Shown here: positions 1 to 64,000 of the stretch, in pieces | Layout of the letters: the number at the start of each line of letters is the position of its first letter | Numbering within the stretch: position 1 is the stretch's first letter | DNA from: an uncultured Ruminococcus sp. | GTDB lineage: Bacteria; Bacillota; Clostridia; Oscillospirales; Acutalibacteraceae | DNA length: 64,000 nt | Direction: 5' to 3' | NCBI GenBank assembly: GCA_964555975.1 | Contig: CAZKUO010000001.1 | Coordinates: 36,825 to 100,824 of the forward strand | Program-made: the position numbers and the translations under genes | Notes under the pieces: model-generated | What the model was told of the DNA's origin: nothing | Database searches by the model: none | What the model saw: only the letters and a program-made list of their open reading frames with translations

Positions 1-5
1 TACCC

Positions 6-425
6 TCATTCCTTATTTTCGGCCTCGGGGTTCGCTTCGGCTTTTTCTTCCGAGGCATTTTCCTCATACACCAGCTTTTCACCGCAGGCAGAGCAAAAAA
101 CGGCAAATTTATCCACCGCGGTGCCGCAGTGCGGACAAATGCGCTTGTTTTTAATCTCGTTAAGCTCACGGCGAAGTACATCTATTTTTTCGTTTTTCTC
201 ATCAATTGCTGCCTTAAGCTCGGCAATTTTTTCGTTTTCCGGTGTCAAATTGCCGATTTCCTCATAATAAAGTCTGCCGAGCGCCTCAAAATCCTTTGCA
301 CGCTTGGCTTCAAGCGATGAAATATCAAAGTGCTGCCTTTGCACCGTCACCGCCTCGTTTGTCTTTTTGCAGGCAACGTCAAGCGCCGCCTTTGCCTTTG
401 CAACAGCTCCGTCAAAAAAATCCAT
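6..425 (-). CDS. zinc-ribbon domain protein with N-terminal helical/coiled region
   Basis: 139-aa ORF. C-terminal CPHCG...CSACG double CxxC zinc-ribbon motif and charged helical N-terminus. Function unknown. Confidence 0.6.
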   Translation of the reverse strand: MDFFDGAVAKAKAALDVACKKTNEAVTVQRQHFDISSLEAKRAKDFEALGRLYYEEIGNLTPENEKIAELKAAIDEKNEKIDVLRRELNEIKNKRICPHCGTAVDKFAVFCSACGEKLVYEENASEEKAEANPEAENKE

Positions 426-457
426 AATAATTACCTCCGGTTAAAATTTTATCATAT

Positions 458-1936
458 TTACAGCCGGTTTTCAAGTGGGCCGTAAAATTTCATAATTCCG
501 TTTTTGCGCTCCTTTATTTCCGCAAATCTTCCGATATATTCATACGGATATTTGAAATTGAAAATACGCTCTATTTTATCGCCGTGCGGTTCACGCAGCT
601 TTGTAACCGCCGAAGCACCGCAGGCAAGCACGGTGTGTGTTTCGTCCATTGTGTAGACATTGTAAAGGCATTCGCGCCCCGCAAGTGCATAGCCCACGTT
701 TTCAAGATTTCCCACGGTTTTGCTTTGGCGGTACATATAATAGGGGTTAAAGCCCGCGGCGGTCAGTGCTTTTTCGGCATTCTCCACCATCTCGGCCGCG
801 GCAATGCCCACCTTGGCCTCGGGAAAAAGGCCGGAGGTGTTAAGTGTTGAAGCCCGCTTTATTGAAAGCGAATGCACGGTTACGCTTTCGGGATTCAAAT
901 CAAGCACGCGCGAAAGGGTATTACTAAAGCCGCCCGGTGTATCCCCCGGGAGCCCCGCTATAAGGTCGGTATTGATATTTTCAAGCCCGCATTTGCGTGC
1001 AAGCAGGTATGCCGCAACGGTATCCTCCGCGGTGTGGCGCCGGCCTATGCGCTCAAGCACGGCGTTATCCATGGTTTGCGGATTTATGCTTATTCTGTCG
1101 GCTCCCATCCGCCTTATAACCTCAAGCTTTTCGCGGGTTACGGTATCGGGTCGGCCTGCCTCTACGGTGTATTCCCTGATTTCGGAAAGCTTAAAGCCGG
1201 CTTTTACCGCCGCCATAACCGCTTCAAGCTGCTCTGCGGTTAAGGCTGTTGGTGTGCCGCCGCCGATGTAAACCGTTTCGAGCTTAAGACCGAGCTCATT
1301 TGCAATTCGTCCGTTTAAAGCGATTTCTTCGGTTAAAAGCTTTATGTACTGCGGTATAAGCTTGCCCGCCTGTGCCACGGAATGTGAAACAAAGGAGCAA
1401 TAGGAGCACCGTGTGGGACAAAAGGGAATTGAAATATAAAGGCTGAAGGAGTGCGGTGACGAAAGCTCGGTTATGCGCCTTTCGGCCTCTACCGTTCGGC
1501 GGCAAAGGCTTATTTTGGAGTCACTCACAAAAAGCGAGGCTTTAAAATATTCCTCGGTGGCGGCACTGCCCTCGGCCTCGGCAAGCCGCGCAAAAAGCTT
1601 TGCGGGGCGCACGCCCGTTAATATGCCCCAAGGCGGGGTGTAGCCCGAGGCCGAGGTAAAGCAATTGTAAAGCGCCGCAGCAAGCAGTCGCTCACACTCA
1701 TCCTCATAGTGCGGAGCATTATTTGCAAGAGTATATTCGCTTTTAAAGCTTTTTTCCCGGGTAATAAGCTCTGCCGAAAGGCGTGTTATGCCGCCCTCGG
1801 CTTTAAGGGTGGTAACCGCCGTACCGACGGCAGATGCGGGGACCTCTGAAATTGTGATTTTTTCAAAGGGCATAAAAATTCTGATAAGCTTTTCAAGCTC
1901 ATAGCCGAACGAGTGCCCTACAAGACAAAGCAGCAT
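458..1936 (-). CDS. hemZ: radical-SAM coproporphyrinogen dehydrogenase-like protein (HemN/HemZ family)
   Basis: 492 aa. CPTRCSYCSF is a CxxxCxxC radical-SAM motif, and GGGTP is present. The long N-terminal extension is typical of HemZ-type proteins. Confidence 0.75.
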   Translation of the reverse strand: MLLCLVGHSFGYELEKLIRIFMPFEKITISEVPASAVGTAVTTLKAEGGITRLSAELITREKSFKSEYTLANNAPHYEDECERLLAAALYNCFTSASGYTPPWGILTGVRPAKLFARLAEAEGSAATEEYFKASLFVSDSKISLCRRTVEAERRITELSSPHSFSLYISIPFCPTRCSYCSFVSHSVAQAGKLIPQYIKLLTEEIALNGRIANELGLKLETVYIGGGTPTALTAEQLEAVMAAVKAGFKLSEIREYTVEAGRPDTVTREKLEVIRRMGADRISINPQTMDNAVLERIGRRHTAEDTVAAYLLARKCGLENINTDLIAGLPGDTPGGFSNTLSRVLDLNPESVTVHSLSIKRASTLNTSGLFPEAKVGIAAAEMVENAEKALTAAGFNPYYMYRQSKTVGNLENVGYALAGRECLYNVYTMDETHTVLACGASAVTKLREPHGDKIERIFNFKYPYEYIGRFAEIKERKNGIMKFYGPLENRL

Positions 1937-1967
1937 AAAATTAACCGTATCCTTTTTTTAAAATAAT

Positions 1968-2579
1968 TTACCACACAAGCCTTTCGGCATCCCTCTCGGC
2001 GGCTATAACGGTGCAGTCCCCGTGCCCGGGGAAAACCTGTGTTTCGGGCGGCAGGAGGGTCAGCCGCCGCAAGGATTTTTTAAGTGCCCTTGCATTGCCG
2101 CCCGGCAGGTCAACACGGCCGACAGCCCCTGCAAACAGGGTATCGCCCGAGAAAAGCTTATCTGCCGAAAGGTAGGCAACGCCGCCTGCGGTGTGGCCGG
2201 GGGTGAATATCACCTTAAATGGAATATCCCCCACATTAAAGCTCTCACCGTCTTTAAAAAGCAGGTCGGCGGCAAAGGGCTCCACATGGGCGTGAAATTT
2301 GTTTGAAAGATTAAGCTCGGGGTCTGCAAGCACGGGCGCATCATCTTCACCTATTCCTATTTCAACACCTGTTTCACGCCTGAGATATTCTGCCCCGCCG
2401 ATATGGTCGAAATGCGCGTGGGTAATGAGTATCATACGGGCTTTACCTTCGGCCGCCTTTAAAAATTCGGCTGCCACTTCCGACCTAAAGCCCGGGTCGA
2501 TAACCACTGCCGCATTTTCGGTTGAGACAAGCCAGCAATTTGTTTTTATATGCCCCAAATGCAATACCTTAATTTCCAT
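1968..2579 (-). CDS. MBL-fold metallo-hydrolase (glyoxalase II-like)
   Basis: 203 aa with the THAHFDHIGG metallo-beta-lactamase motif and downstream TPGHT and GHG motifs. Confidence 0.85.
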   Translation of the reverse strand: MEIKVLHLGHIKTNCWLVSTENAAVVIDPGFRSEVAAEFLKAAEGKARMILITHAHFDHIGGAEYLRRETGVEIGIGEDDAPVLADPELNLSNKFHAHVEPFAADLLFKDGESFNVGDIPFKVIFTPGHTAGGVAYLSADKLFSGDTLFAGAVGRVDLPGGNARALKKSLRRLTLLPPETQVFPGHGDCTVIAAERDAERLVW

Positions 2580-3033
2580 TTTTCCTCCATATTGCGGTAT
2601 CGTAAAGTATGGTTACGGGACCGTCGTTTGTTAAAGTAAGCTTCATATCCGCACCGAAAATTCCCGTTTCAACCCGCGAAATTCCGTTTTTGCGAAGCTC
2701 CTCGCAGTAAAGCAAATAAAGCTCATTGGCAGCCTTCGGCTCCAACGCCCCTGTAAATGACGGGCGGTTGCCCTTTTTAACATCCGCACACAGGGTAAAC
2801 TGCGAAACAACAAGAGCTTCACCGCCTATATCCCTGAGTGAAAGGTTCATTTTTCCGCTTTCATCCGAAAAAATGCGCAGGGCGGCGGTTTTTTCCGCAA
2901 GCAGGCGGGCCTCCGCCGCAGTATCGCCGTTTTCCGCCCCGAAAAGCACCGCAAAGCCTTTACCGCAGCTTCCCACGACGGCACCGTCCACCGATACCGA
3001 GGCACTGCTTACACGCTGAATAACCGCTTTCAT
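2569..3033 (-). CDS. dtd: D-aminoacyl-tRNA deacylase
   Basis: 154 aa. N-terminal MKAVIQRV, SQFTL and a GNRPSF-type motif are characteristic of Dtd. Its classic position directly downstream of relA also fits. Confidence 0.9.
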   Translation of the reverse strand: MKAVIQRVSSASVSVDGAVVGSCGKGFAVLFGAENGDTAAEARLLAEKTAALRIFSDESGKMNLSLRDIGGEALVVSQFTLCADVKKGNRPSFTGALEPKAANELYLLYCEELRKNGISRVETGIFGADMKLTLTNDGPVTILYDTAIWRKNGN

Positions 3034-5222
3034 TATTGATTTATCCTTTCCACGCTGAAAATGCCGTTAAGCTTTTCAAGGCGAGATGTAATACTTTTTA
3101 AATGCTCAACGCTTTCCGCCGAAACCGACATTATAACTATGCAGTTTCCGCTTCTTGTTTGCCTTGCGCTTACGCTGTGAACCGGCACACGCATATTCTG
3201 TACCGCATTCATAACATCCACAAGCAGACCCTCACGGTCAATTGCGGAAAGCCGCAGGGTTGAAATAAAGGCTTCGTTTCGGGTGCCGTCCCAATGGGCG
3301 GGAATCCAGCGCTCGGGCTCGGGCGAATCGGCGATATTCACGGGCACGTTGTTGCAATCCCGCTTGTGCACCGAAACACCGTGACCGCGCGTTATAAAGC
3401 CGATTATGTCATCCCCCGGCAGGGGAGTGCAGCATTTTGAAAGCTTTATAAGGCAATTGTCTATTCCGTCAACCACAACGCCCTCGGGGGATTTTCTGCT
3501 TCGCCGCTCGGGCACGGTAACGGGCTCAGGCGTCCTTGCGGCCGCACGCTTGCCGTAGTCCTCCTTAATTCGGGGCATTATTTTGGAAAGCGCTATTCCG
3601 CCGTAGCCTATTGCGGCGTAAAATTCATCCGCACCCGAAAATTTAAAGCGCTTTGCAGTTTCCTCAATCAGCTCGTTGTACTCGGCATCACCGAGCTCAA
3701 TACCGCTGCGCCTGAATTCGCGTTCAATATCCAGCTTGCCCGCGGCAATATTTTCGGTTCGTTTTTCCTTTTTAAACCAGGAGCGTATTTTGGATTTAGC
3801 CTGTGAGGTCACGGCTATATTCAGCCAACCTCTGCTCGGTCCGTGCCCCGGCTGATTGGTTGTGAGAATTTCTATAACCTCACCGGTTTTAATTTCGTGG
3901 TTAATCGGCACTATTTTCCCGTCAACCTTGGCACCCACCATTTTAATTCCCACGGCCGAATGTATTGCGAAGGCAAAGTCCACTATTGTGGAGCCTACGG
4001 GAAGATTTATAACGTCCCCGAGCGGTGTTACGGCAAAAACATCCTCCTGTGACAGGTCAACCTTTATGCTTCTTATAAGGTTGGAATCGTCACTTGTGGC
4101 ATCCTGTGAATCGAGTATCTGCCTTATCCACTCAAGCCGCTTTTCCATTTTTTCGTTGTTTTCGGTAATGCCCTCCTTGTATTTCCAGTGGGCGGCTATA
4201 CCGAATTCGGCGGTGTGGTGCATTTCAAAGGTGCGTATTTGAATTTCAAAGGGTATTCCCGCTCTGCTTAAAACGGTGGTATGAAGCGATTGGTACATAT
4301 TCGGCTTCGGGGTGGAAATATAGTCCTTAAACCTGTTGGGTATCGGGCGAAACATATCATGCATAAGACCCAATATATTATAGCAGTCCGCCACGGTGTC
4401 GGTTATAATTCTTATGGCATAAATATCGTATATCTCATCAAAATCCTTGCCTTGAATATACATTTTTCGGTAAATGCCGTAAATTGATTTAACCCTGCCC
4501 TGAAATGCCGTTTGTACCTCTGGCATTTCCTCCTTTAATCTGTCCTCAATCCGCCTCTTAATTTCGTTTAAAATCTGCTCTCGGTGCTGCTTTCTGTGGG
4601 TTAAAAGCTCCTCTATTTCGTTATAGGCAACAGGGTCGAGGTGCATAAGCGATAAATCCTCAAGCTCCTCTTTGACCGAGCGTATACCGAGCCTGTGCGC
4701 AATCGGTGCATAAATTTCAAGTGTTTCAACCGAAATGTCCCTCTGCTTTTGCGCGGTCATGGCATCTATTGTGCGCATATTGTGAAGACGGTCGGCAAGC
4801 TTTATTATAATAACCCGTATATCCCTGCCCATTGCAATGAGCATTTTTCTCAGGCTTTCCGCCTGCTGCTGCTCCTTGGTGGAAAAATTCAGTCGGGCAA
4901 TTTTGGTAACACCGTCCACAAGCAGGGAAACTTCCTCACCGAATTCTCTGCGTATATCCTCAATCTCGGCATCGGTGTCCTCAACCACATCATGCAAAAG
5001 AGCCGCCGCAACCGAGGCGGTATCCATTCCGAGGGAGACTATTATAAGCGCAACGTTAAAGGGGTGAATGTAATAATCCTCTCCCGTGTGGCGCTTTTGC
5101 CCCTCATGCTTTAAAACACAGTATTCAAAGGCCTTTTGGACAACGGCGTAATCGTAATTGCCGCCGAAATCCCGCATTTGGGCGTAAAGCCGTTCGCAAT
5201 CGCGTTTTTGTGCTTCGGTCAT
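3033..5222 (-). CDS. relA: bifunctional (p)ppGpp synthetase/hydrolase RelA/SpoT
   Basis: 729 aa. HD hydrolase motif (LLHDVVEDT), RelA/SpoT synthetase region, TGS and a C-terminal ACT-like domain. ATGA overlap with the recJ stop. Confidence 0.95.
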   Translation of the reverse strand: MTEAQKRDCERLYAQMRDFGGNYDYAVVQKAFEYCVLKHEGQKRHTGEDYYIHPFNVALIIVSLGMDTASVAAALLHDVVEDTDAEIEDIRREFGEEVSLLVDGVTKIARLNFSTKEQQQAESLRKMLIAMGRDIRVIIIKLADRLHNMRTIDAMTAQKQRDISVETLEIYAPIAHRLGIRSVKEELEDLSLMHLDPVAYNEIEELLTHRKQHREQILNEIKRRIEDRLKEEMPEVQTAFQGRVKSIYGIYRKMYIQGKDFDEIYDIYAIRIITDTVADCYNILGLMHDMFRPIPNRFKDYISTPKPNMYQSLHTTVLSRAGIPFEIQIRTFEMHHTAEFGIAAHWKYKEGITENNEKMEKRLEWIRQILDSQDATSDDSNLIRSIKVDLSQEDVFAVTPLGDVINLPVGSTIVDFAFAIHSAVGIKMVGAKVDGKIVPINHEIKTGEVIEILTTNQPGHGPSRGWLNIAVTSQAKSKIRSWFKKEKRTENIAAGKLDIEREFRRSGIELGDAEYNELIEETAKRFKFSGADEFYAAIGYGGIALSKIMPRIKEDYGKRAAARTPEPVTVPERRSRKSPEGVVVDGIDNCLIKLSKCCTPLPGDDIIGFITRGHGVSVHKRDCNNVPVNIADSPEPERWIPAHWDGTRNEAFISTLRLSAIDREGLLVDVMNAVQNMRVPVHSVSARQTRSGNCIVIMSVSAESVEHLKSITSRLEKLNGIFSVERINQ

Positions 5223-7240
5223 TTCACGGCACCTCCTTCGCTTAAAAGTCTGTATGTAGGCGAATTTTTAAGCTCGTTTCTTCGTCCGGTTTCGCGGTAG
5301 ATACCGTTCTTATCCGCCGTTATCAGGCCAAGCTCCGATAAAACGGTAACCGAAATCGCCGCCTTTGCATAGCCTATGCCCGAAAGCATTAAATATTTAA
5401 TTCTTTCGGCACTCATTTGCTCTGCGGCAACGGCTCTGTAAACCTCGCCCACCTCACTCCTTTCGGGTAAAAGCCTTGCGGCATTAAAGTCGTTTCCCGC
5501 CAAAAAGCTTTCGTAAGCATCAAGCTCGGCAAAAAGCCTGTCATCATCGGTTCCGCTCATTCTGAGAGCCTTAATTTGAACGGTCAATCTGTTTTCTCCC
5601 GCATACACGCTTGCCTCAAGTGTTACGGCCGCATCAAGCACATCCCCGATTTTAAAACAGAGTGCGGCCGGTGTAACCCCGAAAAGCACCGCCTGAAAGG
5701 AGCATTCGCCCTTTGTGAATATAAGGCGCAAATGCTTTCCGCGGCCTATGGGGGTAATGCCTGTAAGCGTCACGCCGAAAAGCCCGAAAATCGGCACGGG
5801 ATTTCCCTTGCCATAGGGTTCGAGCAGCTTTAACGACTCTGCCAAATCAAGCGAAAGGGCAGACGGCTTAAGGCGGCAATCAAGCCGTAAAACAGGTGCA
5901 ACCCTCGGCAAATGATTGGCATATTCGTTGATTTTTTTTCTGAAATCGGCTATACATCCGGTTTTTAAGGTTATGCCCGCGGCAAGTGTGTGCCCGCCGA
6001 AGCGGATTAGGGTGTCGGCAGCGGCGCTCAATGCTTCAAAAATCGAAAAGCCCTCAATGCTTCTTGCAGAGCCGCAGGCGGTCCCTCCGTCCTCGGATAT
6101 TACAACCGAGGGGCGGCCGTAGCGCTCTGTCAGCCTTGAAGCGACTATGCCCAAAACACCGCGGTGCCAATTTTTGCCGCTTACAACTATAATGCGGTTA
6201 TATATGCTTTTATCCGCCTCGGCGGTTCTTATTGCTTCTTCAAAAATTCTTTTTTCGGTGTCCTTGCGTTCGTTGTTAAGCCTGTCGGCGTCCTCTGCAA
6301 GGGCGGCGGCCTCGGTGACATCTTCGGTTATAAGCAGCCGCAGTGCGGTTTCGGCCTTGCCGAGTCTTCCCGCCGCATTAATGCGGGGAGCCAAGCCAAA
6401 GGCTATTCGCTCGGCAGAAAGGCTTTCGGCATTAATTCCCGCCACCCGCATTAAGGCCTCAAGCCCGGGTGCGGGATTACTTTTAAGCTTCTTAACCCCC
6501 GCCTTTAAAATTCCCCTGTTTTCAAGCACAAGCGGCATAACATCGGCAGTTACGGCAAGGCTTAAAATATCGGCATATTCCGGCAAAAGCTCCTCGGGCT
6601 CGCACCCCTCGGCGGCACAAATAAGCGAAAACGCAACCTCGGCACCGCAAATTTCCTTAAAGCCCGAGCGGCAGTCGCGCCTGTGCGGGTCAACAACGGC
6701 CGCGGCATTCGGCAGCACATCACCCGGCAGGTGGTGATCGGTTACTATCACCGTCATACCAAGCTTTTCTGCAAGCGCAACCTCCTCGGTGGCCGCTATT
6801 CCGTTATCCACCGTGACAATAAGCTTCACACCGTCGGCGGCAAGCTTTTCCACGGCGGCCTTATTCATACCGTAGCCCTCATCCAAGCGGTCGGGGATAT
6901 AGTAAACACAGTCGGCCCCTCTGCCGCAAAGGTAGCGGTACATTACGGCGGTTGCCGAAAGACCGTCGCAATCGTAATCACCGAAAACGGCGGTTTTGCT
7001 TTTTTCTTCAATTGCTTTATTTAAAATTGCGGCCGCCTTTTCCATATCGGCAAGCTCGGCCGGATCGGAAAGGCAAAGCTCATCGGATAAAAATTCCTCA
7101 AGCAAGGCAGGGTCGGTATAGCCGCGGGATGAAGCTATGAGAGCAACTATCGGGTCAACCTCACATTCTGCGGCAAGCTCCTTTGCAAGCGTTCTGTCTA
7201 TTTCCGAGGTCACCCATTTTTTCATACCCATTTCGGTCAC
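5219..7240 (-). CDS. recJ: single-stranded-DNA-specific exonuclease RecJ
   Basis: 673 aa. DHH motifs (GDYDCDG, VTVDNG, TDHHLP) and DHHA1 motif FGGHTLAAG. The true start may be the ATG at 7231 or 7225 rather than the GTG at 7240. Confidence 0.9.
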   Translation of the reverse strand: MTEMGMKKWVTSEIDRTLAKELAAECEVDPIVALIASSRGYTDPALLEEFLSDELCLSDPAELADMEKAAAILNKAIEEKSKTAVFGDYDCDGLSATAVMYRYLCGRGADCVYYIPDRLDEGYGMNKAAVEKLAADGVKLIVTVDNGIAATEEVALAEKLGMTVIVTDHHLPGDVLPNAAAVVDPHRRDCRSGFKEICGAEVAFSLICAAEGCEPEELLPEYADILSLAVTADVMPLVLENRGILKAGVKKLKSNPAPGLEALMRVAGINAESLSAERIAFGLAPRINAAGRLGKAETALRLLITEDVTEAAALAEDADRLNNERKDTEKRIFEEAIRTAEADKSIYNRIIVVSGKNWHRGVLGIVASRLTERYGRPSVVISEDGGTACGSARSIEGFSIFEALSAAADTLIRFGGHTLAAGITLKTGCIADFRKKINEYANHLPRVAPVLRLDCRLKPSALSLDLAESLKLLEPYGKGNPVPIFGLFGVTLTGITPIGRGKHLRLIFTKGECSFQAVLFGVTPAALCFKIGDVLDAAVTLEASVYAGENRLTVQIKALRMSGTDDDRLFAELDAYESFLAGNDFNAARLLPERSEVGEVYRAVAAEQMSAERIKYLMLSGIGYAKAAISVTVLSELGLITADKNGIYRETGRRNELKNSPTYRLLSEGGAVK

Positions 7241-7301
7241 CGCCCCTCCGTGTAAATTCGTTATATATAGTTATACCACACATTTTAAAATCATACAAGT
7301 T

Positions 7302-7345
7302 AAAAAATGCGACCGCCTCACCGAAAAAAGTGAGACAGCCGCATT
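7302..7345 (-). terminator. rho-independent terminator after the oxidoreductase/isomerase operon
   Basis: On the minus strand, an imperfect hairpin AATGCGGCTGTCTCAC-loop-GTGAGGCGGTCGCATT is followed by TTTTT. Confidence 0.5.
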
Positions 7346-7357
7346 GATTTGTTAAAT

Positions 7358-8308
7358 TTAAATTTCGTTAAGAATATCAAGCACCGTTTCAAGCTCCTGC
7401 GGGCGAACCACATCGGGCTCGGTGTTGTTTTTTACACAATCGGTAAAATAGTTGATTTCATTGGCATAAGCATCGCTTTTCGGGATGCCTTCAATGCCGC
7501 TGTCATCTCCGCCGCCTGCCGTAAGCGGGGAGAGCACACTGCCGTCCTCCAAATAAATTTTAAGCTCACCGCCTGCCGCTTCAACAACCGCGTGCTCAAA
7601 CTGGAAGCGGAAGCCCGACCTAAAGGGATATGCCGCGGCATACCACGAAGCCTCGGTTGAAATAAAGAAATCCCCAAATTCGTAAACGGCGGAAAAATAA
7701 TCCTGCGTGGGTGTGGTGGATTTGAAAACGGTGTGATTTACGGGAGCGCCGAAGGCGTACACCATAAAATCCAAATCGTGTATATGCAAATCAAACGGAA
7801 CAAGACCGCTGCGCTCACGGTCGGTCATCCAATTATCCCAGCTCCATTTCGGCCGTGTGCCGAGCCTTGTCATACTGCCGGAAAGCAGCTTGCCGTAGGT
7901 TTGTTCATCAAACAGCTTTTTAACAAACACATACTCGGGCCAGAAGCGCAATACCTGTGCCACCATAAATTTAACATTGTTTTTTGCGGCTGTGCCGTAA
8001 ACCCTTTCAACATCGGCCCGTTTAAGGGAAATCGGCTTTTCGCAGATTACGTTGATACCCTTTTCCATGGCCTTAACGGCGAAATCCGCGTGCAAATAGG
8101 TGGGAAGACAAATATCCAAAATGTCAATTTCCTCTTTTGCCAGCATTTCGTCAAAATCGGTGTAGCAACGCTTACTGTCACTAAACCTGGCCATTTGCTC
8201 GGGGCGAACATCGCACAGTGCAACAAGCTGTGCATCCTCCCTTGCTTCCCAAGCGGGAATGTGTACACCGCTTATACCGCCCACACCTACAAGTGCAACC
8301 TTAAACAT
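7358..8308 (-). CDS. Gfo/Idh/MocA family oxidoreductase
   Basis: N-terminal Rossmann KVALVGVGGISG and the ICEKP motif. ATG at 8308 sits 8 nt after GGAGG and just after the upstream gene's stop, so it is preferred over the track start at 8344. Confidence 0.8.
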   Translation of the reverse strand: MFKVALVGVGGISGVHIPAWEAREDAQLVALCDVRPEQMARFSDSKRCYTDFDEMLAKEEIDILDICLPTYLHADFAVKAMEKGINVICEKPISLKRADVERVYGTAAKNNVKFMVAQVLRFWPEYVFVKKLFDEQTYGKLLSGSMTRLGTRPKWSWDNWMTDRERSGLVPFDLHIHDLDFMVYAFGAPVNHTVFKSTTPTQDYFSAVYEFGDFFISTEASWYAAAYPFRSGFRFQFEHAVVEAAGGELKIYLEDGSVLSPLTAGGGDDSGIEGIPKSDAYANEINYFTDCVKNNTEPDVVRPQELETVLDILNEI

Positions 8309-8312
8309 AGCT

Positions 8313-9149
8313 TTAACCTCCGTAAACCTCGGCAATAATATCACCGAGATATTTTTTTGCGTGCTTAATATCGTCGAGCTGCTTTTCGCCCTCTATTTCG
8401 CGCTCAATGGTAACATAAGAATCGTAGCCGAGCTCATGCAGCTTTTCAAACAGTGCTTTAAAATTAACCTTGCCGTCACCTATTCTTACCTCCTGCCCGA
8501 GGTCGTGACCGTTTGTGGGATAAAGTCCGTCCTTTGCGTGAATGTTACGTACATATTTGCCGAAAACATCAAGCGCATCAACAGGATTTGCCCTGCCGTA
8601 AAGAATTACGTTGGCCGTATCGAGATTAACGCCCAAATTATCGGTTCCGACCTTTTCAAAGCAACGCAACATTGTAACGGGTGTTTCCTGACCTGTTTCA
8701 AAAAGCAGGTATTGACCGTTTGCCTTGAGGTGGTTGGCTACACTCCGCACCGCAACGCAGAAGGGGGCAAACTGCGGGTCGTTGGGGTTTTCGGGAATAA
8801 AGCCCATATGGGTTACCACATCGGTAATACCGATTTTTTTGGCGAAATCGGCGCCGTCGCAGAGATTCTTAATACGTGCCGTGCGGTATTCGGGCGGCAC
8901 AAGGCCGAGGGTGATTTGCCCATCGTAAAAATCCCAAACCGTGGGGCCCTCCCAGCCGCACCAAAAGGCCGAAACGGTGATTCCCTTGTCCTCTGTAAGC
9001 TTTTTGATGATTTGGGCATTTTCGTCTGTCCAAAGCTCAGGCTTCCAAGCCACAAGCTGGCAGCTGTCAAAGCCGTTTTCAAGGAGCTGATCGAATTTTC
9101 CGGCAAGCTCCTCAATATTGTTCAAGTGTACACAGGTTCCTATTTTCAT
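8313..9149 (-). CDS. sugar phosphate isomerase/epimerase (xylose-isomerase-like TIM barrel)
   Basis: 278 aa. Overall pattern of AP-endonuclease-2/xylose-isomerase-like TIM barrel proteins. Co-oriented with the Gfo/Idh/MocA gene and divergent from an AraC regulator. Confidence 0.6.
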   Translation of the reverse strand: MKIGTCVHLNNIEELAGKFDQLLENGFDSCQLVAWKPELWTDENAQIIKKLTEDKGITVSAFWCGWEGPTVWDFYDGQITLGLVPPEYRTARIKNLCDGADFAKKIGITDVVTHMGFIPENPNDPQFAPFCVAVRSVANHLKANGQYLLFETGQETPVTMLRCFEKVGTDNLGVNLDTANVILYGRANPVDALDVFGKYVRNIHAKDGLYPTNGHDLGQEVRIGDGKVNFKALFEKLHELGYDSYVTIEREIEGEKQLDDIKHAKKYLGDIIAEVYGG

Positions 9150-9258
9150 ATAGCTTCACCTCTGAAAAATATTGATTTTTTACTATACCTATGGTAACAT
9201 ATAAAAAGCGGCATATGTTAGGATTATTTTGTTTATTGCCTGTATTATTTTGACATAG

Positions 9259-10110
9259 GTGGTTTTGCAATTGAAGCTTAATTCCCAAAAGGAGCTAACC
9301 CCGATTGTGTACGGCGAAAGCGCGGTTAAAATCCTGCCTACCGAGTGCACTTCCGCGGGCGCGCACTGCTTCGGAACACATTGGCATGAGCGTATGGAGC
9401 TGCTTGTTGTTGAGAGCGGAAGCATAAATTTAACCCTGGGTGACAGGCATGAGTGTGCTACTCCCGGCACGGTGGCGGTTTTTATGCCGGGTCAGCCGCA
9501 CGGCGGCTTTGCGGGGGAGGGCGGCGTTAAATATTATGCCGTTATGTTTGATATACGCAAATTCATAAATTCAACCGATGCTTCGGAAAAATATTTAAAT
9601 CCGCTTGCCGAGCAGCGGGTACCGTTTTCGGGTGTTGTTTGCTCAAAGGAGATTTTTTCGGCGGCACTGGAGCTTTGCAGGGAGCAGCTCTCCGGCAAAA
9701 AAGCTTCATCCCTTGTTATTATGGGAGGAATTTACAGGATACTCGGGCTGCTTTACAGGGATTTTGTTGAGCTGTGTGAGCAGCCCACCGCGGCCGACAG
9801 CCGCTTTAAGGATATAACCGAATTTATCGACCGCCATTGCTGTGAGGAAATTTCCTCGGCAACGCTAAGTCGCCGCTTTGGGTATGACGAGGCGTATTTC
9901 TGCCGCCGCTTTAAGGCGGTAACGGGCTTAAAGCCCATGGAGTACATACAAATATTGCGGCTTGAGCGCGCCAAAGAAATTCTTGAGGCAGATGCGACGA
10001 TTAAAATTTCTGAGCTATCTTCACTCTGCGGCTTTTCGGAACCCGGATATTTTGCACGCTGTTTTAAAAAGCATTACGGAACAACCCCCTCGGCTTATGC
10101 CGCAAGGTGA
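9259..10110 (+). CDS. AraC family transcriptional regulator (cupin + HTH)
   Basis: Cupin-like N-terminal half and a C-terminal double helix-turn-helix (SSLCGFSEPGYFARCFKKHYGTTPSAY). The start is ambiguous: GTG at 9259 or in-frame GTG at 9307 behind AAGGAG. Confidence 0.85.
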   Translation: MVLQLKLNSQKELTPIVYGESAVKILPTECTSAGAHCFGTHWHERMELLVVESGSINLTLGDRHECATPGTVAVFMPGQPHGGFAGEGGVKYYAVMFDIRKFINSTDASEKYLNPLAEQRVPFSGVVCSKEIFSAALELCREQLSGKKASSLVIMGGIYRILGLLYRDFVELCEQPTAADSRFKDITEFIDRHCCEEISSATLSRRFGYDEAYFCRRFKAVTGLKPMEYIQILRLERAKEILEADATIKISELSSLCGFSEPGYFARCFKKHYGTTPSAYAAR

Positions 10111-10174
10111 TTGCGTAGCTGATGTCAGCAAACCGATTGTGCGCAATAAGCGACAAATTTTTCGGTGTTCGGGC

Positions 10175-10203
10175 TTGATAAAGCCCTTAAAAAATGTTAC
10201 ACT
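10175..10203 (+). promoter_or_regulatory. sigma-70-type promoter for the SbcD/SbcC-like operon
   Basis: TTGATA (10175-10180), 17-nt spacer, TACACT (10198-10203), about 24 nt upstream of the GTG start. Confidence 0.5.
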
Positions 10204-10226
10204 GTTACAACAGGAGGCGTATTTGT

Positions 10227-11357
10227 GTGAACAGGGTAAAAATTCTGCATTTTGCGGATATTCATATAGGTGCGGCAGAGAGCTTTTTGGGCTCTGCCGC
10301 GGTTTCAAGAAGCTGTGAGAGGCTTATGACCTTTGAAAGAATAATAGATATTGCGGCGCAAAATTCTGTAAAGCTTATAGCCGCGGCGGGGGATATTTTC
10401 GATTCCAACCGTGTAAGCCCGGAGCTTGTGCGCTCGGTGCTTGCGAAAATCGCCTCGGTGCCGGATATTAGTGTCATTTTTGCCGCGGGTAATCACGACC
10501 CGCTTGATGCCGAATCGCCCCTTGCGGGTGAGGGGCTGCCAGATAATCTTTTTGTTCTCGGCACAAGGGATGAATGTATCACCCTTGAGGATATAGGAGT
10601 GCGTGTTTACGGTCGCTCATTTGAAAGTGCATTCAGCACCGGGGCAGAGCGTTTTTCAATTGTTCCCCCGCAGGATGAAATGATTAACATTGCGGTGCTT
10701 CACGGCGATTTACGTAGCGATCTCGGCTCGGAATACAACCCGATTACTCCGGGCTTTATTCTTGAAAGCAATATGGATTACATAGCTCTGGGGCACATAC
10801 ACAAGCGCTCGGAAATATTAAAGCTCGGCAAAACAAGCTTTGCCTACCCCGGCTCACCCGAGGGGCTCGGCTTTGACGAAACGGGCGAAAAGGGCGTTTA
10901 TGTGGGCGAGGTTTTTAAGGGCGGCTGTGAAATGGAATTTATACCTACGGCACGCCGACGTTTTTTTTGCGAAAAAATCGATGTATCCGATTGTGCCGAC
11001 AGTGCCGCCGCAGCGGAAAAAATCAAAGCCGTGCTTTTTGAAGCTCACGGTACGGAATATGCCGAAAATCTTTTTAAGCTTGAGCTTGTCGGCACGGTGA
11101 AAAGTGCCGCTTGCCTTTCAATTCCCGAAATAACCGAGCGATTAAGCTCGCTTTATTACGTAAAGCTTAAGGATATGACCGAGCCCGAGGTTAATTACGA
11201 CGAGCTTGCGGCCGAAATTTCCCTTAAGGGAATTTTTGTGAAAAATATGCTTGAAAAAATCAAGTGCTGTGACGAAAACAGCGCTGAAGCCCTTAAAAAT
11301 GCGCTGAAGCTGGGACTGCGGGCATTTGACGGTGAGGTGAGCTTTGATGATAATTAA
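10227..11357 (+). CDS. SbcD/Mre11-like DNA repair exonuclease (YhaO-like metallophosphoesterase)
   Basis: Calcineurin-like phosphoesterase motifs ILHFADIHIG, AGDIFD, AGNHD and LGHIH. GTG at 10227 lies 9 nt after AGGAGG and is preferred over the track start at 10194. Confidence 0.85.
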   Translation: MNRVKILHFADIHIGAAESFLGSAAVSRSCERLMTFERIIDIAAQNSVKLIAAAGDIFDSNRVSPELVRSVLAKIASVPDISVIFAAGNHDPLDAESPLAGEGLPDNLFVLGTRDECITLEDIGVRVYGRSFESAFSTGAERFSIVPPQDEMINIAVLHGDLRSDLGSEYNPITPGFILESNMDYIALGHIHKRSEILKLGKTSFAYPGSPEGLGFDETGEKGVYVGEVFKGGCEMEFIPTARRRFFCEKIDVSDCADSAAAAEKIKAVLFEAHGTEYAENLFKLELVGTVKSAACLSIPEITERLSSLYYVKLKDMTEPEVNYDELAAEISLKGIFVKNMLEKIKCCDENSAEALKNALKLGLRAFDGEVSFDDN

Positions 11358-13668
11358 AAAAATAAACATTGCGGCATTCGGCGGCCTTAAAAACAAATGC
11401 ATTGAGCCTAAAGGCGGCTTTAATGTGATTTACGGCGGGAACGAATACGGCAAAACCACCGTTATGAGCTTTATTAAAATGATGTTTTACGGTAACGAGC
11501 GCGGCTCATCACGGCTTGATAAAAACCCGCGGAAGAAATATACCCCATGGAGCGGGGAGCGTATGGCCGGAAGTATAGATTTTGAGCACGGCGGCAGAAG
11601 CTATCGGCTTGAAAGAGAATTTCGAGCCTCAAACTCGACCGATAAAATAACGCTTATCGATATGACCGACGGCACCCGTGAAAGCGTTTCGGGTGAGGTG
11701 GGAAGCCGCTTTTTCGGCATTTCCGCCGCGGCCTTTGAAAGATGCCTTTTTACGGGGCAATTCGGCAAGGCCGAGGGTGATGCGGCCGCCGAAAGCGAAA
11801 TTAATTCAAAGCTTTCCAATATGGTAACAACGGGGGATGAATCGGTTTCATACGAGACGGTGAGCACCCGCCTGCAAAGGGCGAGGCTTGCACTCTGTTC
11901 AAAAAGCGGACGTGCCGGCGAATGTGATAAAAACAAGCTTCGCCTTTCGCAATTGCGCACCGAGCTTGAAAAAACAGAGCTTTCCCATAAAAAGCATTCG
12001 GAATACAAAACAAACGCCGAGGCGGTGCTTAAGGATCTTGAAAAGGCTGCCGCACGCGCCGCAGAGCTGAAAGTGAAAATAGAAAACGAGGCGGATGTAC
12101 GCAACGCGGGCAAGCTGCGGGAGCTGCTTGAGCTGAAGACCCGACTTGATGCCTTCGGTGAGGAGCTGCACCTGTCAGACGGCTCGGTTGCCGACGGTGT
12201 TTACACCGCCAAGCTTAAATACTGCTTAAGTCGGCTTGAACGGATTGAAGGGCGCATTGCAGATAAAAAGGATGAAATCCGCCGTCTTTCGGAAAGCCTC
12301 GGCACTGCCGACGGTGCCTCCGCAGCCGAAAACGAAAAAGCGGCCGAGGCGAAGCTTGCCGAGCTAAATTCGCAGCTTGATGCAATTGCCTCAGAGCTTG
12401 AAAAAAGCAAGTCGGAGACGGCGCAGGCAGGCGGCAGGGGCAGCATAGGCTTTGCGGTGGCATTTATTGTAATTGCCGTTCTTTCCGCCTTGGGTGCAGC
12501 CGCGGCTGCGGCAATTTTCAAAATGCCGTTTCACGCGGTCGGCTTGGGCTTTACAGCCGCAGTCTCGGCAATTATCGCGTTTGTTTTGCTCCGCGGCCAC
12601 AGGGCCGAAAAGAAATTTATTGAGGCCGAGCAAAGCCGTATTGAGGAAAAAACCGAGGCCTTAAAAGCAAGATATACAGCCCTTAACGGTGAAATTAATT
12701 TGGCAACCGTCAGGCTTGAGGCTACGCGTGCGGCATTGGGTGTGGGAGCGGCACTTGACGGCCGCAAGAAGCTTTTGGAGGATGCCGAGAATGCCGCCGA
12801 GGGTCTAAGGCAGGAGCACGAAGCGGCAGAGGCCGAGCTTTTGGGGCTTTTCGGGCGTTACAGGCAGGTGACCTCGCTTGATGAAGTGAAATCACAGCTT
12901 GAAGTGCTTGAAAAAAAGGCCGAGGAGCTAAAGCAGCTTAAGCAACGGCTGAATTACCTTGTACGTGACCTCGGTAATATTTCGTATGACGAGGCGCGCC
13001 GCAGGCTTGAGGCTGTTTCCGATAAGGCGGAGGCGGAGGATTTTGAGGCTCTTAAGGCCGAATATGCCACCGTTACTGATGAGCTTGCAAGAAAGCGCAA
13101 CGCTCTTACCGCCGCCGAAACTGAGGACAGAATTTTAATGAAAAACCTGCCCGACCCCGCGGCCCTTAAAGCCGAAATTGCGGGTCTTGAAGAAAAAATA
13201 GGGCAGCAGGAGCGCTTTTGCGCCGCTGCCGATACCGCACTTGAGGTTTTACAGAACAGCTTTGCCGAGCTTCGCGGAAGCTACGGCTCCGCACTTGAAA
13301 AGCGTGCGGGAGAAATCTTTTCCGAGCTTACGGGCGGTGCATACGGCTCTGTGCTTATATCCAAGACCTTTGATATATGTGTGGAAGGCAAAAACGAATT
13401 TGTGAGCCGAGAGGCCGAGTATCTCAGCAGCGGTGCGGCCGATCAGGCATATTTAAGCCTGCGGCTTGCGCTTTCCTCACTTATTTTCGACCGTGTGGGT
13501 CAAATGCCCGTATTTCTTGATGACAGTCTTGCGCAGTATGATGATGAGCGAATGAGCACGGCCGTTAAATTTTTGCAAAAATATTCGGAGCACGGCCAGG
13601 TAATAATGTTTACCTGTCACCGCGCTGTGCTTGATGCCGCCGAGGAAGCCGGCGCATATGCGCTGTAA
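11347..13668 (+). CDS. SbcC/Rad50-like AAA ATPase (YhaN-like) with a central hydrophobic hairpin
   Basis: Walker A GGNEYGKTT, long coiled-coil, ABC signature LSSGAADQ, Walker B PVFLDDSL and H-loop FTCH. The start overlaps the end of the upstream gene. Two hydrophobic helices lie at about nt 12441-12600. Confidence 0.85.
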   Translation: MIIKKINIAAFGGLKNKCIEPKGGFNVIYGGNEYGKTTVMSFIKMMFYGNERGSSRLDKNPRKKYTPWSGERMAGSIDFEHGGRSYRLEREFRASNSTDKITLIDMTDGTRESVSGEVGSRFFGISAAAFERCLFTGQFGKAEGDAAAESEINSKLSNMVTTGDESVSYETVSTRLQRARLALCSKSGRAGECDKNKLRLSQLRTELEKTELSHKKHSEYKTNAEAVLKDLEKAAARAAELKVKIENEADVRNAGKLRELLELKTRLDAFGEELHLSDGSVADGVYTAKLKYCLSRLERIEGRIADKKDEIRRLSESLGTADGASAAENEKAAEAKLAELNSQLDAIASELEKSKSETAQAGGRGSIGFAVAFIVIAVLSALGAAAAAAIFKMPFHAVGLGFTAAVSAIIAFVLLRGHRAEKKFIEAEQSRIEEKTEALKARYTALNGEINLATVRLEATRAALGVGAALDGRKKLLEDAENAAEGLRQEHEAAEAELLGLFGRYRQVTSLDEVKSQLEVLEKKAEELKQLKQRLNYLVRDLGNISYDEARRRLEAVSDKAEAEDFEALKAEYATVTDELARKRNALTAAETEDRILMKNLPDPAALKAEIAGLEEKIGQQERFCAAADTALEVLQNSFAELRGSYGSALEKRAGEIFSELTGGAYGSVLISKTFDICVEGKNEFVSREAEYLSSGAADQAYLSLRLALSSLIFDRVGQMPVFLDDSLAQYDDERMSTAVKFLQKYSEHGQVIMFTCHRAVLDAAEEAGAYAL

Positions 13669-13691
13669 ATAATATTGAACAGAAATTAAAT

Positions 13692-13721
13692 GACGTTACA
13701 ATGCGGCAGCATTGTAACGTC
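13692..13721. terminator. bidirectional hairpin between convergent genes
   Basis: Perfect 13-bp stem GACGTTACAATGC / GCATTGTAACGTC with a GGCA loop and A/T-rich flanks. Confidence 0.6.
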
Positions 13722-13750
13722 AAAATATTGTAGGGCTTTTTGATTCTTAA

Positions 13751-15811
13751 TTACTGTCTTACGGAATTAAAGTAATCAACAATTCCTCGCGTGATTGCCC
13801 TGGCCTTTTGTGTGCCCTCGTTTCTGATGTTATTGAAATCGTTTAAATTGGACATAAAGCCGTTCTCTGTAAGCACCACGGGGCAGGTTGTTATGCGGCA
13901 CATAAAGTAGTAATGCCACTTAAAGGTAAAGCGCTTGTAAAGTCCGGTTGAATTTTGCGTTTGGGATAAAATGTATTCGGCTGCACGCTTTGAAAAAGCA
14001 TTTGAATAATATGCCCCAAAGCCGTTGCTTGCGGCCGAGGTTGAGGAATCATGGTGGATTGCAATGCAAAAATCGGGCTTTTCACGCTTTAAAACGGTCG
14101 TTTTATCGTTGGTTGAGCTTGTGGTATCGCCGGTTCTTGTCATAACCACAACCGCACCGATTTTTTCAAGCTCTGCCTTAAGCTTATAGGCAAGATCCAA
14201 ATTTGCCTGCTTTTCGCAATAAGAATTTTTATAGCTTCCAAAGCCCGCAGCGCCCGGGTCCTTACCGCCGTGCCCGACATCAATAAGAATTTTGGCACCC
14301 TTTAAATCAATGCCGTATTCATTGGCCGCCACCGCGGTCTGCTTGGGGTTAAGAAAGCTGAAAACCAATCGTCCGTCGGCATCGTAAGCGCAGTCCCACC
14401 CGTAAAACGCGCCTGTTTTTTTAAGGTGTAGCCGCAGTGTTATATCCCGCACGGCAGTGCCGTCGGCGTTCATATTTTTTATCACCTCGGCGCGCGAAAA
14501 AAGCGGGTTTTGCCCGGGCACGGTAACCTCACCCTCAAAAACGGTTGCGTAGCAAAAGGTTATATCTATGTAATTAAAGGTAATATCCGTTACCGAATAA
14601 TTTTGTGAGGCGGGTGCGGCGTAGCTTTGCGGCAGTAGGTCAAAATAAAATGGGGCTTTCCAATCGGTATTAACCGTAAGTGTGGTGTGTGTATCGCCGT
14701 TCTCAAGTGCGGCAAGGCTGATTTCGTTGTGGTCGGGCAGAGTACCCATATATTGCTTAACCACTGCATTTTTACCCGTATACGGCTTATCCTGACGTTC
14801 CTTGTAAACACGGTAGCCCGCACGCAGGGTAACATATTCGTTCACGGTGCCGCCGCTTTCGTAAATAACATAGTCGGGTGAGCAGTAATCCACCGTGCCG
14901 CGCGGCAAATAATTGTTTGTGGGACGCGACCAATCAACCGAGCCGTTTTTAAGTGAGGCCGAGGTTACGTTGCCGTCAAAGGTTTCGGCGGTTTCCGCAA
15001 CTATTTCGGCAATATAGCCCGAGCCCACGTTCATATATTTACCGCCTGTGGGGGTGGCTTTTGCATCGTATTCCACAATAATATCGCTTCGCTTGCAGGT
15101 AACAGCTCCCGAAGAAAAGCTTTCCGTAACACCGTTATGTGTGGCGGTGTAGCGTATTTTACCGAGATTAAGGTTTTGCGCATTCCCGCTCGGTAGCTTA
15201 AATACACCGCTAAACGGGGCAAAATCGGTGTTGTCGCTTTCGGCATCCGTGCTTTCGGTAAGCACCTCCTCTGAGCCGTTAAAGGCGGCCGTAACGCGGC
15301 TGCCCTTGCGCGCGCGAACGCTTACAACAAGTGTTGAACCGCTCGGATAGGTTTGTGCGCCCGAGGGTTGGTAGCTTTGTATTATCACATATCTGTAATT
15401 CACGGTGTAAACCTGCTCCTCACCCTTGTGCAAAAAGGTGAAAACATTTTTGCCCACGTTAAGCTTTACAGTGTGTGCAAAGCCGCCGTCCTCGCTGCGC
15501 TCCGCAGCTTCACCGTTTACTGTGAGCGGCTCGGCGGGGTCCGAGGTGCCCGAAAAGGTGAATATCGGCTCGGTCACCGTAATGCTGTTGCTTTCCGGGG
15601 AGGATAGCGAAAGGCGTATGCCGTTATCCTCGGGCTCCGATACAGTAGGCACGGAGGAGGCGCAGTCGGCAGATGAGGACACATCGGTTAGGCGTGATGC
15701 CACATCGCGCGCGGCAAGCCTTGAGAGCAAAATCGCCGTGCCCGCAGCCACAAGCACGGTGAGCAGCACAGCCGATGATATTATAATAATTTTTTTGTTC
15801 CGCAAATTCAT
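13751..15811 (-). CDS. membrane-anchored N-acetylmuramoyl-L-alanine amidase (Amidase_3) with a large N-terminal extracellular region
   Basis: 686 aa. N-terminal TM helix (IIIISSAVLLTVLVAAGTAILL). The C-terminal roughly 190 aa carry ILIDVGHGGKDPGA, IAIHHDS and ENGFMSN, typical of Amidase_3. Confidence 0.85.
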   Translation of the reverse strand: MNLRNKKIIIISSAVLLTVLVAAGTAILLSRLAARDVASRLTDVSSSADCASSVPTVSEPEDNGIRLSLSSPESNSITVTEPIFTFSGTSDPAEPLTVNGEAAERSEDGGFAHTVKLNVGKNVFTFLHKGEEQVYTVNYRYVIIQSYQPSGAQTYPSGSTLVVSVRARKGSRVTAAFNGSEEVLTESTDAESDNTDFAPFSGVFKLPSGNAQNLNLGKIRYTATHNGVTESFSSGAVTCKRSDIIVEYDAKATPTGGKYMNVGSGYIAEIVAETAETFDGNVTSASLKNGSVDWSRPTNNYLPRGTVDYCSPDYVIYESGGTVNEYVTLRAGYRVYKERQDKPYTGKNAVVKQYMGTLPDHNEISLAALENGDTHTTLTVNTDWKAPFYFDLLPQSYAAPASQNYSVTDITFNYIDITFCYATVFEGEVTVPGQNPLFSRAEVIKNMNADGTAVRDITLRLHLKKTGAFYGWDCAYDADGRLVFSFLNPKQTAVAANEYGIDLKGAKILIDVGHGGKDPGAAGFGSYKNSYCEKQANLDLAYKLKAELEKIGAVVVMTRTGDTTSSTNDKTTVLKREKPDFCIAIHHDSSTSAASNGFGAYYSNAFSKRAAEYILSQTQNSTGLYKRFTFKWHYYFMCRITTCPVVLTENGFMSNLNDFNNIRNEGTQKARAITRGIVDYFNSVRQ

Positions 15812-15933
15812 AGTTTTTTCTCCCGCAATTAAGAAAAGCTTTATTTCCGTGTTAATAAGTTATATAATATCATTATACGCAAAAAGCACCGTTTTTCAAC
15901 AAAAAATTCTTAAACGGCAGGAGAAATTTTAAA

Positions 15934-16566
15934 ATGGGAATATGCTATATTTTCGGAGCGGCCGAGGGATTGCCGCAGAGCTTTGAGGCAAACAAATCGG
16001 ATATTGTGATAGCGGCGGATTACGGCCTTAAGCGGCTTGAGCAAATGGGGGTGCGCCCTGATATTGCCGTGGGGGATTTTGATTCGCTCGGCTATGTGCC
16101 AAAGGCTCCCGAGGTTCTGCGCCACCCCGTTATGAAGGACGATACCGATATTATGCTGGCGGTAAAAACGGGCTTTGAGCGCGGCTTTAACGAATTTGTT
16201 ATTTACGGCGGTGTCGGCGGACGGGCCGATCACACCCTTGCAAATCTTCAAATTCTGTCATATATATCGCGCAGAGGCGGCAGGGGCTACCTATGCTTTG
16301 AAGGGTATACCGCCACTGCCGTTACCGACGGCACACTGCGGCTTTGCGGCGGCAGCGGCACAGTTTCGGTCTTTTCTGCGGGGGAGGCCGCAACGGGTGT
16401 AACCCTTAAGGGATTGCTTTATTCACTTGAAAACGCCCGCCTGGATTTTTATTATCCGCTTGGTGTAAGCAATGAATTTGCCGCAAAAGAAGCCGAAATA
16501 ACCGTAAAGCAGGGCACACTGCTTGTGATTTGGCAGGGCGACCGCGGGCCGGCCGTGGGGGAGTGA
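15934..16566 (+). CDS. thiN: thiamine diphosphokinase
   Basis: 210 aa with the IAADYG, GDFDS and GGRADHTLAN motifs of thiamine pyrophosphokinase. Confidence 0.85.
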   Translation: MGICYIFGAAEGLPQSFEANKSDIVIAADYGLKRLEQMGVRPDIAVGDFDSLGYVPKAPEVLRHPVMKDDTDIMLAVKTGFERGFNEFVIYGGVGGRADHTLANLQILSYISRRGGRGYLCFEGYTATAVTDGTLRLCGGSGTVSVFSAGEAATGVTLKGLLYSLENARLDFYYPLGVSNEFAAKEAEITVKQGTLLVIWQGDRGPAVGE

Positions 16567-16621
16567 GAATTTCTTTGAAAGACCAGGGCCGATTTTATAT
16601 AAATACAGGTATCTTAAATAT

Positions 16622-16666
16622 AAAAAGTGCGATTGTGTGAGAAAAATCACGCAATCGCACTTTTTA
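16622..16666. terminator. bidirectional rho-independent terminator
   Basis: AAAAAGTGCGATTGTGTGA-GAAAAA-TCACGCAATCGCACTTTTT: a 15-bp stem with one mismatch, flanked by an A-run and a T-run. It lies between convergent genes. Confidence 0.75.
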
Positions 16667-16671
16667 AAGGT

Positions 16672-17469
16672 CTAACCCAAATAATTTATGATTTCGCCCG
16701 CATCCTTAAGCACAATATCCGGCTTATCGGGTGAGGAAGCAAGTATTTCCTCGGTGGTTTCGCCGCTCATTACAAGCACGCCGAGGGCGCCCGCATTAAG
16801 CCCGCTTTTAATATCGGTATAAATTCTGTCACCCACAACCGCGGTTTTATCAAGCGGTATATCCGCTTTTTCGGCTGCAAGTCTTATCATAAGCGGGGAG
16901 GGCTTACCTATAACAAAAGGCCTTTTGCCGGTGGCATTGTAAAGCATATCACACACACTGCCGCAATCCGGCACACTGCCGAATTCCGTAGGGCAAACAT
17001 AATCGGGATTTGTTGCAATGTAGGGCAGGCTTCGTGTGCAAAGCAGCATTGAAATGTCTTCAAGCTTTTTAAAGGTGAGCTCTGTATCAAAGCCCATTAC
17101 AATGCACTCGGTTTTTTCGGTATCCTCGGTTATTTCAAAGCCGTTTTCACGAAGCTCGGCTTTCAGCGATTCCGTGCCGCAAACGTAAAGCCTTTTGCCG
17201 GGGTATTCCCGCTTTAAGTACCAAGCCGTAGCCTGCGATGAGGTGAGAAAATCCTCACTGTCGGCCGCAATGCCGAGACCCTTAAGCTTTTGCACATAGG
17301 CTTCAACGCTCTTTGAGGAATTATTTGTTATAAACAAATAGCGCTTTCCCGCTTTTTTTATTTCTTCAAGCAGTCCGGCCGTAAATTCAAACAGGCGGTT
17401 TCCCAAATAGAGGGTGCCGTCCATATCAAATAAAAACAGCTCTGCTTTTCTTAAGGCTTCCTTTTCCAT
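16672..17469 (-). CDS. HAD-IIA family phosphatase (NagD/AraL-like)
   Basis: Motif I FLFDMDGTLY, FITNNSS (HAD-IIA hallmark) and motif IV GDRIYTDI. TAATG overlap with the upstream gene. Confidence 0.85.
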   Translation of the reverse strand: MEKEALRKAELFLFDMDGTLYLGNRLFEFTAGLLEEIKKAGKRYLFITNNSSKSVEAYVQKLKGLGIAADSEDFLTSSQATAWYLKREYPGKRLYVCGTESLKAELRENGFEITEDTEKTECIVMGFDTELTFKKLEDISMLLCTRSLPYIATNPDYVCPTEFGSVPDCGSVCDMLYNATGKRPFVIGKPSPLMIRLAAEKADIPLDKTAVVGDRIYTDIKSGLNAGALGVLVMSGETTEEILASSPDKPDIVLKDAGEIINYLG

Positions 17470-18647
17470 TATTTCCTGTCTACTCCGAGCAGTGCTTTTG
17501 TCGCGTGCTCCGCATAGCGCTCTAAGAGGCCTTTGTCACGCAGGTAAAAAAGGATTGTATATCTGTCACGCAGGGTAAGGGCGCGCTTTATTCCGCGCAT
17601 TACGGTATCGTAATCGCTTGTAACCTCCGGCACCTGCATGTCGGCACAGAACTTATCCACTGCATCAAAATAGGGCAAATATGGCTCAATAAGTGCTTTT
17701 AAATGCATATCCTCGGTTTCGCGGTGGAGAAGACGGTACATTTCCGCAACAAGACGGGTGCCCTCGCACACCTCAAGCCCGTGAAGATTGGGCCGCTCGC
17801 CCTTTTCCACGCTTTCAAGCTCCCACGCGTGCGCCACAATGTGCTCCGAGCCCGAGGCCGGGCGTGAATTGCCGGTAAATGCCATGCCGAGACCCGTTAC
17901 CATAAAGCCTTCCATAATGCTCTTTACACATTCGGGTGAACGCTCCTTAAGGCTGTAGCCGTTTTCAAGGCACAAGTTCGTAGCTGCAATAACATCGTCG
18001 GCTATTTCCTTGCAATAGTATTCGCCGCTGTAATCCCGCGCAAGCTCCCAATCCAAAATGGCAATGTACTTACCGAACATATCGCCTATTCCCGAAAGAA
18101 GCATATCAAACGGAGCCTCGCTCATAACAAGTGTATCGGCAACAATATATTTCGGGGTGGTGCACTTAACGGTTACCTTTGTGCCGTCAAAAAGCAGGGG
18201 AGAGCCCGCTGAGGCGTAGCCGTCCATAGAGGGGGCAGTGCCCGCAATGCCGTAGGGAATGCCCACTCTGTAGGAAACAAGACGGCAAATATCGTTAACT
18301 ACACCCGAGCCGACAGCCAAAATAAAATCGGGGAGGGGGGAATATTTAAAAATATCGGAATCGGCCTTGGGGTTGTAAAGGTGTATAAGCACATCGCCTA
18401 TGCACCTTTCATCGGGCAGCACGTTGCCGGTTAAAATGTGCTTGTAAAGCTCCTTCCCGTCCTCAAGCAGCAGGCGCTCGGCCTCAGCTCCGAGCACTCT
18501 GTAGGTGTTTTCGTCGCAGACCATATAAATTCTGCTGTAATCCTTTAAAATTTGCGGTAGCTTTTTCACGGCCCCGCGTTCTATTATGTATTCTTCAAGC
18601 GGTGCACTGTGTACGCCCTTTTCACAGCTGCATTTTTTTTCAATCAT
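17469..18647 (-). CDS. sn-glycerol-1-phosphate dehydrogenase family protein (AraM/EgsA-like, iron-ADH/DHQS fold)
   Basis: GSGVVNDICR, SMDGYAS and GNSRPASGSEH motifs as I recall them from AraM. ATG at 18647 behind GGAGGA, 4 nt after the upstream stop, is preferred over 18701. Confidence 0.7.
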   Translation of the reverse strand: MIEKKCSCEKGVHSAPLEEYIIERGAVKKLPQILKDYSRIYMVCDENTYRVLGAEAERLLLEDGKELYKHILTGNVLPDERCIGDVLIHLYNPKADSDIFKYSPLPDFILAVGSGVVNDICRLVSYRVGIPYGIAGTAPSMDGYASAGSPLLFDGTKVTVKCTTPKYIVADTLVMSEAPFDMLLSGIGDMFGKYIAILDWELARDYSGEYYCKEIADDVIAATNLCLENGYSLKERSPECVKSIMEGFMVTGLGMAFTGNSRPASGSEHIVAHAWELESVEKGERPNLHGLEVCEGTRLVAEMYRLLHRETEDMHLKALIEPYLPYFDAVDKFCADMQVPEVTSDYDTVMRGIKRALTLRDRYTILFYLRDKGLLERYAEHATKALLGVDRK

Positions 18648-18651
18648 AACA

Positions 18652-19377
18652 TTAATCCTCCGTAAATCCTCGCATAACCTCGGGGAAGGTGCGATAATCA
18701 TCTATTGTAACAAAGCCGAAATCGGATTTGTAAACGGCCTCATCGTTGCCGCCCTCACCGTAATCATCGCCCACATAGATAACCTCTGTGGGTGCGATTC
18801 CGAGTGAGCTGCAATATTTTTCAAGTGCATAGCGCTTATCAAACGGGGCGGGAGCCATATCAAAGGATGATGAGCCACCGACAAAAACCGTGTATTCCGG
18901 GAAAAGCGCTTTCACATCCTCATAAATGGCGCGGCGCTTTTTTCTGTCGGGGTCAAAGCTCAGCTTGTCCTCAATCTTTGCCGCAGTGCCCAAAAGCGGA
19001 AGTGTAACACAGCCCGAGGAATGAAATTCAACATTATCCCCCGCAAAGGAGGTATAGCCGTATCTTTCACGCAGTGCGGTCATACGCTTTTCAATTGAAG
19101 CACGGTCGATTGGGCGCTGAATATCCTCCACAATTTCTATATCCCGTGTTTTTTCGTTGTAAACCGCCGTTTGCATACCGTAATTGCCTATAATATCTAT
19201 GGGGAAATGCCCCATCTGCTCAAAAATACGCCTGCACATTCCGGCGCCCGCCATGCAAAGTCGGGCTTTTTTTGCAAGTGCCTCAAGCACGGCGCGATTT
19301 TCAGCTGAAAGGGGTGTTTTGTGCTGAGTGAGTGTGCCGTCCAAATCAAAGGCGAAAAGCTTAATTTCCCTGCTCAT
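18652..19377 (-). CDS. HAD-IIB family hydrolase (Cof/phosphomannomutase-like phosphatase)
   Basis: Motif I FAFDLDGTLT and motif IV GDDYGEGGNDE. The ATG at 19377 is preferred over the TTG at 19392. Confidence 0.75.
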   Translation of the reverse strand: MSREIKLFAFDLDGTLTQHKTPLSAENRAVLEALAKKARLCMAGAGMCRRIFEQMGHFPIDIIGNYGMQTAVYNEKTRDIEIVEDIQRPIDRASIEKRMTALRERYGYTSFAGDNVEFHSSGCVTLPLLGTAAKIEDKLSFDPDRKKRRAIYEDVKALFPEYTVFVGGSSSFDMAPAPFDKRYALEKYCSSLGIAPTEVIYVGDDYGEGGNDEAVYKSDFGFVTIDDYRTFPEVMRGFTED

Positions 19378-19388
19378 TAAAATTCCTC

Positions 19389-19736
19389 TCAATCAATAGC
19401 TTTTGTGGCGATAATATCCGTTCCGAATACACCGGCTATTATTATATCACCTATATGCACGGGTGCACAAGCCTTTTTTTCATGTATCAGCCGCATAACC
19501 TCAAATATTTTATCTTTAGGCACGGGAGCGGCTGTTTTAACGCTTACCTGAGTATCCTTACGGTTTTCAACCCTTACGGTTGAGGTTACCGTTCGTGTGG
19601 GGTTGGTACATTCGTCAATTGCGTATTTTTCGCCCTTGGGGCAGCCGTTTCCCGTAACAAGTGCGGCTTTATCGGTTATTTCAACCGAAAGTGAGCAGCC
19701 TCGCGGGCAGATTATACAGGTTAAACTTCTTTTCAT
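19389..19736 (-). CDS. DUF1667 domain protein (third component of clostridial FAD-dependent glycerol-3-P dehydrogenase clusters)
   Basis: 115 aa with an N-terminal CIICPRGC Cys motif. ATGA overlap with the upstream oxidoreductase. Confidence 0.75.
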   Translation of the reverse strand: MKRSLTCIICPRGCSLSVEITDKAALVTGNGCPKGEKYAIDECTNPTRTVTSTVRVENRKDTQVSVKTAAPVPKDKIFEVMRLIHEKKACAPVHIGDIIIAGVFGTDIIATKAID

Positions 19737-20986
19737 TGCAATTCCTCCAGGCTTACGGTTATTTTTGATTTTGCAAGCGGTAGCTTTTCGGCCTTTACCG
19801 TAAGCTTTTCCATTTCACCGGGCGCGGCCTTAAGCCTTACGGCCGTTGCCAAAATTTCGTCTCCGCTTTTAACGGTGTATTTTACCCGCCCGAAGGGGTT
19901 GCTTACCCGCAGGAACAAATCCACGTCACTCCCGCAGTCAAGGTTTATGCGCTGCGGCAAGACATAGCGAACGCCGTTTCCCGCCTCGGTTGTTATCCTT
20001 TCGCCGCCGTGCTTTCCGCTCAGCACATAAGCTGCGGCACCGCGGCCCGCAAGCTCGGCCTCGTCCGATACATAGTCAACCAAATCGTGCACCTGAAGCA
20101 CATTGCCGCAGGCAAAAATTCCGTCACATTCGGTTTGCCGCCGTTCATCCACCACGGCGCCGCTTGTTATACCGTCCATTGCAATGCCGGCGTTTCTTGT
20201 GAGCTCGTTTTCGGGGATTAAACCAACAGATAAAAGCAGTGTGTCACACGGAATATAGCGACGTGTGCTTTCTATAATACGGTGGTTTTTATCAACCTCG
20301 GCCACGGTTACCCCTTCAAGGCGGTCACGCCCGTGTATTTCGGCCACCGTGGTTGAAAGATAAAGCGGTATTCCGAAATCCTCAAGGCACTGAACAATGT
20401 TTCGCTTAAGCCCGCCCGAATAAGGCATAAGCTCACAAACGGCCTCAACCTTTGCGCCTTCAAGTGACATTCTTCTTGCCATAATAAGCCCTATATCACC
20501 CGATCCCAAAATCACAACGCGCCTGCCTACGGAAAAGCCCTCGCAGTTCATAAGCTTTTGTGCGGTGCCAGCGCTGTAAACGCCTGCGGGACGTGTGCCG
20601 GGGGTGTTGAGCGCACCGCGGCTTCTCTCTCGGCAGCCCATTGCAAGCACAACCGCCTCTGCCTTTATTTTAAGCAGCCCCTCGGTGCTTTGCGCGGTTA
20701 CGGTTTTATCCGGCGAAATATCGGTCACCATGGTTTCGGGGTAAACCTTAATTCCGCGTTCACGCACCTTTTCCTCATAAACCGCGGCATATTCGGGGCC
20801 GGTAAGCTCACGCCCTAATTTGTGAAGACCGAAGCCGTTATGTATGCACTGCTTTAAAATGCCGCCGAGGCTTTCCTCGCGGTCTATTATGCAAACATCC
20901 TTAACACCGCTGTCAAAAGCGGCCACAGCCGCCGCCATTCCCGCAGGGCCGCCGCCGACCACCGCTATTTTATGGTTAACAAACAT
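19733..20986 (-). CDS. NAD(P)/FAD-dependent pyridine-nucleotide-disulfide-type oxidoreductase
   Basis: Two dinucleotide-binding folds (VVGGGPAGMAAA and ILGSGDIGL). Conserved partner of the GlpA-like and DUF1667 genes. Confidence 0.8.
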   Translation of the reverse strand: MFVNHKIAVVGGGPAGMAAAVAAFDSGVKDVCIIDREESLGGILKQCIHNGFGLHKLGRELTGPEYAAVYEEKVRERGIKVYPETMVTDISPDKTVTAQSTEGLLKIKAEAVVLAMGCRERSRGALNTPGTRPAGVYSAGTAQKLMNCEGFSVGRRVVILGSGDIGLIMARRMSLEGAKVEAVCELMPYSGGLKRNIVQCLEDFGIPLYLSTTVAEIHGRDRLEGVTVAEVDKNHRIIESTRRYIPCDTLLLSVGLIPENELTRNAGIAMDGITSGAVVDERRQTECDGIFACGNVLQVHDLVDYVSDEAELAGRGAAAYVLSGKHGGERITTEAGNGVRYVLPQRINLDCGSDVDLFLRVSNPFGRVKYTVKSGDEILATAVRLKAAPGEMEKLTVKAEKLPLAKSKITVSLEELQ

Positions 20987-20996
20987 CTCAAATCCC

Positions 20997-22430
20997 TCAC
21001 ATTCTGCCGATAACGGCTACAGAGCTTCCGCCCTTTTTGGTTATCTCGGTTTCATCAAGCTCGGCTTCGCGGGCTATCAGCTTCATAACATACGGCATAC
21101 AAAAGCCGCCCTGACAACGCCCCATACCCGATCTTGTGCGGCGCTTTATGCCGTCAATATCGCAGGGCTTAGGATTGCGGTGAAGCGCAGCTGCAATCTC
21201 ACCCTCGCTAACCTGCTCACAGCGGCAGATAATTCTGCCGTATGCGGGATTTTTCTTTATAAATTCATCCTTTTCGTCATCACTGAGCTTTTTAAAGGCG
21301 TGGGTATCCTCCCTTTGCGGGTTAAAGCTCGGGTTTTCCTTGAAAACAGCCCCCTCGGTTTTTAAGAGCTCGGCAATATATTCCGCAATTGCAGCACATG
21401 AGGAAAGTCCCGGAGAATCAATCGCCGCCGCGTGAATAAGGCCCTTTACACGCTTTGAGGCTTCAATTATAAAATCGCCGCCGGCAGCAGAAGCCCTAAC
21501 CCCCGAAAAGGAGGTTATAACGGCACGTGTGTTAACCGTGGGCACGCTTTTTTTCGCAAGTGCCGCCACTGCTTCAAGGCCTGCTGCGGTGGTTTCGGTG
21601 CTTTCGGGTGAAGGCTTTTTTTCGGCTGTGGGCCCCAAAAGCAGGTTTCCGTCTGCCGTGGGGGTGACTAAAATTCCCTTGCCGTTTGCGGTAGGCACCT
21701 GAAAAACAGTGTGAGACACGGTGCCGCCCTCGGCCTTGTCAAGCAGCATATATTCGCCTGCCCGCGGGATTATTTCGCAAAGCTCATCACCCGCAAGCTC
21801 GGCAATTTTATCAGAATAGGCACCGGCACAGTTTACAAGATACTCTGCGGTTATCTGTCTGCCGTCGGCAGAGCAAATTCTAAAGCCGTCCTTCTCACGC
21901 ACTATTGCCGTTACCTCGTAATTTGTGAGTAGCTCGGCACCGTTATCCATAGCGTTGCCCGCCGCGGCAATTGTGAGTGCATAGGGACAAATTATGCCTG
22001 CGTTTGTAACAAGCAGAGCCTTGGTAACCTCGCTTGATAAGCGCGGCTCAAGCGCACGTGCTTCATCACCCGAGAGTATTTTCATACCCTCAATGCCGTT
22101 TTTAAGGCCTCTTTCGTAAAGCTCGTCTATTGCGGGCTCCTCCTCACTGCCAAAAGCCACAACAAGTGAGCCGTTGTTTTTGTGAGGCACGTTAAGCTCA
22201 CGTGCCGCCTTGTACAAAAGCTCAACTCCGCGTGCATTAAGGCTTGCCTTAAGAGTGCCGGGCTCCGGGTCAAAGCCGCCGTGTATAATGCCGCTGTTTG
22301 CCTTTGAAGCGCCCATGGCCACGTCATTTTCCTTTTCAAGCATACAAACCGAAAGCCCGCGCCTTGTAAGCTCCCGCGCGGTCATGGCTCCCACAACGCC
22401 CGCACCTATAATTGCCACATCGTAAATCAT
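20997..22430 (-). CDS. FAD-dependent glycerol-3-phosphate dehydrogenase-like oxidoreductase with BFD-like [2Fe-2S] domain
   Basis: DVAIIGAGVVGA FAD fold and a C-terminal CRCE...GRCQGGFC BFD-type cluster motif. ATG at 22430 lies 8 nt after AAAGGAAAGG and is preferred over the TTG at 22451. Confidence 0.75.
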   Translation of the reverse strand: MIYDVAIIGAGVVGAMTARELTRRGLSVCMLEKENDVAMGASKANSGIIHGGFDPEPGTLKASLNARGVELLYKAARELNVPHKNNGSLVVAFGSEEEPAIDELYERGLKNGIEGMKILSGDEARALEPRLSSEVTKALLVTNAGIICPYALTIAAAGNAMDNGAELLTNYEVTAIVREKDGFRICSADGRQITAEYLVNCAGAYSDKIAELAGDELCEIIPRAGEYMLLDKAEGGTVSHTVFQVPTANGKGILVTPTADGNLLLGPTAEKKPSPESTETTAAGLEAVAALAKKSVPTVNTRAVITSFSGVRASAAGGDFIIEASKRVKGLIHAAAIDSPGLSSCAAIAEYIAELLKTEGAVFKENPSFNPQREDTHAFKKLSDDEKDEFIKKNPAYGRIICRCEQVSEGEIAAALHRNPKPCDIDGIKRRTRSGMGRCQGGFCMPYVMKLIAREAELDETEITKKGGSSVAVIGRM

Positions 22431-22449
22431 TTTTTCAACCTTTCCTTTC

Positions 22450-22498
22450 AAAAAAAGAAGAACGAAAACATGACGGTGAAAGGCACCGCCGTGTTTCC
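22450..22498 (-). terminator. intrinsic terminator between mgtC and the glpA-like gene; candidate GlpP-controlled leader terminator
   Basis: Minus strand: GAAACACGGCGGTG-CCTTT-CACCGTCATGTTTTC, then GTTCTTCTTTTTTTG running straight into the RBS of the next gene. Confidence 0.65.
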
Positions 22499-22527
22499 GC
22501 TCTCTTAATTCTCCGCAGATTTATTAT

Positions 22528-23199
22528 TTATTCTTCTATTGAAAATACCACGTTTTCAAGCTTGCAAAGCGAGGAAACGTCCAAATCAATTCGTTTATCG
22601 GTTACAATATTCAAGCCCACGTTGCCATGAATGTTGCTTTTCGGGGCGAATATTTGGTATGTAAAGCTTTCCTTAATTATTTCCTCAAGGCGGCTTATCA
22701 CGCTGTTCACCGCATAAGCATTATCAAGCTCAAGATAAATCACCTCGGCCGATTTGCGCTTGCGCTCAAACCGAGAAAACAAAATTATTGTGCTTAAAAA
22801 CAGCACCGTTACAGTAACGGCACCAACATAATAGCCGTAGCCTACCGCCACGCCTATTGTGCCTGTAGTCCACACACCGGCCGCTGTGGTGAGGCCCGTT
22901 ATCATATTGTTGGATTTTAAAATAATCATTCCGGCACCCAAAAAGCCTATTCCCGAAATCACCTGAGCCGGTATTCGGAAAACATCGCCGTTGTTACCGA
23001 GGGCATTTGCCACAAACATACTCGTCATACTTGTCATACATGAGCCCAGGCAAACCAAAATGTGGGTTCGCATTCCGGCGGCACGACCGTGCCGTGCGCG
23101 CTCACTGCCTATAAGTCCGCCTATTATAACGGCAAGCAGGGCACGCACAACGGTTTTAAGCAAAAAACCGTCTGCCGCAAGCAAATATAAATATTTCAC
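22528..23199 (-). CDS. mgtC: MgtC/SapB family membrane protein
   Basis: 223 aa. Four to five N-terminal TM helices with GSERARHGRAAGMRTH (MgtC signature region) and a soluble ACT-like C-terminus. Confidence 0.85.
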   Translation of the reverse strand: MKYLYLLAADGFLLKTVVRALLAVIIGGLIGSERARHGRAAGMRTHILVCLGSCMTSMTSMFVANALGNNGDVFRIPAQVISGIGFLGAGMIILKSNNMITGLTTAAGVWTTGTIGVAVGYGYYVGAVTVTVLFLSTIILFSRFERKRKSAEVIYLELDNAYAVNSVISRLEEIIKESFTYQIFAPKSNIHGNVGLNIVTDKRIDLDVSSLCKLENVVFSIEE

Positions 23200-23258
23200 C
23201 TGAAATCACCTCCCGCGAGGCAATGCGTCAGCTTCGATTGTCTCGTTTGTATTCTATT

Positions 23259-23819
23259 CTAAATACTGTGCCATAATTCCTTTTTTCCGGTTGAAACGGC
23301 AAGTGCCCCAACGGAAAGTGCCGCCGTTGCTTCCTGCTTTGTTTCTATAAGCCCGCCCGCTATCACGGGAACCGACTGCGCCGAAAAAAATCGCAAAGCC
23401 TTGGGAATAACGCCCGGCATAATTTCAATTAAATCAGGGCGTGAGCTTTCAAGCATTTCCGTAATGGAGGACATCCCCTTGGAATCAAGCACAAAAAAGC
23501 GCTGAACCGCCGCAAGTGAGCAATCGTGCGCCGCACGTATAAGCTGGCTTCTGGTTGAAATTATCCCGTCCGCACCGAGGCTTTTAAGCCACTCGACACC
23601 GTATTTATCCTTGCCGATGCCGTCGGTCAGGTCTATGTGCACAAAAACCGTCTTCCCGAGAGCCTTGGCTGCGGCAATATCCTCCGCCGCGGTGAGTATT
23701 CCAGCACCTAAATGAAACAGAACCTCCGCATCCGAGGCAACGGCGGCCCGCCAGCCCGCACGGTCGGTTGCGGCAATAATCGGAGTGCGCTCAAGCGCCT
23801 CAATTATGCAAGAATTCAT
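23259..23819 (-). CDS. glpP: glycerol-3-phosphate-responsive antiterminator GlpP
   Basis: The pattern matches B. subtilis GlpP as recalled (HIDL..G...D..G, GIISTR, IQRFF.LDS, PDLIEIMPG, IAGGLIETK, LW end). ATG at 23819 behind GGAGGGG is preferred over 23867. Confidence 0.85.
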   Translation of the reverse strand: MNSCIIEALERTPIIAATDRAGWRAAVASDAEVLFHLGAGILTAAEDIAAAKALGKTVFVHIDLTDGIGKDKYGVEWLKSLGADGIISTRSQLIRAAHDCSLAAVQRFFVLDSKGMSSITEMLESSRPDLIEIMPGVIPKALRFFSAQSVPVIAGGLIETKQEATAALSVGALAVSTGKKELWHSI

Positions 23820-23886
23820 ATAACCCCTCCAAACATAAAAAGACGCAAAGCGACCAAGGCCTTGCATCTCTCTAATCTCCTTACAT

Positions 23887-23914
23887 ATTATAACGCAAAA
23901 TCCCCGCTTGTCAA
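23887..23914 (-). promoter_or_regulatory. consensus sigma-70 promoter for glpP-mgtC
   Basis: Minus strand: TTGACA (23914-23909), 16-nt spacer, TATAAT (23892-23887). Confidence 0.65.
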
Positions 23915-23947
23915 GAGCGTTTTTTTGCTTAGGCAGCTACGGATTAT

Positions 23948-24793
23948 TTAGTGTGACAGCAGGCGCCGCGCGGCACTGCAAAGGGCAAAGACAGCAATAT
24001 CCGTTGCAACAACGGTTGCACCTACCGGAGTACCCGCCAAAACGGCAATTAAAATCCCCAAAACGGCGCAGGTGACCGAAATCACCGCAGAGCACACCGT
24101 TACGGCCTTAAAGCTTTTAAAAAGCCGCATAGCCGAAAGCGCGGGGAAAACCACAAGCGCCGAAATAAGCAGTGAACCCACAAGGCTCATTGCCAGCACC
24201 ACAACAACCGCCGCAATAACCGCAAGCAGCAGGTTGTAAAGTTCGGTTTTTGTACCTACGGCCTTTGCAAAATCCTCATCAAAGGTAACGGCGAAAATTT
24301 TATTGTAAAGCAAAACAAACACCGCCGTAACAAGCAGTGAAAGCACCGCACACAGTATAACCTCTTTTTGGGTGAGGGTTAAAATAGAGGTGGAGCCGAA
24401 AAGCGTACTGCACACATCCCCCGATAAATTCGGTGATGTACCGAATAAATTCATTAACAGATAGCCCACCGCCAGCGCGCCGACCGAAAGCATTGCCACG
24501 GCGGCATCACCGCGAACGCCGCTTTTTTGCCCGCCGCGCAGTAAAAGCACCGCACATATAACGGTTATCCCGAGTGTCAGCGGCATATCGTTTGAAAGAC
24601 CGAGTACCGCCGCCACCGCCATTGCCCCAAAGGCAACGTGCGAAAGACCGTCACCTATAAACGAAAAGCGCTTAAGCACCAAAATTACGCCGAGCAGTGC
24701 CGAGCAAAGCGAAATAAGCACGCCCACAATAAGGGCGTAGCGCACAAACGGGTAGGAAAAATAGGCACTCAGCCTGTAAATCAGCTCAGTCAC
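23948..24793 (-). CDS. metal (Zn/Mn) ABC transporter permease
   Basis: Multi-TM protein of the ZnuB/TroCD type. GTG at 24793 (GTGACTGA overlap with the upstream stop, behind AAGGGGGG) is preferred over the track start at 24871. Confidence 0.8.
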   Translation of the reverse strand: MTELIYRLSAYFSYPFVRYALIVGVLISLCSALLGVILVLKRFSFIGDGLSHVAFGAMAVAAVLGLSNDMPLTLGITVICAVLLLRGGQKSGVRGDAAVAMLSVGALAVGYLLMNLFGTSPNLSGDVCSTLFGSTSILTLTQKEVILCAVLSLLVTAVFVLLYNKIFAVTFDEDFAKAVGTKTELYNLLLAVIAAVVVVLAMSLVGSLLISALVVFPALSAMRLFKSFKAVTVCSAVISVTCAVLGILIAVLAGTPVGATVVATDIAVFALCSAARRLLSH

Positions 24794-25499
24794 GGTTTTT
24801 CCCCCCTTCATGGTGTGCTCCGCCGCACAACGGACATTCGGCATATTCAAAGGCGGGGCCGAAAAACGCATTTTCCCCTATGTGAAGAACACTGTCGGCA
24901 TAGGTGAGAGCCGCCGATATATCATGTGAAATCATAATCACGGTAATGCCGTCGTTGCGGTTAAGGCTGTAAATCAATTCATACATTTCCTTTGCGGCGG
25001 CAGGGTCAAGCCCGGTAACGGGTTCATCAAGCAAAAGCATTTTTTTTGCGGCACAAAGCGCCCGCGCAAGCAACACACGCTGCTGCTGCCCGCCCGAAAG
25101 CTCCCTGTAGCTGTGACCCGATAAATTAGCTATGCCCATTTTTTTCATTGCCGCTTCCGCAAGGCGTTTTTCCTCCTTGCCGTAAAAAAATCCGCCGCGG
25201 CACCTGCTTTGCCCGCCCGAAAGCACAATTTCGCGCACCGAAGCGGGAAAATCCCGCTGAAAATCCGTTTGCTGCGGCAAATAGCCTATTTCGGTTCCTT
25301 TAAGCCCGTCTCCCGTGGTAATGCTGCCGCCGACAACCGGCAAAAGACCCAAAACGGTTTTCATAAGCGTGCTTTTACCCGAGCCGTTTTCACCGAGAAC
25401 ACAAATATATTCGCCCTTTTCAACACTGAAATTAATGCCGCTTAAAACGGTTTTTCCGCCGTAGCCTACGGCTAAATCGCGGCAGATAAGCTGTGCCAC
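24786..25499 (-). CDS. metal ABC transporter ATP-binding protein
   Basis: Walker A GENGSGKST, signature LSGGQQQR and Walker B LLLDEP. Confidence 0.9.
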   Translation of the reverse strand: MAQLICRDLAVGYGGKTVLSGINFSVEKGEYICVLGENGSGKSTLMKTVLGLLPVVGGSITTGDGLKGTEIGYLPQQTDFQRDFPASVREIVLSGGQSRCRGGFFYGKEEKRLAEAAMKKMGIANLSGHSYRELSGGQQQRVLLARALCAAKKMLLLDEPVTGLDPAAAKEMYELIYSLNRNDGITVIMISHDISAALTYADSVLHIGENAFFGPAFEYAECPLCGGAHHEGGKNRD

Positions 25500-25515
25500 A
25501 CCTATACCCCCTTTT

Positions 25516-26469
25516 TTAATTCAAGGCTTTTTTCAAAACCTCAAGATTATCCGACATAGCCGAAAGATAGCTTATGCCGCTTTTTATATCCTCCGCCGCA
25601 ACCGCCTGCATAGAGCAAAGGCTCAAAACCGAGGGCTTTACGCCGTTTGCACCGTTTACTATTGCTTCGGCTGTTTTTTGCCCCGCTCCGTCCACCGTTA
25701 AAACACAGGGTAAATTAAGCTCCTCAAGCTTTTTCACAAGAAAGGCAACGGTTTCAAAGGAGGCACCCGTTTCGGCAGAGCAGCCGGGGAATGCGGCATA
25801 ATATGTGAGTGAGTAATCCTCGGTTAAATAGCGAAAGGGAAAACGGTCCCCGAAAAGCAGGGTTTTGCGCTTTGCGGCGGCCACTGTGCTTTCGTATTCG
25901 CTGTCAAGTGCGGAAAGCTCGGCAAGGTAATTTTCAAGCCTTTCCGAAAAATAATCCTTTTTTTCGGGGGAAAGCCTGCACAGTGCCTCGAAAATGGCAG
26001 TGCAAAGGCTTTTGGCATTTTTAAGCGAAAGCCACACGTGCTCATCGATTTCCTCAATGTCACTGCTGTTTTCGCTTTGCATACCCTCAACCGTTTCCTC
26101 GGTTTTGAGCGCCGCGCCCAAAGCCTCGGTGAGCTTTACCGTTTGCCTGTTTTCGGCACTTGTGCGGTCGATTTTTTCGGTCCATTCGTCCGATTCACCG
26201 CCGACATATACAAAAAGCCCGCAGCTTGAAATATCAACAATATCCCCGGCGGTCGGTTGGTAGCTGTGTAAATCCACACCGTTGTCGGTAAGCAGGGTAA
26301 TTTCAAAATTTTTTGCCTCGTCACCCAAAATATTAATTACCCAATCATAGGCGGGAAAAACGGTTGTGACGATTTTTATTTTATTTGACTGTGCCGTGCC
26401 CTCACCGCACCCCGCAAAAATGCCCGAAAACAGGCAAAGCGCAAGAAAAGCACAAATAATTTTTTTCAT
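25516..26469 (-). CDS. metal ABC transporter substrate-binding lipoprotein (ZnuA/TroA cluster-9 type)
   Basis: Lipobox LFSGIFAGC, DLHSYQP and DEHVW metal-ligand motifs. No His-rich loop, so metal specificity is uncertain. Confidence 0.85.
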   Translation of the reverse strand: MKKIICAFLALCLFSGIFAGCGEGTAQSNKIKIVTTVFPAYDWVINILGDEAKNFEITLLTDNGVDLHSYQPTAGDIVDISSCGLFVYVGGESDEWTEKIDRTSAENRQTVKLTEALGAALKTEETVEGMQSENSSDIEEIDEHVWLSLKNAKSLCTAIFEALCRLSPEKKDYFSERLENYLAELSALDSEYESTVAAAKRKTLLFGDRFPFRYLTEDYSLTYYAAFPGCSAETGASFETVAFLVKKLEELNLPCVLTVDGAGQKTAEAIVNGANGVKPSVLSLCSMQAVAAEDIKSGISYLSAMSDNLEVLKKALN

Positions 26470-26489
26470 AAAACAGGGGCCTCCGAGTC

Positions 26490-26512
26490 AATTTGCAATT
26501 CATTTGCAAATT
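26490..26512. promoter_or_regulatory. palindromic operator candidate over the start-site region of the metal ABC operon
   Basis: AATTTGCAA-ttcat-TTGCAAATT: a perfect 9-bp inverted repeat lying between the -10 element and the RBS. Confidence 0.5.
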
Positions 26513-26541
26513 AGTATAACACGGGAGAGGGCATAAGTCAA
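26513..26541 (-). promoter_or_regulatory. sigma-70 promoter of the metal ABC operon
   Basis: Minus strand: TTGACT (26541-26536), 17-nt spacer, TATACT (26518-26513). Confidence 0.6.
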
Positions 26542-26554
26542 GGCGATTTAACCC

Positions 26555-26600
26555 CAAAATCAACAAAATCACCTTCGGATATTTTTTCCGAAAGGTGATT
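26555..26600 (-). terminator. rho-independent terminator after the nrdR-gltX-glnS-nif3 operon
   Basis: Minus strand: AATCACCTTTCGG-AAAAAATA-CCGAAGGTGATT followed by TTGTTGATTTT. Confidence 0.65.
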
Positions 26601-26624
26601 TGCTGTGTTTTATGTGAAATAGAT

Positions 26625-27374
26625 TTATATGTGTGTGATTGATGTGCCATGGCAGGTAACAACGCGAAGTGCAGAAAAATGCTCCGCAAGCAGATTTTTC
26701 AAGGGCTCGGTTACAACATCCTCTGTGTTAAAGTGACCTGCATCAAACACGGTAATACCGAGCCGCTCGGCATCAATAAACACATTGTGCTTAACATCGG
26801 CTGTTACAAGGGCATCACAGCCGTGGCGTGCGACCTCACAAAGGTAGCCTCCGCCGCTGCCCGAGCACAAAAGCAACCGCTCTATCGGGGCGGAGGTTTT
26901 GTTGAATTTAACACAGCCGCCGAGACGGGATTTTATAAGCCGTGCCACAGCCTCCGATGAAAGCGGAGACGGCAATTTGCCTGTGTTTAAAAGATACCCG
27001 TCTGCCGCGGCAACCTTTTTAACCTCGCAAAGCCCGAGGGCAGCCGAAAGCGCATCATTTACGCCACCCGTGCCCACATCAAGATTTGTGTGCATTGATA
27101 TTACCGAAATGCCGCTTTTAATAAGCTCATAAGCCACAGAGCCCGCAAGCACGTTTTTCAGCGGCTCGAAAATTACGGGGTGATGCGTTATTATCAGCCC
27201 GCAGCCGTTATCGCGTGCCGCCTGTATTGCGGCGGGGGTGCAGTCAAGTGAGACAACCGCACCCGTTATTTCGGCATTCGGGTCACCTGCCAAAATTCCC
27301 ACATTGTCAAAATCACAGGCAGTATCAACGGGGAAAAGGGTGTTTAAAAATTCAAATACCTCACGTACCGTCAT
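26625..27374 (-). CDS. Nif3-like dinuclear metal-centre protein (GTP cyclohydrolase 1 type 2 homologue)
   Basis: 249 aa with ITHHPVIF and SMHTNLD motifs typical of the NIF3/YqfO family. Confidence 0.85.
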   Translation of the reverse strand: MTVREVFEFLNTLFPVDTACDFDNVGILAGDPNAEITGAVVSLDCTPAAIQAARDNGCGLIITHHPVIFEPLKNVLAGSVAYELIKSGISVISMHTNLDVGTGGVNDALSAALGLCEVKKVAAADGYLLNTGKLPSPLSSEAVARLIKSRLGGCVKFNKTSAPIERLLLCSGSGGGYLCEVARHGCDALVTADVKHNVFIDAERLGITVFDAGHFNTEDVVTEPLKNLLAEHFSALRVVTCHGTSITHI

Positions 27375-27389
27375 TTTTTCAACACCCGC

Positions 27390-29075
27390 CTACGCCTTTT
27401 TGGTAAAGGAGTCCTTCAAAGCGACCGTGCGGTTGAATACCGGGTGTTCCTCGGTGCTGCTTTCATCTGCACAGAAATATCCGAGCCTCATAAACTGAAA
27501 GGCCTTTCCCGGTTTTACACCGCACAGTGATTTATCTATACGGCAACCGTTTAGCACCGTGAGAGAATCGGGATTAAGGTTATCCGCAAAGGAGGAAACC
27601 CCCTCCTCGTCACTGGGATTCGGAACATTGAAAAGTCGGTCGTAAAGCCGTACCTCCGCTTCAACCGAACAGTCGGCACTGACCCAGTGCAGTGTGCCCT
27701 TAACCTTTCTGCCGTCGGCTGTTTCACCGCCGTAGCTTTCGGGGTCATAGGTGCAGTGCACGGCGGTAATGCTGCCGTCCTCAGCCGTTTCGTGTGAAGC
27801 ATACTTAATGTAGTACGCACCCTTAAGCCGTACCTCCTTTTGGGGGCACAGGCGGAAATATTTTCCCGGTGGGTCAAGCATAAAGTCATCCTGCTCGATA
27901 AACAGTTCTCTCGAAAATGTAACCGTGCGCTTGCCGAGCTCCGGCTTATTCGGATTCACATCAATCGCAATTTCCTCGCGCTTGTCTTCCGGGTAATTAT
28001 CAATAATTATTTTCAGCGGGCGCAAAACCGCCATTGCGCGGTCGGCGTTTTCGTTCAGGTTATCCCTTACACAGGCTTCAAGCAGAGCGTAATCAATAAC
28101 GCTGTAGGCCTTGGAAACACCGATTTTATCCACAAAATCACGTATAGCCTCGGCAGGGTAGCCGCGGCGGCGCATACCGCAAAGGGTGGCCATTCGCGGG
28201 TCGTCCCAGCCGCTTACAAGCCCGTCATTCACAAGCTTTAAGCACTTGCGCTTGCTGGTCAGGGTGTAATTAAGATTCATACGCGCAAATTCTATTTGGC
28301 GCGGCGGTTGCGGAATGTCAAGCACCTGTAAGAACCAATTGTAAAGCGGGCGGTGATTTTCAAATTCAAGCGAGCAAAGTGAGTGCGTAACCCCCTCGGC
28401 GGCATCGCTTAAGGGATGTGCGAAATCATACATCGGGTAAACGCACCATTTATCGCCGGTGCGGTGGTGTGTTGCCCGCATAATGCGGTAAACCACGGGG
28501 TCGCGCATATTTATGTTGGGCGACGCCATATCTATTTTTGCACGCAAGACCATAGCCCCGTCGGGAAATTCGCCGTCGGTCATTCGGCGGAAAAGCTCGC
28601 GTGTTTCCTCAACCGGTCGGTTGCGGTAGGGGCTTTCGGTGCCGGGCTCTGTTAGGGTGCCGCGCATTTCGCGGATTTCATCCGCCGAGCCTTCGTCAAC
28701 ATAGGCAAGCCCCTTGTCAATAAGCTTTAGGGCACACTCGTAAAGAAAATCAAAATAATCCGAGGCATAATAAACATTATTCCACTTAAAGCCGAGCCAT
28801 TCTATATCCTGCTTTATGGCATCAACGTACTCAACGTCCTCCTTGGAGGGATTGGTGTCATCAAGGCGCAGATTACAGCTTCCGCCGTATTTTTCGGCGG
28901 TGGAAAAATCAATGCATATTGCCTTGGCATGGCCTATGTGCAGGTAACCGTTCGGCTCCGGCGGGAAACGGGTTTGAATGTGGTCGTAAACCCCGCTCTT
29001 TAAATCTTCATCAATAAAATCGTGTATAAAATTAGAGGAAACGGCGGCTTCGCCGTTTTTAATTTCTTCCGACAT
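27390..29075 (-). CDS. glnS: glutamine--tRNA ligase
   Basis: 561 aa. Class-I HIGH motif (YLHIGHAK) and a KMSKS-type LTSKRK. FIHDFIDEDL N-terminus and a GlnRS-type C-terminal domain. Confidence 0.9.
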   Translation of the reverse strand: MSEEIKNGEAAVSSNFIHDFIDEDLKSGVYDHIQTRFPPEPNGYLHIGHAKAICIDFSTAEKYGGSCNLRLDDTNPSKEDVEYVDAIKQDIEWLGFKWNNVYYASDYFDFLYECALKLIDKGLAYVDEGSADEIREMRGTLTEPGTESPYRNRPVEETRELFRRMTDGEFPDGAMVLRAKIDMASPNINMRDPVVYRIMRATHHRTGDKWCVYPMYDFAHPLSDAAEGVTHSLCSLEFENHRPLYNWFLQVLDIPQPPRQIEFARMNLNYTLTSKRKCLKLVNDGLVSGWDDPRMATLCGMRRRGYPAEAIRDFVDKIGVSKAYSVIDYALLEACVRDNLNENADRAMAVLRPLKIIIDNYPEDKREEIAIDVNPNKPELGKRTVTFSRELFIEQDDFMLDPPGKYFRLCPQKEVRLKGAYYIKYASHETAEDGSITAVHCTYDPESYGGETADGRKVKGTLHWVSADCSVEAEVRLYDRLFNVPNPSDEEGVSSFADNLNPDSLTVLNGCRIDKSLCGVKPGKAFQFMRLGYFCADESSTEEHPVFNRTVALKDSFTKKA

Positions 29076-29087
29076 AATTTTTCCCCC

Positions 29088-30734
29088 TTAATTAATTGCT
29101 CTGTTTATTCTTTCAATACAGCGGTCATACCCCAAAACGCGCATAATACTGCACAAATCGGGGGTATTTCGTCTGCCGGTTATCGCAATGCGAAGCACCG
29201 TGCTCAAATCCCCGGCGTGCCCCTTGTAGGCCTCGGGGTTTGCCTTGTACTGCTTGGTTTCGGCCGCAAAGCCGATTTCGGGAGCAATGCTCTTTATCAC
29301 ATCAAACCAGGCGGTGCCCTCGTCCTCCGGGTTGTAGAGTGCGGAATAGCGCCTTAAAAATTCCTTGGCATCCTCAGGCGAAATTCCGTCGGGCAGGGTT
29401 AAATCCTCGCGGTAAAGCTCGGGGAAGAAGTAGGAAAAATATTCCTCGGCTTCGTCCCATTTGGCTATATCCTTTCGGGGCTTCGGCTTGTCACGGTCAA
29501 TGGAAAGCATTGCAACCGTGTAATCGCGGTCACGTGTAAGCAGAGCGTAAAGCTCGGGGTTAAATTCCGCCGCCCAGGCGGTAAGACGGCTGTAAACCTC
29601 CTCACCCGAGAGCCTTGAAATTATTGTTTTACTTACGTCGTTCAGCTTGTCCCCGTCAAACAGTGCACCGGAAACACTCATCTTTTTAAGATTGAACTTA
29701 AATTCGCCGCACGGCTTTTCCGCATTTGCTCTGCGCCAATCCTCAAAATCCGAGGCGGCAATTGTCATAAGATATTCCGTAACGCACTCCGGCTCGTACC
29801 CAACCTCCGCAAAGAAGTGCACGGCGGCCTCGGGGTCCTTACGCTTTGAAATTTTGCGTTTCGAGCCGTTTTCAAGCTTCATAATGGGGGAAATGTGGCC
29901 GTATTTCGGCGGCTTAAAGCCCAAAAGCTTAAAAAGCTGCAGGTGCTTCGGCACAGAGGAAATCCACTCATCCCCGCGAAGCACGTGGGTTGTGCGCATT
30001 AAATGGTCGTCAATCGCGTGGGCAAAGTGGTAGGTCGGTATTCCGTCGGATTTTAAAATAACAAAATCCTCATCATTTTCCGGCATTTCTATTTTGCCCT
30101 TTATGCAGTCCTCAAAAACAACCCGGTTTTCTTCACTGCCGGGGGAGCGCAGGCGCACAACAAAGGGGCGACCCTCAGCAACAAGCCTTTCCGCTTCCTC
30201 ATAGCTTATGTTTCTGTGGCGTGCCCATTCACCGTGATAGCCCGTGCGAACCTTCTCGGCCTCCTGGCTGGCGCGCATTTCTTCAAGCTCCTCTGCCGTG
30301 CAAAAGCAGGGGTAGGCAAGCCCGCGTCGTATCAGGTCCTTAGCGTAGGCTTTGTAAATCTCGGCACGGTCGCTCTGCCTGTAGGGGCCGTAGCTTCCCA
30401 CCTGCTGTTCACCGTTAACAAAGCCCTCATCCGCATTTATGCCGAAGCGTGCAAGGCCGCCCATAATATCGGCCGTGCCGCCCTCAACCTCTCTCTTTTT
30501 ATCGGTATCCTCTATTCTGGTGTAAAAAATACCGCCGCTTGCAGTTGCGGTAATGCGGTTTACAAGTGCCGTAAAAAGTGTGCCCAAATGCAAATACCCC
30601 GTGGGGCTCGGGGCTATTCTAGTCACACGTGCCCCCTCGGGGAGTGCACGCGGCGGGTAGAGTGCCTCGTAATAATCGGGTGTGTGTGTTATGTCGGGCA
30701 GTAAAAGCTCGGCCGTTTTTTCGTAATCGTTCAT
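29088..30734 (-). CDS. gltX: glutamate--tRNA ligase
   Basis: 548 aa. APSPTGYLHLGT (HIGH region), KISKRK (KMSKS) and a GluRS-type catalytic core. Confidence 0.9.
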   Translation of the reverse strand: MNDYEKTAELLLPDITHTPDYYEALYPPRALPEGARVTRIAPSPTGYLHLGTLFTALVNRITATASGGIFYTRIEDTDKKREVEGGTADIMGGLARFGINADEGFVNGEQQVGSYGPYRQSDRAEIYKAYAKDLIRRGLAYPCFCTAEELEEMRASQEAEKVRTGYHGEWARHRNISYEEAERLVAEGRPFVVRLRSPGSEENRVVFEDCIKGKIEMPENDEDFVILKSDGIPTYHFAHAIDDHLMRTTHVLRGDEWISSVPKHLQLFKLLGFKPPKYGHISPIMKLENGSKRKISKRKDPEAAVHFFAEVGYEPECVTEYLMTIAASDFEDWRRANAEKPCGEFKFNLKKMSVSGALFDGDKLNDVSKTIISRLSGEEVYSRLTAWAAEFNPELYALLTRDRDYTVAMLSIDRDKPKPRKDIAKWDEAEEYFSYFFPELYREDLTLPDGISPEDAKEFLRRYSALYNPEDEGTAWFDVIKSIAPEIGFAAETKQYKANPEAYKGHAGDLSTVLRIAITGRRNTPDLCSIMRVLGYDRCIERINRAIN

Positions 30735-30749
30735 AATTTCCCTGCTTTG

Positions 30750-31205
30750 TCAGTTATTTGCCAAAAGCTTGTTAAGCTCGCGCATAAATGTGTTAATATC
30801 CTTAAATTGGCGGTAAACGGAGGCAAAGCGCACGTATGCCACCTCATCTATTTTTTTAAGCCGTTCCATAACAAGCCTGCCTATTTCCTCGCTGCTTACC
30901 TCACGCTCAAGTGAATTTTGAAGCACCGATTCGATTTCGTCAATCATTTTGTCAAGCATATCTATTGAAACGGGGCGCTTTTCACAGGCACGCAAAAGCC
31001 CGTTCATAAGCTTGTTGCGGTCAAAGGACTCACGCGAGCCGTCCTTCTTAATTACAATCACGGGCAGTGACTCTATTATTTCATAGGTGGTAAAGCGCTT
31101 GCCGCAGCCTAAGCACTCGCGGCGGCGGCGTATTCTTTGCCCCTCATCCGTCGGGCGGGAATCGATAACCTTGCTTTCTTCAAAGCAGCAAAAAGGACAT
31201 TTCAT
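30750..31205 (-). CDS. nrdR: transcriptional repressor NrdR
   Basis: MKCPFC...[12 protein letters not shown] zinc ribbon followed by an ATP-cone. 151 aa. Confidence 0.95.
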
Positions 31206-31237
31206 ACCGTTTCTCCTAACAATTTATTAAAAAGCAC

Positions 31238-31270
31238 TTGTATTATACAATATATGGTAGTAAAATACAA
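31238..31270. promoter_or_regulatory. overlapping divergent promoters (ppiB-like on +, nrdR operon on -) built on one inverted repeat
   Basis: Plus strand: TTGTAT (31238-43), 17 nt, TAAAAT (31261-66). Minus strand: TTGTAT (31270-65), 17 nt, TATAAT (31247-42). CTTGTATT and AATACAAG form the arms of the inverted repeat. Confidence 0.5.
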
Positions 31271-31305
31271 GTAAAAAAACAAATTTCAAAACGGAGGAAA
31301 TTACT

Positions 31306-31896
31306 ATGTCGGCTATTCAGCTTTCGGCACCGCAGAGCGGAGATACACTTGTTGTTATGCACACAAGCATGGGGGATATTAAAATTAAGCTTTTCCCCGA
31401 AAAGGCACCCCGCACGGTGGAGAATTTCGTAACACATTCAAAAAACGGTTATTACAACGGTCTTAAATTTCACCGTGTTATAAACGATTTTATGATTCAG
31501 GGCGGCGACCCGCGCGGTAACGGCACAGGCGGCGAATCTATTTGGGGCGGCAGCTTTGAGGATGAATTTTCGCCCGAGCTTCACAATTTGCGCGGCGCAC
31601 TTTCAATGGCAAATTCGGGACCCGATACCAACGGCAGCCAGTTTTTTATAGTTCAGGCAAAAAGTGTTCCCGAAAATATGCTTGAGCAAATGCGTGAGCT
31701 TGAGGACAGGGGCTTTCCCGCAGAGATAACAAAGGCCTATGAGGAGCTCGGCGGCACACCGTGGCTTGATTTTCGTCACACGGTTTTCGGTATGGTTTAC
31801 GATGGAATGGATGTGGTGGATGCCATTGCCGCAGTCCCCGCAAAAAACGATGCACCGCTTGAGGATGTTATTATTACGGGAATCGATGTGCTGTAA
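31306..31896 (+). CDS. ppiB: cyclophilin-type peptidyl-prolyl cis-trans isomerase
   Basis: [15 protein letters not shown] and [16 protein letters not shown] cyclophilin signatures. RBS GGAGGA. Confidence 0.9.
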
Positions 31897-31967
31897 GTCG
31901 GAAAGAGACAAGCCGAGCTTGCAATAAAGCCGTAAAGCTGATATAATTAGGCAAAACAGAAAAGGAT

Positions 31968-32825
31968 ATGGTGATTAAAATGTCAGAACAGGAAAAACCG
32001 TCCGGTTGCTCGGGCAATTGCGCCTCCTGCGGCGAAAGCTGCGCCTCACGTGAGCCGCAAAGCCTTTTGGAGCCAACGGGAGAATATAACAGCATAAAGC
32101 ACGTTATCGCCGTGGTAAGCGGCAAGGGCGGTGTAGGCAAATCTATGACAGCCGCCATGCTCGCCGTGCTGTTAAGAAGAATGGGTCGCTCGGTTGGCAT
32201 ACTCGATGCCGATATTACCGGCCCCTCGGTGCCCAAAACCTTCGGAATAAATGCGCGTGCTTACCAGAACGAAATCGGTATTATTCCCGCAGAAACCGCA
32301 ACCGGCATAAAGCTTATGTCAATCAACCTTTTGCTTGAGGAAAAGGATATGCCCGTGCTTTGGCGCGGCCCTGTAATTGCGGGGGCGGTAAAGCAATTTT
32401 GGCACGATGTTGTGTGGGGTGACCTTGACTACCTTATTATAGACTGCCCGCCGGGAACCGGGGACGTGCCGCTTACGGTCTTCCAATCCATCCCGATAGA
32501 CGGCGCCGTTATTGTAACCTCTCCGCAGGACCTGGTTTCGCTTATTGTGAAAAAGGCCTGCAATATGGCAAGAATGATGGAAATTCCGATTTTGGGAATC
32601 ATAGAAAATATGAGCTACCTGCTCTGTCCCGACTGCGGCAAAAAGCTTCGCATTTTCGGCAAGGGCAGCGGTGCTGTGGCAGAGGAGCTCGGACTGCCGC
32701 TTTTGGCCGAGCTGCCTATAGACCCCGACCTTGCAAGCCTTGTGGATAACGGAGAATTTGAAAAATTCACCTGCACTGCGCTTGAAAACGCCGCGCGGGA
32801 AATAGATAAAAAGTTTTTTTCGTAG
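31968..32825 (+). CDS. Mrp/NBP35/ApbC family Fe-S cluster carrier ATPase
   Basis: Deviant Walker A VVSGKGGVGKS, CPDCG motif and a Cys-rich N-terminus. The start could instead be the ATG at 31980. Confidence 0.85.
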   Translation: MVIKMSEQEKPSGCSGNCASCGESCASREPQSLLEPTGEYNSIKHVIAVVSGKGGVGKSMTAAMLAVLLRRMGRSVGILDADITGPSVPKTFGINARAYQNEIGIIPAETATGIKLMSINLLLEEKDMPVLWRGPVIAGAVKQFWHDVVWGDLDYLIIDCPPGTGDVPLTVFQSIPIDGAVIVTSPQDLVSLIVKKACNMARMMEIPILGIIENMSYLLCPDCGKKLRIFGKGSGAVAEELGLPLLAELPIDPDLASLVDNGEFEKFTCTALENAAREIDKKFFS

Positions 32826-32848
32826 AGCCTTGTTTTAAGAGTAGCCAA

Positions 32849-34087
32849 ATGAAAAAAATCGTAATAATAGGCGGCGGCGCGGCAGGGCTTATGGCGGCGT
32901 GCAGCGCGAATTTTAAATATAAAGACGGAGGCGCGGAAATTACCGTGCTTGAAAAAAACGAACGCCCCGGCAGAAAGCTTATGATAACCGGCAAGGGGCG
33001 TTGCAATGTTACAAACAACTGCGAAGTGCCCGAGCTTATGGCAAATGTTCCGAAAAACGGCAAATTTTTGTATTCCGCATTTTCGGGCTTTCACCCAAAG
33101 GATGTTATGACCTTCTTTGAGAAGCTTAGGGTGCCGCTCAAAACCGAGCGCGGCGGCAGGGTTTTCCCCGTGTCGGACAGGGCTGCGGATATTGTGGATG
33201 CGCTTGTAAATGCCGCAAGGAGCGGCGGCGCACGCATTATGCAGGGCAGTGCCGAGGAAATTTTAACCGAAAACGGCGCCGTTACCGGAGTGAGGCTTAA
33301 AAACGGAGATACGCTTTCGGCAGACAGTGTAATTTTGGCAACGGGCGGAATGTCCTACCCGCTTACCGGTTCCACGGGGGACGGCTACAAAATGGCGGCC
33401 GCCTGCGGACACACGGTTGAGGAAACTATAGGCTCTCTGGTTCCGCTTGAGGTGCATGAGGGCTTTTGCGAAAGGCTTGCGGGGCTCTCACTTAAAAACA
33501 TTACGCTTACGGTTTTTGAGGAAGGCAAAAAAAAGCCGATTTTTTCCGAAATGGGCGAATTGCTCTTTACCCATTTCGGCATTTCGGGGCCGCTAACATT
33601 AAGTGCCTCGGCGCATATGCGGCGTATGGATAAGGGCGGCTTTACGGCGGTAATCGATTTAAAGCCCGCACTAAGCCAAGAACAGCTTGACAGGCGTATT
33701 TTGCGGGATTTTGAGGAATGTAAAAACAAGGCGCTTTCAAATTCGCTTGACGCGCTTTTGCCTAAAAGCCTTATTCCCGTTATAATAAAGCTTTCGGGTA
33801 TTGAACCCGCAAAAAAGGTAAATTCCGTAACGCGCACCGAGCGGGAGCGGCTTTGTGAGGCTTTAAAGGGGCTTACACTGCACATAACCCGCAAAAGACC
33901 GATTGAGGAGGCAATTATAACCTCGGGCGGTATTTCGGTTAAGGAAATAGACCCCAAAACAATGGCCTCGCGTTTGGTAAACGGGCTTTATTTTGCGGGG
34001 GAGATTATTGATGTTGATGCCTACACGGGCGGCTTTAACCTGCAAATAGCGTTTTCAACCGGCTTTGCGGCCGGTAATAACGCATAG
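32849..34087 (+). CDS. NAD(P)/FAD-dependent oxidoreductase, HI0933/BaiN family
   Basis: IIGGGAAGLMAA, GKGRCNVTN and a C-terminal GLYFAGEIIDVDAYTGGFNLQ, typical of the family. Confidence 0.85.
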   Translation: MKKIVIIGGGAAGLMAACSANFKYKDGGAEITVLEKNERPGRKLMITGKGRCNVTNNCEVPELMANVPKNGKFLYSAFSGFHPKDVMTFFEKLRVPLKTERGGRVFPVSDRAADIVDALVNAARSGGARIMQGSAEEILTENGAVTGVRLKNGDTLSADSVILATGGMSYPLTGSTGDGYKMAAACGHTVEETIGSLVPLEVHEGFCERLAGLSLKNITLTVFEEGKKKPIFSEMGELLFTHFGISGPLTLSASAHMRRMDKGGFTAVIDLKPALSQEQLDRRILRDFEECKNKALSNSLDALLPKSLIPVIIKLSGIEPAKKVNSVTRTERERLCEALKGLTLHITRKRPIEEAIITSGGISVKEIDPKTMASRLVNGLYFAGEIIDVDAYTGGFNLQIAFSTGFAAGNNA

Positions 34088-34126
34088 GCCGCTTCGGACT
34101 ATTCAAACTAAGGAGCTTAATTTAAT

Positions 34127-34798
34127 ATGATTTCGGTTGCGATAGACGGGCCGGCGGGAGCCGGCAAAAGCACAATAGCAAGGGCGGCGGCAGAGCGGCT
34201 CGGATTTATTTATGTTGATACGGGGGCCCTTTACCGCGCGGTTGGGCTTAAGTTTATACGGAGCGGAGCGGACATAGCCTCCGACACGGAAACCGAAAAA
34301 CTGCTTGCCGAAACAACGGTTGAAATCCGTTTTTCAAACGGTGAGCAGCACGTTTTTTTGGACGGCGAGGATGTTTCGGGGCTTATTCGCACTCCCGAGA
34401 CTTCAATGACGGCCTCTGCGGTTTCGGCAAAGCCGGCAGTAAGGGCATTTTTGCTTGAAATGCAGCGCAGGGCCGCGCGGGAAAGCAACGTTATTATGGA
34501 CGGACGGGATATAGCAACGGTGGTTTTGCCGAATGCGGATGTGAAAATATTTCTTACAGCCTCGGTTGCGGCACGTGCAGAAAGGCGTTGGCGTGAGCTT
34601 TGCGAAAAGGGCGAGTGCGTGAGCTTAGATGAGGTTTGCGCGGATATTGAAAAGCGGGATTACAACGATGCTCACAGGGCGGCGGCCCCCTTAAGACAGG
34701 CCGAGGATGCCGTGCTTGCGGATACCTCGTTTCTTACGCTTGAGCAATCGATTGAGCTTGTTCTTAAAATAATTACGGAAAGGGTTAAAACGGCTTGA
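34127..34798 (+). CDS. cmk: (d)CMP kinase
   Basis: IAIDGPAGAGKST P-loop. 223 aa, in the canonical position upstream of the ispH/rpsA fusion. Confidence 0.9.
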   Translation: MISVAIDGPAGAGKSTIARAAAERLGFIYVDTGALYRAVGLKFIRSGADIASDTETEKLLAETTVEIRFSNGEQHVFLDGEDVSGLIRTPETSMTASAVSAKPAVRAFLLEMQRRAARESNVIMDGRDIATVVLPNADVKIFLTASVAARAERRWRELCEKGECVSLDEVCADIEKRDYNDAHRAAAPLRQAEDAVLADTSFLTLEQSIELVLKIITERVKTA

Positions 34799-36855
34799 AG
34801 ATAACACTTGCTAAAACGGCGGGCTTCTGCTTTGGGGTGAACCGCGCCGTGCAAACGGTTTATTCCCTGCTTGACAGCGGCAGGCGGGTGTGCACACTCG
34901 GCCCCATAATTCATAATGACCAAATGGTGGCTGAGCTTGAAAGGCGCGGCGTGAGAACCGTTTCCTCCCACACCGAGGTTGCGCAGGGTGAGGCTTTGGT
35001 AATTCGTTCACACGGGGTTCCCGCCGAGCTTTATGCCGCGGCCGAGAGGGACGGAACGGAAATTGTTGATGCCACCTGCCCCTTTGTTGCCAAAATACAC
35101 GAAATAGTGGCCCGAAAAAGCAGTGAGGGGTATACTACCGTAATTGCCGGTGACCCCGAGCACAGTGAGGTAATCGGCATTGTGGGGCACTGCTCGGGGG
35201 AGGCTTATGTTGTTTCAAATGCGGCCGAGCTTGGAGAAATGCTCAAAAAAAATCAAAATTTCGCAGAAAAAAAGGTTATTTTGGTTTCACAAACCACCTT
35301 TAATACCGAAGAAATAAAAGAAATTCGCAAAATTTTAAAAAAAGTGTGTACAAATGCGAAAATATTTGATACAATATGTAATGCGACCTTTTTGCGTCAG
35401 CAGGAGGCACATGAGCTTGCGGCCGTGAGCGATGCAATGGTTATTGTGGGCGGCAGGCACAGCTCTAACACCGCAAAGCTTTTTGAGGTGTGCAGTGCGG
35501 AATGCGGCAGGGCGTATCTTGTTGAAACGGCAGCGGAGCTTTCCGGTCTTTCGTTCGACGGGTGCCGCTCGGTAGGGGTCGTTGCGGGCGCATCTACGCC
35601 TGCGGGTATTATAAAGGAGGTTATTAAAACCATGTCGGAAAATTTACAACCGGTGGAGGAACAGACGGAGGTAAAAGAATCTGTTCAAAAAAGCTTTGAG
35701 GAAATGACGGACGAGGAGGCATTTGAGGCCTCGCTCAGCAGCTTGACGGGTGACCAGAAGGTGGAAGGAACGGTTATTGCCGTTAATTCGGGCGAGATTT
35801 CGGTGGACATCGGCAGGGGCGTTACAGGCTATGTTTCCGCCGCCGAATATTCTCAAGACCCCGACGTTAAGCTTACGGACGAGGTAAAGGCGGGCGATAA
35901 GCTCAAGCTTATCATTATGAAAATCAATGACCAGGAAGGAACCGCAATGCTTTCAAAGCGTCGTTACGATGCTATTGCCGGTTGGGACAATATAGTTGCC
36001 GCCAAGGATTCGGGCGAAATCGTTACGGGCGTTGTCAGAGAAATAATCAAGGGCGGCGTTGTTGCTTATTCAAACAACATTCGTGTTTTCATTCCCGCAT
36101 CGCAGGCAACCGCATCACGCGGTGAGCCGCTTGAGGATTTAAAGGGCAAGGAGGTTTCCTTCCGCATTATCGAAATCGGTCGCGGCCGCAGGGCTGTGGG
36201 CTCAATCCGCAGTGTGCTTAAGGAGCAGCGCAAGGCTGCCGAGGACAAGCTGTGGGAGACAATCGCCGTGGGCGATCGCTTCACGGGTGTTGTTAAGTCA
36301 CTCACAAGCTACGGTGCCTTTGTGGACATCGGCGGTGTTGACGGAATGATACATATTTCCGAGCTCTCCTGGCAGAGAATTAAAAATCCGTCGGAGGTAG
36401 TGCTTGTTGGCGATACCGTTGAGGTATACGTTAAGGCGCTTGATGCCGAAAAGAGGAAGATTTCCCTCGGCTACAAAAAGGCAGAGGAAAATCCCTGGGT
36501 TATTTTTGAAAACACCTACAATGTGGGCGATACCGTAAATGTTACCGTTGTCAGCATGACAAGCTACGGCGCATTTGCACGCATTTTGCCCGGTGTTGAC
36601 GGTCTTATTCACATTTCGCAGATTGCCGACCGCCACATTGCAAAGCCGCAGGATGAGCTTAGCGTGGGTCAGGAGCTGGCCGCAAGAATTATTGCCGTTG
36701 ATCCCGAAAAGAAGCGCGTGAGCCTTTCGGTTCGTGCCCTTACCGAGGCTGCCGAGGAAAAGGCAGAGGAAGCCGCGGCAGATGAAACCGTTTACGAAAC
36801 CCCCGCAGAGCCCGAGGCTGTTGAAGCGGCAGAGACCGAGGAAGCAGCTGAATAA
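34795..36855 (+). CDS. ispH: bifunctional 4-hydroxy-3-methylbut-2-enyl diphosphate reductase (IspH/LytB) / ribosomal protein S1 fusion
   Basis: The N-terminal roughly 280 aa are IspH (AKTAGFCFGVNRAV, conserved Cys residues). The C-terminal half has four S1 OB-fold repeats (SYGAFVDIGGVDGMIHISE and similar). The TTG start overlaps the cmk stop. Confidence 0.9.
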   Translation: MKITLAKTAGFCFGVNRAVQTVYSLLDSGRRVCTLGPIIHNDQMVAELERRGVRTVSSHTEVAQGEALVIRSHGVPAELYAAAERDGTEIVDATCPFVAKIHEIVARKSSEGYTTVIAGDPEHSEVIGIVGHCSGEAYVVSNAAELGEMLKKNQNFAEKKVILVSQTTFNTEEIKEIRKILKKVCTNAKIFDTICNATFLRQQEAHELAAVSDAMVIVGGRHSSNTAKLFEVCSAECGRAYLVETAAELSGLSFDGCRSVGVVAGASTPAGIIKEVIKTMSENLQPVEEQTEVKESVQKSFEEMTDEEAFEASLSSLTGDQKVEGTVIAVNSGEISVDIGRGVTGYVSAAEYSQDPDVKLTDEVKAGDKLKLIIMKINDQEGTAMLSKRRYDAIAGWDNIVAAKDSGEIVTGVVREIIKGGVVAYSNNIRVFIPASQATASRGEPLEDLKGKEVSFRIIEIGRGRRAVGSIRSVLKEQRKAAEDKLWETIAVGDRFTGVVKSLTSYGAFVDIGGVDGMIHISELSWQRIKNPSEVVLVGDTVEVYVKALDAEKRKISLGYKKAEENPWVIFENTYNVGDTVNVTVVSMTSYGAFARILPGVDGLIHISQIADRHIAKPQDELSVGQELAARIIAVDPEKKRVSLSVRALTEAAEEKAEEAAADETVYETPAEPEAVEAAETEEAAE

Positions 36856-36882
36856 GGCTTTATAATCAGAATATTTTAAAAT

Positions 36883-36919
36883 CAAAACCACCGGTTTATT
36901 TAAGCAACCGGTGGTTTTG
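36883..36919. terminator. bidirectional rho-independent terminator
   Basis: CAAAACCACCGGTT-tatttaagc-AACCGGTGGTTTTG: a 14-bp perfect stem between convergent genes. Confidence 0.8.
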
Positions 36920-36999
36920 ATTTAAGGATTATTTAAACAGTCCCATATGTGACTAGACAGATTTTTCACAGCCGTCGGCATTTATGTCTTGATTTTCCG

Positions 37000-39573
37000 T
37001 CACGGTGTCATATTTGAAAACATTATGCTTTCAATTTCCGTACGCTTTTCGGAAAAAGCTTTATTTGCTTCATCTCTTTTTCTTTCTGCGTCACGAACCT
37101 TATCCGCGATTTCCTTTTCTTTTTGGGGAGAAAGGCGCGGTATGGGAATGGTAGCGACAAAGTCCGGTGTAATATGGTCCACCACCGAAGCATATATTCC
37201 TTTTTCAAGCAGAATTTTGCCTATGTTTTCTGTTGCCAAATAGGCATACACATAATATGGGTCAATCAATGACTCATCACAAATGACACGAATAACATGC
37301 TCGGTAACCATGGAACCGTCCATACTGTCGGTAACCATAGTGACACGTCCTGTTGAACCGGAACGTGTTATAAGAATCCAATTTTTCTTAACAAAATGCT
37401 TTACAGCCGGTGAATAATCTTTTGGCTGGTATTGCAGATCAAACGGACGAATTTGAAGGATTTGTGTTCCTGAATAAAAAGGCACACTCTTTTCTCCGGC
37501 TTCCACATAATTACGTTTATGACGTCCGGGATAGAAAATGCCGTTTTCAATAACCAAATCACCTAAACGTACAATTTCTTTTATGTCGCTGCCTACGGAT
37601 TCTTCGATTTGTTTTGCAAGTGTATTCTTGTTCGGATCCCAATACCATGCGTCAATACGTCTTGAACTGTCGGCAAGAATCTGCTTTGATTCTGTAACAA
37701 AGCAGCTCGGCATATGCTCACCGCTTTTATTTGAAGAACTTACGCTTTTTGTTAATGTATAATTCTTCCATTGAGCTAATATTTCCGGCAAATCATTCCA
37801 TATTACCGGATTTTTGCTTTCGTCAAGAAGCGTCATCCCATTTGAATCCTTTCTGTACAGAGGATTCCCGCGTCTGTCATGCCCTACCGCTTCGGACACC
37901 GCCATAAAAATAGGATAATTATCGGGTATTTCTTTTACTTTTTTCAAAAATACCAGAGAGGTTTTTGTGCCTGTATGCGGTTGAAATGCTTCACGTGGCA
38001 AATCAACAACAGCAATTATCTGCACTTTGCGCATTAACCATTTTCTGAATTCCACGGATTCTTCCTGAGCACCGGAAAGATTTTGCTTTGGCAAGACTAT
38101 TACCATTCTGCCGCCGTCTTTCCCGTCATCCGCTTCTTTAAGATACATGATATCTCTTTCGGTGAACAATTTATCCGGATCCTGACCGTCCAGTATTTCC
38201 GCTGTTGGAATACCGTCGCAAAGCTTGTGCCCCAATTCATATTGCTCAAGAACGGAGTTCCTGGTATCCTTTATGTGGGTTCCGAAAGGGGGATTTGTGG
38301 TGATTATGTCTACGGAACCGGGCTTTATTCTTTCCTTAAAATGCTCGTTTAATTCGGAATACGGTTCCAAAGAATCAAAGCTGTATATATTACTCTTTCC
38401 GTCTCCGACTATTGCCATATATGACTTTGAAATTCTATATAAAAGAGGATCTATATCACAGCCGAATATATATTTATCGGCATAATCCTTAAGCAATGCA
38501 CCTAATTTATCTTTTGAAAAGCCTCTCGATTGATAAAGCACATTGATTTGCTTTCGCAGCTTTTCTATTGCAATGGAAAGAAATCCGCCTGAGCCGCACG
38601 CGGTATCCAATATCAGCTCATTGTTTACATATTGTGGATCGATAACTTCCATTGCAAAACGAACTATTTCTCGCGGTGTAAAAAACTGTCCGCTTTCACC
38701 CTTTAAAGCGGAGGGAAGCAATATTTCGTATGCATCACCCAATGCATCGGTATTTGTGTCTTCGTGCATCAGGGCAATACCCTGCAGCACGGAAACAACA
38801 TATGCTACCCAGTTGTTGTCATATTCTATTTTTTCATCCTTGAACATCATCCCGAAATCGGGGTCGCTCAAAAGCAGGGCATAAAGCTTGTCAATGCGTT
38901 TTCGTATGGCTTTTTTACCTTTATCCGAGCTTAATTCGGATGGTGTTGCCCGAAATTCGCAAAGCTCATTCGGACGTATCTCATCCATAATTTTGCAGAA
39001 AAGAAGCTTGATTACTTCAATTGCTATATTTTCTTCACGTTTTATAGGGCCATTGCCGTAAAGATGAAAATACATCCTTGTAAACAGAAGCTTAAGTGCC
39101 TTTGCCGGTTTTAAATCGGATTTGCGATATAATCCGATAGTTTCCTGAGTTTCTCCGTAACGCGGCAAGGTTGGAATGGGCGTAAATTTAGTAGGATCGT
39201 TTTTCAAATCTCTGTAAAGATAAAAAGGTCCGTCACTGTTTTTTTCAAATCCGGCAAACCAAACGCAGTAAGGCGCGGTTGTGGCAGTGGCATACGAAAA
39301 TGCCTGTAAGTCATATTTCTTTTTGGGAGATTCGATTTCAATAATTATATAAGCATTTTCCTGCTTATGTATGTTGTCATTATAAACAACAATATCAACA
39401 CGTTCGGCGTTTCTGGCAGCTCCGCGTTGTAAAACAACTTCAATATCGATATTTTCTTTAGGATATCCCAAATCGTCAATAAGCATATGCTCAAATAATT
39501 GTCTGTATTCTTCTTCGGGATTGTTGCGCAGCTCTTTTCCGGTTGCATAGTCAAAAATTTTGTTTTCAGCCAT
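37000..39573 (-). CDS. single-polypeptide restriction-modification-specificity protein candidate (HsdR_N/PD-(D/E)xK-like domain + N6-adenine MTase + one HsdS-like TRD; Type IIG/IIB-like)
   Basis: 857 aa. aa 1-125 resemble an HsdR N-terminal-type nuclease fold (RVDIVVY...IIIEIESPKK). MTase motifs are GQFFTPREIV (X), LDTACGSGGF (I) and TNPPFG (IV). aa ~625-815 resemble an HsdS target-recognition domain followed by a charged helix. Confidence 0.8.
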   Translation of the reverse strand: MAENKIFDYATGKELRNNPEEEYRQLFEHMLIDDLGYPKENIDIEVVLQRGAARNAERVDIVVYNDNIHKQENAYIIIEIESPKKKYDLQAFSYATATTAPYCVWFAGFEKNSDGPFYLYRDLKNDPTKFTPIPTLPRYGETQETIGLYRKSDLKPAKALKLLFTRMYFHLYGNGPIKREENIAIEVIKLLFCKIMDEIRPNELCEFRATPSELSSDKGKKAIRKRIDKLYALLLSDPDFGMMFKDEKIEYDNNWVAYVVSVLQGIALMHEDTNTDALGDAYEILLPSALKGESGQFFTPREIVRFAMEVIDPQYVNNELILDTACGSGGFLSIAIEKLRKQINVLYQSRGFSKDKLGALLKDYADKYIFGCDIDPLLYRISKSYMAIVGDGKSNIYSFDSLEPYSELNEHFKERIKPGSVDIITTNPPFGTHIKDTRNSVLEQYELGHKLCDGIPTAEILDGQDPDKLFTERDIMYLKEADDGKDGGRMVIVLPKQNLSGAQEESVEFRKWLMRKVQIIAVVDLPREAFQPHTGTKTSLVFLKKVKEIPDNYPIFMAVSEAVGHDRRGNPLYRKDSNGMTLLDESKNPVIWNDLPEILAQWKNYTLTKSVSSSNKSGEHMPSCFVTESKQILADSSRRIDAWYWDPNKNTLAKQIEESVGSDIKEIVRLGDLVIENGIFYPGRHKRNYVEAGEKSVPFYSGTQILQIRPFDLQYQPKDYSPAVKHFVKKNWILITRSGSTGRVTMVTDSMDGSMVTEHVIRVICDESLIDPYYVYAYLATENIGKILLEKGIYASVVDHITPDFVATIPIPRLSPQKEKEIADKVRDAERKRDEANKAFSEKRTEIESIMFSNMTP

Positions 39574-39602
39574 TTAATTTGCCGCCTTTCTCACTAACAC
39601 AA

Positions 39603-39631
39603 AGTATAACATAAATAAAGTAGAATATCAA
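39603..39631 (-). promoter_or_regulatory. sigma-70 promoter of the R-M-S gene
   Basis: Minus strand: TTGATA (39631-26), 17-nt spacer, TATACT (39608-03). RBS GAGAAAGG lies upstream of the ATG. Confidence 0.6.
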
Positions 39632-39767
39632 TCTTTGTTTTTATACTTACGGAAAGTTTCTCTCCTATAACAGACCGAAAATACGGTTTCACATAGGTTG
39701 TGTATATGGTTTCGGTATAATTCACCTCTCAACGGGGGATAACAGCATTAATGAAAGGGTGATTTGT

Positions 39768-41021
39768 ATGTCGTGGAATAAAATAGTTTCGGTGCAGGGG
39801 TTTGAGCTTATGGATTCAAGGAGCAATCCTACGGTCGGGGCGCAGGTAACGCTTGAGGACGGAACCGAATGCTTTGCAATTGCACCCTCGGGTGCTTCAA
39901 CCGGTGCCCATGAGGCACATGAGCTTCGCGACGGTGACGACAGCCGCTACGGCGGAAAGGGAGTTTTGCGGGCGGTTGCCGCAATAAATGATGAAATTTG
40001 CCCTGCACTTGCGGGGCTACCCGCGGAAAATCAGCGCAATATTGACAGCACAATGTCGGTACTTGACGGAACACCCGATAAAAGCCGTTTGGGTGCAAAT
40101 GCAATACTGGCGGTTTCCCTTGCGGTGGCAAAGGCAGCGGCGGCGCAGCTCGGAATACCGCTTTACAGGCACATCGGCGGAATTAACGCCGGGGTTATGC
40201 CGCGCCCTATGATGAATATTTTAAACGGCGGTGCCCATGCGGCAAACAATATTGATATTCAGGAATTTATGATTATTCCTTACCGTGCCGAAAGCTTTTC
40301 CGAAGGCTTGCGGCAGTGCAGTGAGATATATCACGCGCTCGGTAAAATTTTAAAATCACACGGCAAGACCACCGGCGTGGGGGATGAGGGCGGCTTTGCG
40401 CCCGACCTTGATTCGGATGAGGCCGCAATTGAGCTTATAACCGAGGCGGTAGCTGCCGCGGGCTACACAACCGACGAAATTAAAATAGCGCTCGATGCCG
40501 CCTCAAGCGAGTGGTATTCGGACGGTGCTTACAGGCTTCCGAAGCGCGGCATTACCATGACGGCCGATGAGCTTATTGATTACTATGCCGAAATAATCGA
40601 AAAATATCCGGTAATTTCTCTTGAGGACGGCCTTGCCGAGGATGATTGGAGCGGCTGGCGCACCCTTACGGAGCGACTGGGACAAAAAATTCAGCTTGTG
40701 GGGGACGATTTGTTTGTAACCAATGCGGAGCGCCTTAAAACGGGCATAGCGGCGGGCACGGCAAATTCAATCCTTGTAAAGCTCAATCAAATAGGAACCC
40801 TGAGCGAGACTCTCGATGTGATACGCTTGGCGCAAAAAAACCGTTACTCCGCCGTTGTTTCGCATCGCTCGGGCGAAACCGAGGATACCTCGATTGCCGA
40901 CCTTGCGGTTGCGGTGAATTGCGGTCAAATTAAAACGGGTGCGCCCTGCCGCTCGGACAGGGTTGCAAAATATAACCGACTGCTTATGATAGAAAAGGAA
41001 TTGGGTCTAATCCGAATTTAA
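39768..41021 (+). CDS. eno: enolase (phosphopyruvate hydratase)
   Basis: DSRSNPTV near the N-terminus, plus [14 protein letters not shown] and SHRSGETED enolase signatures. The ATG at 39768 is preferred over the GTG at 39759. Confidence 0.95.
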
Positions 41022-42170
41022 GCTCTTTGCCGCTTCAAGCAAGCGGCTTTTTGTATTAACGGTGGGATTTATCACGGCAAGGCGGCGCAGTTCCTCAAGC
41101 GTTTTTCCCACGGCGGTGCCGCAAATTCCGCACTCAATCAGGTCACTGCCGTTGATTTTCAGGTCGGAAATTCTGTAGGGCTCACGGCTTTTTGTAACTT
41201 CTTCAAGCATTTTTTCGGCCTCGGCAGTGTCTTTACCGTAGGCTGAGGCTACCGAAAGGTAGGAGGTCAAATCACGCGCACCTGTTAAAAAAAGCATTTC
41301 CTTAAGCTCGGCACGGTTTTTCGGAAACGGCATACCGCCGAGCCTTAAAAGGGCCTCGGCTGCCGCACGTGTTTTGTTTGACACCTTAAGGCGGTCAAGC
41401 GCAGTAATATCGGCTCCGCCCGAAAACAAAAGCACAAAAAGCCGCACCTCGCTTTTCGGCAAAAGGGGTATTTTTTCGTAATCGGGTGTGCGTGTCAGCC
41501 CCAAAAAGCCGAGCCCGCCCGCACTTGTAAGCGGCTTTAAAGCAGAGGGGTTTTTGCCGCATACCGCCTTTAAAAGCTCGCGGTAAAGCCTTTCCGCACT
41601 TATGTCTTTCAGTGTCGGTGCGGCCGTAAGAGCGGCTGTAAGTGTGTGCTCCTCTGCCGCAAAATCAAGGGTTGAGGCAAAGCGGAACAGGCGCATAATT
41701 CTGAGTGCATCCTCGCCGAAACGTCTTTGCGGCTCACCCACGGCGCGCAAAATTCCTTTTTTAATATCCTCAGCCCCGCCGAAATAATCCTTAAGACCGT
41801 CCGTGCGGTTATAGGCCAAGGCATTAACGGTGAAATCACGGCGTGCCAAATCCTCCCGCAGGGATGAAACAAAGCGCACACTTTCGGGGTGGCGGCTGTC
41901 CTTGTATTCACCGTCTGTGCGGTAGGTTGTCACCTCAAACGGAGCTCCGTTTAAAATTACGGTGACCGTGCCGTGCTTAAGACCGGTGGGCACGGTTTTT
42001 TCAAAAAGCGAAATGGCGATTTCGGGCGGGGCGGAGGTTGTAATATCAAAATCGTTCGGGGTAAGCCCCATAAGCATATCGCGTACACAGCCTCCGACGA
42101 GATATGCCTCATAGCCTTTTTTTTGCAGAGAATTTATAATATATTCGCATTCGGTCGGTACAAAAAGCAT
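41007..42170 (-). CDS. cca: CCA tRNA nucleotidyltransferase (poly(A) polymerase family)
   Basis: YLVGGCVRD...DFDI nucleotidyltransferase head motif, RDFTVNA motif. 387 aa. Confidence 0.85.
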
Positions 42171-42264
42171 AATTTTTATTTTCCTTTCAAAAAAAGGTTT
42201 ATTTTTTTGCCGTTAGGCAATATAATAGTAGGTAGTGCAATTAAAAGGTACAGAGGTGCAAGTT

Positions 42265-43641
42265 ATGAAGCAGCTTCGCAGTGAAGATAAAATTATAACC
42301 GAGGTAAAGCACATTCATATGATCGGAATAGGAGGCAGCGGTATGTGCCCGCTTGCCGAAATTCTGCACGGAAAGGGTTATGTGCTTACGGGCTCGGATA
42401 ATAACGAGAGCGACCCTTTAAAACGAATTAAGGCTCTCGGAATAAAGGTGTATATGGGTCACAGGGCCGAAAATATAAACGGTGCCGAGCTTGTGGTTTA
42501 TTCCGCCGCAATAGCAGATGATAACCCCGAGCTTTCGGCCGCGCGTGAAAAAGGCATACCCGTTATGGAGCGTTCGCATATGCTCGGTGCGCTTACAAGA
42601 CATTTCGATAACGTGATAGGGGTGTGCGGCACTCACGGAAAAACCACCGTTACCTCTATGATAACACAAATTTTGATTTTAAACAAGATGGATCCTACAG
42701 CAGTTATAGGCGGCAAGCTTCCGCTTATAAATTCAAACGGAATTTCGGGGAACAGTGAAACCATGGTTTGCGAGTCCTGTGAATTTGTGGATACCTTTTT
42801 ACAGCTCTCACCCGATATTGCGGTGCTGCTTAACATTGATAATGACCATCTTGATTATTTCAAAACAATGGAAAATTTAACGCTGTCGTTTCACAAATTT
42901 CTTGCAATGTCGAAAAAAGCGTACGTAAACGGCGATGATGCGCGGGCTTTAGCGGCGGCGGAAGGCATTACGGCCGAAACCGTTACCTTCGGGCTCGGGG
43001 AAAATAATTTTTATACCGCCCAAAACCTGCAAAGCCGAAAATTCGGCTTCAGCTTTGATGCTGTGCGAAACGGCGAAAAGCTGATTAACATAGAAATGCA
43101 CATTCCGGGAAGGCACAATGTTTTAAACGGGCTTGCCGCCTTTGCCGTTTGCTTTGATATGGGCGTTAGCCCAAAGGGCATAAAATCGGCAATTGAAAAG
43201 TTTACGGGCGCCGGCAGACGGTTTGAATTTATAGGTGAATTTAACGGCTTTATGCTTGCCGATGATTATGCGCACCACCCAACCGAAATTACGGCAACGC
43301 TCACCGCCGCAAAGGAGCTTGCCTACAATCGGGTTATTGCGGTTTTTCAGCCCTTTACCTTTTCGCGCACGGCACTTTTAAAGGATGAGTTTATAAAGGC
43401 GCTCTCGGTGGCGGATAAGGTGATTTTAACACCGATTATGGGCTCGCGTGAAAAAAATACCTACGGTATATCAAGTGAGGATTTAGCCTGTGGCTTAAAG
43501 GATGCCTGCGTTGTTGACGGCTTTGAAAGCATTGCGGACAAAATAGAGGAAACAGCTAAGCAAGGCGACCTTGTTATAACAATGGGCGGCGGCGATATTT
43601 ACAAGGCCGCACACATTATTGAAAAGAGATACGGAAAATGA
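42265..43641 (+). CDS. murC: UDP-N-acetylmuramate--L-alanine ligase
   Basis: IHMIGIGGSGM Rossmann motif and GTHGKTT Mur-ligase P-loop. The ATG at 42265 behind AGAGGTG is preferred over 42235. Confidence 0.9.
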   Translation: MKQLRSEDKIITEVKHIHMIGIGGSGMCPLAEILHGKGYVLTGSDNNESDPLKRIKALGIKVYMGHRAENINGAELVVYSAAIADDNPELSAAREKGIPVMERSHMLGALTRHFDNVIGVCGTHGKTTVTSMITQILILNKMDPTAVIGGKLPLINSNGISGNSETMVCESCEFVDTFLQLSPDIAVLLNIDNDHLDYFKTMENLTLSFHKFLAMSKKAYVNGDDARALAAAEGITAETVTFGLGENNFYTAQNLQSRKFGFSFDAVRNGEKLINIEMHIPGRHNVLNGLAAFAVCFDMGVSPKGIKSAIEKFTGAGRRFEFIGEFNGFMLADDYAHHPTEITATLTAAKELAYNRVIAVFQPFTFSRTALLKDEFIKALSVADKVILTPIMGSREKNTYGISSEDLACGLKDACVVDGFESIADKIEETAKQGDLVITMGGGDIYKAAHIIEKRYGK

Positions 43642-44777
43642 CCGAAAAGCTTTATGATGAAAATTCTCACTTAAGGGAATTTACCGCAACGGTGCTTGAC
43701 AGCTACAAGGCGGCAGACGGATTTTTCACCCTGCTTGACCGCACCGCCTTTTTCCCCGAGGGCGGCGGTCAGCCGGCGGACACGGGCTACATAAACGGCG
43801 TGAGAGTGTATGACGTGCAAATAAACGACGGGGTTATATATCACTACACCGAAAAGCCGCTTGAAGCGGGGGAGACAGTTACCGGAGCAATAGATTTTGA
43901 GCGGCGCTTTCGCCATATGCAGAGCCACACTGGTGAGCATATAATTTCGGGTATAGTGCACAGGCTTTACGGCCTGAACAACACGGGCTTTCACCTGGGA
44001 AGTGAAATGACGGTGGATTTTGACGGCGAATTGACCCGCAGTCAGCTTGATGAGATTGAGGAGCTTGCAAACAGGGCTGTTTGGGAAAATTTGCCCGTTA
44101 CGGCCTATTACCCGAAAGCGGACGAGCTTGCACACATAGCCTACCGCAGTAAAAAGCAGATTGACGGGCCCGTGCGAATAGTTGAAATTAAAAATACCGA
44201 TATTTGCGCCTGCTGTGCGCCGCACGTGAAAAGCACGGGTGAAATAGGCTGCATTAAAATACTTGATTTTTTCAAAAACAAGGGCGGTGTACGCCTTTTT
44301 GTAAAATGCGGCAGTGATGCTTTAACGGATTACAGAGACAGATATAAAAGCACACTTTCAATTTCAGAAATGCTTGCCGTAAAGCAAGGCGAGGTAGCCG
44401 AGGGTGTGGCAGGCCTTGAAGAAAGGAATGCGGCTTTGCGCGCCGAAAATGCCGGGCTGAAGCGCAGGCTTACGGCGGCGCTGACTGCCGGCTTTGCATC
44501 GGAAAAGCGGGTTACCGCCGTGTTTGAGGACGGGCTTGACGGTAAGGAGCTGCAGCTTTTTGCCGATTCGCTTTACAAAAAGGCGGGCGGTGTGCGCGCG
44601 GTGTTTTCCGCGGCGTCGGGCGGCCTTGCCTTTGCAATGTGCGGAGCCGAGGACGAGCTGAGCGAGGTTTTCAAGTCCTTCGGCGCGGCCTTTTCGGTGC
44701 GTGGCGGAGGAAGAAACGGTATTCGCCAGGGCACAGTGGCAGCAGAGCGTGAAAAAGCAGAGGAATTTTTTAAATAA
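43638..44777 (+). CDS. alanyl-tRNA editing protein (AlaX-L type)
   Basis: HTGEHI and CCAPH zinc-binding editing-domain motifs. ATGA overlap with murC. Confidence 0.8.
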   Translation: MTEKLYDENSHLREFTATVLDSYKAADGFFTLLDRTAFFPEGGGQPADTGYINGVRVYDVQINDGVIYHYTEKPLEAGETVTGAIDFERRFRHMQSHTGEHIISGIVHRLYGLNNTGFHLGSEMTVDFDGELTRSQLDEIEELANRAVWENLPVTAYYPKADELAHIAYRSKKQIDGPVRIVEIKNTDICACCAPHVKSTGEIGCIKILDFFKNKGGVRLFVKCGSDALTDYRDRYKSTLSISEMLAVKQGEVAEGVAGLEERNAALRAENAGLKRRLTAALTAGFASEKRVTAVFEDGLDGKELQLFADSLYKKAGGVRAVFSAASGGLAFAMCGAEDELSEVFKSFGAAFSVRGGGRNGIRQGTVAAEREKAEEFFK

Positions 44778-44793
44778 AAGGAGAGTGTCACGA

Positions 44794-46152
44794 ATGTCGG
44801 GTAAAAGAACAAGAAGACAGAAAGCAATAATAAGACGGCGTATTTTTTTAACCTGCTGTGCGGCGGTGCTGGTGGGCATAACGGCCGTAATCGCTTTTGC
44901 GGTTAATGCAATTGTAAAAAGGGACGGTGCAGGCGATACAGGCAGCAAGGCGGACAAAAGCGAGAGCTCGGGGGCTTCAAGCACGGTAATTCCCGAAACC
45001 TTTGCAACCGTTCTTTCCACTGGGGATATTATGGTTCATTCACCGCAGTTGGCGGGTGCTAAAACACAGTCCGGCGATTATGATTTCAGCGCATTTTTTA
45101 AGGAAACCGCCTCTTATTTTGCGTCGGCGGATTTGTCGGTGGCGAATTTGGAGGTCACCTTCGGAGGGACGGAATCGGGTAATTACAGCGGTTATCCCGC
45201 CTTTAACACGCCCGACAGTCTTGCCGATGCAATAAAAGCCTCGGGGCTGAATTTTCTTATAACCTCCAACAACCACTCCTACGACACGGGGCTGTTCGGC
45301 TTAAAGCGCACGGCACAGGTGCTTAAGGAAAAGCAGATTGAATTTATAGGCACGCGCGAGCTTGAAACCGACCCCGCCTTTGCGGTTAAGGAGATAAATA
45401 ATATTAAAATAGGCTTTGCGGATTACACCTATGAAACCTCGGGGCAGACCGCCGGGCGCAAGTATTTGAACGGTGCCATAATAGCCGAGGCGGCAAACAA
45501 CCTGATAAACAGCTTTAAATACACGGCCTTGGATGCTTTTTATGCCGAGGCCGAGGGCGTTATAAGCAGTATGCGGGCCGCAGGTGCGGAATATATTGTG
45601 TTTTATATGCACTGGGGTGATGAATACCGCACAAGCCCCAACACTTACCAAAAGGCGATTGCACAGCGGCTTTCAAATTTGGGCGTGGATATGATAATAG
45701 GCAGTCACCCGCACGTAATTCAGCCGGTTGAGCTTATAAGACCCGAGGGACGTGAGGGTACCACGGTTTGTCTTTATTCCACGGGTAACTTTGTTTCAAA
45801 TCAGCGGCAGGAAATTATGGACAGCTGTCCCTCCGGGCATACCGAGGACGGAATGCTTTTCAGCTTTACCCTTAAAAAGAATGAGGACGGAGTTTCACTT
45901 TCCGATTTAAAGCTTATTCCCACCTGGGTAAATAAATACACCGTTTCGGGGCATAACGGCTATTTATATACCGTTTATCCGCTTGAAAAGGCAGACGACG
46001 GCTCGGCAAAATACGGGCTCGGCGCCGCGGCGGCGGCAAAATCGGTAAAATCCTTTGAAAGAACAAAGGCAATTGTGGCTGAGGGACTGACGGAATGTCA
46101 GCACGAAATCGGCTGTGATATAACATTTCAACAAACAGGGGAGCTTGAATAA
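44794..46152 (+). CDS. CapA/PGA_cap family metallophosphatase-like membrane-anchored protein
   Basis: N-terminal basic stretch plus a TM helix. GDIMVH, NLE, NNH and GSHPH motifs typical of CapA. The ATG at 44794 behind AAAGGAGAG is preferred over 44701. Confidence 0.75.
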   Translation: MSGKRTRRQKAIIRRRIFLTCCAAVLVGITAVIAFAVNAIVKRDGAGDTGSKADKSESSGASSTVIPETFATVLSTGDIMVHSPQLAGAKTQSGDYDFSAFFKETASYFASADLSVANLEVTFGGTESGNYSGYPAFNTPDSLADAIKASGLNFLITSNNHSYDTGLFGLKRTAQVLKEKQIEFIGTRELETDPAFAVKEINNIKIGFADYTYETSGQTAGRKYLNGAIIAEAANNLINSFKYTALDAFYAEAEGVISSMRAAGAEYIVFYMHWGDEYRTSPNTYQKAIAQRLSNLGVDMIIGSHPHVIQPVELIRPEGREGTTVCLYSTGNFVSNQRQEIMDSCPSGHTEDGMLFSFTLKKNEDGVSLSDLKLIPTWVNKYTVSGHNGYLYTVYPLEKADDGSAKYGLGAAAAAKSVKSFERTKAIVAEGLTECQHEIGCDITFQQTGELE

Positions 46153-46154
46153 AA

Positions 46155-47654
46155 ATGACTGACAGAGCAATAAGGAAATTGGTATGCTATGGGCTTGAAA
46201 AGGAGCTTTTTACACCGCGGGACGAAATTTACGTGACAAACCGTCTGCTTGAAATAATGCAGCTTGACGAATATGACTGTGATGAGAGCTTTGAAAAGGT
46301 TTGCCTTGATGAGGTGCTCGATGAGTTGCTTGAGGACGCTGTGGCTCGCGGGCTCACAGAGGATACAGTTACCTACCGCGACCTTTTTGATACACGGCTT
46401 ATGGCGGCACTGCTTCCGCGCCCCTCTGAGGTGAGTGATAAATTTGCCGTTCTTTATGCCGAAAGCCCCGAAAAGGCAACCGATTGGTTTTATAAGCTCA
46501 GCGGGGACAGCAATTACATACGCCGCGGTCGTGTGGCAAAGGATATGAAGTGGCTTTCAAAAACCGAATACGGCGAGCTTGAAATCACAATAAATCTTTC
46601 AAAGCCGGAAAAGGACCCCAAGGCCATAGCGGCGGCCAAAAACGCGCCGCAATCGGGCTACCCGAAATGTATGCTTTGCCGCGAGTGCGAGGGCTATGCG
46701 GGGCGGGTGAATTTCCCCGCACGGCAAAACCACAGGGTTATTCCGCTCAAAATTAACGGCGGCGATTGGTGTATGCAGTATTCACCCTATGTTTATTACA
46801 ATGAGCATTGCATTGTGTTTAATGCAATGCACACTCCTATGGCGGTGAACAGGGCCACCTTTGAAAAGCTTTTGGATTTTGTCGGGCAGTTTCCGCATTA
46901 TTTTGTGGGCTCAAATGCCGATTTGCCGATTGTGGGCGGCTCCATTTTAAGTCACGACCATTTTCAGGGCGGCAGGCACACCTTTGCCATGGCAAAGGCG
47001 CCTATTGAACACAGGCTTGTGTTTTCCGGCTTTGAGGATTTGGAGGCGGGCACGGTTAAGTGGCCCATGTCGGTAATACGTCTGCGCGGAGAAAGCCCCG
47101 CAAGGCTCACCGCCATTGCTGATAAAATACTTACCTGCTGGCGCGGCTACTCCGATCCCGATGCATTTATATTTGCCGAAACCGATGGCACACCCCACAA
47201 CACAATAACCCCCATAGCACGTATGGCGGGCGGAAAATATGAGCTTGATTTGGTGCTGCGCAATAATATAACAACGGCCGAGCACCCGCTTGGTGTTTTT
47301 CACCCGCACAGTGAGCTTCACCACATAAAAAAGGAAAATATCGGCCTTATTGAGGTTATGGGTCTTGCGGTTTTGCCTGCGCGCCTTAAAAACGAAATGG
47401 CGCTTCTTGAAATGGCGATTCTTTCGGGAGCGGATATTCGTGCCGATGAAGCACTTGCAAAGCACGCCGATTGGGTTGATGAAATTAAGCTGAGGCACCG
47501 TGACATAACCGCGGAAAATATAAGCGATATTTTAAAGGCGGAAATAGGTGCCGTGTTTTCAAGGGTGCTTGAGCACGCGGGTGTGTTTAAGCGCACGGAT
47601 GAGGGGAATGCGGCCTTCCTTAAATTTGCGGAGACGGTAAACAAATGCTTGTAA
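46155..47654 (+). CDS. galT: UDP-glucose--hexose-1-phosphate uridylyltransferase (type 2 GalT)
   Basis: 499 aa, the long Firmicute-type GalT pattern (YVTNRLL..., LSHDHFQGG). Confidence 0.85.
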   Translation: MTDRAIRKLVCYGLEKELFTPRDEIYVTNRLLEIMQLDEYDCDESFEKVCLDEVLDELLEDAVARGLTEDTVTYRDLFDTRLMAALLPRPSEVSDKFAVLYAESPEKATDWFYKLSGDSNYIRRGRVAKDMKWLSKTEYGELEITINLSKPEKDPKAIAAAKNAPQSGYPKCMLCRECEGYAGRVNFPARQNHRVIPLKINGGDWCMQYSPYVYYNEHCIVFNAMHTPMAVNRATFEKLLDFVGQFPHYFVGSNADLPIVGGSILSHDHFQGGRHTFAMAKAPIEHRLVFSGFEDLEAGTVKWPMSVIRLRGESPARLTAIADKILTCWRGYSDPDAFIFAETDGTPHNTITPIARMAGGKYELDLVLRNNITTAEHPLGVFHPHSELHHIKKENIGLIEVMGLAVLPARLKNEMALLEMAILSGADIRADEALAKHADWVDEIKLRHRDITAENISDILKAEIGAVFSRVLEHAGVFKRTDEGNAAFLKFAETVNKCL

Positions 47655-48565
47655 CCGTTGTTTCGCAGGTTGCGGTTTTAATGCTGATGATTGCCGTGGG
47701 CTTTGTTGCGGCTAAAGTGGGCATTATGACCGAGGAGGGGGCTGCCTGTTGCACCGATATAGCCCTTATAATCGCAACGCCCTGCGTTATTGTAAAATCC
47801 TTTATAAGGGAATACAGCACCGAAATTATGCGCTCTATGCTGCTTGCCTTCGGACTGACGCTTTTGGTTCAGCTTGTTATGATAATTTTGGGACGCATTT
47901 TGCTTCGTGCCGAAAAGCCCGAGGAGCAGCGTGTTTTGCGCTTCGGTGCGGTTTTTGCAAATTGCGGGTTTATGTCACTCCCGCTTCAGCAGGTAATGTT
48001 AGGGGCCGAGGGCACGCTTTACGGCTCGGCCTATGTTGTAATGTTTAATCTCGTGCTCTGGAGCTACGGCGTTTATTCCATAAGCGGGGACAGAGGCCGC
48101 ATAAGCTTAAAAAAGCTGCTTTTAAATCCGGGGCTTGCCGGGCTTTGCGTGGGGGTAATAATATTTGTTTTTTCAATTCCCGTGCCGAGTGTTATCGCCT
48201 CCGCAATAGATTATATTGCGGCGCTTTACACACCGCTTCCCATGCTGATAATCGGCTACCGCTTAAGCAGGTCGAAGGTTTTAAAGGCCGTAAAGGATTT
48301 TCGCTGTATAGCGGCGGTGCTGCTCAGGCTTATTGCTTTCCCGCTGGTGTCGCTGGGGCTGCTGTATCTTTTGGGTGTGCGCGGCACACTGCTTGTTTCC
48401 GTAATAATATCGGTCAGTGCACCCGTGGCGGCAGTTACCACAATGTTTTCAACCAAGTTCGGCGGGGGCGATACGGAGCTTTCGGTAAATATGGTGTCAC
48501 TCAGCACCGTGCTTTCGGCCGTTACCATGCCGGCGATTGTTTATTTGGCGAGTATAGTGGCGTAG
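47645..48565 (+). CDS. AEC (auxin efflux carrier) family transporter
   Basis: 306 aa with about 10 TM helices and the ANCGFMSLPL motif. Confidence 0.8.
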   Translation: MLVTVVSQVAVLMLMIAVGFVAAKVGIMTEEGAACCTDIALIIATPCVIVKSFIREYSTEIMRSMLLAFGLTLLVQLVMIILGRILLRAEKPEEQRVLRFGAVFANCGFMSLPLQQVMLGAEGTLYGSAYVVMFNLVLWSYGVYSISGDRGRISLKKLLLNPGLAGLCVGVIIFVFSIPVPSVIASAIDYIAALYTPLPMLIIGYRLSRSKVLKAVKDFRCIAAVLLRLIAFPLVSLGLLYLLGVRGTLLVSVIISVSAPVAAVTTMFSTKFGGGDTELSVNMVSLSTVLSAVTMPAIVYLASIVA

Positions 48566-48673
48566 GCAATAACGGCACGATTATTAACAGTTTGTTTAAT
48601 ATTTTTGTAAATTTGTTTGGTATGATATGCTTGATATGGTTCTACCAACGTAATTGTAAATGGAGGAGTACAA

Positions 48674-49741
48674 ATGATAGAAGTAACCGGACTCAGTAAA
48701 AGATACGGTACTCACCTTGCTGTGCGGGATGTCAGCTTTAGCATTAAAAAGGGCGAGGTTATAGGCTTTTTGGGTCCCAACGGTGCGGGAAAATCCACAA
48801 TAATGAATATTCTCACAGGCTACCTTTCGCTGACTCAGGGCAAGGCGGTAATTGATGGGTACGATATTGCGGAATACCCGGAGGATGCAAAGCGCAGAAT
48901 AGGCTATTTGCCCGAAATACCGCCGCTTTACCCCGATATGAAGGTGAGGGAATACCTTAATTTTATTTATGACCTTAAAAAGGTTAAATTCCCGAAGAAG
49001 CCGCATATTGACGAAATTTTGAGGCTTGTTAAAATCGATAATGTTCAAAACAGGCTTATTAAAAACCTTTCAAAGGGCTACAGGCAGCGTGTGGGCTTTG
49101 CACAGGCACTTATCGGCAACCCGGATGTGCTCATTCTCGATGAGCCTACCGTTGGCCTTGACCCCAAGCAGATAATCGAAATAAGAAATCTTATTTCAAG
49201 GCTCGGCAGAAATCACACAATAATTCTTTCCTCCCACATTCTGTCGGAAATACAGGCGGTTTGTAAGCGCGTTATAATTATAAACAAGGGCCAGATTATT
49301 GCGGATGACACACCCGATAATCTTTCCGACAAGCTTTCAAGCGATAGGTCGCTGGTGGCGCGAATAGTCTGCGGTGAGCAGGAAATGATCGATGCTTTAA
49401 GCACCGTTAAGGGTGTGAAATCGGTCACCTCACTCGGACGTCTTGAGGACGGCGCCTTTGACTTCCTTATTGAGCCGATTGACGGCGCCGATATTCGCGC
49501 GGAGGTTTTCAAAAGAATAGCCTCCCGCGGGAAAACACTTCTTTCCTTTACAAGCAACAAGCTTTCGCTTGAGCAGATTTTCCTGCGCCTTACCGAGGCC
49601 TCGGATAACGGCGAAATTAAAAGAATGCTCGGCATAACCGAGGCGGAGGAGCAGTGTGAGGAAGCACCCGAGCTTGAAATTAATGCTGACGGTGAGATTA
49701 CGGTTAAATCCGAGGAATCGGAAAAGGAGGAGGCAGAGTAA
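48674..49741 (+). CDS. ABC transporter ATP-binding protein (GldA-like)
   Basis: Walker A GPNGAGKST, signature LSKGYRQR, Walker B LILDEP and an acidic C-terminal tail. Confidence 0.9.
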   Translation: MIEVTGLSKRYGTHLAVRDVSFSIKKGEVIGFLGPNGAGKSTIMNILTGYLSLTQGKAVIDGYDIAEYPEDAKRRIGYLPEIPPLYPDMKVREYLNFIYDLKKVKFPKKPHIDEILRLVKIDNVQNRLIKNLSKGYRQRVGFAQALIGNPDVLILDEPTVGLDPKQIIEIRNLISRLGRNHTIILSSHILSEIQAVCKRVIIINKGQIIADDTPDNLSDKLSSDRSLVARIVCGEQEMIDALSTVKGVKSVTSLGRLEDGAFDFLIEPIDGADIRAEVFKRIASRGKTLLSFTSNKLSLEQIFLRLTEASDNGEIKRMLGITEAEEQCEEAPELEINADGEITVKSEESEKEEAE

Positions 49742-50442
49742 TGAGTGCGGTATTTAAAAGAGAGCTTCGCTCATATTTCACAACGCCGATAGGCTTTATA
49801 GTAATTGCGGCGTTTTATTTCTTTCTGGGTCTTTATTTTTCATTGATATACAGCTACGGCAGCCCTGAGGTTTCAACGGTGATTATGGCAATGTCAACCG
49901 TTATTGTGTTTACAATGCCGGTGCTTACCATGCGCCTTATGAGTGAGGACAGGCGTCAAAAGGTGGATCAGGCCCTGCTTACGGCCCCTGTAAGCCTTAC
50001 CTCAATTGTGCTTGGCAAATTTTTTGCGGCACTTGCGGTTTTCGCAATCGGTTTTGCACCCACGGTTATTTTTGAAATAATTGTAGCCTGCTATGTAAAC
50101 GTAAACGTTATGTCGTATATTTATGCGCTTTTCGGAATGCTGTTGCTCGGCAGTGCCCTTATTGCAATAGGTATGTTTATATCCTCCCTTACGGAAAGCT
50201 CGGTTATTTCGGCAATACTTACGCTGGTAATTAACATACTTGTGCTTTATATGTCAAGCTTTGTGAGTATGATAAACGTAAGCTGGCTTGCAACTGTTGT
50301 TGAAAAGGCGGCCTTTATTTCCGCATTTGAAAATTTCGGTGAGAATATACTTTCCGTAAGTGATATAGTTTATTTTCTCAGTATAAGTGCGGCGTTCCTT
50401 TTCCTGTGCGTTCGCGCACTCGATAAGAGAAGATGGTCTTAA
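49741..50442 (+). CDS. ABC-2 type permease (GldF-like)
   Basis: 233 aa with 6 TM helices. The start codon overlaps the ATPase stop. Confidence 0.8.
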   Translation: MSAVFKRELRSYFTTPIGFIVIAAFYFFLGLYFSLIYSYGSPEVSTVIMAMSTVIVFTMPVLTMRLMSEDRRQKVDQALLTAPVSLTSIVLGKFFAALAVFAIGFAPTVIFEIIVACYVNVNVMSYIYALFGMLLLGSALIAIGMFISSLTESSVISAILTLVINILVLYMSSFVSMINVSWLATVVEKAAFISAFENFGENILSVSDIVYFLSISAAFLFLCVRALDKRRWS

Positions 50443-50458
50443 AGGAGGGCGAGTGAAA

Positions 50459-52153
50459 ATGGAAGAAAACAAGAACCTTAACACGGAGGAGCAGGAGACC
50501 GTAAGCGAAACAAACGCGACTGCTGCCGAGGCGGCCGATGTTGAAAAGGTTGCCGATAAAAAAGAGAAACGTGCCAAAAGGGAAAAGAAGCCCAAAAAGC
50601 CTAAAATGCTTAAAAATCAGGCGCTTTTGCGCCGCGGCGGATATTCGGTTGCAATAACCGCGGCCGTGCTTGCGGGTCTTATAGTGCTTAATGTTTTGGT
50701 AAGTGCCCTTTCAAAGCGCTTTGTGCTTGAATTTGATATGAGCACCGACAAGATTAATTCAATGAGCGAGGAAAACATTGATTATTTGCGCAACCTCGAT
50801 GCCGAGGTTACGGTCACGGTATGTGCCGAAAAGGAGGGCTATACCGACGGCTATATGAACTATTATGCGCAAAATCTTTACGGCGTGAGCTCCGATGCCA
50901 CCGAATATTTTGAGCAAACCCTTAAGCTGCTTGATAAATATCCCGCCTACAGCGATAAAATTACACTTAATTATGTTGACACTCAGGGCACCGAATTTAC
51001 TGAAATTTCCTCTAAGTATTCAAGCGAAAAGCTTTATTACGGTGATATAATCGTTTCGCACACCGCCGAGAACGGCAACGAGCGCTACAAGGTGCTCGGC
51101 TTTAAGGATATTTACAGCCTTTATGAGGACACAACCTATGCCTCCTACGGCTACACCACCTCAACCGTTAACGGAAACAAGGTGGAAACCGCGGTGACAG
51201 GCGCAATAGCCTATGTTACAAGCAGCAAAACAAAGAAAATAGCCTTTTTAACCGGTCACTCAAGGTCGGATTACAACGAGGATTACAAAAAGCTTTTGAC
51301 CGAGAACAATTATGAAATTACCGAAATTTCCGACAGCCTTGTAGGCAGCATTTCAAATGAATTTGATGCGGTTGTTATTGCCGCTCCCACGGTAGATTTT
51401 ATCGACAGTGAGCTTGATTGCCTTTCGGAATTTTTGGATAACGACGGAAAGCTCGGCAAGGGTCTGCTCTTTTTCGCGGATGCTTCGGCACCTTACCTTA
51501 CGGGACTTTACGATTTCCTCAGTCAATGGGGAATTTCGGTTGAGGAAGGTATACTTTACGAAACCAATGAAAGCAACCATATGGCCGATGACCCCATGAC
51601 AATGGGCATTTACCCGACAAGTGAGAGTGAGGAGCTTACAAGCGGAATGCAGCTTTGCATTACGGGCTACAATGTTCCTATGACAACCCTTTTTGAAACC
51701 GAGGGTGGAATTACGGTGACCTCACTTATGAGCTCGCTTGATTCGGTGGTTGCCGCCCCAGTGGGCACCTCTGCCGGTTGGACGGGTGCCGGAGATCACA
51801 CAAAGCAAAGCTATCAATCGGTTATACAGGCGGATTGCTCCGAATACAACGATGATAACGAGCTTATTTCAAGCTATGTTTTTGCTTTCGGCACAACCGA
51901 GTATCTGCAATCGGCCTATAATGAGTATAGCTCCGTTTCAAATAAGGATATTACACTTGCCTGCACAGAGCGTGCCGTCGGTGCGGAGGACACGGGAATT
52001 TCCTTTGTTTCCAAAACCATAACCGATGAAAGCTTTGCCGATTCCGTAAGTCAGTCGGGCACAAGGGTAATAAGAATTGTATTTATGGCTATACTCCCAA
52101 TAGCCTGCATAGCAGCCGGAATTTACATCTTTATCAGGAGAAGAAATGCGTGA
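50459..52153 (+). CDS. GldG-like ABC-transporter auxiliary protein
   Basis: Lys/Glu-rich N-terminus, TM helix, large extracytoplasmic domain and a C-terminal TM helix. The ATG at 50459 behind AAAGGAGGG is preferred over 50387. Confidence 0.7.
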   Translation: MEENKNLNTEEQETVSETNATAAEAADVEKVADKKEKRAKREKKPKKPKMLKNQALLRRGGYSVAITAAVLAGLIVLNVLVSALSKRFVLEFDMSTDKINSMSEENIDYLRNLDAEVTVTVCAEKEGYTDGYMNYYAQNLYGVSSDATEYFEQTLKLLDKYPAYSDKITLNYVDTQGTEFTEISSKYSSEKLYYGDIIVSHTAENGNERYKVLGFKDIYSLYEDTTYASYGYTTSTVNGNKVETAVTGAIAYVTSSKTKKIAFLTGHSRSDYNEDYKKLLTENNYEITEISDSLVGSISNEFDAVVIAAPTVDFIDSELDCLSEFLDNDGKLGKGLLFFADASAPYLTGLYDFLSQWGISVEEGILYETNESNHMADDPMTMGIYPTSESEELTSGMQLCITGYNVPMTTLFETEGGITVTSLMSSLDSVVAAPVGTSAGWTGAGDHTKQSYQSVIQADCSEYNDDNELISSYVFAFGTTEYLQSAYNEYSSVSNKDITLACTERAVGAEDTGISFVSKTITDESFADSVSQSGTRVIRIVFMAILPIACIAAGIYIFIRRRNA

Positions 52154-53763
52154 TGAATGACCTCCCCGAAAAGGATAATATGGAAAAAGATAATATTTTG
52201 AACGAGGTCGAGAATGTTGAGGAGGACGGTGCTTCCACCGTCTTTTCCGACCCAGTTCGGCATAATGAAGCACAGCCGGTGCGCGGCAAAAAAAAGCTGT
52301 TGCCCGCAGTAATAGCGGCCGCTATTGCGGTTTGCCTGCTTGTGGGCGGCACGGTTGCGGTAATTAAGCTTGTTCCCGAGCGAGAGGACACAAGCTCAAC
52401 CCCCTCACTTGATGCAATTACCGTGCTTGATTTGGAAACGGATGAGCTTGCCTCCGTTACCGTGACAAACGCGAGCGGAACCTTTAAGCTTTACTCCGAG
52501 GAGGTAAGCTCTGAGGAAAAGGATGAGGATACCTCAAGCTCGGATACGAAAATCGAGTGGTATCTTGACGGGTACGATAAGGAAGTTATAAGCTCCTCAT
52601 CGGCTTCGGGTATTGTAAGCAGTGCGGCCTCCGTTACCGCTTCAAGAGAGGTTACCGCCAAAACAGCCGCCGAATGTGGGCTTGAAAGCCCCGCAATCAG
52701 GGTGGATTATGTGAAGAAGGACGGAACCGAGCTTTCGTTGCTTATCGGTAACACATCACCCGACAGCACGGGAACTTATATTAAGCTTTCAACCGATGAT
52801 AAAATTTACATTAATGATGCTTCGGTAGATTCATCCCTTGAATTTGATGCGCTGAGCCTTGCCGCGACCGATGCTTTGGCGGGTGTTACGGTTACGGATG
52901 CCATGTCGGATTATACCGATGATAACGGTGCGCTTGCCTCGTTTGATACCATAACACTAAGCGGTGCCAAATTCCCCGAAAAGCTGATTTTGGCTCCCAA
53001 TACCGATGAAAATCTTTCGGATTACGCAGCCTATATAACCCTTGCACCCACAAAGCGCATTGCCGATAAGGTGGACGGTATTTTTGAATTTTTCAAGAGC
53101 GGCACTACGGTAAGCGGTGCGTACTCGTTTGATACCTCGGCCGCAGAGCGCAAAAGGCTCGGGCTTGACAGCCCCGACCTTATTGCCGAAATTAAAATCG
53201 GCGGCCTTACACAAAGCTACAGCTTTAAGCAGCAGGCGGACGGCGATTACGCCGTGTGGTATGACGGCTGCAAGCTTATCAAAAAGCTTTCGGCCTCGGG
53301 GATTGAATTTATCAATTACACGGTAAACGATTATTATTCATCCTGGGTGTGCCTGCAATCAATAAACGAGCTTTCGGGCTTTACACTGAAAACGGCCGAC
53401 AAAACCTACAGCTTCGGTATAGTTTATGATGACAGCGAGGATGCCGAGGAAACCTACGTTATAACCTATAACGGCAATAAGCTCACTGCTGAGAATTTCC
53501 AAAGCTTTTATCAGGAGTGCATTTCGCTTTCCTGCACCGATTATACCGTTGACGAGGCAAATAACGGCGCGGTTGAGGTAACAATGGTGTTTACCTATTC
53601 CGATACCTCACGTGAGAACACTGTGGTTGAATTTGTAAAATCGGGTGCCGCTAAGTATCAGTACAGCATAAACGGCATTAAAATGGGTAAAATCAATTCC
53701 TCCGCACTTAACAAAGTGGTAAAGTATGCGGAAAAGGTTGCAAATAACGAAAGTGTAAAATAG
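52150..53763 (+). CDS. DUF4340-like membrane-anchored protein (usual partner of GldG-like genes)
   Basis: 537 aa with one N-terminal TM helix. ATGA overlap with the upstream gene. Family assignment is from architecture and context only. Confidence 0.55.
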   Translation: MMNDLPEKDNMEKDNILNEVENVEEDGASTVFSDPVRHNEAQPVRGKKKLLPAVIAAAIAVCLLVGGTVAVIKLVPEREDTSSTPSLDAITVLDLETDELASVTVTNASGTFKLYSEEVSSEEKDEDTSSSDTKIEWYLDGYDKEVISSSSASGIVSSAASVTASREVTAKTAAECGLESPAIRVDYVKKDGTELSLLIGNTSPDSTGTYIKLSTDDKIYINDASVDSSLEFDALSLAATDALAGVTVTDAMSDYTDDNGALASFDTITLSGAKFPEKLILAPNTDENLSDYAAYITLAPTKRIADKVDGIFEFFKSGTTVSGAYSFDTSAAERKRLGLDSPDLIAEIKIGGLTQSYSFKQQADGDYAVWYDGCKLIKKLSASGIEFINYTVNDYYSSWVCLQSINELSGFTLKTADKTYSFGIVYDDSEDAEETYVITYNGNKLTAENFQSFYQECISLSCTDYTVDEANNGAVEVTMVFTYSDTSRENTVVEFVKSGAAKYQYSINGIKMGKINSSALNKVVKYAEKVANNESVK

Positions 53764-53813
53764 CTTTCTCGTCGGTATCCGTTTGCACGCACAGAAATAT
53801 AATTTATTTAACC

Positions 53814-53853
53814 TTACGGGGGTCGTTTCATAAAAATGAAACGACCCCCGTAA
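53814..53853 (+). terminator. strong hairpin terminator after the ABC/GldG/DUF4340 operon
   Basis: TTACGGGGGTCGTTTCAT-AAAA-ATGAAACGACCCCCGTAA: a perfect 18-bp stem. Confidence 0.8.
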
Positions 53854-53903
53854 ATTATATCAGGTTTTTTGATTGGAATACATAAATACTCATCAATTAG
53901 GTC

Positions 53904-53933
53904 TTGACAAAATAATGCGGGGGGGGGTATACT
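53904..53933 (+). promoter_or_regulatory. near-consensus sigma-70 promoter with a G9 tract in the spacer
   Basis: TTGACA (53904-09), 18-nt spacer AAATAATGC+GGGGGGGGG, TATACT (53928-33), 50 nt upstream of the ATG at 53983. Confidence 0.7.
53919..53927. repeat. homopolymeric G9 tract
   Basis: Nine consecutive G directly abutting the -10 hexamer. Confidence 0.95.
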
Positions 53934-53982
53934 ATTTAAGTATATTATTTTAGAAATTTTGCCATGAAAAGAGGTTGATGTA

Positions 53983-55131
53983 ATGCGGAAAATCGGTCGC
54001 GGAGCATTTTGCTTATTTGCGGCTTTTATTATCTTTCTTTCATCTGCCGAAAGACTTGGAGCGGAAAGCAATGATGTTTCATTTACGGCCGACAGCAAAA
54101 GCTTTGCCGTGCTTGATGAGTATGCGCGAATTTGGACTGAATTAAAAAAGCCCGTGGGCGCAGAGGTTACCACCGCCGGAATTTACCTGTGGCGAAGTGA
54201 CAGAGACCGACCCGAAAGCCCCACTTATACCGAGTATTTTTCAAAATACGATAACTATGCTTCGGTTTCCTCTTTGCCTATAAATTATCGTGTGGGTCAG
54301 CATGAAGAAGTGAAATTCAAGCTTTTGCCGAATACCGAGTATTATTGCTTGGTTTTTTGTGTGGTGGACGGAATTTATTATGAAACGGGAGAAATTAAAT
54401 TTCAAACAGAAGCAGAAATGAAGCCGTTTGATTTTGAAAAAACAGGCGATTATGCAAACGACCTTGTCCTTGCGGCACTTTCTCAAAATGGTTATTGTGA
54501 GCTATCTGCTTCAAATGGACTGCCCCTGGAAGACGGAAATGGGCTTTGGTACACTAAATACGGGGCGGCATACGGTAATTCATCGGGCGCATGGTGTGCA
54601 TTTTTTGTGTTGCGCTGTGCTAAAGCTGCGGGAGTACCCACTGATATTATTCCTCAACAATCAGCACTCGGGAATTGCGGAGTGTTTGTTGAAAAGCTGA
54701 AGAATGCGGGACGTTGGCGTGAACCGGATTTCACCCCACGCCGCGGAGATTTGATTTTCTTCGATTGGGGTGATGACGGTAACGCAAGTCATGTGGGAAT
54801 AGTAATGTCAGCAGATGAAAATGTAATTTACACGGTTGAGGGCAATGTTTGTGCGGACGAAAACGGAGATTTATCGGAAAAAGGGAGGTATCAGGTTACT
54901 ACCGCTGAACGGAGCGAGCATATATTAGGCTATGGTGCAGTATCTGAAGCTCTTTTCGGTGATGTTGACGGTGACGGAGCAGTCAATTTTAATGATGTTA
55001 AATCAATTTTAAAATTTGATGTAACGGGAGAGGGAATAGCTGCTGTTACCACGGCTGATTTGAACGGCGACGGAAAAATCGATGCCGCCGATGCGGGTAT
55101 CTTATACAGAAAACTTAACAGGGGAGAATGA
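53983..55131 (+). CDS. secreted CHAP-domain peptidoglycan hydrolase with C-terminal dockerin
   Basis: Signal peptide. CHAP catalytic pattern: GAWCAFF (Cys codon 54595-97), ASHVGIV (His codon 54790-92), YTVEGN. Dockerin duplicated Ca-loops DVDGDGAVNFND and DLNGDGKIDAAD (about 54955-55116). Confidence 0.8.
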   Translation: MRKIGRGAFCLFAAFIIFLSSAERLGAESNDVSFTADSKSFAVLDEYARIWTELKKPVGAEVTTAGIYLWRSDRDRPESPTYTEYFSKYDNYASVSSLPINYRVGQHEEVKFKLLPNTEYYCLVFCVVDGIYYETGEIKFQTEAEMKPFDFEKTGDYANDLVLAALSQNGYCELSASNGLPLEDGNGLWYTKYGAAYGNSSGAWCAFFVLRCAKAAGVPTDIIPQQSALGNCGVFVEKLKNAGRWREPDFTPRRGDLIFFDWGDDGNASHVGIVMSADENVIYTVEGNVCADENGDLSEKGRYQVTTAERSEHILGYGAVSEALFGDVDGDGAVNFNDVKSILKFDVTGEGIAAVTTADLNGDGKIDAADAGILYRKLNRGE

Positions 55132-58100
55132 ATATGAGAAAAATCAAAAAATTTTGTGCTGCTTTTTTAGTAATGATTTTGACCGTTTTAAGCTTTTCGG
55201 CTGCATTTACGGTCAGTGCGGCAAACTTAACGGAAGAAGAATTTGCCGCTAAAATAGCGCAGTTGAAAACAGAGTATCCTGACGGAAAGTATTGGTCGGA
55301 TAAAAACGGTACTGTTAAAAGCGGCAAATACAAAGGAACATCTTTGGTTGGAAATAAGAAATGCAGCAAATCGTATGGTTGGTGTTCATACTGTGGAACA
55401 TTTGCTCTTAACGGTACATATCTGGCATGGCAGTGTCACGGATATTCACTCTTATTAGCTCACAAAATATTTGGTAGTAATGCAAACGATTGGCCTAAAG
55501 CAAGCGATAAAAAATTATACGCCGGCGATGTGGTGAGAATAGATCTTGACGGTGACGGCATCAATGATGACTACGATCACACTATATTTGTCTACAAAGT
55601 TACATCATCAAATGTGTATTATACAGATTGTAATGGCAGTGATCCGTGCCAAATCAGATGGACAAGTGAATCTTACACAAAACTTAAGAAAAAAATACTT
55701 TATATAAGGCGATATAAAGGAAATACATTGACGGGAACAGGCTCTTCCTCCTCATCTTCCTCATCAACAGACAATACTGTCCATAAAACAACCGAAACAT
55801 TGGTATATAACGGAATTTATACGGTTAAGAACGCATCATCAGGCAAGATGCTGAATGTTTATGCAGGTGTAAATTCAGACGGTACAAAGCTTACAACTTG
55901 GGATAGGGACGGAACTACCGATCAAAAATTTTATGTAAAGCACAACGGTGGGGGAAAATATCGGCTTTATGCTGTAACCTCTAAAAGCGGAAGCAACTAT
56001 GAAAGAGCGGTAGACATTAACATAGGCAGTGACGGAGCTTTGGGAACAGGTGACGATTACGGTGATATATGGTCCTGTTCTTCCTGGGATGATTGCCAGC
56101 AATTTTATTTGGTGCCGCAAAGTGACGGCAGCATTGTTTTGGAGCTTGCCTCAATGTCGGGAATGGTTCTTGCAAGCAAAAATGCAACCGAGGCAAATAA
56201 AAACGGCGGAGCAATAACCCTTTCAAGCTATAACGGAGCAAACACGCAAAAATGGTTTTTCTGCAGCGAGGACGGCACAGAGGTTTTAAATCCGACTGCA
56301 CGCTACAGCTTTTCCTATGACGGTAACGGTGCGGAAAGCGGCAACGGGGAAGCATTTACAATATATCCCGGTGAAAGCTTAACCGTAATAGCAAATCCAT
56401 TCACTCGTAGCGGGTACAGCTTTGCGGGGTGGAATGTTAACAGAAAATCCGATAATACCTGGTATGTTGCGGGAAAGGGTTGGAAAACAGAAACAGAAAT
56501 TGCCGAAAACGGATATACAAAGAAAACCTATACTCCCGGCTTGTCATACACTATTGACGCAACATGGACAAACGGAAGCAACTCGACAGAAAGCTTTGCG
56601 TTCAATGCTGTGTGGAGTAAAAATGTAAGCAGGCTTGTGTTTGATGCAGAAGGCTTTGAAACAATTTCGGTCAACACCGGTGACAGTGTCACAATACCCG
56701 ATTTTATTCCCGAAAAGGAGGGTCACAGCTTTTTGGGCTGGGCAACATATGAGGCTGCCGAGGAAGCAAGCTTGCTCCCGGGAGAGAGCTTTACACTTGA
56801 TGGTGATTTGACACTTTACCCTGTGTGGTACGATGATACAATAGTAAATATTTATTTAAAGACTAAGCCGTCCAAGCAGATATATGCGGTGGGTGACAAT
56901 GTCGACACAGCGCAGGTATCGCTTTATGTGGAGAAAAACGATGGCAGTGTTGAAACTGTGACAAGCGGATTTAAGTGTGATAAAACAAGAATTACCGCGC
57001 TTGGTAAAAACACCGTTAATGTAAGCTATAAAATGCGTTCTGTTGCATTTACGGTGACTGCGGTAAGCTGTCCGGGATATACTTCCGCAAAGGCAACCGC
57101 CAAAAAGCTCACCTACCTTTTACCGAGTACATCCTCAAAAACAACCATGGGGCTTTCTGTTGACGAGGTTTATAAGGATGATGTGTGTAAAATAATCTGC
57201 AAGGATGGGGATTTTTACCTCATAGAATATCCTTATGTTAAGTGGAATGTTTTTTCTTATGTGAGTACGGCGGCATTTTCAAATGTCAGCGGAGTACCGG
57301 ATGCTTCGGAGGTATATTCAAATATTTCGGCAGTGACGAACAAATCAACACCGGTATATCACCGCCCGTCAACCGATAAAATGATAAGCAGCAACGGCAA
57401 CGGAGACTTAACACTTATTGATACCTTGTCTAAAGGAAGAACGGTAACGGTTTTATTCGAATATAACGGGTATTATTATATTCGCACATCATCTTATACC
57501 GGCTTTGTTGCTAAAAGCGCTTTGACATTTGAGGATGATGCGGAAAGTGTAATGCTTGAAACCGCCGGGAAATCCGAATTTGATTTGGGTGAAAGCTTCA
57601 GTTTGGGCGCTACTGTTCTTTCGGCAAAATATACCAACGGAAAAACAGAAAGCGTTTCTTCGGGATTTAAACTTTCGGCACCTGAAATCGATGGTGAAGG
57701 TAACTATAATGTTTTTGTGGGTATTGATGATGTTTATACCTATTATAGCATACGAGTTGCCGAAAAAGAAATTGAAAGCATAGCAATTAACACCTATCCT
57801 TCGGCTAAACACTACATCAATGAGCCGATTAATTTGCAAGGCATGACTATAAAAGCTATTTATACCGACGGTACAGAAAAGATTATCGATTACGGATTTG
57901 AAGTAATCGGTAGCATTACGCGCATTGGAAAAAATACGATTTCCTGTAAATATAAAAATCATACCGCATCCCTTGATTTGGAAGGTTGCGAGCGTACACA
58001 TATTGATTTTTCAACCGCATCAGGTAGAATCAATTCGGAAATTTCCGTAAGTGTATCACTTGTTCCGTCTGAAGCAGTTTATGACGGCAGTATATTGATA

Positions 58101-58577
58101 CATTACGATGCAAAAAAGCTCAGACTTAACGGCATCACGCCGAACACAAATATTCCGGACGGAACAATGATTGAGTATAATTCGGAATATGGCACCGGTC
58201 TTGCGAAAATCTCTTTTATAACCGATAGCGGAGCAGATGCAACTGTTTTGCTGGCATCCCTCAAATTCACGGTTTTAAAAGGAGCATACGGTAGTGCTGA
58301 AACAAGTGTTAATGCCAAAACCGCTTTTTACGACAAGGACGGCGACCCGCTTGATTATGTAATTAAGAGCGGTGAAGTTGAGATCGTCAACGAAATCGGT
58401 GATGCAAATTGTGACGGTTATGTCGACATTCGTGATATGGTACACATTAAAAAGGCAACTTCCGGCTTAGAATATAAGGAGTCCTGCGACTTCAACAATG
58501 ATAAGCTTAATAACACGCTTGATATTACTTTGCTTAAAAAATTCATTCTCGGATTATTGAAAAGCTTTGCGAATTGA
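55128..58577 (+). CDS. large secreted multidomain protein: Cys/His peptidase-like domain, ricin-B lectin, Listeria-Bacteroides repeats, Ig-like and SH3-like domains, cohesin and dockerin
   Basis: 1149 aa. Signal peptide ending TVSA. WQCHGY/DHTIFV Cys-His pair and a poly-Ser linker. Three QxF/W ricin repeats (DQKFYV, CQQFYL, TQKWFF). GYSFAGWN and GHSFLGWA repeats and Big_3-like modules. ATGA overlap with the upstream gene. Confidence 0.8.
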   Translation: MNMRKIKKFCAAFLVMILTVLSFSAAFTVSAANLTEEEFAAKIAQLKTEYPDGKYWSDKNGTVKSGKYKGTSLVGNKKCSKSYGWCSYCGTFALNGTYLAWQCHGYSLLLAHKIFGSNANDWPKASDKKLYAGDVVRIDLDGDGINDDYDHTIFVYKVTSSNVYYTDCNGSDPCQIRWTSESYTKLKKKILYIRRYKGNTLTGTGSSSSSSSSTDNTVHKTTETLVYNGIYTVKNASSGKMLNVYAGVNSDGTKLTTWDRDGTTDQKFYVKHNGGGKYRLYAVTSKSGSNYERAVDINIGSDGALGTGDDYGDIWSCSSWDDCQQFYLVPQSDGSIVLELASMSGMVLASKNATEANKNGGAITLSSYNGANTQKWFFCSEDGTEVLNPTARYSFSYDGNGAESGNGEAFTIYPGESLTVIANPFTRSGYSFAGWNVNRKSDNTWYVAGKGWKTETEIAENGYTKKTYTPGLSYTIDATWTNGSNSTESFAFNAVWSKNVSRLVFDAEGFETISVNTGDSVTIPDFIPEKEGHSFLGWATYEAAEEASLLPGESFTLDGDLTLYPVWYDDTIVNIYLKTKPSKQIYAVGDNVDTAQVSLYVEKNDGSVETVTSGFKCDKTRITALGKNTVNVSYKMRSVAFTVTAVSCPGYTSAKATAKKLTYLLPSTSSKTTMGLSVDEVYKDDVCKIICKDGDFYLIEYPYVKWNVFSYVSTAAFSNVSGVPDASEVYSNISAVTNKSTPVYHRPSTDKMISSNGNGDLTLIDTLSKGRTVTVLFEYNGYYYIRTSSYTGFVAKSALTFEDDAESVMLETAGKSEFDLGESFSLGATVLSAKYTNGKTESVSSGFKLSAPEIDGEGNYNVFVGIDDVYTYYSIRVAEKEIESIAINTYPSAKHYINEPINLQGMTIKAIYTDGTEKIIDYGFEVIGSITRIGKNTISCKYKNHTASLDLEGCERTHIDFSTASGRINSEISVSVSLVPSEAVYDGSILIHYDAKKLRLNGITPNTNIPDGTMIEYNSEYGTGLAKISFITDSGADATVLLASLKFTVLKGAYGSAETSVNAKTAFYDKDGDPLDYVIKSGEVEIVNEIGDANCDGYVDIRDMVHIKKATSGLEYKESCDFNNDKLNNTLDITLLKKFILGLLKSFAN
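57996..58391 (+). other. cohesin-like module of the 1149-aa protein
   Basis: aa ~957-1088: FSTASGRINSEISVSVSLVP...ILIHYDAKKLRLNGITP...LASLKFTVLKG. This alternating beta-strand pattern resembles cohesins. Assigned by eye only. Confidence 0.55.
58392..58556 (+). other. dockerin module of the 1149-aa protein
   Basis: GDANCDGYVDIRDMVHIKK ... CDFNNDKLNNTLDITLLKKFILG: a duplicated EF-hand-like Ca-binding loop plus helix. Confidence 0.75.
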
Positions 58578-58653
58578 AGCGATGTAAAAAGAACTTCGTT
58601 TAAAATAACTGTTGACAAGCAGGGCAATTTAGCTTAAAATAAATAAGCAGTAG

Positions 58654-58692
58654 AGGCTGTACCCTTAAAAAAGGGTGCAGCCTGATTTTCTG
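58654..58692 (+). terminator. rho-independent terminator after the CHAP/cohesin operon
   Basis: AGGCTGTACCCTT-AAAAA-AGGGTGCAGCCT followed by GATTTTCTGTT. Confidence 0.7.
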
Positions 58693-58715
58693 TTGTGAAA
58701 GGATGTATTTGTATT

Positions 58716-60095
58716 ATGTCTCAAAAGTATGATGTTGCGATTATAGGCGGCGGTATAGGTGGACTTATGGCGGCTTACAGGCTTTGCCGCAATATACCGA
58801 ATATTAAAATAGTAATAACCGAGCGCGGAAATACGCTTGAAAACAGGCATTGCCCCGCAGGTAAAAACAATACCTGCGTTCACTGTAAGCATTGCTCCAT
58901 AACAAGCGGCTATGCGGGTGCAGGTGCCTTTTCGGACGGTAAGTTTAACCTCGGCACGGCTTACGGCGGAACACTCGGTGAGGAATTGGGCGACGATACC
59001 GCCAATACATATATCGACGAGGTTGATAAAATTCTGAATGAATACTGCACCTCGGGTGAGCCTACGGTTTACAAATCAAACGAAGAATTGAAGCTGAAGT
59101 GCCTGCAAAACAATTTGCGCCTGCTTGATATGAACGTTAAGCACCTCGGCACCGATAAGAATTACGTTACAATGCAGAACCTTATAAACGCACTTGCGGC
59201 CGATGGGGTTGATATGCTTGCGTTCTATGATTGCGAGCACGTTGAAAAAACCGACGGCGGCTATACCCTGCATTACACCAACGGTGAGGTAATAACAGCC
59301 GAAAAGGTAATAATAGCAACAGGTCGCGGCGGAGCCAATTTTGTGGCAGATTTCTGCCGTTCGTTCGGTGTGCGTATGCGCTCCAATTATGTTGACATCG
59401 GCGTTCGCGTGGAAATGAAGGATATAATTTGGCGTGAATTTTCAGACCGAATTTATGAGCCGAAGATACTTTACAGAACCAAAACCTTTGAGGACAGGTG
59501 CAGAATGTTCTGCTTTAACAAGGGCGGCCTGGTATCTGCCGAAAACAATCACGGCATTATCACGGCAAACGGTCACTCCTTTGCGGATCCCGCCAAAAAG
59601 ACCGACAACTGCAACTTTGCCATTCTTTCAAGCATTCGCTTTACCGAGCCCTTTGACCAGCCCACAGAGTATGCCGAGAGCATATCGCGCCTTGCAAATA
59701 TGATAGGCAAGGGCAATGTGCTTGTTCAGCGCTTTGGTGATTTGGTTCGCGGCAGACGCACCAACGACCACCGTTTGGGTCAGAATACGGTTATACCCAC
59801 GCTTAAGGCTACCTCGGGGGATATTTCGCTTGTGCTTCCCCACAGAATACTTACAAACATTATAGAAACCATTTACGCACTTGATAAGGTGGCGCCCGGC
59901 ACCGCAAATGACGATACACTGCTTTACGGGTGTGAGAGCAAATATTACTCAATTCGCCCCGAATTTATGAATGAAAAATTTGAGCTTACGGATAATGTGT
60001 ATATTATAGGCGACGGCAGCGGCATTTGCCGCGGACTTTCGCAGTCGGGCGCTATGGGAATTTACGTTGCCGACTGTATTTCCGAGAAAAAATAA
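58716..60095 (+). CDS. FAD-dependent protein (COG2509-type NAD(P)/FAD oxidoreductase)
   Basis: YDVAIIGGGIGGLMAA dinucleotide fold and a CPAG...CVHCKHC Cys cluster. The ATG at 58716 is preferred over the GTG at 58695. Confidence 0.7.
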   Translation: MSQKYDVAIIGGGIGGLMAAYRLCRNIPNIKIVITERGNTLENRHCPAGKNNTCVHCKHCSITSGYAGAGAFSDGKFNLGTAYGGTLGEELGDDTANTYIDEVDKILNEYCTSGEPTVYKSNEELKLKCLQNNLRLLDMNVKHLGTDKNYVTMQNLINALAADGVDMLAFYDCEHVEKTDGGYTLHYTNGEVITAEKVIIATGRGGANFVADFCRSFGVRMRSNYVDIGVRVEMKDIIWREFSDRIYEPKILYRTKTFEDRCRMFCFNKGGLVSAENNHGIITANGHSFADPAKKTDNCNFAILSSIRFTEPFDQPTEYAESISRLANMIGKGNVLVQRFGDLVRGRRTNDHRLGQNTVIPTLKATSGDISLVLPHRILTNIIETIYALDKVAPGTANDDTLLYGCESKYYSIRPEFMNEKFELTDNVYIIGDGSGICRGLSQSGAMGIYVADCISEKK

Positions 60096-60170
60096 TTTTT
60101 TTGTAACCCTTTTTGTCACGCCGTACGTTTTATTAATGAGTATTCGGTCTGGCATAGCCGAAAGAGAGGG

Positions 60171-61808
60171 GTGGGTGACACTGTGATTATAAACCGAAAA
60201 AGTTTGCTTTGCTTTATTCTTGCACTGCTGTTTTGCTTTATGTGCGGCTGTAAAAAGGCGGATGATGTGGTGAGTGAGCCTTCCTATAGCAGTGTGCAGG
60301 TGGACACCGAGCTTGTTGCAGATGACACTGCCGACCCCGAAAACAGCGAGATTAAAAGCGAAATCGGCGCGCAAATCAGTGCCGAGGAGCTGACTGCCAA
60401 GGCAGGCAAGGCCAATGGAATAGATGTTTCCAAATGGCAGGGGAGGATAGATTGGAGCAAGGTTGCGTCCTCCGGTATTGATTTTGCCATGATTCGCATA
60501 GGCTTTCGCGGGGAAAACGGAATTATATATCGTGATACCTGCGCCGATTATAACATTCAGCAGGCGGAAAAGGTCGGAATTGCGGTGGGTGTTTATTTCT
60601 TTTCCACTGCTGTTGACACGGAGGAAGCACTCAAGGAGGCCGAGTGGACGGTTGCGGCAATTGCGGGATATTCCATTTCCTGCCCGGTGGTGTACGATTG
60701 TGAGGGCTTTTTGAACAGCGGCAGTCGAATGTACGGTATTTCAAGCGAACAGCGAACCGATAATGCACTTGCGTTTTTAAATTCGGTTAAGTCTGCGGGA
60801 TATGAGGGAATGCTTTATTCCGCCGTGAGCGAGCTTGCGGCTTCAAAGTATTGGCAAACCAAAAGGCTTGAAAAGGAATTTTCCGTTTGGGTGGCACGTT
60901 ATCCCGAGGTGCCATACCCCAAAACCGAGCAGCCGGGCTACAGCGGCAGATACGATATGTGGCAGTATACCGATAACGGCCGTGTAAACGGGATTGACGG
61001 CAACGTGGATTTATCGGTTGCATATTTTGTGCCCACACCGAAAAATCCGAAAAACAGCTCTGCAAGGCCCAATGCTGCCGAAGCCCCAAGCGAGAACGGA
61101 GATGCATATTATTCCGCGGCCGAGGCTGATGTTACGCCGAAAATAGAGGTTAATTTGCGTGCCGCCGCCACAACAAAAAGCAGTATTGTGGCAACGGTTA
61201 AAAACGGCACCGTGCTCAAGCGCAAGAGCGTGGGTACAAACGGTTGGTCGCGCCTTAGCTATAACGGTCAAACCGTTTATGCAATAACAAGCTATCTCAC
61301 AACCGATATCGGCTATCGTCCGCCCGCAGATGACGGCTTTGCGGCAGCAGAGGGACAGGTTACAGCAAAGGATGAAACCAATTTACGCGCCGCCCCCTCT
61401 ACCGACAGTGAAATTGTGGCCGTGATAAAAAACGGCGATTTTGTTAAAAAAACGGGCGAGAACAGAGCGGGTTGGACACGGCTTGACTATAACGGAAGGA
61501 CGGTTTACGCAAAATCAAGCCTGCTTACAACCGAGGTTCGGGAAATTACCGATGTTACACCCTCGGCAAATGACGGCTTTACAGCGGCGGGCGGCAGATT
61601 TACCGCAAAGGATGAGGTGAATTTACGCTCCGCACCGAACGGCAAGGAGGATAATGTTGTGTGTATGCTCAAGCGCGGCGATTTTGCCGAGCGGCTCGGC
61701 ACTAACGGCGGTAAGGGCTGGACAAAGCTTTTGTATAACGGGCAAACGCTTTATGCGGTATCAAGTATGCTTTTGTCCGAGGAGGAATTTAACTCGGCAG
61801 AGCAATAA
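60171..61808 (+). CDS. GH25 muramidase (lysozyme) lipoprotein with three C-terminal SH3b repeats
   Basis: Lipobox-like LLFCFMCGC. GH25 start GIDVSKWQGRIDW...DFAMIRIG and DMWQYTD. Three ~70-aa SH3b repeats. The start may be the GTG at 60171 or at 60183. Confidence 0.85.
   Translation: MGDTVIINRKSLLCFILALLFCFMCGCKKADDVVSEPSYSSVQVDTELVADDTADPENSEIKSEIGAQISAEELTAKAGKANGIDVSKWQGRIDWSKVASSGIDFAMIRIGFRGENGIIYRDTCADYNIQQAEKVGIAVGVYFFSTAVDTEEALKEAEWTVAAIAGYSISCPVVYDCEGFLNSGSRMYGISSEQRTDNALAFLNSVKSAGYEGMLYSAVSELAASKYWQTKRLEKEFSVWVARYPEVPYPKTEQPGYSGRYDMWQYTDNGRVNGIDGNVDLSVAYFVPTPKNPKNSSARPNAAEAPSENGDAYYSAAEADVTPKIEVNLRAAATTKSSIVATVKNGTVLKRKSVGTNGWSRLSYNGQTVYAITSYLTTDIGYRPPADDGFAAAEGQVTAKDETNLRAAPSTDSEIVAVIKNGDFVKKTGENRAGWTRLDYNGRTVYAKSSLLTTEVREITDVTPSANDGFTAAGGRFTAKDEVNLRSAPNGKEDNVVCMLKRGDFAERLGTNGGKGWTKLLYNGQTLYAVSSMLLSEEEFNSAEQ
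61128..61790 (+). repeat. three tandem SH3b-encoding repeats inside the GH25 gene
   Basis: Repeated pattern (V/F)T(P/A)K.E.NLR(A/S)AP...GW(S/T)(R/K)L.YNG(Q/R)T(V/L)YA..S.L occurs three times. Confidence 0.8.
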
Positions 61809-61826
61809 AAATATTTTAAAACATTT

Positions 61827-61864
61827 GGGGCGGTGCCCGTGAGAAAGCTCACAGGCACCGCCCC
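61827..61864. terminator. bidirectional hairpin between the lysozyme gene and the tiny Cys-rich ORF
   Basis: GGGGCGGTGCC-c-GTGAG-aaag-CTCAC-a-GGCACCGCCCC: 16 bp pair around a single mismatch. Confidence 0.7.
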
Positions 61865-61883
61865 TGTTGCACTTGCAGATAAA

Positions 61884-62012
61884 TCAGCAGCCGCAACCGC
61901 AGTTGTTGTCACAGCCGCAGCTGTTACCGCCGCATCCGCCGCAGCAAACGAGGATGAGGATTAAAATTATGATCCAGGTGCAGCCGTTTCCGCCGAAATT
62001 GTTGTTACACAT
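61884..62012 (-). CDS. tiny (42 aa) Cys/Gly/Asn-rich single-TM protein, YjcZ-like in architecture
   Basis: Not in the ORF track because it is under 60 aa. My translation is MCNNNFGGNGCTWIIILILILVCCGGCGGNSCGCDNNCGCGC. AAAGGAGG lies 8 nt upstream of the ATG, and a hairpin terminator follows the TGA. Confidence 0.65.
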   Translation of the reverse strand: MCNNNFGGNGCTWIIILILILVCCGGCGGNSCGCDNNCGCGC

Positions 62013-62068
62013 TGCAAAGACCTCCTTTTTTGTCTTCACCACATACTATGCCGAACGGAGAAAATGTG

Positions 62069-62827
62069 TTACTGCACAGGTTTTTTAAATATAAACAAAT
62101 ACTCATGTGCTATAAGCAAAAAGTTATATTTCACGCTATTTGTTTTCCAATATCCTGTTGCTTTGCAATTGTGTTGTTCTTTTATAATCAATTCTTTCAG
62201 TTTAAATCCGGCATCTTCAAAAATACGCATAACATCAAATGACATTGGTATCATACAGCCTTTTTGTCTTGTGTCACCCATAAGAATTGCACAGAACTTG
62301 TCCTTTTTCAGAACACGATAGCTTTCTGCCGCAACCTTTTTCATTTCCTCAAGAAAATCCTTTACTTTAAGTTGCGATAAATCACCGTCAATGCCATCAC
62401 TGTATTTTATAATATCAGCATACGGCGGGTGAGTGCATATTAAATCAATGCTTTCATCGGGAACAAAATCAAGATTTCGTGCATCACCCTTTTTGATATA
62501 TACCCTGCCTTTTGCCGGTTCATATTCAAAATCCGTCTTTTCTCGGCATCTTTCAAGTGCAATATCATTTATATCAACACCGATTATATCCCGATTTAAA
62601 AGCTTTGCTTCAACAAGCGTGGTTCCGCCTCCGGCAAATTGATCAAGCACTAAATCGTTTTCTTTTGAATAACGGAGGAGAATATTTCGGGGTATATACG
62701 GTGACCAATTGCCACGCCATTTTGCATCGTGCGTTGCCCAATTACCACGCTTCGGAAATGACCAATGAGTAGTCGTTTCAAGCTCAAAATCTCCCGGAGC
62801 ATATTTTTTGATTTTCTTTTCTGCCAT
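62069..62827 (-). CDS. SAM-dependent DNA methyltransferase (motif I before motif IV; HPPY)
   Basis: 252 aa. VLDQFAGGGTT (FxGxG) lies upstream of ICTHPPYADII. The start codon overlaps the stop of the R.DpnII-like gene. Confidence 0.7.
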   Translation of the reverse strand: MAEKKIKKYAPGDFELETTTHWSFPKRGNWATHDAKWRGNWSPYIPRNILLRYSKENDLVLDQFAGGGTTLVEAKLLNRDIIGVDINDIALERCREKTDFEYEPAKGRVYIKKGDARNLDFVPDESIDLICTHPPYADIIKYSDGIDGDLSQLKVKDFLEEMKKVAAESYRVLKKDKFCAILMGDTRQKGCMIPMSFDVMRIFEDAGFKLKELIIKEQHNCKATGYWKTNSVKYNFLLIAHEYLFIFKKPVQ

Positions 62828-63708
62828 TATTTAAAGACCTCTTGAATTATCCCGGTTTCCATATCATTGATATTATAAATGTGTTCCATAACATCAAAAG
62901 TTTCTTCAAGGTTATGTTTTGCATTTGTCCAACCCTTGCCATCCGTAAACCATACAAAAGTAAATCCGTCTATTGTATCGGTTTCAAGAGCAAGCGTTTT
63001 GTAGCTGCGTGCGGTTTCGTTAAGCTTTGAACCTTTGCTACCGTAAAAATTCGTTTCTATACCGTAGATCATATTGTCAGTTTTAACCACATAATCAAAT
63101 CGTTTTTCTGTTTTACCTTGATTTGAAATTGCAGATAAATCAATGCCCCATTTTTCGGTAATTTGATGAATATACATCTCTTTGTAGAAGTTTTTATTTT
63201 TTACAAAGCCTGCTTTTTTGATAAAGCCTTCAACCAAATTCTCCATAATGTGGCCGCCGCGATTTTTACGACCGTTGGAATCTAGCCCTGTTTCAACGCC
63301 GGTTACATAGTCAACCAAGTTGTTTACAATATGATTGGCCATTAAATCAAACAAGCCTGTTTTGCGCATGAAGACCTTGTATTGTTCTGCATCAAGATTA
63401 GGTTTCTTAAAATTATATGTAAATTCGCCGTCACTGTCTATTGCGTACATCTCATTTGACCGTACTGCCAAAAGTAAAGGAATACATTTTAAAACTTCGG
63501 GATATTTTTTAATTAAATTTTCAAAATCCGCTTCAATATTTTTAGAACCGATAAGGGAATTTAAGATATTAAGTTCAACCTTGATATTATCGACATTTCT
63601 GTGAACCTTTTCAAAATCTATGTAATAACCATAATCTGCGATACTGTCACGAAAACCGGATAACCATTCGTTAAAATCTCTGTTAGCCATATTTTTTATA
63701 CCCCTCAA
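62827..63708 (-). CDS. type II restriction endonuclease, DpnII/MboI family (GATC)
   Basis: 293 aa. Long colinear similarity to R.DpnII as I recall it (FNEWLS, NSLIGSKNI, LVDYVTGVE.G.D.NGRKNR, KRFD, FYGSKGSKLNETARSYK, YNINDME). Confidence 0.85.
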   Translation of the reverse strand: MRGIKNMANRDFNEWLSGFRDSIADYGYYIDFEKVHRNVDNIKVELNILNSLIGSKNIEADFENLIKKYPEVLKCIPLLLAVRSNEMYAIDSDGEFTYNFKKPNLDAEQYKVFMRKTGLFDLMANHIVNNLVDYVTGVETGLDSNGRKNRGGHIMENLVEGFIKKAGFVKNKNFYKEMYIHQITEKWGIDLSAISNQGKTEKRFDYVVKTDNMIYGIETNFYGSKGSKLNETARSYKTLALETDTIDGFTFVWFTDGKGWTNAKHNLEETFDVMEHIYNINDMETGIIQEVFK

Positions 63709-64000
63709 TAATTTGCAATGAGCAATTCATCTATTTTTCCACGCAATTCACTGTTGCAGTTAATCATTCGTGTTGCCTGCACTCTTTTAATTTTATGTGT
63801 TTTATAAAGCTCATCAAAGAAATTATCTTCCGTATTGGAATTTTTCGGATCGGAATTACTAACAACAACCTTTGCACCTTTTTTATTCATCATTTTCACA
63901 AACTTCGCAAGCTCAATTTGCTTTTCATCATCAAACAAGGTTTCTGTATATGCGGTAAAGCTTGATGTTTCGGTAAGCGGTCTGTAAGGCGGATCAAAAT
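63705..64000 (-). CDS. Dam-type N6-adenine DNA methyltransferase (GATC), 5' part outside the window
   Basis: The reading frame is open to the window edge. It encodes FDPPYRPLTETSSFTAYTE (motif IV DPPY) and a Dam-like C-terminus (RMINCNSELRGKIDELLIANY). ATGA-type overlap with the endonuclease gene. Confidence 0.85.
   Translation of the reverse strand, partial: FDPPYRPLTETSSFTAYTETLFDDEKQIELAKFVKMMNKKGAKVVVSNSDPKNSNTEDNFFDELYKTHKIKRVQATRMINCNSELRGKIDELLIANY

Follow-up and report, generated by a model that had tools for sequence, protein, structure and literature searches.

The activity of sigma-70/sigma-A promoters depends on the spacing between the −35 and −10 hexamers, which is the basis of the spacing model considered below, and in Mycoplasma hyorhinis poly-A tracts in the vlp promoter spacers switch surface proteins ON and OFF, so the principle works in a Firmicutes-related lineage. 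For Neisseria meningitidis, a poly-G tract between the −35 and −10 boxes of porA has been described, in which one-base slippage away from 17 nt grades or abolishes transcription (van der Ende et al., 1995, as listed in the references of PMC5084427 and cited in PMC7864442). In Treponema pallidum, tp0126, which encodes an OmpW homologue, carries poly-G between the same two boxes and is best expressed at 17 nt (Giacani et al., as cited in PMC7864442); according to the same source, the promoter poly-G tracts of tp0126 and tprE/G/J/L are 7–12 long, and lengths of 7–11 G coexist within isolates (PMC7864442). TA repeats in the promoter spacer of hifA/hifB switch surface proteins ON and OFF in Haemophilus influenzae (work cited in PMC5084427). 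Among gut bacteria, G11–12 tracts control the sortase-pilus surface structure of Bifidobacterium breve, for which both length heterogeneity and in vivo enrichment have been shown (PMC9187656), while the invertible promoters of cwpV, flgB, cmrRST and pdcB bring about phase variation of surface and behavioural genes in Clostridioides difficile (PMC11868660). In the literature found, phase variation of gut commensals takes the form of DNA inversion (Bacteroides, C. difficile), methylation or the Bifidobacterium coding-sequence G tract, and promoter-spacer homopolymer switches are described mainly in pathogens (Neisseria, Haemophilus, Treponema, Mycoplasma). C. difficile is the sole member of Clostridia mentioned in a review of phase variation, and with invertible promoters only (PMC11868660). 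In our literature search, neither a homopolymer switch in a promoter spacer of Clostridia nor phase-variable cohesin-dockerin or CHAP genes came up; one review has the terms, but separately. An earlier reading of this DNA from its letters and open reading frames (the sequence-only reading) had stated that such a switch was not known for cohesin-dockerin or lytic-enzyme genes in Clostridia, and this agrees with the literature searched.

The window, that is, the whole 64-kb stretch of DNA analysed here, carries a tract of nine G in the promoter spacer of a two-gene operon (Table 1). As in porA, the poly-G lies in a sigma-70-type spacer before a surface-protein gene and its length varies between strains; unlike porA, which encodes an outer-membrane porin of a Gram-negative pathogen and whose expression has been measured, the present locus is an island-borne cohesin-dockerin/CHAP operon of a gut Clostridia commensal, and the effect on its expression is predicted. 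The position of the poly-G within the −35/−10 spacer is also that of tp0126, although T. pallidum is a spirochaete with several such loci per genome, whereas one tract was seen here in 64 kb. The vlp and hif systems differ in their repeats (A or TA, against G in the window) and in having many paralogous variable genes. B. breve is the nearest case of a Gram-positive gut commensal with a G tract at surface genes, but its tract lies inside coding sequence and switches the translational frame rather than promoter spacing. C. difficile also shows phase variation within Clostridia, but by site-specific DNA inversion and not by a simple-sequence repeat. Judged by its testable sequence-level features, all of which were found, the locus would belong to the porA/tp0126 class, in a new taxon and a new gene class.

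The sequence-only reading had described a near-consensus promoter, TTGACA-18 nt-TATACT, with G9 making up half of its spacer, and both the coordinates and the letters proved exact. Its spacing arithmetic is likewise right, as G8 corresponds to 17 nt, G9 to 18 and G10 to 19. By sequence consensus only, the promoter matches at 11 of 12 positions, with its end 50 nt 5′ of the ATG of the CHAP gene, and it was the top-ranked promoter-like site within 52–56 kb in a consensus scan. The whole window contains five sites with at least 11/12 matches where composition-matched shuffles give 0.98 ± 0.93 (about five times chance), and four of the five lie directly 5′ of a correctly oriented gene (53904, CHAP; 58612, FAD; 23914 and 15899, both on the minus strand). 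This enrichment, together with the placement before genes, indicates that the canonical sigma-A consensus is informative in this organism. When window sites matching at 10/12 or more are grouped by spacer length, enrichment is highest at 17 nt (14 against 4.9 expected, both small numbers). Alternative registers of the promoter were considered and rejected: neither the shifted −35 hexamers TGACAA and GACAAA nor the downstream TATATT can be paired with an acceptable second hexamer, so a longer tract could not be compensated by a shifted hexamer. An intramolecular G-quadruplex formed by G9 alone was ruled out, neighbouring G runs being absent. No second copy of the 228-nt intergenic region was found in the window or in any fetched locus.

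The tract stands out against the homopolymer content of the genome. It is the longest run of any base in the window, where A and T runs reach at most 8. The sequence-only reading had called it the only long homopolymer noticed, which holds for G/C runs and for overall length but not for A/T, runs of 7–8 of these bases being common. Counted by length, G/C runs fall from 60 at five nucleotides to two at six and none at seven or eight, followed by the single promoter G9. Under a second-order Markov model, 12.3 G/C runs of at least 6 would be expected and three were observed, a fourfold depletion, while for runs of at least 9 the expectation was 0.12 and one was observed. With so sharp a cut-off after length five, this genome seems to avoid G/C runs strongly. 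Loci from related Clostridia, 580 kb in all, contain G/C runs of at least 8 nowhere but at this same promoter tract. G9 is thus both long enough to slip (about 7–8 or more G/C) and over-represented relative to expectation.

Table 1. Features of the poly-G promoter, its operon and the surrounding island, in positions of the window
Feature	Positions	Strand	Remarks
Accessory island (hairpin, poly-G promoter and operon), 4.85 kb	53755-58601	+	Presence/absence among strains
Hairpin, stem about 17 bp	53814-53853	+	Between the DUF4340 stop and the promoter; -34.7 kcal/mol, z = -6.97 vs shuffles
-35 hexamer TTGACA	53904-53909	+	Consensus 6/6; unchanged in each related contig reaching it
Promoter spacer AAATAATGC+GGGGGGGGG	53910-53927	+	18 nt with G9 (window); 19 or 20 nt with the longer tracts of other samples
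Poly-G tract (variable element)	53919-53927	+	G9, spacer positions 10-18; abuts the -10 box
-10 hexamer TATACT	53928-53933	+	Consensus 5/6; without a TG extended -10 motif
Predicted start region and short 5′ UTR	53934-53982	+	Putative start near 53940
Shine-Dalgarno AGAGG	53970-53974	+	8 nt before the ATG
Gene 1, secreted CHAP (peptidoglycan amidase/peptidase) protein with type I dockerin, 382 aa	53983-55131	+	
Gene 2, modular surface protein, 1149 aa	55128-58577	+	Start overlaps the gene 1 stop by 4 nt
GC-rich hairpin followed by GATTTTCTG	58654-58683	+	Also at the empty site in island-less strains (L090, L094)

Tract length was compared among contigs whose CHAP protein is identical to that of the window or falls within its 90% cluster. 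This CHAP-dockerin protein is uncommon, with one 100%-identical cluster, one sister cluster at 74% and, beyond these, distant domain matches only. Across five assemblies the tract was G9 in the window and in SRR25400536 (L086), G10 in SRR36265369 (L002/L097) and SRR36265364 (L003/L098), and G11 in SRR36265362 (L005); G8, which would give the 17-nt spacer, was absent. Tract length is the sole difference between the window and L002, L003 and L005 over 52585–55268 or the part of it that each contig covers (at most 2.7 kb), and L005 is identical to the window over 1268 nt apart from two extra G's. In these short-read assemblies, tract length is therefore polymorphic between close strains on unchanged flanks, and the comparison with related strains and metagenome-assembled genomes that the sequence-only reading had proposed shows that it is not invariant. 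Further alleles were sought more widely. The species was not found in JGI metagenomes, where an exact 36-mer from the UTR and a scan guided by the CHAP protein returned nothing or relatives at 35–42% identity; the best match in a scan of GTDB representative genomes was the sister species (74% protein identity), which is without the tract; and variants of the DUF4340 protein encoded upstream yielded no extra tract alleles, only island-less strains or a contig ending before the tract.

Downstream of the promoter, the genes are those claimed by the sequence-only reading, with Pfam identifying a CHAP-dockerin protein and a cohesin/dockerin protein in an overlapping operon. Gene 1 has a signal-peptide-like N-terminal sequence and scores above the curated cut-offs for CHAP (1.1e-10) and Dockerin_1 (5.9e-8; 33.2 bits, cut-off 22.9), and its sequence matches in the PDB are dockerins and the endolysin Lys2972. 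Gene 2 is composed, in order, of an N-terminal CHAP-like module, a poly-Ser linker and Ricin lectin, Flg_new, Big_3, SH3, cohesin and dockerin modules; its Cohesin (37.1 bits, cut-off 24.1) and Dockerin_1 (24.3 bits, cut-off 22.9) matches are accompanied by PDB dockerin matches. The operon thus encodes cohesin and dockerin modules above curated thresholds, as expected of a cohesin-dockerin (cellulosome-like) system, and its linkage suggests that the gene 1 dockerin may bind the gene 2 cohesin. Both reading frames are intact in all strains examined. An origin as a prophage or endolysin cassette was considered and is unlikely, the CHAP matches to phage endolysins being distant (30–37%) and phage context absent.

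Strains that are about 99.7% identical elsewhere carry exchanged versions of the N-terminal module of gene 2 (aa ~45–205; window 55269–55710). The module is a weak CHAP (E 7e-4) in the window and in the sister species, a Cys-rich module with no Pfam match in L002 and L003 (L002 4288–4788), and a clear CHAP (E 3e-15) in L086 (~1807–2374). To judge from these sequences, the swap looks like cassette-like shuffling of a lytic domain.

Promoter and operon form part of an accessory island with a GC content of 0.42–0.43, against about 0.48 for the window. The island is absent from L094–L096, which belong to the same species (98.6% nucleotide identity in the flanks), and from L090–L092, which represent a neighbouring lineage (85–89% flank identity). 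At the empty site in both groups, window position 53752/53754 is joined directly to 58602, so that the DUF4340 stop meets the next promoter. L086 belongs to the L090 lineage (DUF4340 3′ end 95.8% identical), yet carries the island at the identical junction. With carriers and non-carriers in each, both lineages, which differ from each other by about 10–14% in the flanks, are polymorphic for the island. No obvious target-site duplication or mobility gene was seen at the island junctions.

In the sister species, a Hadza-gut MAG labelled 'uncultured Eubacteriales' whose CHAP protein is 74% identical, the gene pair stands in another context, with a divergent LytTR response regulator and histidine kinase 5′ and a tRNA gene 3′. 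Its upstream region is unrelated to that of the window and the G tract is absent, so the tract is not an ancient feature of the gene pair. Two copies of a 23-bp palindrome, ATCAAAARGTATACNTTYTGATA, precede the operon there (L006 3699–3722 and 3846–3869), and the LytTR response regulator and a GHKL histidine kinase occupy L006 1216–3215 on the minus strand; neither this pair nor the palindromes occur in the window. The palindromes and the LytTR pair suggest that the sister species regulates the two genes differently, in a deterministic way.

The island-carrying member of the neighbouring lineage allows the promoter to be viewed against its surroundings. From the −35 box to the base before the ATG (53904–53982), L086 shows 0/79 differences from the window and keeps G9, while it differs at 7/46 positions (15%) just 5′ of the −35 box, at 66/1149 in the CHAP gene and at 45/437 in the DUF4340 gene; overall, its lineage has about 6–10% nucleotide divergence from the window in this region. 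The absence of changes amid diverged surroundings indicates that the promoter core and UTR are under constraint. No Rfam family came near its gathering score as a riboswitch or leader RNA in the leader, where only chance hairpin matches were found. An uninterrupted tract whose length alone changes on short time scales is the pattern that would be expected of a contingency repeat, and the strain comparison together with the conservation of the promoter supports the view of the sequence-only reading that the tract is a candidate phase-variation switch.

We consider it moderately probable that the G tract is a slipped-strand contingency element in a sigma-A promoter spacer, of the porA/tp0126 type, because it fits both what is known of sigma-70/sigma-A promoters and these direct precedents. 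Replication slippage (slipped-strand mispairing) would add or remove G's and thereby change the −35/−10 distance. The 17-nt spacing of G8 would be optimal, the 18 nt of G9 active and sub-optimal, the 19 nt of G10 weak, and the 20 nt of G11 essentially off. The surface CHAP/cohesin-dockerin complex would in this way be expressed in a graded or ON/OFF manner, and the population would contain heritable but reversible subpopulations with or without this lytic/adhesive complex on their surface. That the promoter is in use, that tract length sets transcription, that switching is frequent and reversible and that it has adaptive value we infer from the sequence. The gene class and context are typical of contingency loci, comprising secreted surface proteins, a strain-variable island and a swapped lytic module, and the locus as a whole bears marks of diversifying selection.

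A real and hypermutable tract could also be functionally neutral, in a promoter that is unused or before an operon that is dispensable and decaying. We regard this as unlikely. The island is indeed dispensable, as some strains of the species lack it, the sister species has no tract, and only the sub-optimal or long alleles (9–11) were seen and G8 never. As all alleles lie at or beyond the sub-optimal side, they would also fit a decaying or unused promoter; that none of the five observations is G8 could mean that OFF or low states are favoured in vivo, or equally that the promoter is drifting. However, the −35 box, the −10 box and the whole UTR are invariant despite 6–15% divergence nearby, which argues for a promoter in use, a neutral G9 should have been interrupted or lost in a genome that so strongly avoids G/C runs, and both reading frames have remained intact in all strains.

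It is less likely still that the length differences are a sequencing or assembly artefact at a G homopolymer whose true length is fixed, so that there is no switch. All tract lengths come from short-read assemblies in which read depth is not visible, and four runs with neighbouring accession numbers may stem from one study rather than being independent. Illumina reads deteriorate at G tracts and beyond them (the "G's end" artefact; PMC9187656), and Logan contigs can arise from low k-mer abundance. Five of the eight Logan contigs end less than 50 nt from the tract (L003, L004, L005, L087, L099), which marks the site as technically difficult: L099 starts at exactly G9, L087 at G6, L004 8 nt past the tract, and L003 and L005 49 and 26 nt upstream of it. 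These starts were considered as a sign of within-sample heterogeneity in the de Bruijn graph and rejected as such, since L099 fits a G9/G10 branch and L087, L003 and L005 do not; the breaks are compatible with mixed alleles and equally with the Illumina G-tract artefact, and are thus uninformative. On the other hand, in the G11/C11 controls of that paper about 94–97% of lengths were correct, consensus calls at G11 included (PMC9187656), so the majority length is normally right and error alone is unlikely to account for samples whose majority calls differ (G9, G10 or G11). Two independent runs of the same strain type both gave G10, three different lengths were assembled with perfect flanks, and errors would leave unexplained why G9 sits exactly in the spacer of a conserved promoter. 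Given that the tract breaks short-read assemblies, such loci are likely fragmented or mis-called in MAG catalogues.

Spacer sequence near the −10 box affects sigma-70 promoters, and the 3′ nine of the 18 spacer bases are here all G and abut that box. Mechanisms other than spacing have been discussed for opc (poly-C, with regulator binding proposed) and tprL (PMC7864442), but that the tract acts as a regulator binding site or as a rigid GC-rich spacer tuning open-complex formation is very improbable here, as no regulator gene is linked to the island, the near-consensus hexamers do not obviously need an activator, and the spacing model explains the geometry without extra assumptions. On that alternative view, tract length would count via binding or rigidity, or have no effect.

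If the slipped-strand spacing switch works as proposed, commensal Firmicutes would also use such repeats for bet-hedging, and the signature could be mined from metagenomes. It would also be the first link of such switching to cohesin-dockerin assemblies or secreted peptidoglycan hydrolases, and would bear on strain-level heterogeneity, interbacterial antagonism and phage or IgA evasion. A wider reading is possible, if doubtful: that this is the first simple-sequence-repeat transcriptional contingency locus in gut Clostridia (Oscillospirales-like), a stochastic switch of a cohesin-dockerin hydrolase/lectin complex on a species-exchanged island, in which bet-hedging replaces the deterministic control of the sister species. 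Should it be true, the complex might act as a weapon against its bacterial neighbours, or be a target of phages or the immune system.

The surroundings of the island show several further features. Upstream lies an ABC-transporter-associated operon whose last gene, encoding the DUF4340 protein, has its stop at 53763. In L093 (349–1958; SRR20681285), which is 99.5% identical to the window, the DUF4340 gene is split into two called ORFs (186 and 350 aa), by either a frameshift/pseudogene or a sequencing error. The hairpin between this gene and the poly-G promoter has a very stable stem, but the T6 run starts 14 nt after it and the consensus terminator scan did not call the hairpin; it is terminator-like and may insulate the operon from upstream transcription. 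The GC-rich hairpin and T-run just 3′ of the island probably form the end of the operon's transcription unit, judging from their sequence. In the same stretch (58612–58690), a promoter with 11/12 matches, TTGACA-17-TAAAAT, is followed about 14 nt later by this hairpin and T-run, before a FAD-dependent oxidoreductase gene. A promoter running into a terminator-like hairpin of the same orientation hints at a leader or attenuator, unless the hairpin is the terminator that originally closed the operon upstream. Island-less strains keep this arrangement at the empty site, and in L094–L096 the sequence past the hairpin also differs from the window. Two genes 3′ of the island, a GH25 lysozyme with multiple SH3 domains (60171–61808), conserved in L097 and L098, represents a second cell-wall hydrolase near the island. 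Further on, 62069–63708 on the minus strand encodes a DpnII-type restriction endonuclease (E 5e-111) and an N6/N4 DNA methylase at a GC content of 0.356 against 0.48, probably a horizontally acquired GATC restriction-modification system.

Follow-up and report, generated by a model that had tools for sequence, protein, structure and literature searches.

Organization of the two-gene locus

Analysis of the window, i.e. the whole 64-kb stretch of DNA under study, which comes from an uncultured member of the gut Clostridia, reveals two adjacent genes on the forward strand. To judge from the signals around them, they constitute a self-contained operon, having a promoter and a terminator of their own. 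Its elements and boundaries are the following:

53814–53853 (+): hairpin with a perfect 18-bp inverted repeat, of terminator type, closing the upstream ABC-transporter/DUF4340 unit; left boundary of the operon
53904–53933 (+): sigma-70-like promoter, TTGACA-18-TATACT (11/12 matches; consensus match only)
53983–55131 (+): gene 1, 382 aa, with signal peptide, N-terminal domain, CHAP and type A dockerin
55120–55126 (+): Shine-Dalgarno sequence AGGGGAG, within the end of gene 1, serving the ATG at 55134 with a 7-nt spacer
55134–58577 or 55128–58577 (+): gene 2, 1147 aa (ATG 55134) or 1149 aa (ATG 55128)
58654–58683 (+): intrinsic-terminator-like hairpin with 13 pairs and a subsequent T run; right-hand boundary of the operon

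The promoter is situated 50 nt 5′ of gene 1, and only two open reading frames lie between it and the terminator. Both frames and their close coupling, as proposed in the initial annotation, are retained; the ATGA overlap proposed along with them is probably not real. Indeed, the ATG at 55128–55130 overlaps the TGA of gene 1 (55129–55131), the AGGGGAG at 55120–55126 lies 1 nt from this ATG and 7 nt from the one at 55134, and in strain L001 the gene caller picks the start equivalent to the latter. The ATG at 55134 is thus the likelier start of gene 2, which would leave a gap of 2 nt between the genes instead of an overlap of 4 nt (−4).

Genes for an ABC transporter, a DUF4340 protein, a FAD-dependent protein and a GH25 enzyme flank the operon. 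Its GC content is 42.0%, the remainder of the window having 48.5%, and a related genome (L012) shares the operon alone, with 75.6% nucleotide identity and unrelated flanks. Acquisition of the region, originally suggested from its base composition, thus receives modest support from the GC content and better support from this operon-only sharing with a related species; the operon appears to be an accessory, mobile unit. Neither a phage nor a plasmid carries it. The locus showed no sign of a phage or competence context, and searches of GenBank phages and IMG/VR returned no relatives. A phage endolysin or prophage cassette was considered and rejected in view of the non-phage flanks and the Sec-type signal peptides (identified by eye).

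Domain architecture of the two proteins

The gene 1 protein is 100% identical to P0121, encoded on a 106-kb NCBI contig. Its signal peptide is followed by:

54073–54426 (+): N-terminal domain, residues 31–148, β-rich, confined to this lineage
54430–54936 (+): endolysin-type CHAP domain, residues 150–318 (Pfam core 200–288; match to endolysin 8tw1)
54946–55128 (+): duplicated dockerin, "type A", residues 322–382, with Ca loops DVDGDGAVNFND and DLNGDGKIDAAD

The CHAP domain and the canonical duplicated dockerin had both been recognized in the initial annotation, and both score above the Pfam cut-offs (CHAP, residues 200–288, 42.3 bits vs. a curated cut-off of 26; Dockerin_1, residues 326–379, 33.2 bits vs. 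22.9). The Cys205/His270/Glu286/Asn288 relay of the CHAP domain is invariant in seven family members, and comparison with the phage endolysin families of PHROGs yields a match to phrog_9589 (3.5e-20). The dockerin matches that of CelS (1daq, E 2.7e-6); its two loops fit the pattern D-x-[DN]-x-D-G-x-[IV]-[DN]-x-x-D, with the Ca-binding residues intact in both repeats. Searches of Pfam and the PDB with residues 31–148 gave no match. The signal peptides of both proteins (MRKIGRGAFCLFAAFIIFLSSAERLGA / MRKIKKFCAAFLVMILTVLSFSAAFTVSA), judged by eye only, are of Sec type.

In gene 2 the signal peptide is followed by a CHAP-like Cys/His domain, a ricin lectin, two Flg_new repeats, SH3-like modules with three Big_3 domains interspersed, a cohesin and a dockerin:

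55221–55742 (+): divergent CHAP-like domain (NTD), residues 32–205, assigned from a structure model and invariant residues
55296–55709 (+): strain-variable cassette, residues ~57–194, spanning the catalytic residues
55542–55577 (+): EF-hand-like loop DLDGDGINDDYD, residues 139–150, directly before the catalytic His151; in allele a only
55800–56261 (+): ricin-type β-trefoil lectin, residues 225–378 (RicinB_lectin_2, 55.4 bits)
56304–56837 (+): two Flg_new (Listeria-Bacteroides) repeats, residues ~393–570 (41.8 bits; limits approximate)
56862–57059 (+): first Big_3 Ig-like domain, residues 579–644 (Pfam)
57075–57527 (+): pair of SH3-like modules, residues ~650–800 (SH3_3, sub-threshold)
57540–57977 (+): second and third Big_3 domains, residues ~805–950 (limits approximate)
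57999–58391 (+): cohesin, "clade I", residues 958–1088 (Pfam, model and fold search)
58392–58574 (+): dockerin, "type B", residues 1089–1149, with a canonical first loop DANCDGYVDIRD and an atypical second loop DFNNDKLNNTLD

Pfam and fold searches confirm these domain calls, which had been made from the sequence alone, with two restrictions: the second dockerin loop is atypical, and the SH3 signal is sub-threshold in this protein (SH3_3, 24.3 bits, under the cut-off of 27), homologous modules being clear in relatives. The three Big_3 stretches score 40.1 bits, and three Q-x-(W/F) motifs are visible by eye in the lectin (residues 266, 324 and 374). The SH3-like pair recurs in gene-1 homologues of other lineages; it is present in the longer ones and absent from gene 1 of the window, which would accordingly rely on gene 2 for targeting.

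Pfam lacks a dedicated model for the NTD, although public data contain about 2,850 cluster representatives of it. The Pfam CHAP profile aligns with residues 98–166 at 16.1 bits, short of the 26-bit cut-off, and the NTD and its homologues reach 16–20 bits (best of 16, E 4.2e-6). When PDB sequences were searched with a profile there was no match, and hhalign against the gene-1 CHAP profile returned a probability of 36%, for the His motif only. The structure model (pLDDT 92) has as its best PDB fold matches Ly7917, the phi812 CHAP, LysIME-EF1, Tae2, PlyC and the Gsp amidase, all weak (E 3e-4, TM 0.3–0.4); 16 homologues without exception keep Gln102-Cys103, His151 and Asp167-Cys168-Asn169. The Cys/His peptidase-like domain first noticed in gene 2 is therefore upheld by CHAP-type fold matches together with invariant Cys and His, and the model places it within the papain-like CHAP / NlpC-P60 superfamily.

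The cohesin, first delimited at 57996–58391 (residues 957–1088), was submitted to Pfam and to a structure search as tests, and the two agree. PF00963 covers residues 962–1086 with 37.1 bits vs. a cut-off of 24.1 (profile positions 6–139 of 139). An AlphaFold2 model of residues 945–1149 has a mean pLDDT of 70.6 (73–87 in the cohesin part, 50–65 in the dockerin part); used as a Foldseek query against the PDB, it retrieved cohesins as all 50 of the top 50 matches, the best being 3kcp_A (E 1.5e-10), with target-normalised TM-scores of up to 0.82. The adjoining dockerin lies just above the Dockerin_1 (PF00404) cut-off (residues 1091–1141, 24.3 bits vs. 22.9) and is modelled as two helices with low pLDDT. 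Its second loop has neither Gly at position 6 nor a hydrophobic residue at position 8, and this atypical loop is kept in a second species.

Such an irregular loop would suit the view that the cohesin- and dockerin-like modules have no part in protein-protein binding and serve as structural spacers or survive as carbohydrate-binding relics, the genes encoding two secreted hydrolases independent of each other; Peer et al. reportedly found in 2009 that many non-cellulosomal modules of both kinds have no demonstrated partner. We regard this view as highly improbable, since both modules exceed the curated Pfam thresholds, the cohesin fold is canonical, the Ca-binding residues of the gene 1 dockerin are intact in both repeats, and lineages only 27–50% identical overall have kept cohesin and dockerin modules. 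A cellulosome was considered as well and rejected: the 64 kb hold one cohesin and two dockerins in total, no second cohesin being found there, and neither protein has a cellulose-binding CBM or, as proposed from the outset and now supported by Pfam, a plant-polysaccharide glycoside hydrolase.

Exchange of the catalytic head and conservation of the pairing

At the DNA level the cassette at 55296–55709 shows no similarity to strain L001, in which the flanks are 99.6% and 98.9% identical, and strain L006 carries a canonical CHAP domain in the position of the NTD. Three head alleles are found within DNA that is 95–99.6% identical on both sides, and the a/b dimorphism is repeated in a second species. 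By these comparisons, the catalytic head of gene 2 is a swappable cassette. Head swapping, like the conserved pairing presented below, is not described in the literature searched. No immunity-like gene accompanies the swapped head within this operon, immunity encoded elsewhere being possible. A bacteriolysin (class III bacteriocin) with linked immunity was considered and rejected, the operon consisting of only two open reading frames and the swapped tract lying inside gene 2.

Head swapping is unusual for an enzyme matched to its own invariant wall chemistry, and the retention of both alleles in two species, with exchange among near-identical strains, thus argues against a reading for which the locus otherwise offers several points, namely a housekeeping pair of autolysins acting on the wall of the producer (separation, turnover, sporulation or germination), where docking would only keep both enzymes at the surface. 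A signal peptide, a CHAP domain and SH3 or lectin modules form a classic autolysin layout, SH3 and lectin modules being just as typical of housekeeping autolysins. Moreover, the sigma-70 promoter looks constitutive, no regulator is adjacent to the operon in this window, an immunity gene is absent from the operon, and the GH25 muramidase, with its three SH3 domains 1.6 kb downstream, could mark a general wall-remodelling neighbourhood. Set against these points, in addition to the head swapping, are the unrelated genomic contexts in related species, the lower GC content of the operon, and an upstream partner that is vestigial or split in some lineages, and we consider an autolysin pair possible but on the whole unlikely. 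For an accessory, mobile unit with a head exchanged between strains, the likeliest target would rather be the walls of other bacteria, competitors or kin, than the routine growth of the producer.

A dockerin-bearing CHAP gene is found immediately 5′ of the cohesin gene in 10 of the 14 distinct locus types from gut Clostridia. Type A dockerin genes accompany clade I cohesin genes in the species of the window, L001 and L006, in that of L005 and L012, and in L007, L035, L008/9, L010, L015, L028 and L034, with a vestigial version in L026/27; four locus types (L013, L014, L016, L036), in which no dockerin gene lies within reach of the clade I cohesin, speak against docking. The type A dockerins share a mean identity of 42% within the group vs. 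26% to all others, and their three sub-groups mirror three sub-groups of clade I cohesins; the window cohesin falls in the clade that co-occurs with them. Unlike this upstream lineage, the dockerins on the cohesin proteins cluster by genome. The type A split has a bootstrap of 89/200 on an alignment of ~65 columns, and its monophyly could also simply stem from vertical descent of the whole gene.

It could be argued that the two proteins have no direct partnership: the dockerins would bind scaffolds elsewhere, the cohesin of gene 2 would bind its own dockerin type, making the protein multimerise with itself, or a third protein, and the adjacency of the genes would reflect only the shared regulation of two wall hydrolases. 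Indeed, the window cohesin directly precedes its own dockerin, which is the layout of clade II dyads and of Amy4, whose cohesin binds its own dockerin (PMC4611034). In L023 and L024, NTD and CHAP enzymes adjoin without any cohesin or dockerin; this speaks for a partnership of the two enzymes as such, but also means that adjacency needs no docking. The low bootstrap of the type A split likewise weighs against direct docking. On the other hand, clade I cohesins are kept in homologues without a dockerin of their own (P0003, P0004, L014, L035), where the partner cannot be the protein's own dockerin, and in L015, L035 and L026 such cohesins still have a type A gene upstream. Furthermore, type A dockerins, unlike those of type B, are not homogenised with the others of their genome, and the two dockerins of each pair are only 22–32% identical, which argues for different partners. 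We therefore judge the absence of partnership to be quite improbable; the comparative data favour docking of the CHAP enzyme on the cohesin of its neighbour.

A proposed docked complex and related systems

We propose, with a probability of about 55%, that the two genes encode a secreted two-subunit peptidoglycan-hydrolase complex held together by a cohesin-dockerin interaction and most likely directed at other bacteria. Subunit 1 (gene 1) would be an endolysin-type CHAP amidase or endopeptidase with a dedicated type A dockerin and no wall-binding module of its own. Subunit 2 (gene 2) would carry a second, CHAP-like hydrolase head on a stalk of lectin, Flg_new, Ig-like and SH3-like modules presumed to bind cell-wall polymers, with the clade I cohesin near its C-terminus. 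After Sec export, the type A dockerin would bind this cohesin in a Ca-dependent manner, bringing two hydrolases, probably of different bond specificities, onto one targeting scaffold as a non-covalent two-domain lysin. Through its own, different dockerin, subunit 2 would then tether both proteins to a further protein of the same cell that bears a cohesin. That this dockerin plugs into a scaffold encoded elsewhere is plausible; the related genome L012 encodes another protein with this dockerin type.

Several components of this scheme have precedents, and the pair is less novel than first implied, since dockerin-borne wall hydrolases, the "lyticome" and an enzyme bearing both cohesin and dockerin are already known. 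Dockerin-borne lysozymes and peptidases occur in ruminococcal cellulosomes (Bensoussan et al. 2017, PMC6487960), and the "lyticome" concept envisages several enzymes assembled outside the cell to lyse bacteria (Vermassen et al. 2019, PMC6403190); as far as the citing papers convey it, dockerin-bearing wall hydrolases and the "lyticome" go back to Morais et al. 2016 (cited in PMC6403190 and PMC13463774). These systems also join wall-hydrolase modules to dockerins and have been suggested to serve in attacking other bacteria or defending against them, but there the hydrolases are guests on the cellulosomal scaffoldins of fibre degraders, whereas here a wall hydrolase itself bears the cohesin, as part of a dedicated unit of two genes devoid of plant-polysaccharide enzymes. 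In R. flavefaciens, RflaF_05439 contains two NlpC/P60 modules and an X-dockerin that binds the cohesin of sortase-anchored ScaE, no activity having been found (PMC3573020); it similarly displays through a dockerin a papain-like Cys/His module recognisable by structure only, but it is cellulosomal and has neither its own cohesin nor a partner gene. Similar in layout to subunit 2 is the amylosome enzyme Amy4 of R. bromii, a GH13 amylase acting on starch with a cohesin and a C-terminal dockerin, for which binding was demonstrated: its cohesin recruits dockerin-bearing enzymes into mini-complexes and its dockerin attaches to a surface scaffoldin (PMC4611034). Gene 2 resembles it as one secreted protein with catalytic module, cohesin and dockerin, in a non-cellulosomal setting in gut Clostridia, but both catalytic modules here are of CHAP type (predicted wall hydrolases), and the partner enzyme is in the same operon with its own conserved dockerin lineage.

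A more far-reaching interpretation, which we put forward tentatively and consider rather doubtful, is that of a mobile, purpose-built "minimal lyticome" in gut Clostridia: a private type A/clade I pair that would unite two hydrolases on one targeting scaffold, with a recombining warhead whose alternative alleles balancing selection would maintain across species, and that would kill competitors or kin. With the same reserve, such a unit might be likened to polymorphic toxin systems, as a contact- or surface-displayed Gram-positive analogue. What is known of cohesin-dockerin assembly comes, to our knowledge, almost entirely from the degradation of plant fibre and starch. If the proposed complex is real, it would give the proposed "lyticome" its first concrete genetic unit, one that two recombinant modules would suffice to test, and its private dockerin lineage would offer protein engineers a naturally orthogonal pair of cohesin and dockerin. 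That two species have the same two alleles of the swappable head suggests that lytic specificity is under selection in the gut; the head bears on competition between strains in microbiomes and could furnish new modular lysins.

Two-part lytic enzymes and non-cellulosomal docking are each known elsewhere. PlyC (4f88, match 8 in the fold search with the NTD) is a multimeric streptococcal phage lysin encoded by two genes, with two catalytic activities and a separate wall-binding part; it is likewise a lytic holoenzyme from adjacent genes, but phage-encoded and assembled without cohesin or dockerin. Fratricins such as CbpD, secreted proteins with an N-terminal CHAP domain, SH3b and wall-binding modules that lyse kin, are, unlike the present pair, single polypeptides under competence control. 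Clostridium perfringens forms glycosidase and toxin complexes through cohesin and dockerin-like modules, with host mucin and glycans as targets; 2vo8 and 2jh2, among the matches of the cohesin model, presumably belong to this system. It too is a non-cellulosomal cohesin-dockerin assembly of secreted hydrolases from a gut Clostridium, but these are glycosidases and not peptidoglycan hydrolases, and their genes are not paired in one operon. Finally, Bayer (1999) and Voronov-Goldman (2011), both cited in PMC4611034, are said to have described a non-cellulosomal cohesin-dockerin pair in Archaeoglobus fulgidus, AF2375/AF2376, reportedly encoded by neighbouring genes, one protein combining a cohesin with a dockerin and its neighbour having just a dockerin, as here; the system is archaeal and its attached modules are reportedly not wall hydrolases. 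PDB match 11 of the cohesin model, 2xdh, we take to be an Archaeoglobus fulgidus cohesin.

Domain content and boundaries of the gene pair

Both open reading frames were confirmed at the positions proposed in the initial annotation. The elements that delimit the operon and its internal junction are the following:

53814–53853, perfect hairpin of 18 bp closing the upstream ABC-transporter/DUF4340 unit
53904–53933, predicted promoter TTGACA-18-TATACT
53983–55131, gene 1, CHAP-dockerin protein of 382 aa
55120–55126, Shine-Dalgarno sequence AGGGGAG
58577, end of gene 2, the multidomain protein with cohesin and dockerin
58654–58683, hairpin of 13 pairs followed by a T run, 3' of gene 2

The two genes had been described as overlapping by ATGA. 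The spacing from the Shine-Dalgarno sequence is 7 nt for ATG 55134 but 1 nt for ATG 55128, so that a 2-nt gap is the more probable junction; the start chosen by the gene caller in L001, another strain of the same species, is the equivalent of ATG 55134. An Rfam scan of the window revealed no RNA family.

Gene 1 starts with a Sec-type signal peptide, recognized by eye, and its N-terminal domain of about 120 residues has no match in Pfam or the PDB. The CHAP domain (42.3 bits, Pfam cut-off 26) matches the streptococcal phage endolysin 8tw1 and endolysin PHROGs (3.5e-20), and residues Cys205, His270, Glu286 and Asn288 are invariant across the gene 1 family. The duplicated dockerin (33.2 bits, cut-off 22.9) has two canonical Ca loops and matches the dockerin of C. 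thermocellum CelS (1daq, E 2.7e-6). A profile search from the gene 1 CHAP alignment retrieved a wide range of small CHAP proteins without the family itself and did not inform on dockerin co-occurrence, and a scan of JGI metagenomes with the gene 1 CHAP profile yielded five distant matches (30–39% identity) that came without gene context. Gene 1 of the window lacks the pair of SH3-like wall-binding modules seen in its longer homologues, an absence that would give this protein a reason to ride on gene 2.

Within gene 2, RicinB_lectin_2, two stretches of Flg_new, three stretches of Big_3 and Dockerin_1 (24.3 bits, cut-off 22.9) exceed the Pfam thresholds; SH3_3 and the N-terminal CHAP fall below them. 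The module initially described as cohesin-like is a cohesin both by its full-length Pfam match (37.1 bits vs. 24.1) and by structure search, the top 50 PDB matches of an AlphaFold2 model of residues 945–1149 being cohesins only (best E 1.5e-10), including non-cellulosomal ones from A. fulgidus and C. perfringens. Apart from the modules of genes 1 and 2, no further cohesin or dockerin was found within the 64-kb window. Two cysteines of the gene 2 dockerin (aa 1094 in DANCDG and aa 1120 in ESCDF, window 58401–58500) are kept in the second species (loci L005 and L012), and might form a disulfide linking both repeats.

The N-terminal domain of gene 2, hereafter the head (aa 32–205), was modelled with a pLDDT of 92. 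Its closest folds are the CHAP-type lysins and amidases Ly7917, phi812, LysIME-EF1, Tae2, PlyC and Gsp amidase, with weak matches (E 3e-4, TM 0.3–0.4); a PDB sequence search with the domain profile gave nothing useful. Sixteen homologues all retain Gln102-Cys103, His151 and Asp167-Cys168-Asn169. Because nine of the 16 have sub-threshold matches to Pfam CHAP, with no consistent matches to any other family, we conclude that the head is a divergent CHAP-clan domain without a Pfam model of its own. A profile search puts the size of its family at 2,852 cluster representatives (E ≤ 1e-3), of which 1,501 remain at E ≤ 1e-10.

Cohesin and dockerin lineages across related loci

Profiles of the dockerin, cohesin, CHAP and N-terminal domains were built from fetched sequences, and 37 fetched loci (L numbers, from gut Clostridia relatives unless stated) were annotated. 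A ten-sequence full-length alignment being too divergent, loci were searched with the alignment of the N-terminal domain, which yielded 14 loci, all from MAGs and none from the organism of the window. The cohesin-dockerin alignment was built from contiguous dyads. A neighbour-joining tree separates the cohesins into two groups: clade I, which follows Big_3 modules in gene-2-family proteins and includes the cohesin of the window, and clade II, in which the cohesins are followed directly by a dockerin ("dyads").

A gene ending in a dockerin lies directly 5' of the clade I cohesin gene in ten distinct locus types: the species of the window (with strains L001 and L006), the second species, L007, L035, L008/9, L010, L015, L028, L034 and, as a remnant, L026/27. 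In four others (L013, L014, L016 and L036/37) no such gene is present within reach. The remnant, upstream of the gene-2-family protein P0004 (L026 9608–9997, and L027), consists of a 27-codon ORF for a signal peptide, a frameshift, and the linker with its dockerin, the CHAP body having been lost; it is found in an identical state in two independent assemblies. At L034 97–1457, 5' of the family protein P0008, two separate ORFs are called, one of 226 aa for the CHAP gene and one of 215 aa for a dockerin of the same lineage; this points to a partner gene that is split or frameshifted.

The dockerins of the upstream genes (type A) form one group in the dockerin tree, with a mean identity of 42% within the group vs. 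26% to all others; the bootstrap value of this split is low (89/200) because the alignment has only about 65 columns. The dockerins of cohesin proteins and the remaining ones cluster by genome (for example three in L007, two in L017 and two in L020), and the gene 2 dockerin of the window groups with that of an L012 protein combining DUF4430 and a dockerin. The type A dockerins divide into three sub-groups that match three sub-groups of clade I cohesins, and the two dockerins within each pair share 22–32% identity. Clade I cohesins persist in homologues devoid of a dockerin of their own, which argues that their partner is not the dockerin of the same protein. For a cognate gene 1/gene 2 pair, the comparative support is one of association, not of binding. 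At L023 9272–11496 (Lachnospiraceae MAG) and L024 9263–12507 (Eubacterium sp. MSJ-13), a (ricin-)CHAP protein is adjoined by a small protein with a CHAP-like head at its end; as both proteins at these loci are without cohesin or dockerin, the partnership of the two enzyme types is older than the docking modules.

The arrangement that we propose is one in which both products would be exported and the gene 1 dockerin would bind the gene 2 cohesin, thereby bringing two wall hydrolases onto one lectin/SH3 targeting stalk, and in which the pair would be tethered to another cohesin protein through the dockerin of gene 2 itself. As its dockerin is of the gene 2 type, the DUF4430-dockerin protein (334 aa, L012 19350–20354, minus strand) points to a dockerin system that extends beyond the pair, and hence to additional cohesins in these organisms.

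Related assemblies have been described: Amy4 of R. bromii is an enzyme with both cohesin and dockerin, involved in mini-complexes and self-association (PMC4611034), and RflaF_05439 of R. flavefaciens, an NlpC/P60 protein with an X-dockerin, binds ScaE (PMC3573020). Dockerin-borne lysozymes and peptidases of the rumen have been proposed to be tools of attack or defence (PMC6487960), and a "lyticome" was proposed in a review (PMC6403190), the sole use of this word in the literature searched. With respect to that limited search, three features appear to be new: the presence of a cohesin on a wall hydrolase, the conserved pairing of two genes in a unit that has a dockerin lineage to itself, and the allelic heads.

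Head exchange and mobility of the operon

The window and L001 are 99.6% identical over 47001–55295 and 98.9% identical over 55710–62050, whereas the intervening stretch 55296–55709, encoding residues ~57–194 of gene 2 with all catalytic residues, has no DNA similarity. In L006, 95–97% identical to the window, a canonical CHAP domain takes the place of 55145–55742. Within the second species, which shares about 75% nucleotide identity with the window, L005 and L012 lack similarity over a 494-bp tract but are 96–97% identical on either side of it, and the two allele types of this tract are the same as those of L001 and the window. Only the window type carries an EF-hand-like 12-residue loop, DLDGDGINDDYD (55542–55577), directly before the catalytic His151; the L001 type has a Cys-rich insert in its place. 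This loop is reminiscent of LysGH15, whose CHAP domain is Ca-dependent (PMC4022735).

The acquisition suspected initially from base composition is supported, the GC content of the operon being 42.0% vs. 48.5% for the rest of the window, and the operon alone (54006–58571) being common to the window and L012, with flanks unrelated by DNA and protein. Taken together, the head-allele swaps, the sharing restricted to the operon and the GC difference indicate an accessory, mobile unit in which the gene 2 head would be under diversifying or balancing selection. Prophage and plasmid origins were rejected, since searches of phage, plasmid and viral-contig collections with gene 2 and with its N-terminal domain retrieved no relatives. 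No repeats of the kind bounding mobile elements were seen around the operon.

Because the operon is mobile and its head swapped, we favour non-self or kin walls as the target. A housekeeping role of the pair is nevertheless still a live alternative, given that no immunity gene is present and that the architecture is the generic one of autolysins. The gene pair and modules described in the initial annotation stand as observed; their interpretation as a lytic cohesin-dockerin assembly is partly supported.

Neighbouring genes and further loci

The operon is flanked by ordinary chromosomal genes, a GH25 muramidase and a DpnII-type restriction-modification pair. A promoter-like site (TTGACA-17-TAAAAT, 11/12; 58612–58640) lies between the gene 2 stop and the terminator hairpin, 5' of a gene for an FAD-dependent protein (58695–60095); a promoter preceding the hairpin could provide attenuation control. 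Beyond this gene, 1.6 kb downstream of the operon, the muramidase (545 aa, 60171–61808, plus strand) has three SH3_3/SH3_4 domains and no dockerin; this third wall hydrolase of the neighbourhood is kept in strains L001 and L002. The DpnII-type endonuclease (370 bits) and N6/N4 DNA methylase (62069–63708, minus strand, GC 34–37%) probably form a strain-specific island, as similarity to L001 stops at 62050.

In other lineages, a gene for an XRE-type HTH regulator is located just 5' of the pair (L008 2424–13901; L028 1033–1251), with a 177-aa protein between regulator and pair in L008/L009. At L036 (317–643), which lacks a CHAP-dockerin partner gene, such a regulator precedes the lone cohesin gene. 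In L008, the pair is directly followed by a type II-A CRISPR-Cas9 locus.

At L020 9680–13687, a protein of 1335 aa has six C-type lectin domains (341 bits), an array of a kind unusual in bacteria, together with a CHAP-like head, a ricin lectin and a dockerin. Finally, five same-strand genes follow one another on the uncultured gut Clostridia contig L007 (1–24893):

Glug-Big_3-cohesin-dockerin protein, 2346 aa
Peptidase_M23-dockerin protein, 1414 aa
ricin-CHAP-dockerin protein, 970 aa
P0007, gene-2-family protein with CHAP-like head, two cohesins and dockerin
LRR_5/Big_2-dockerin protein, 3468 aa

This run, in which three of the five genes carry nearly identical dockerins, looks like a larger wall-hydrolase/cohesin-dockerin cluster.
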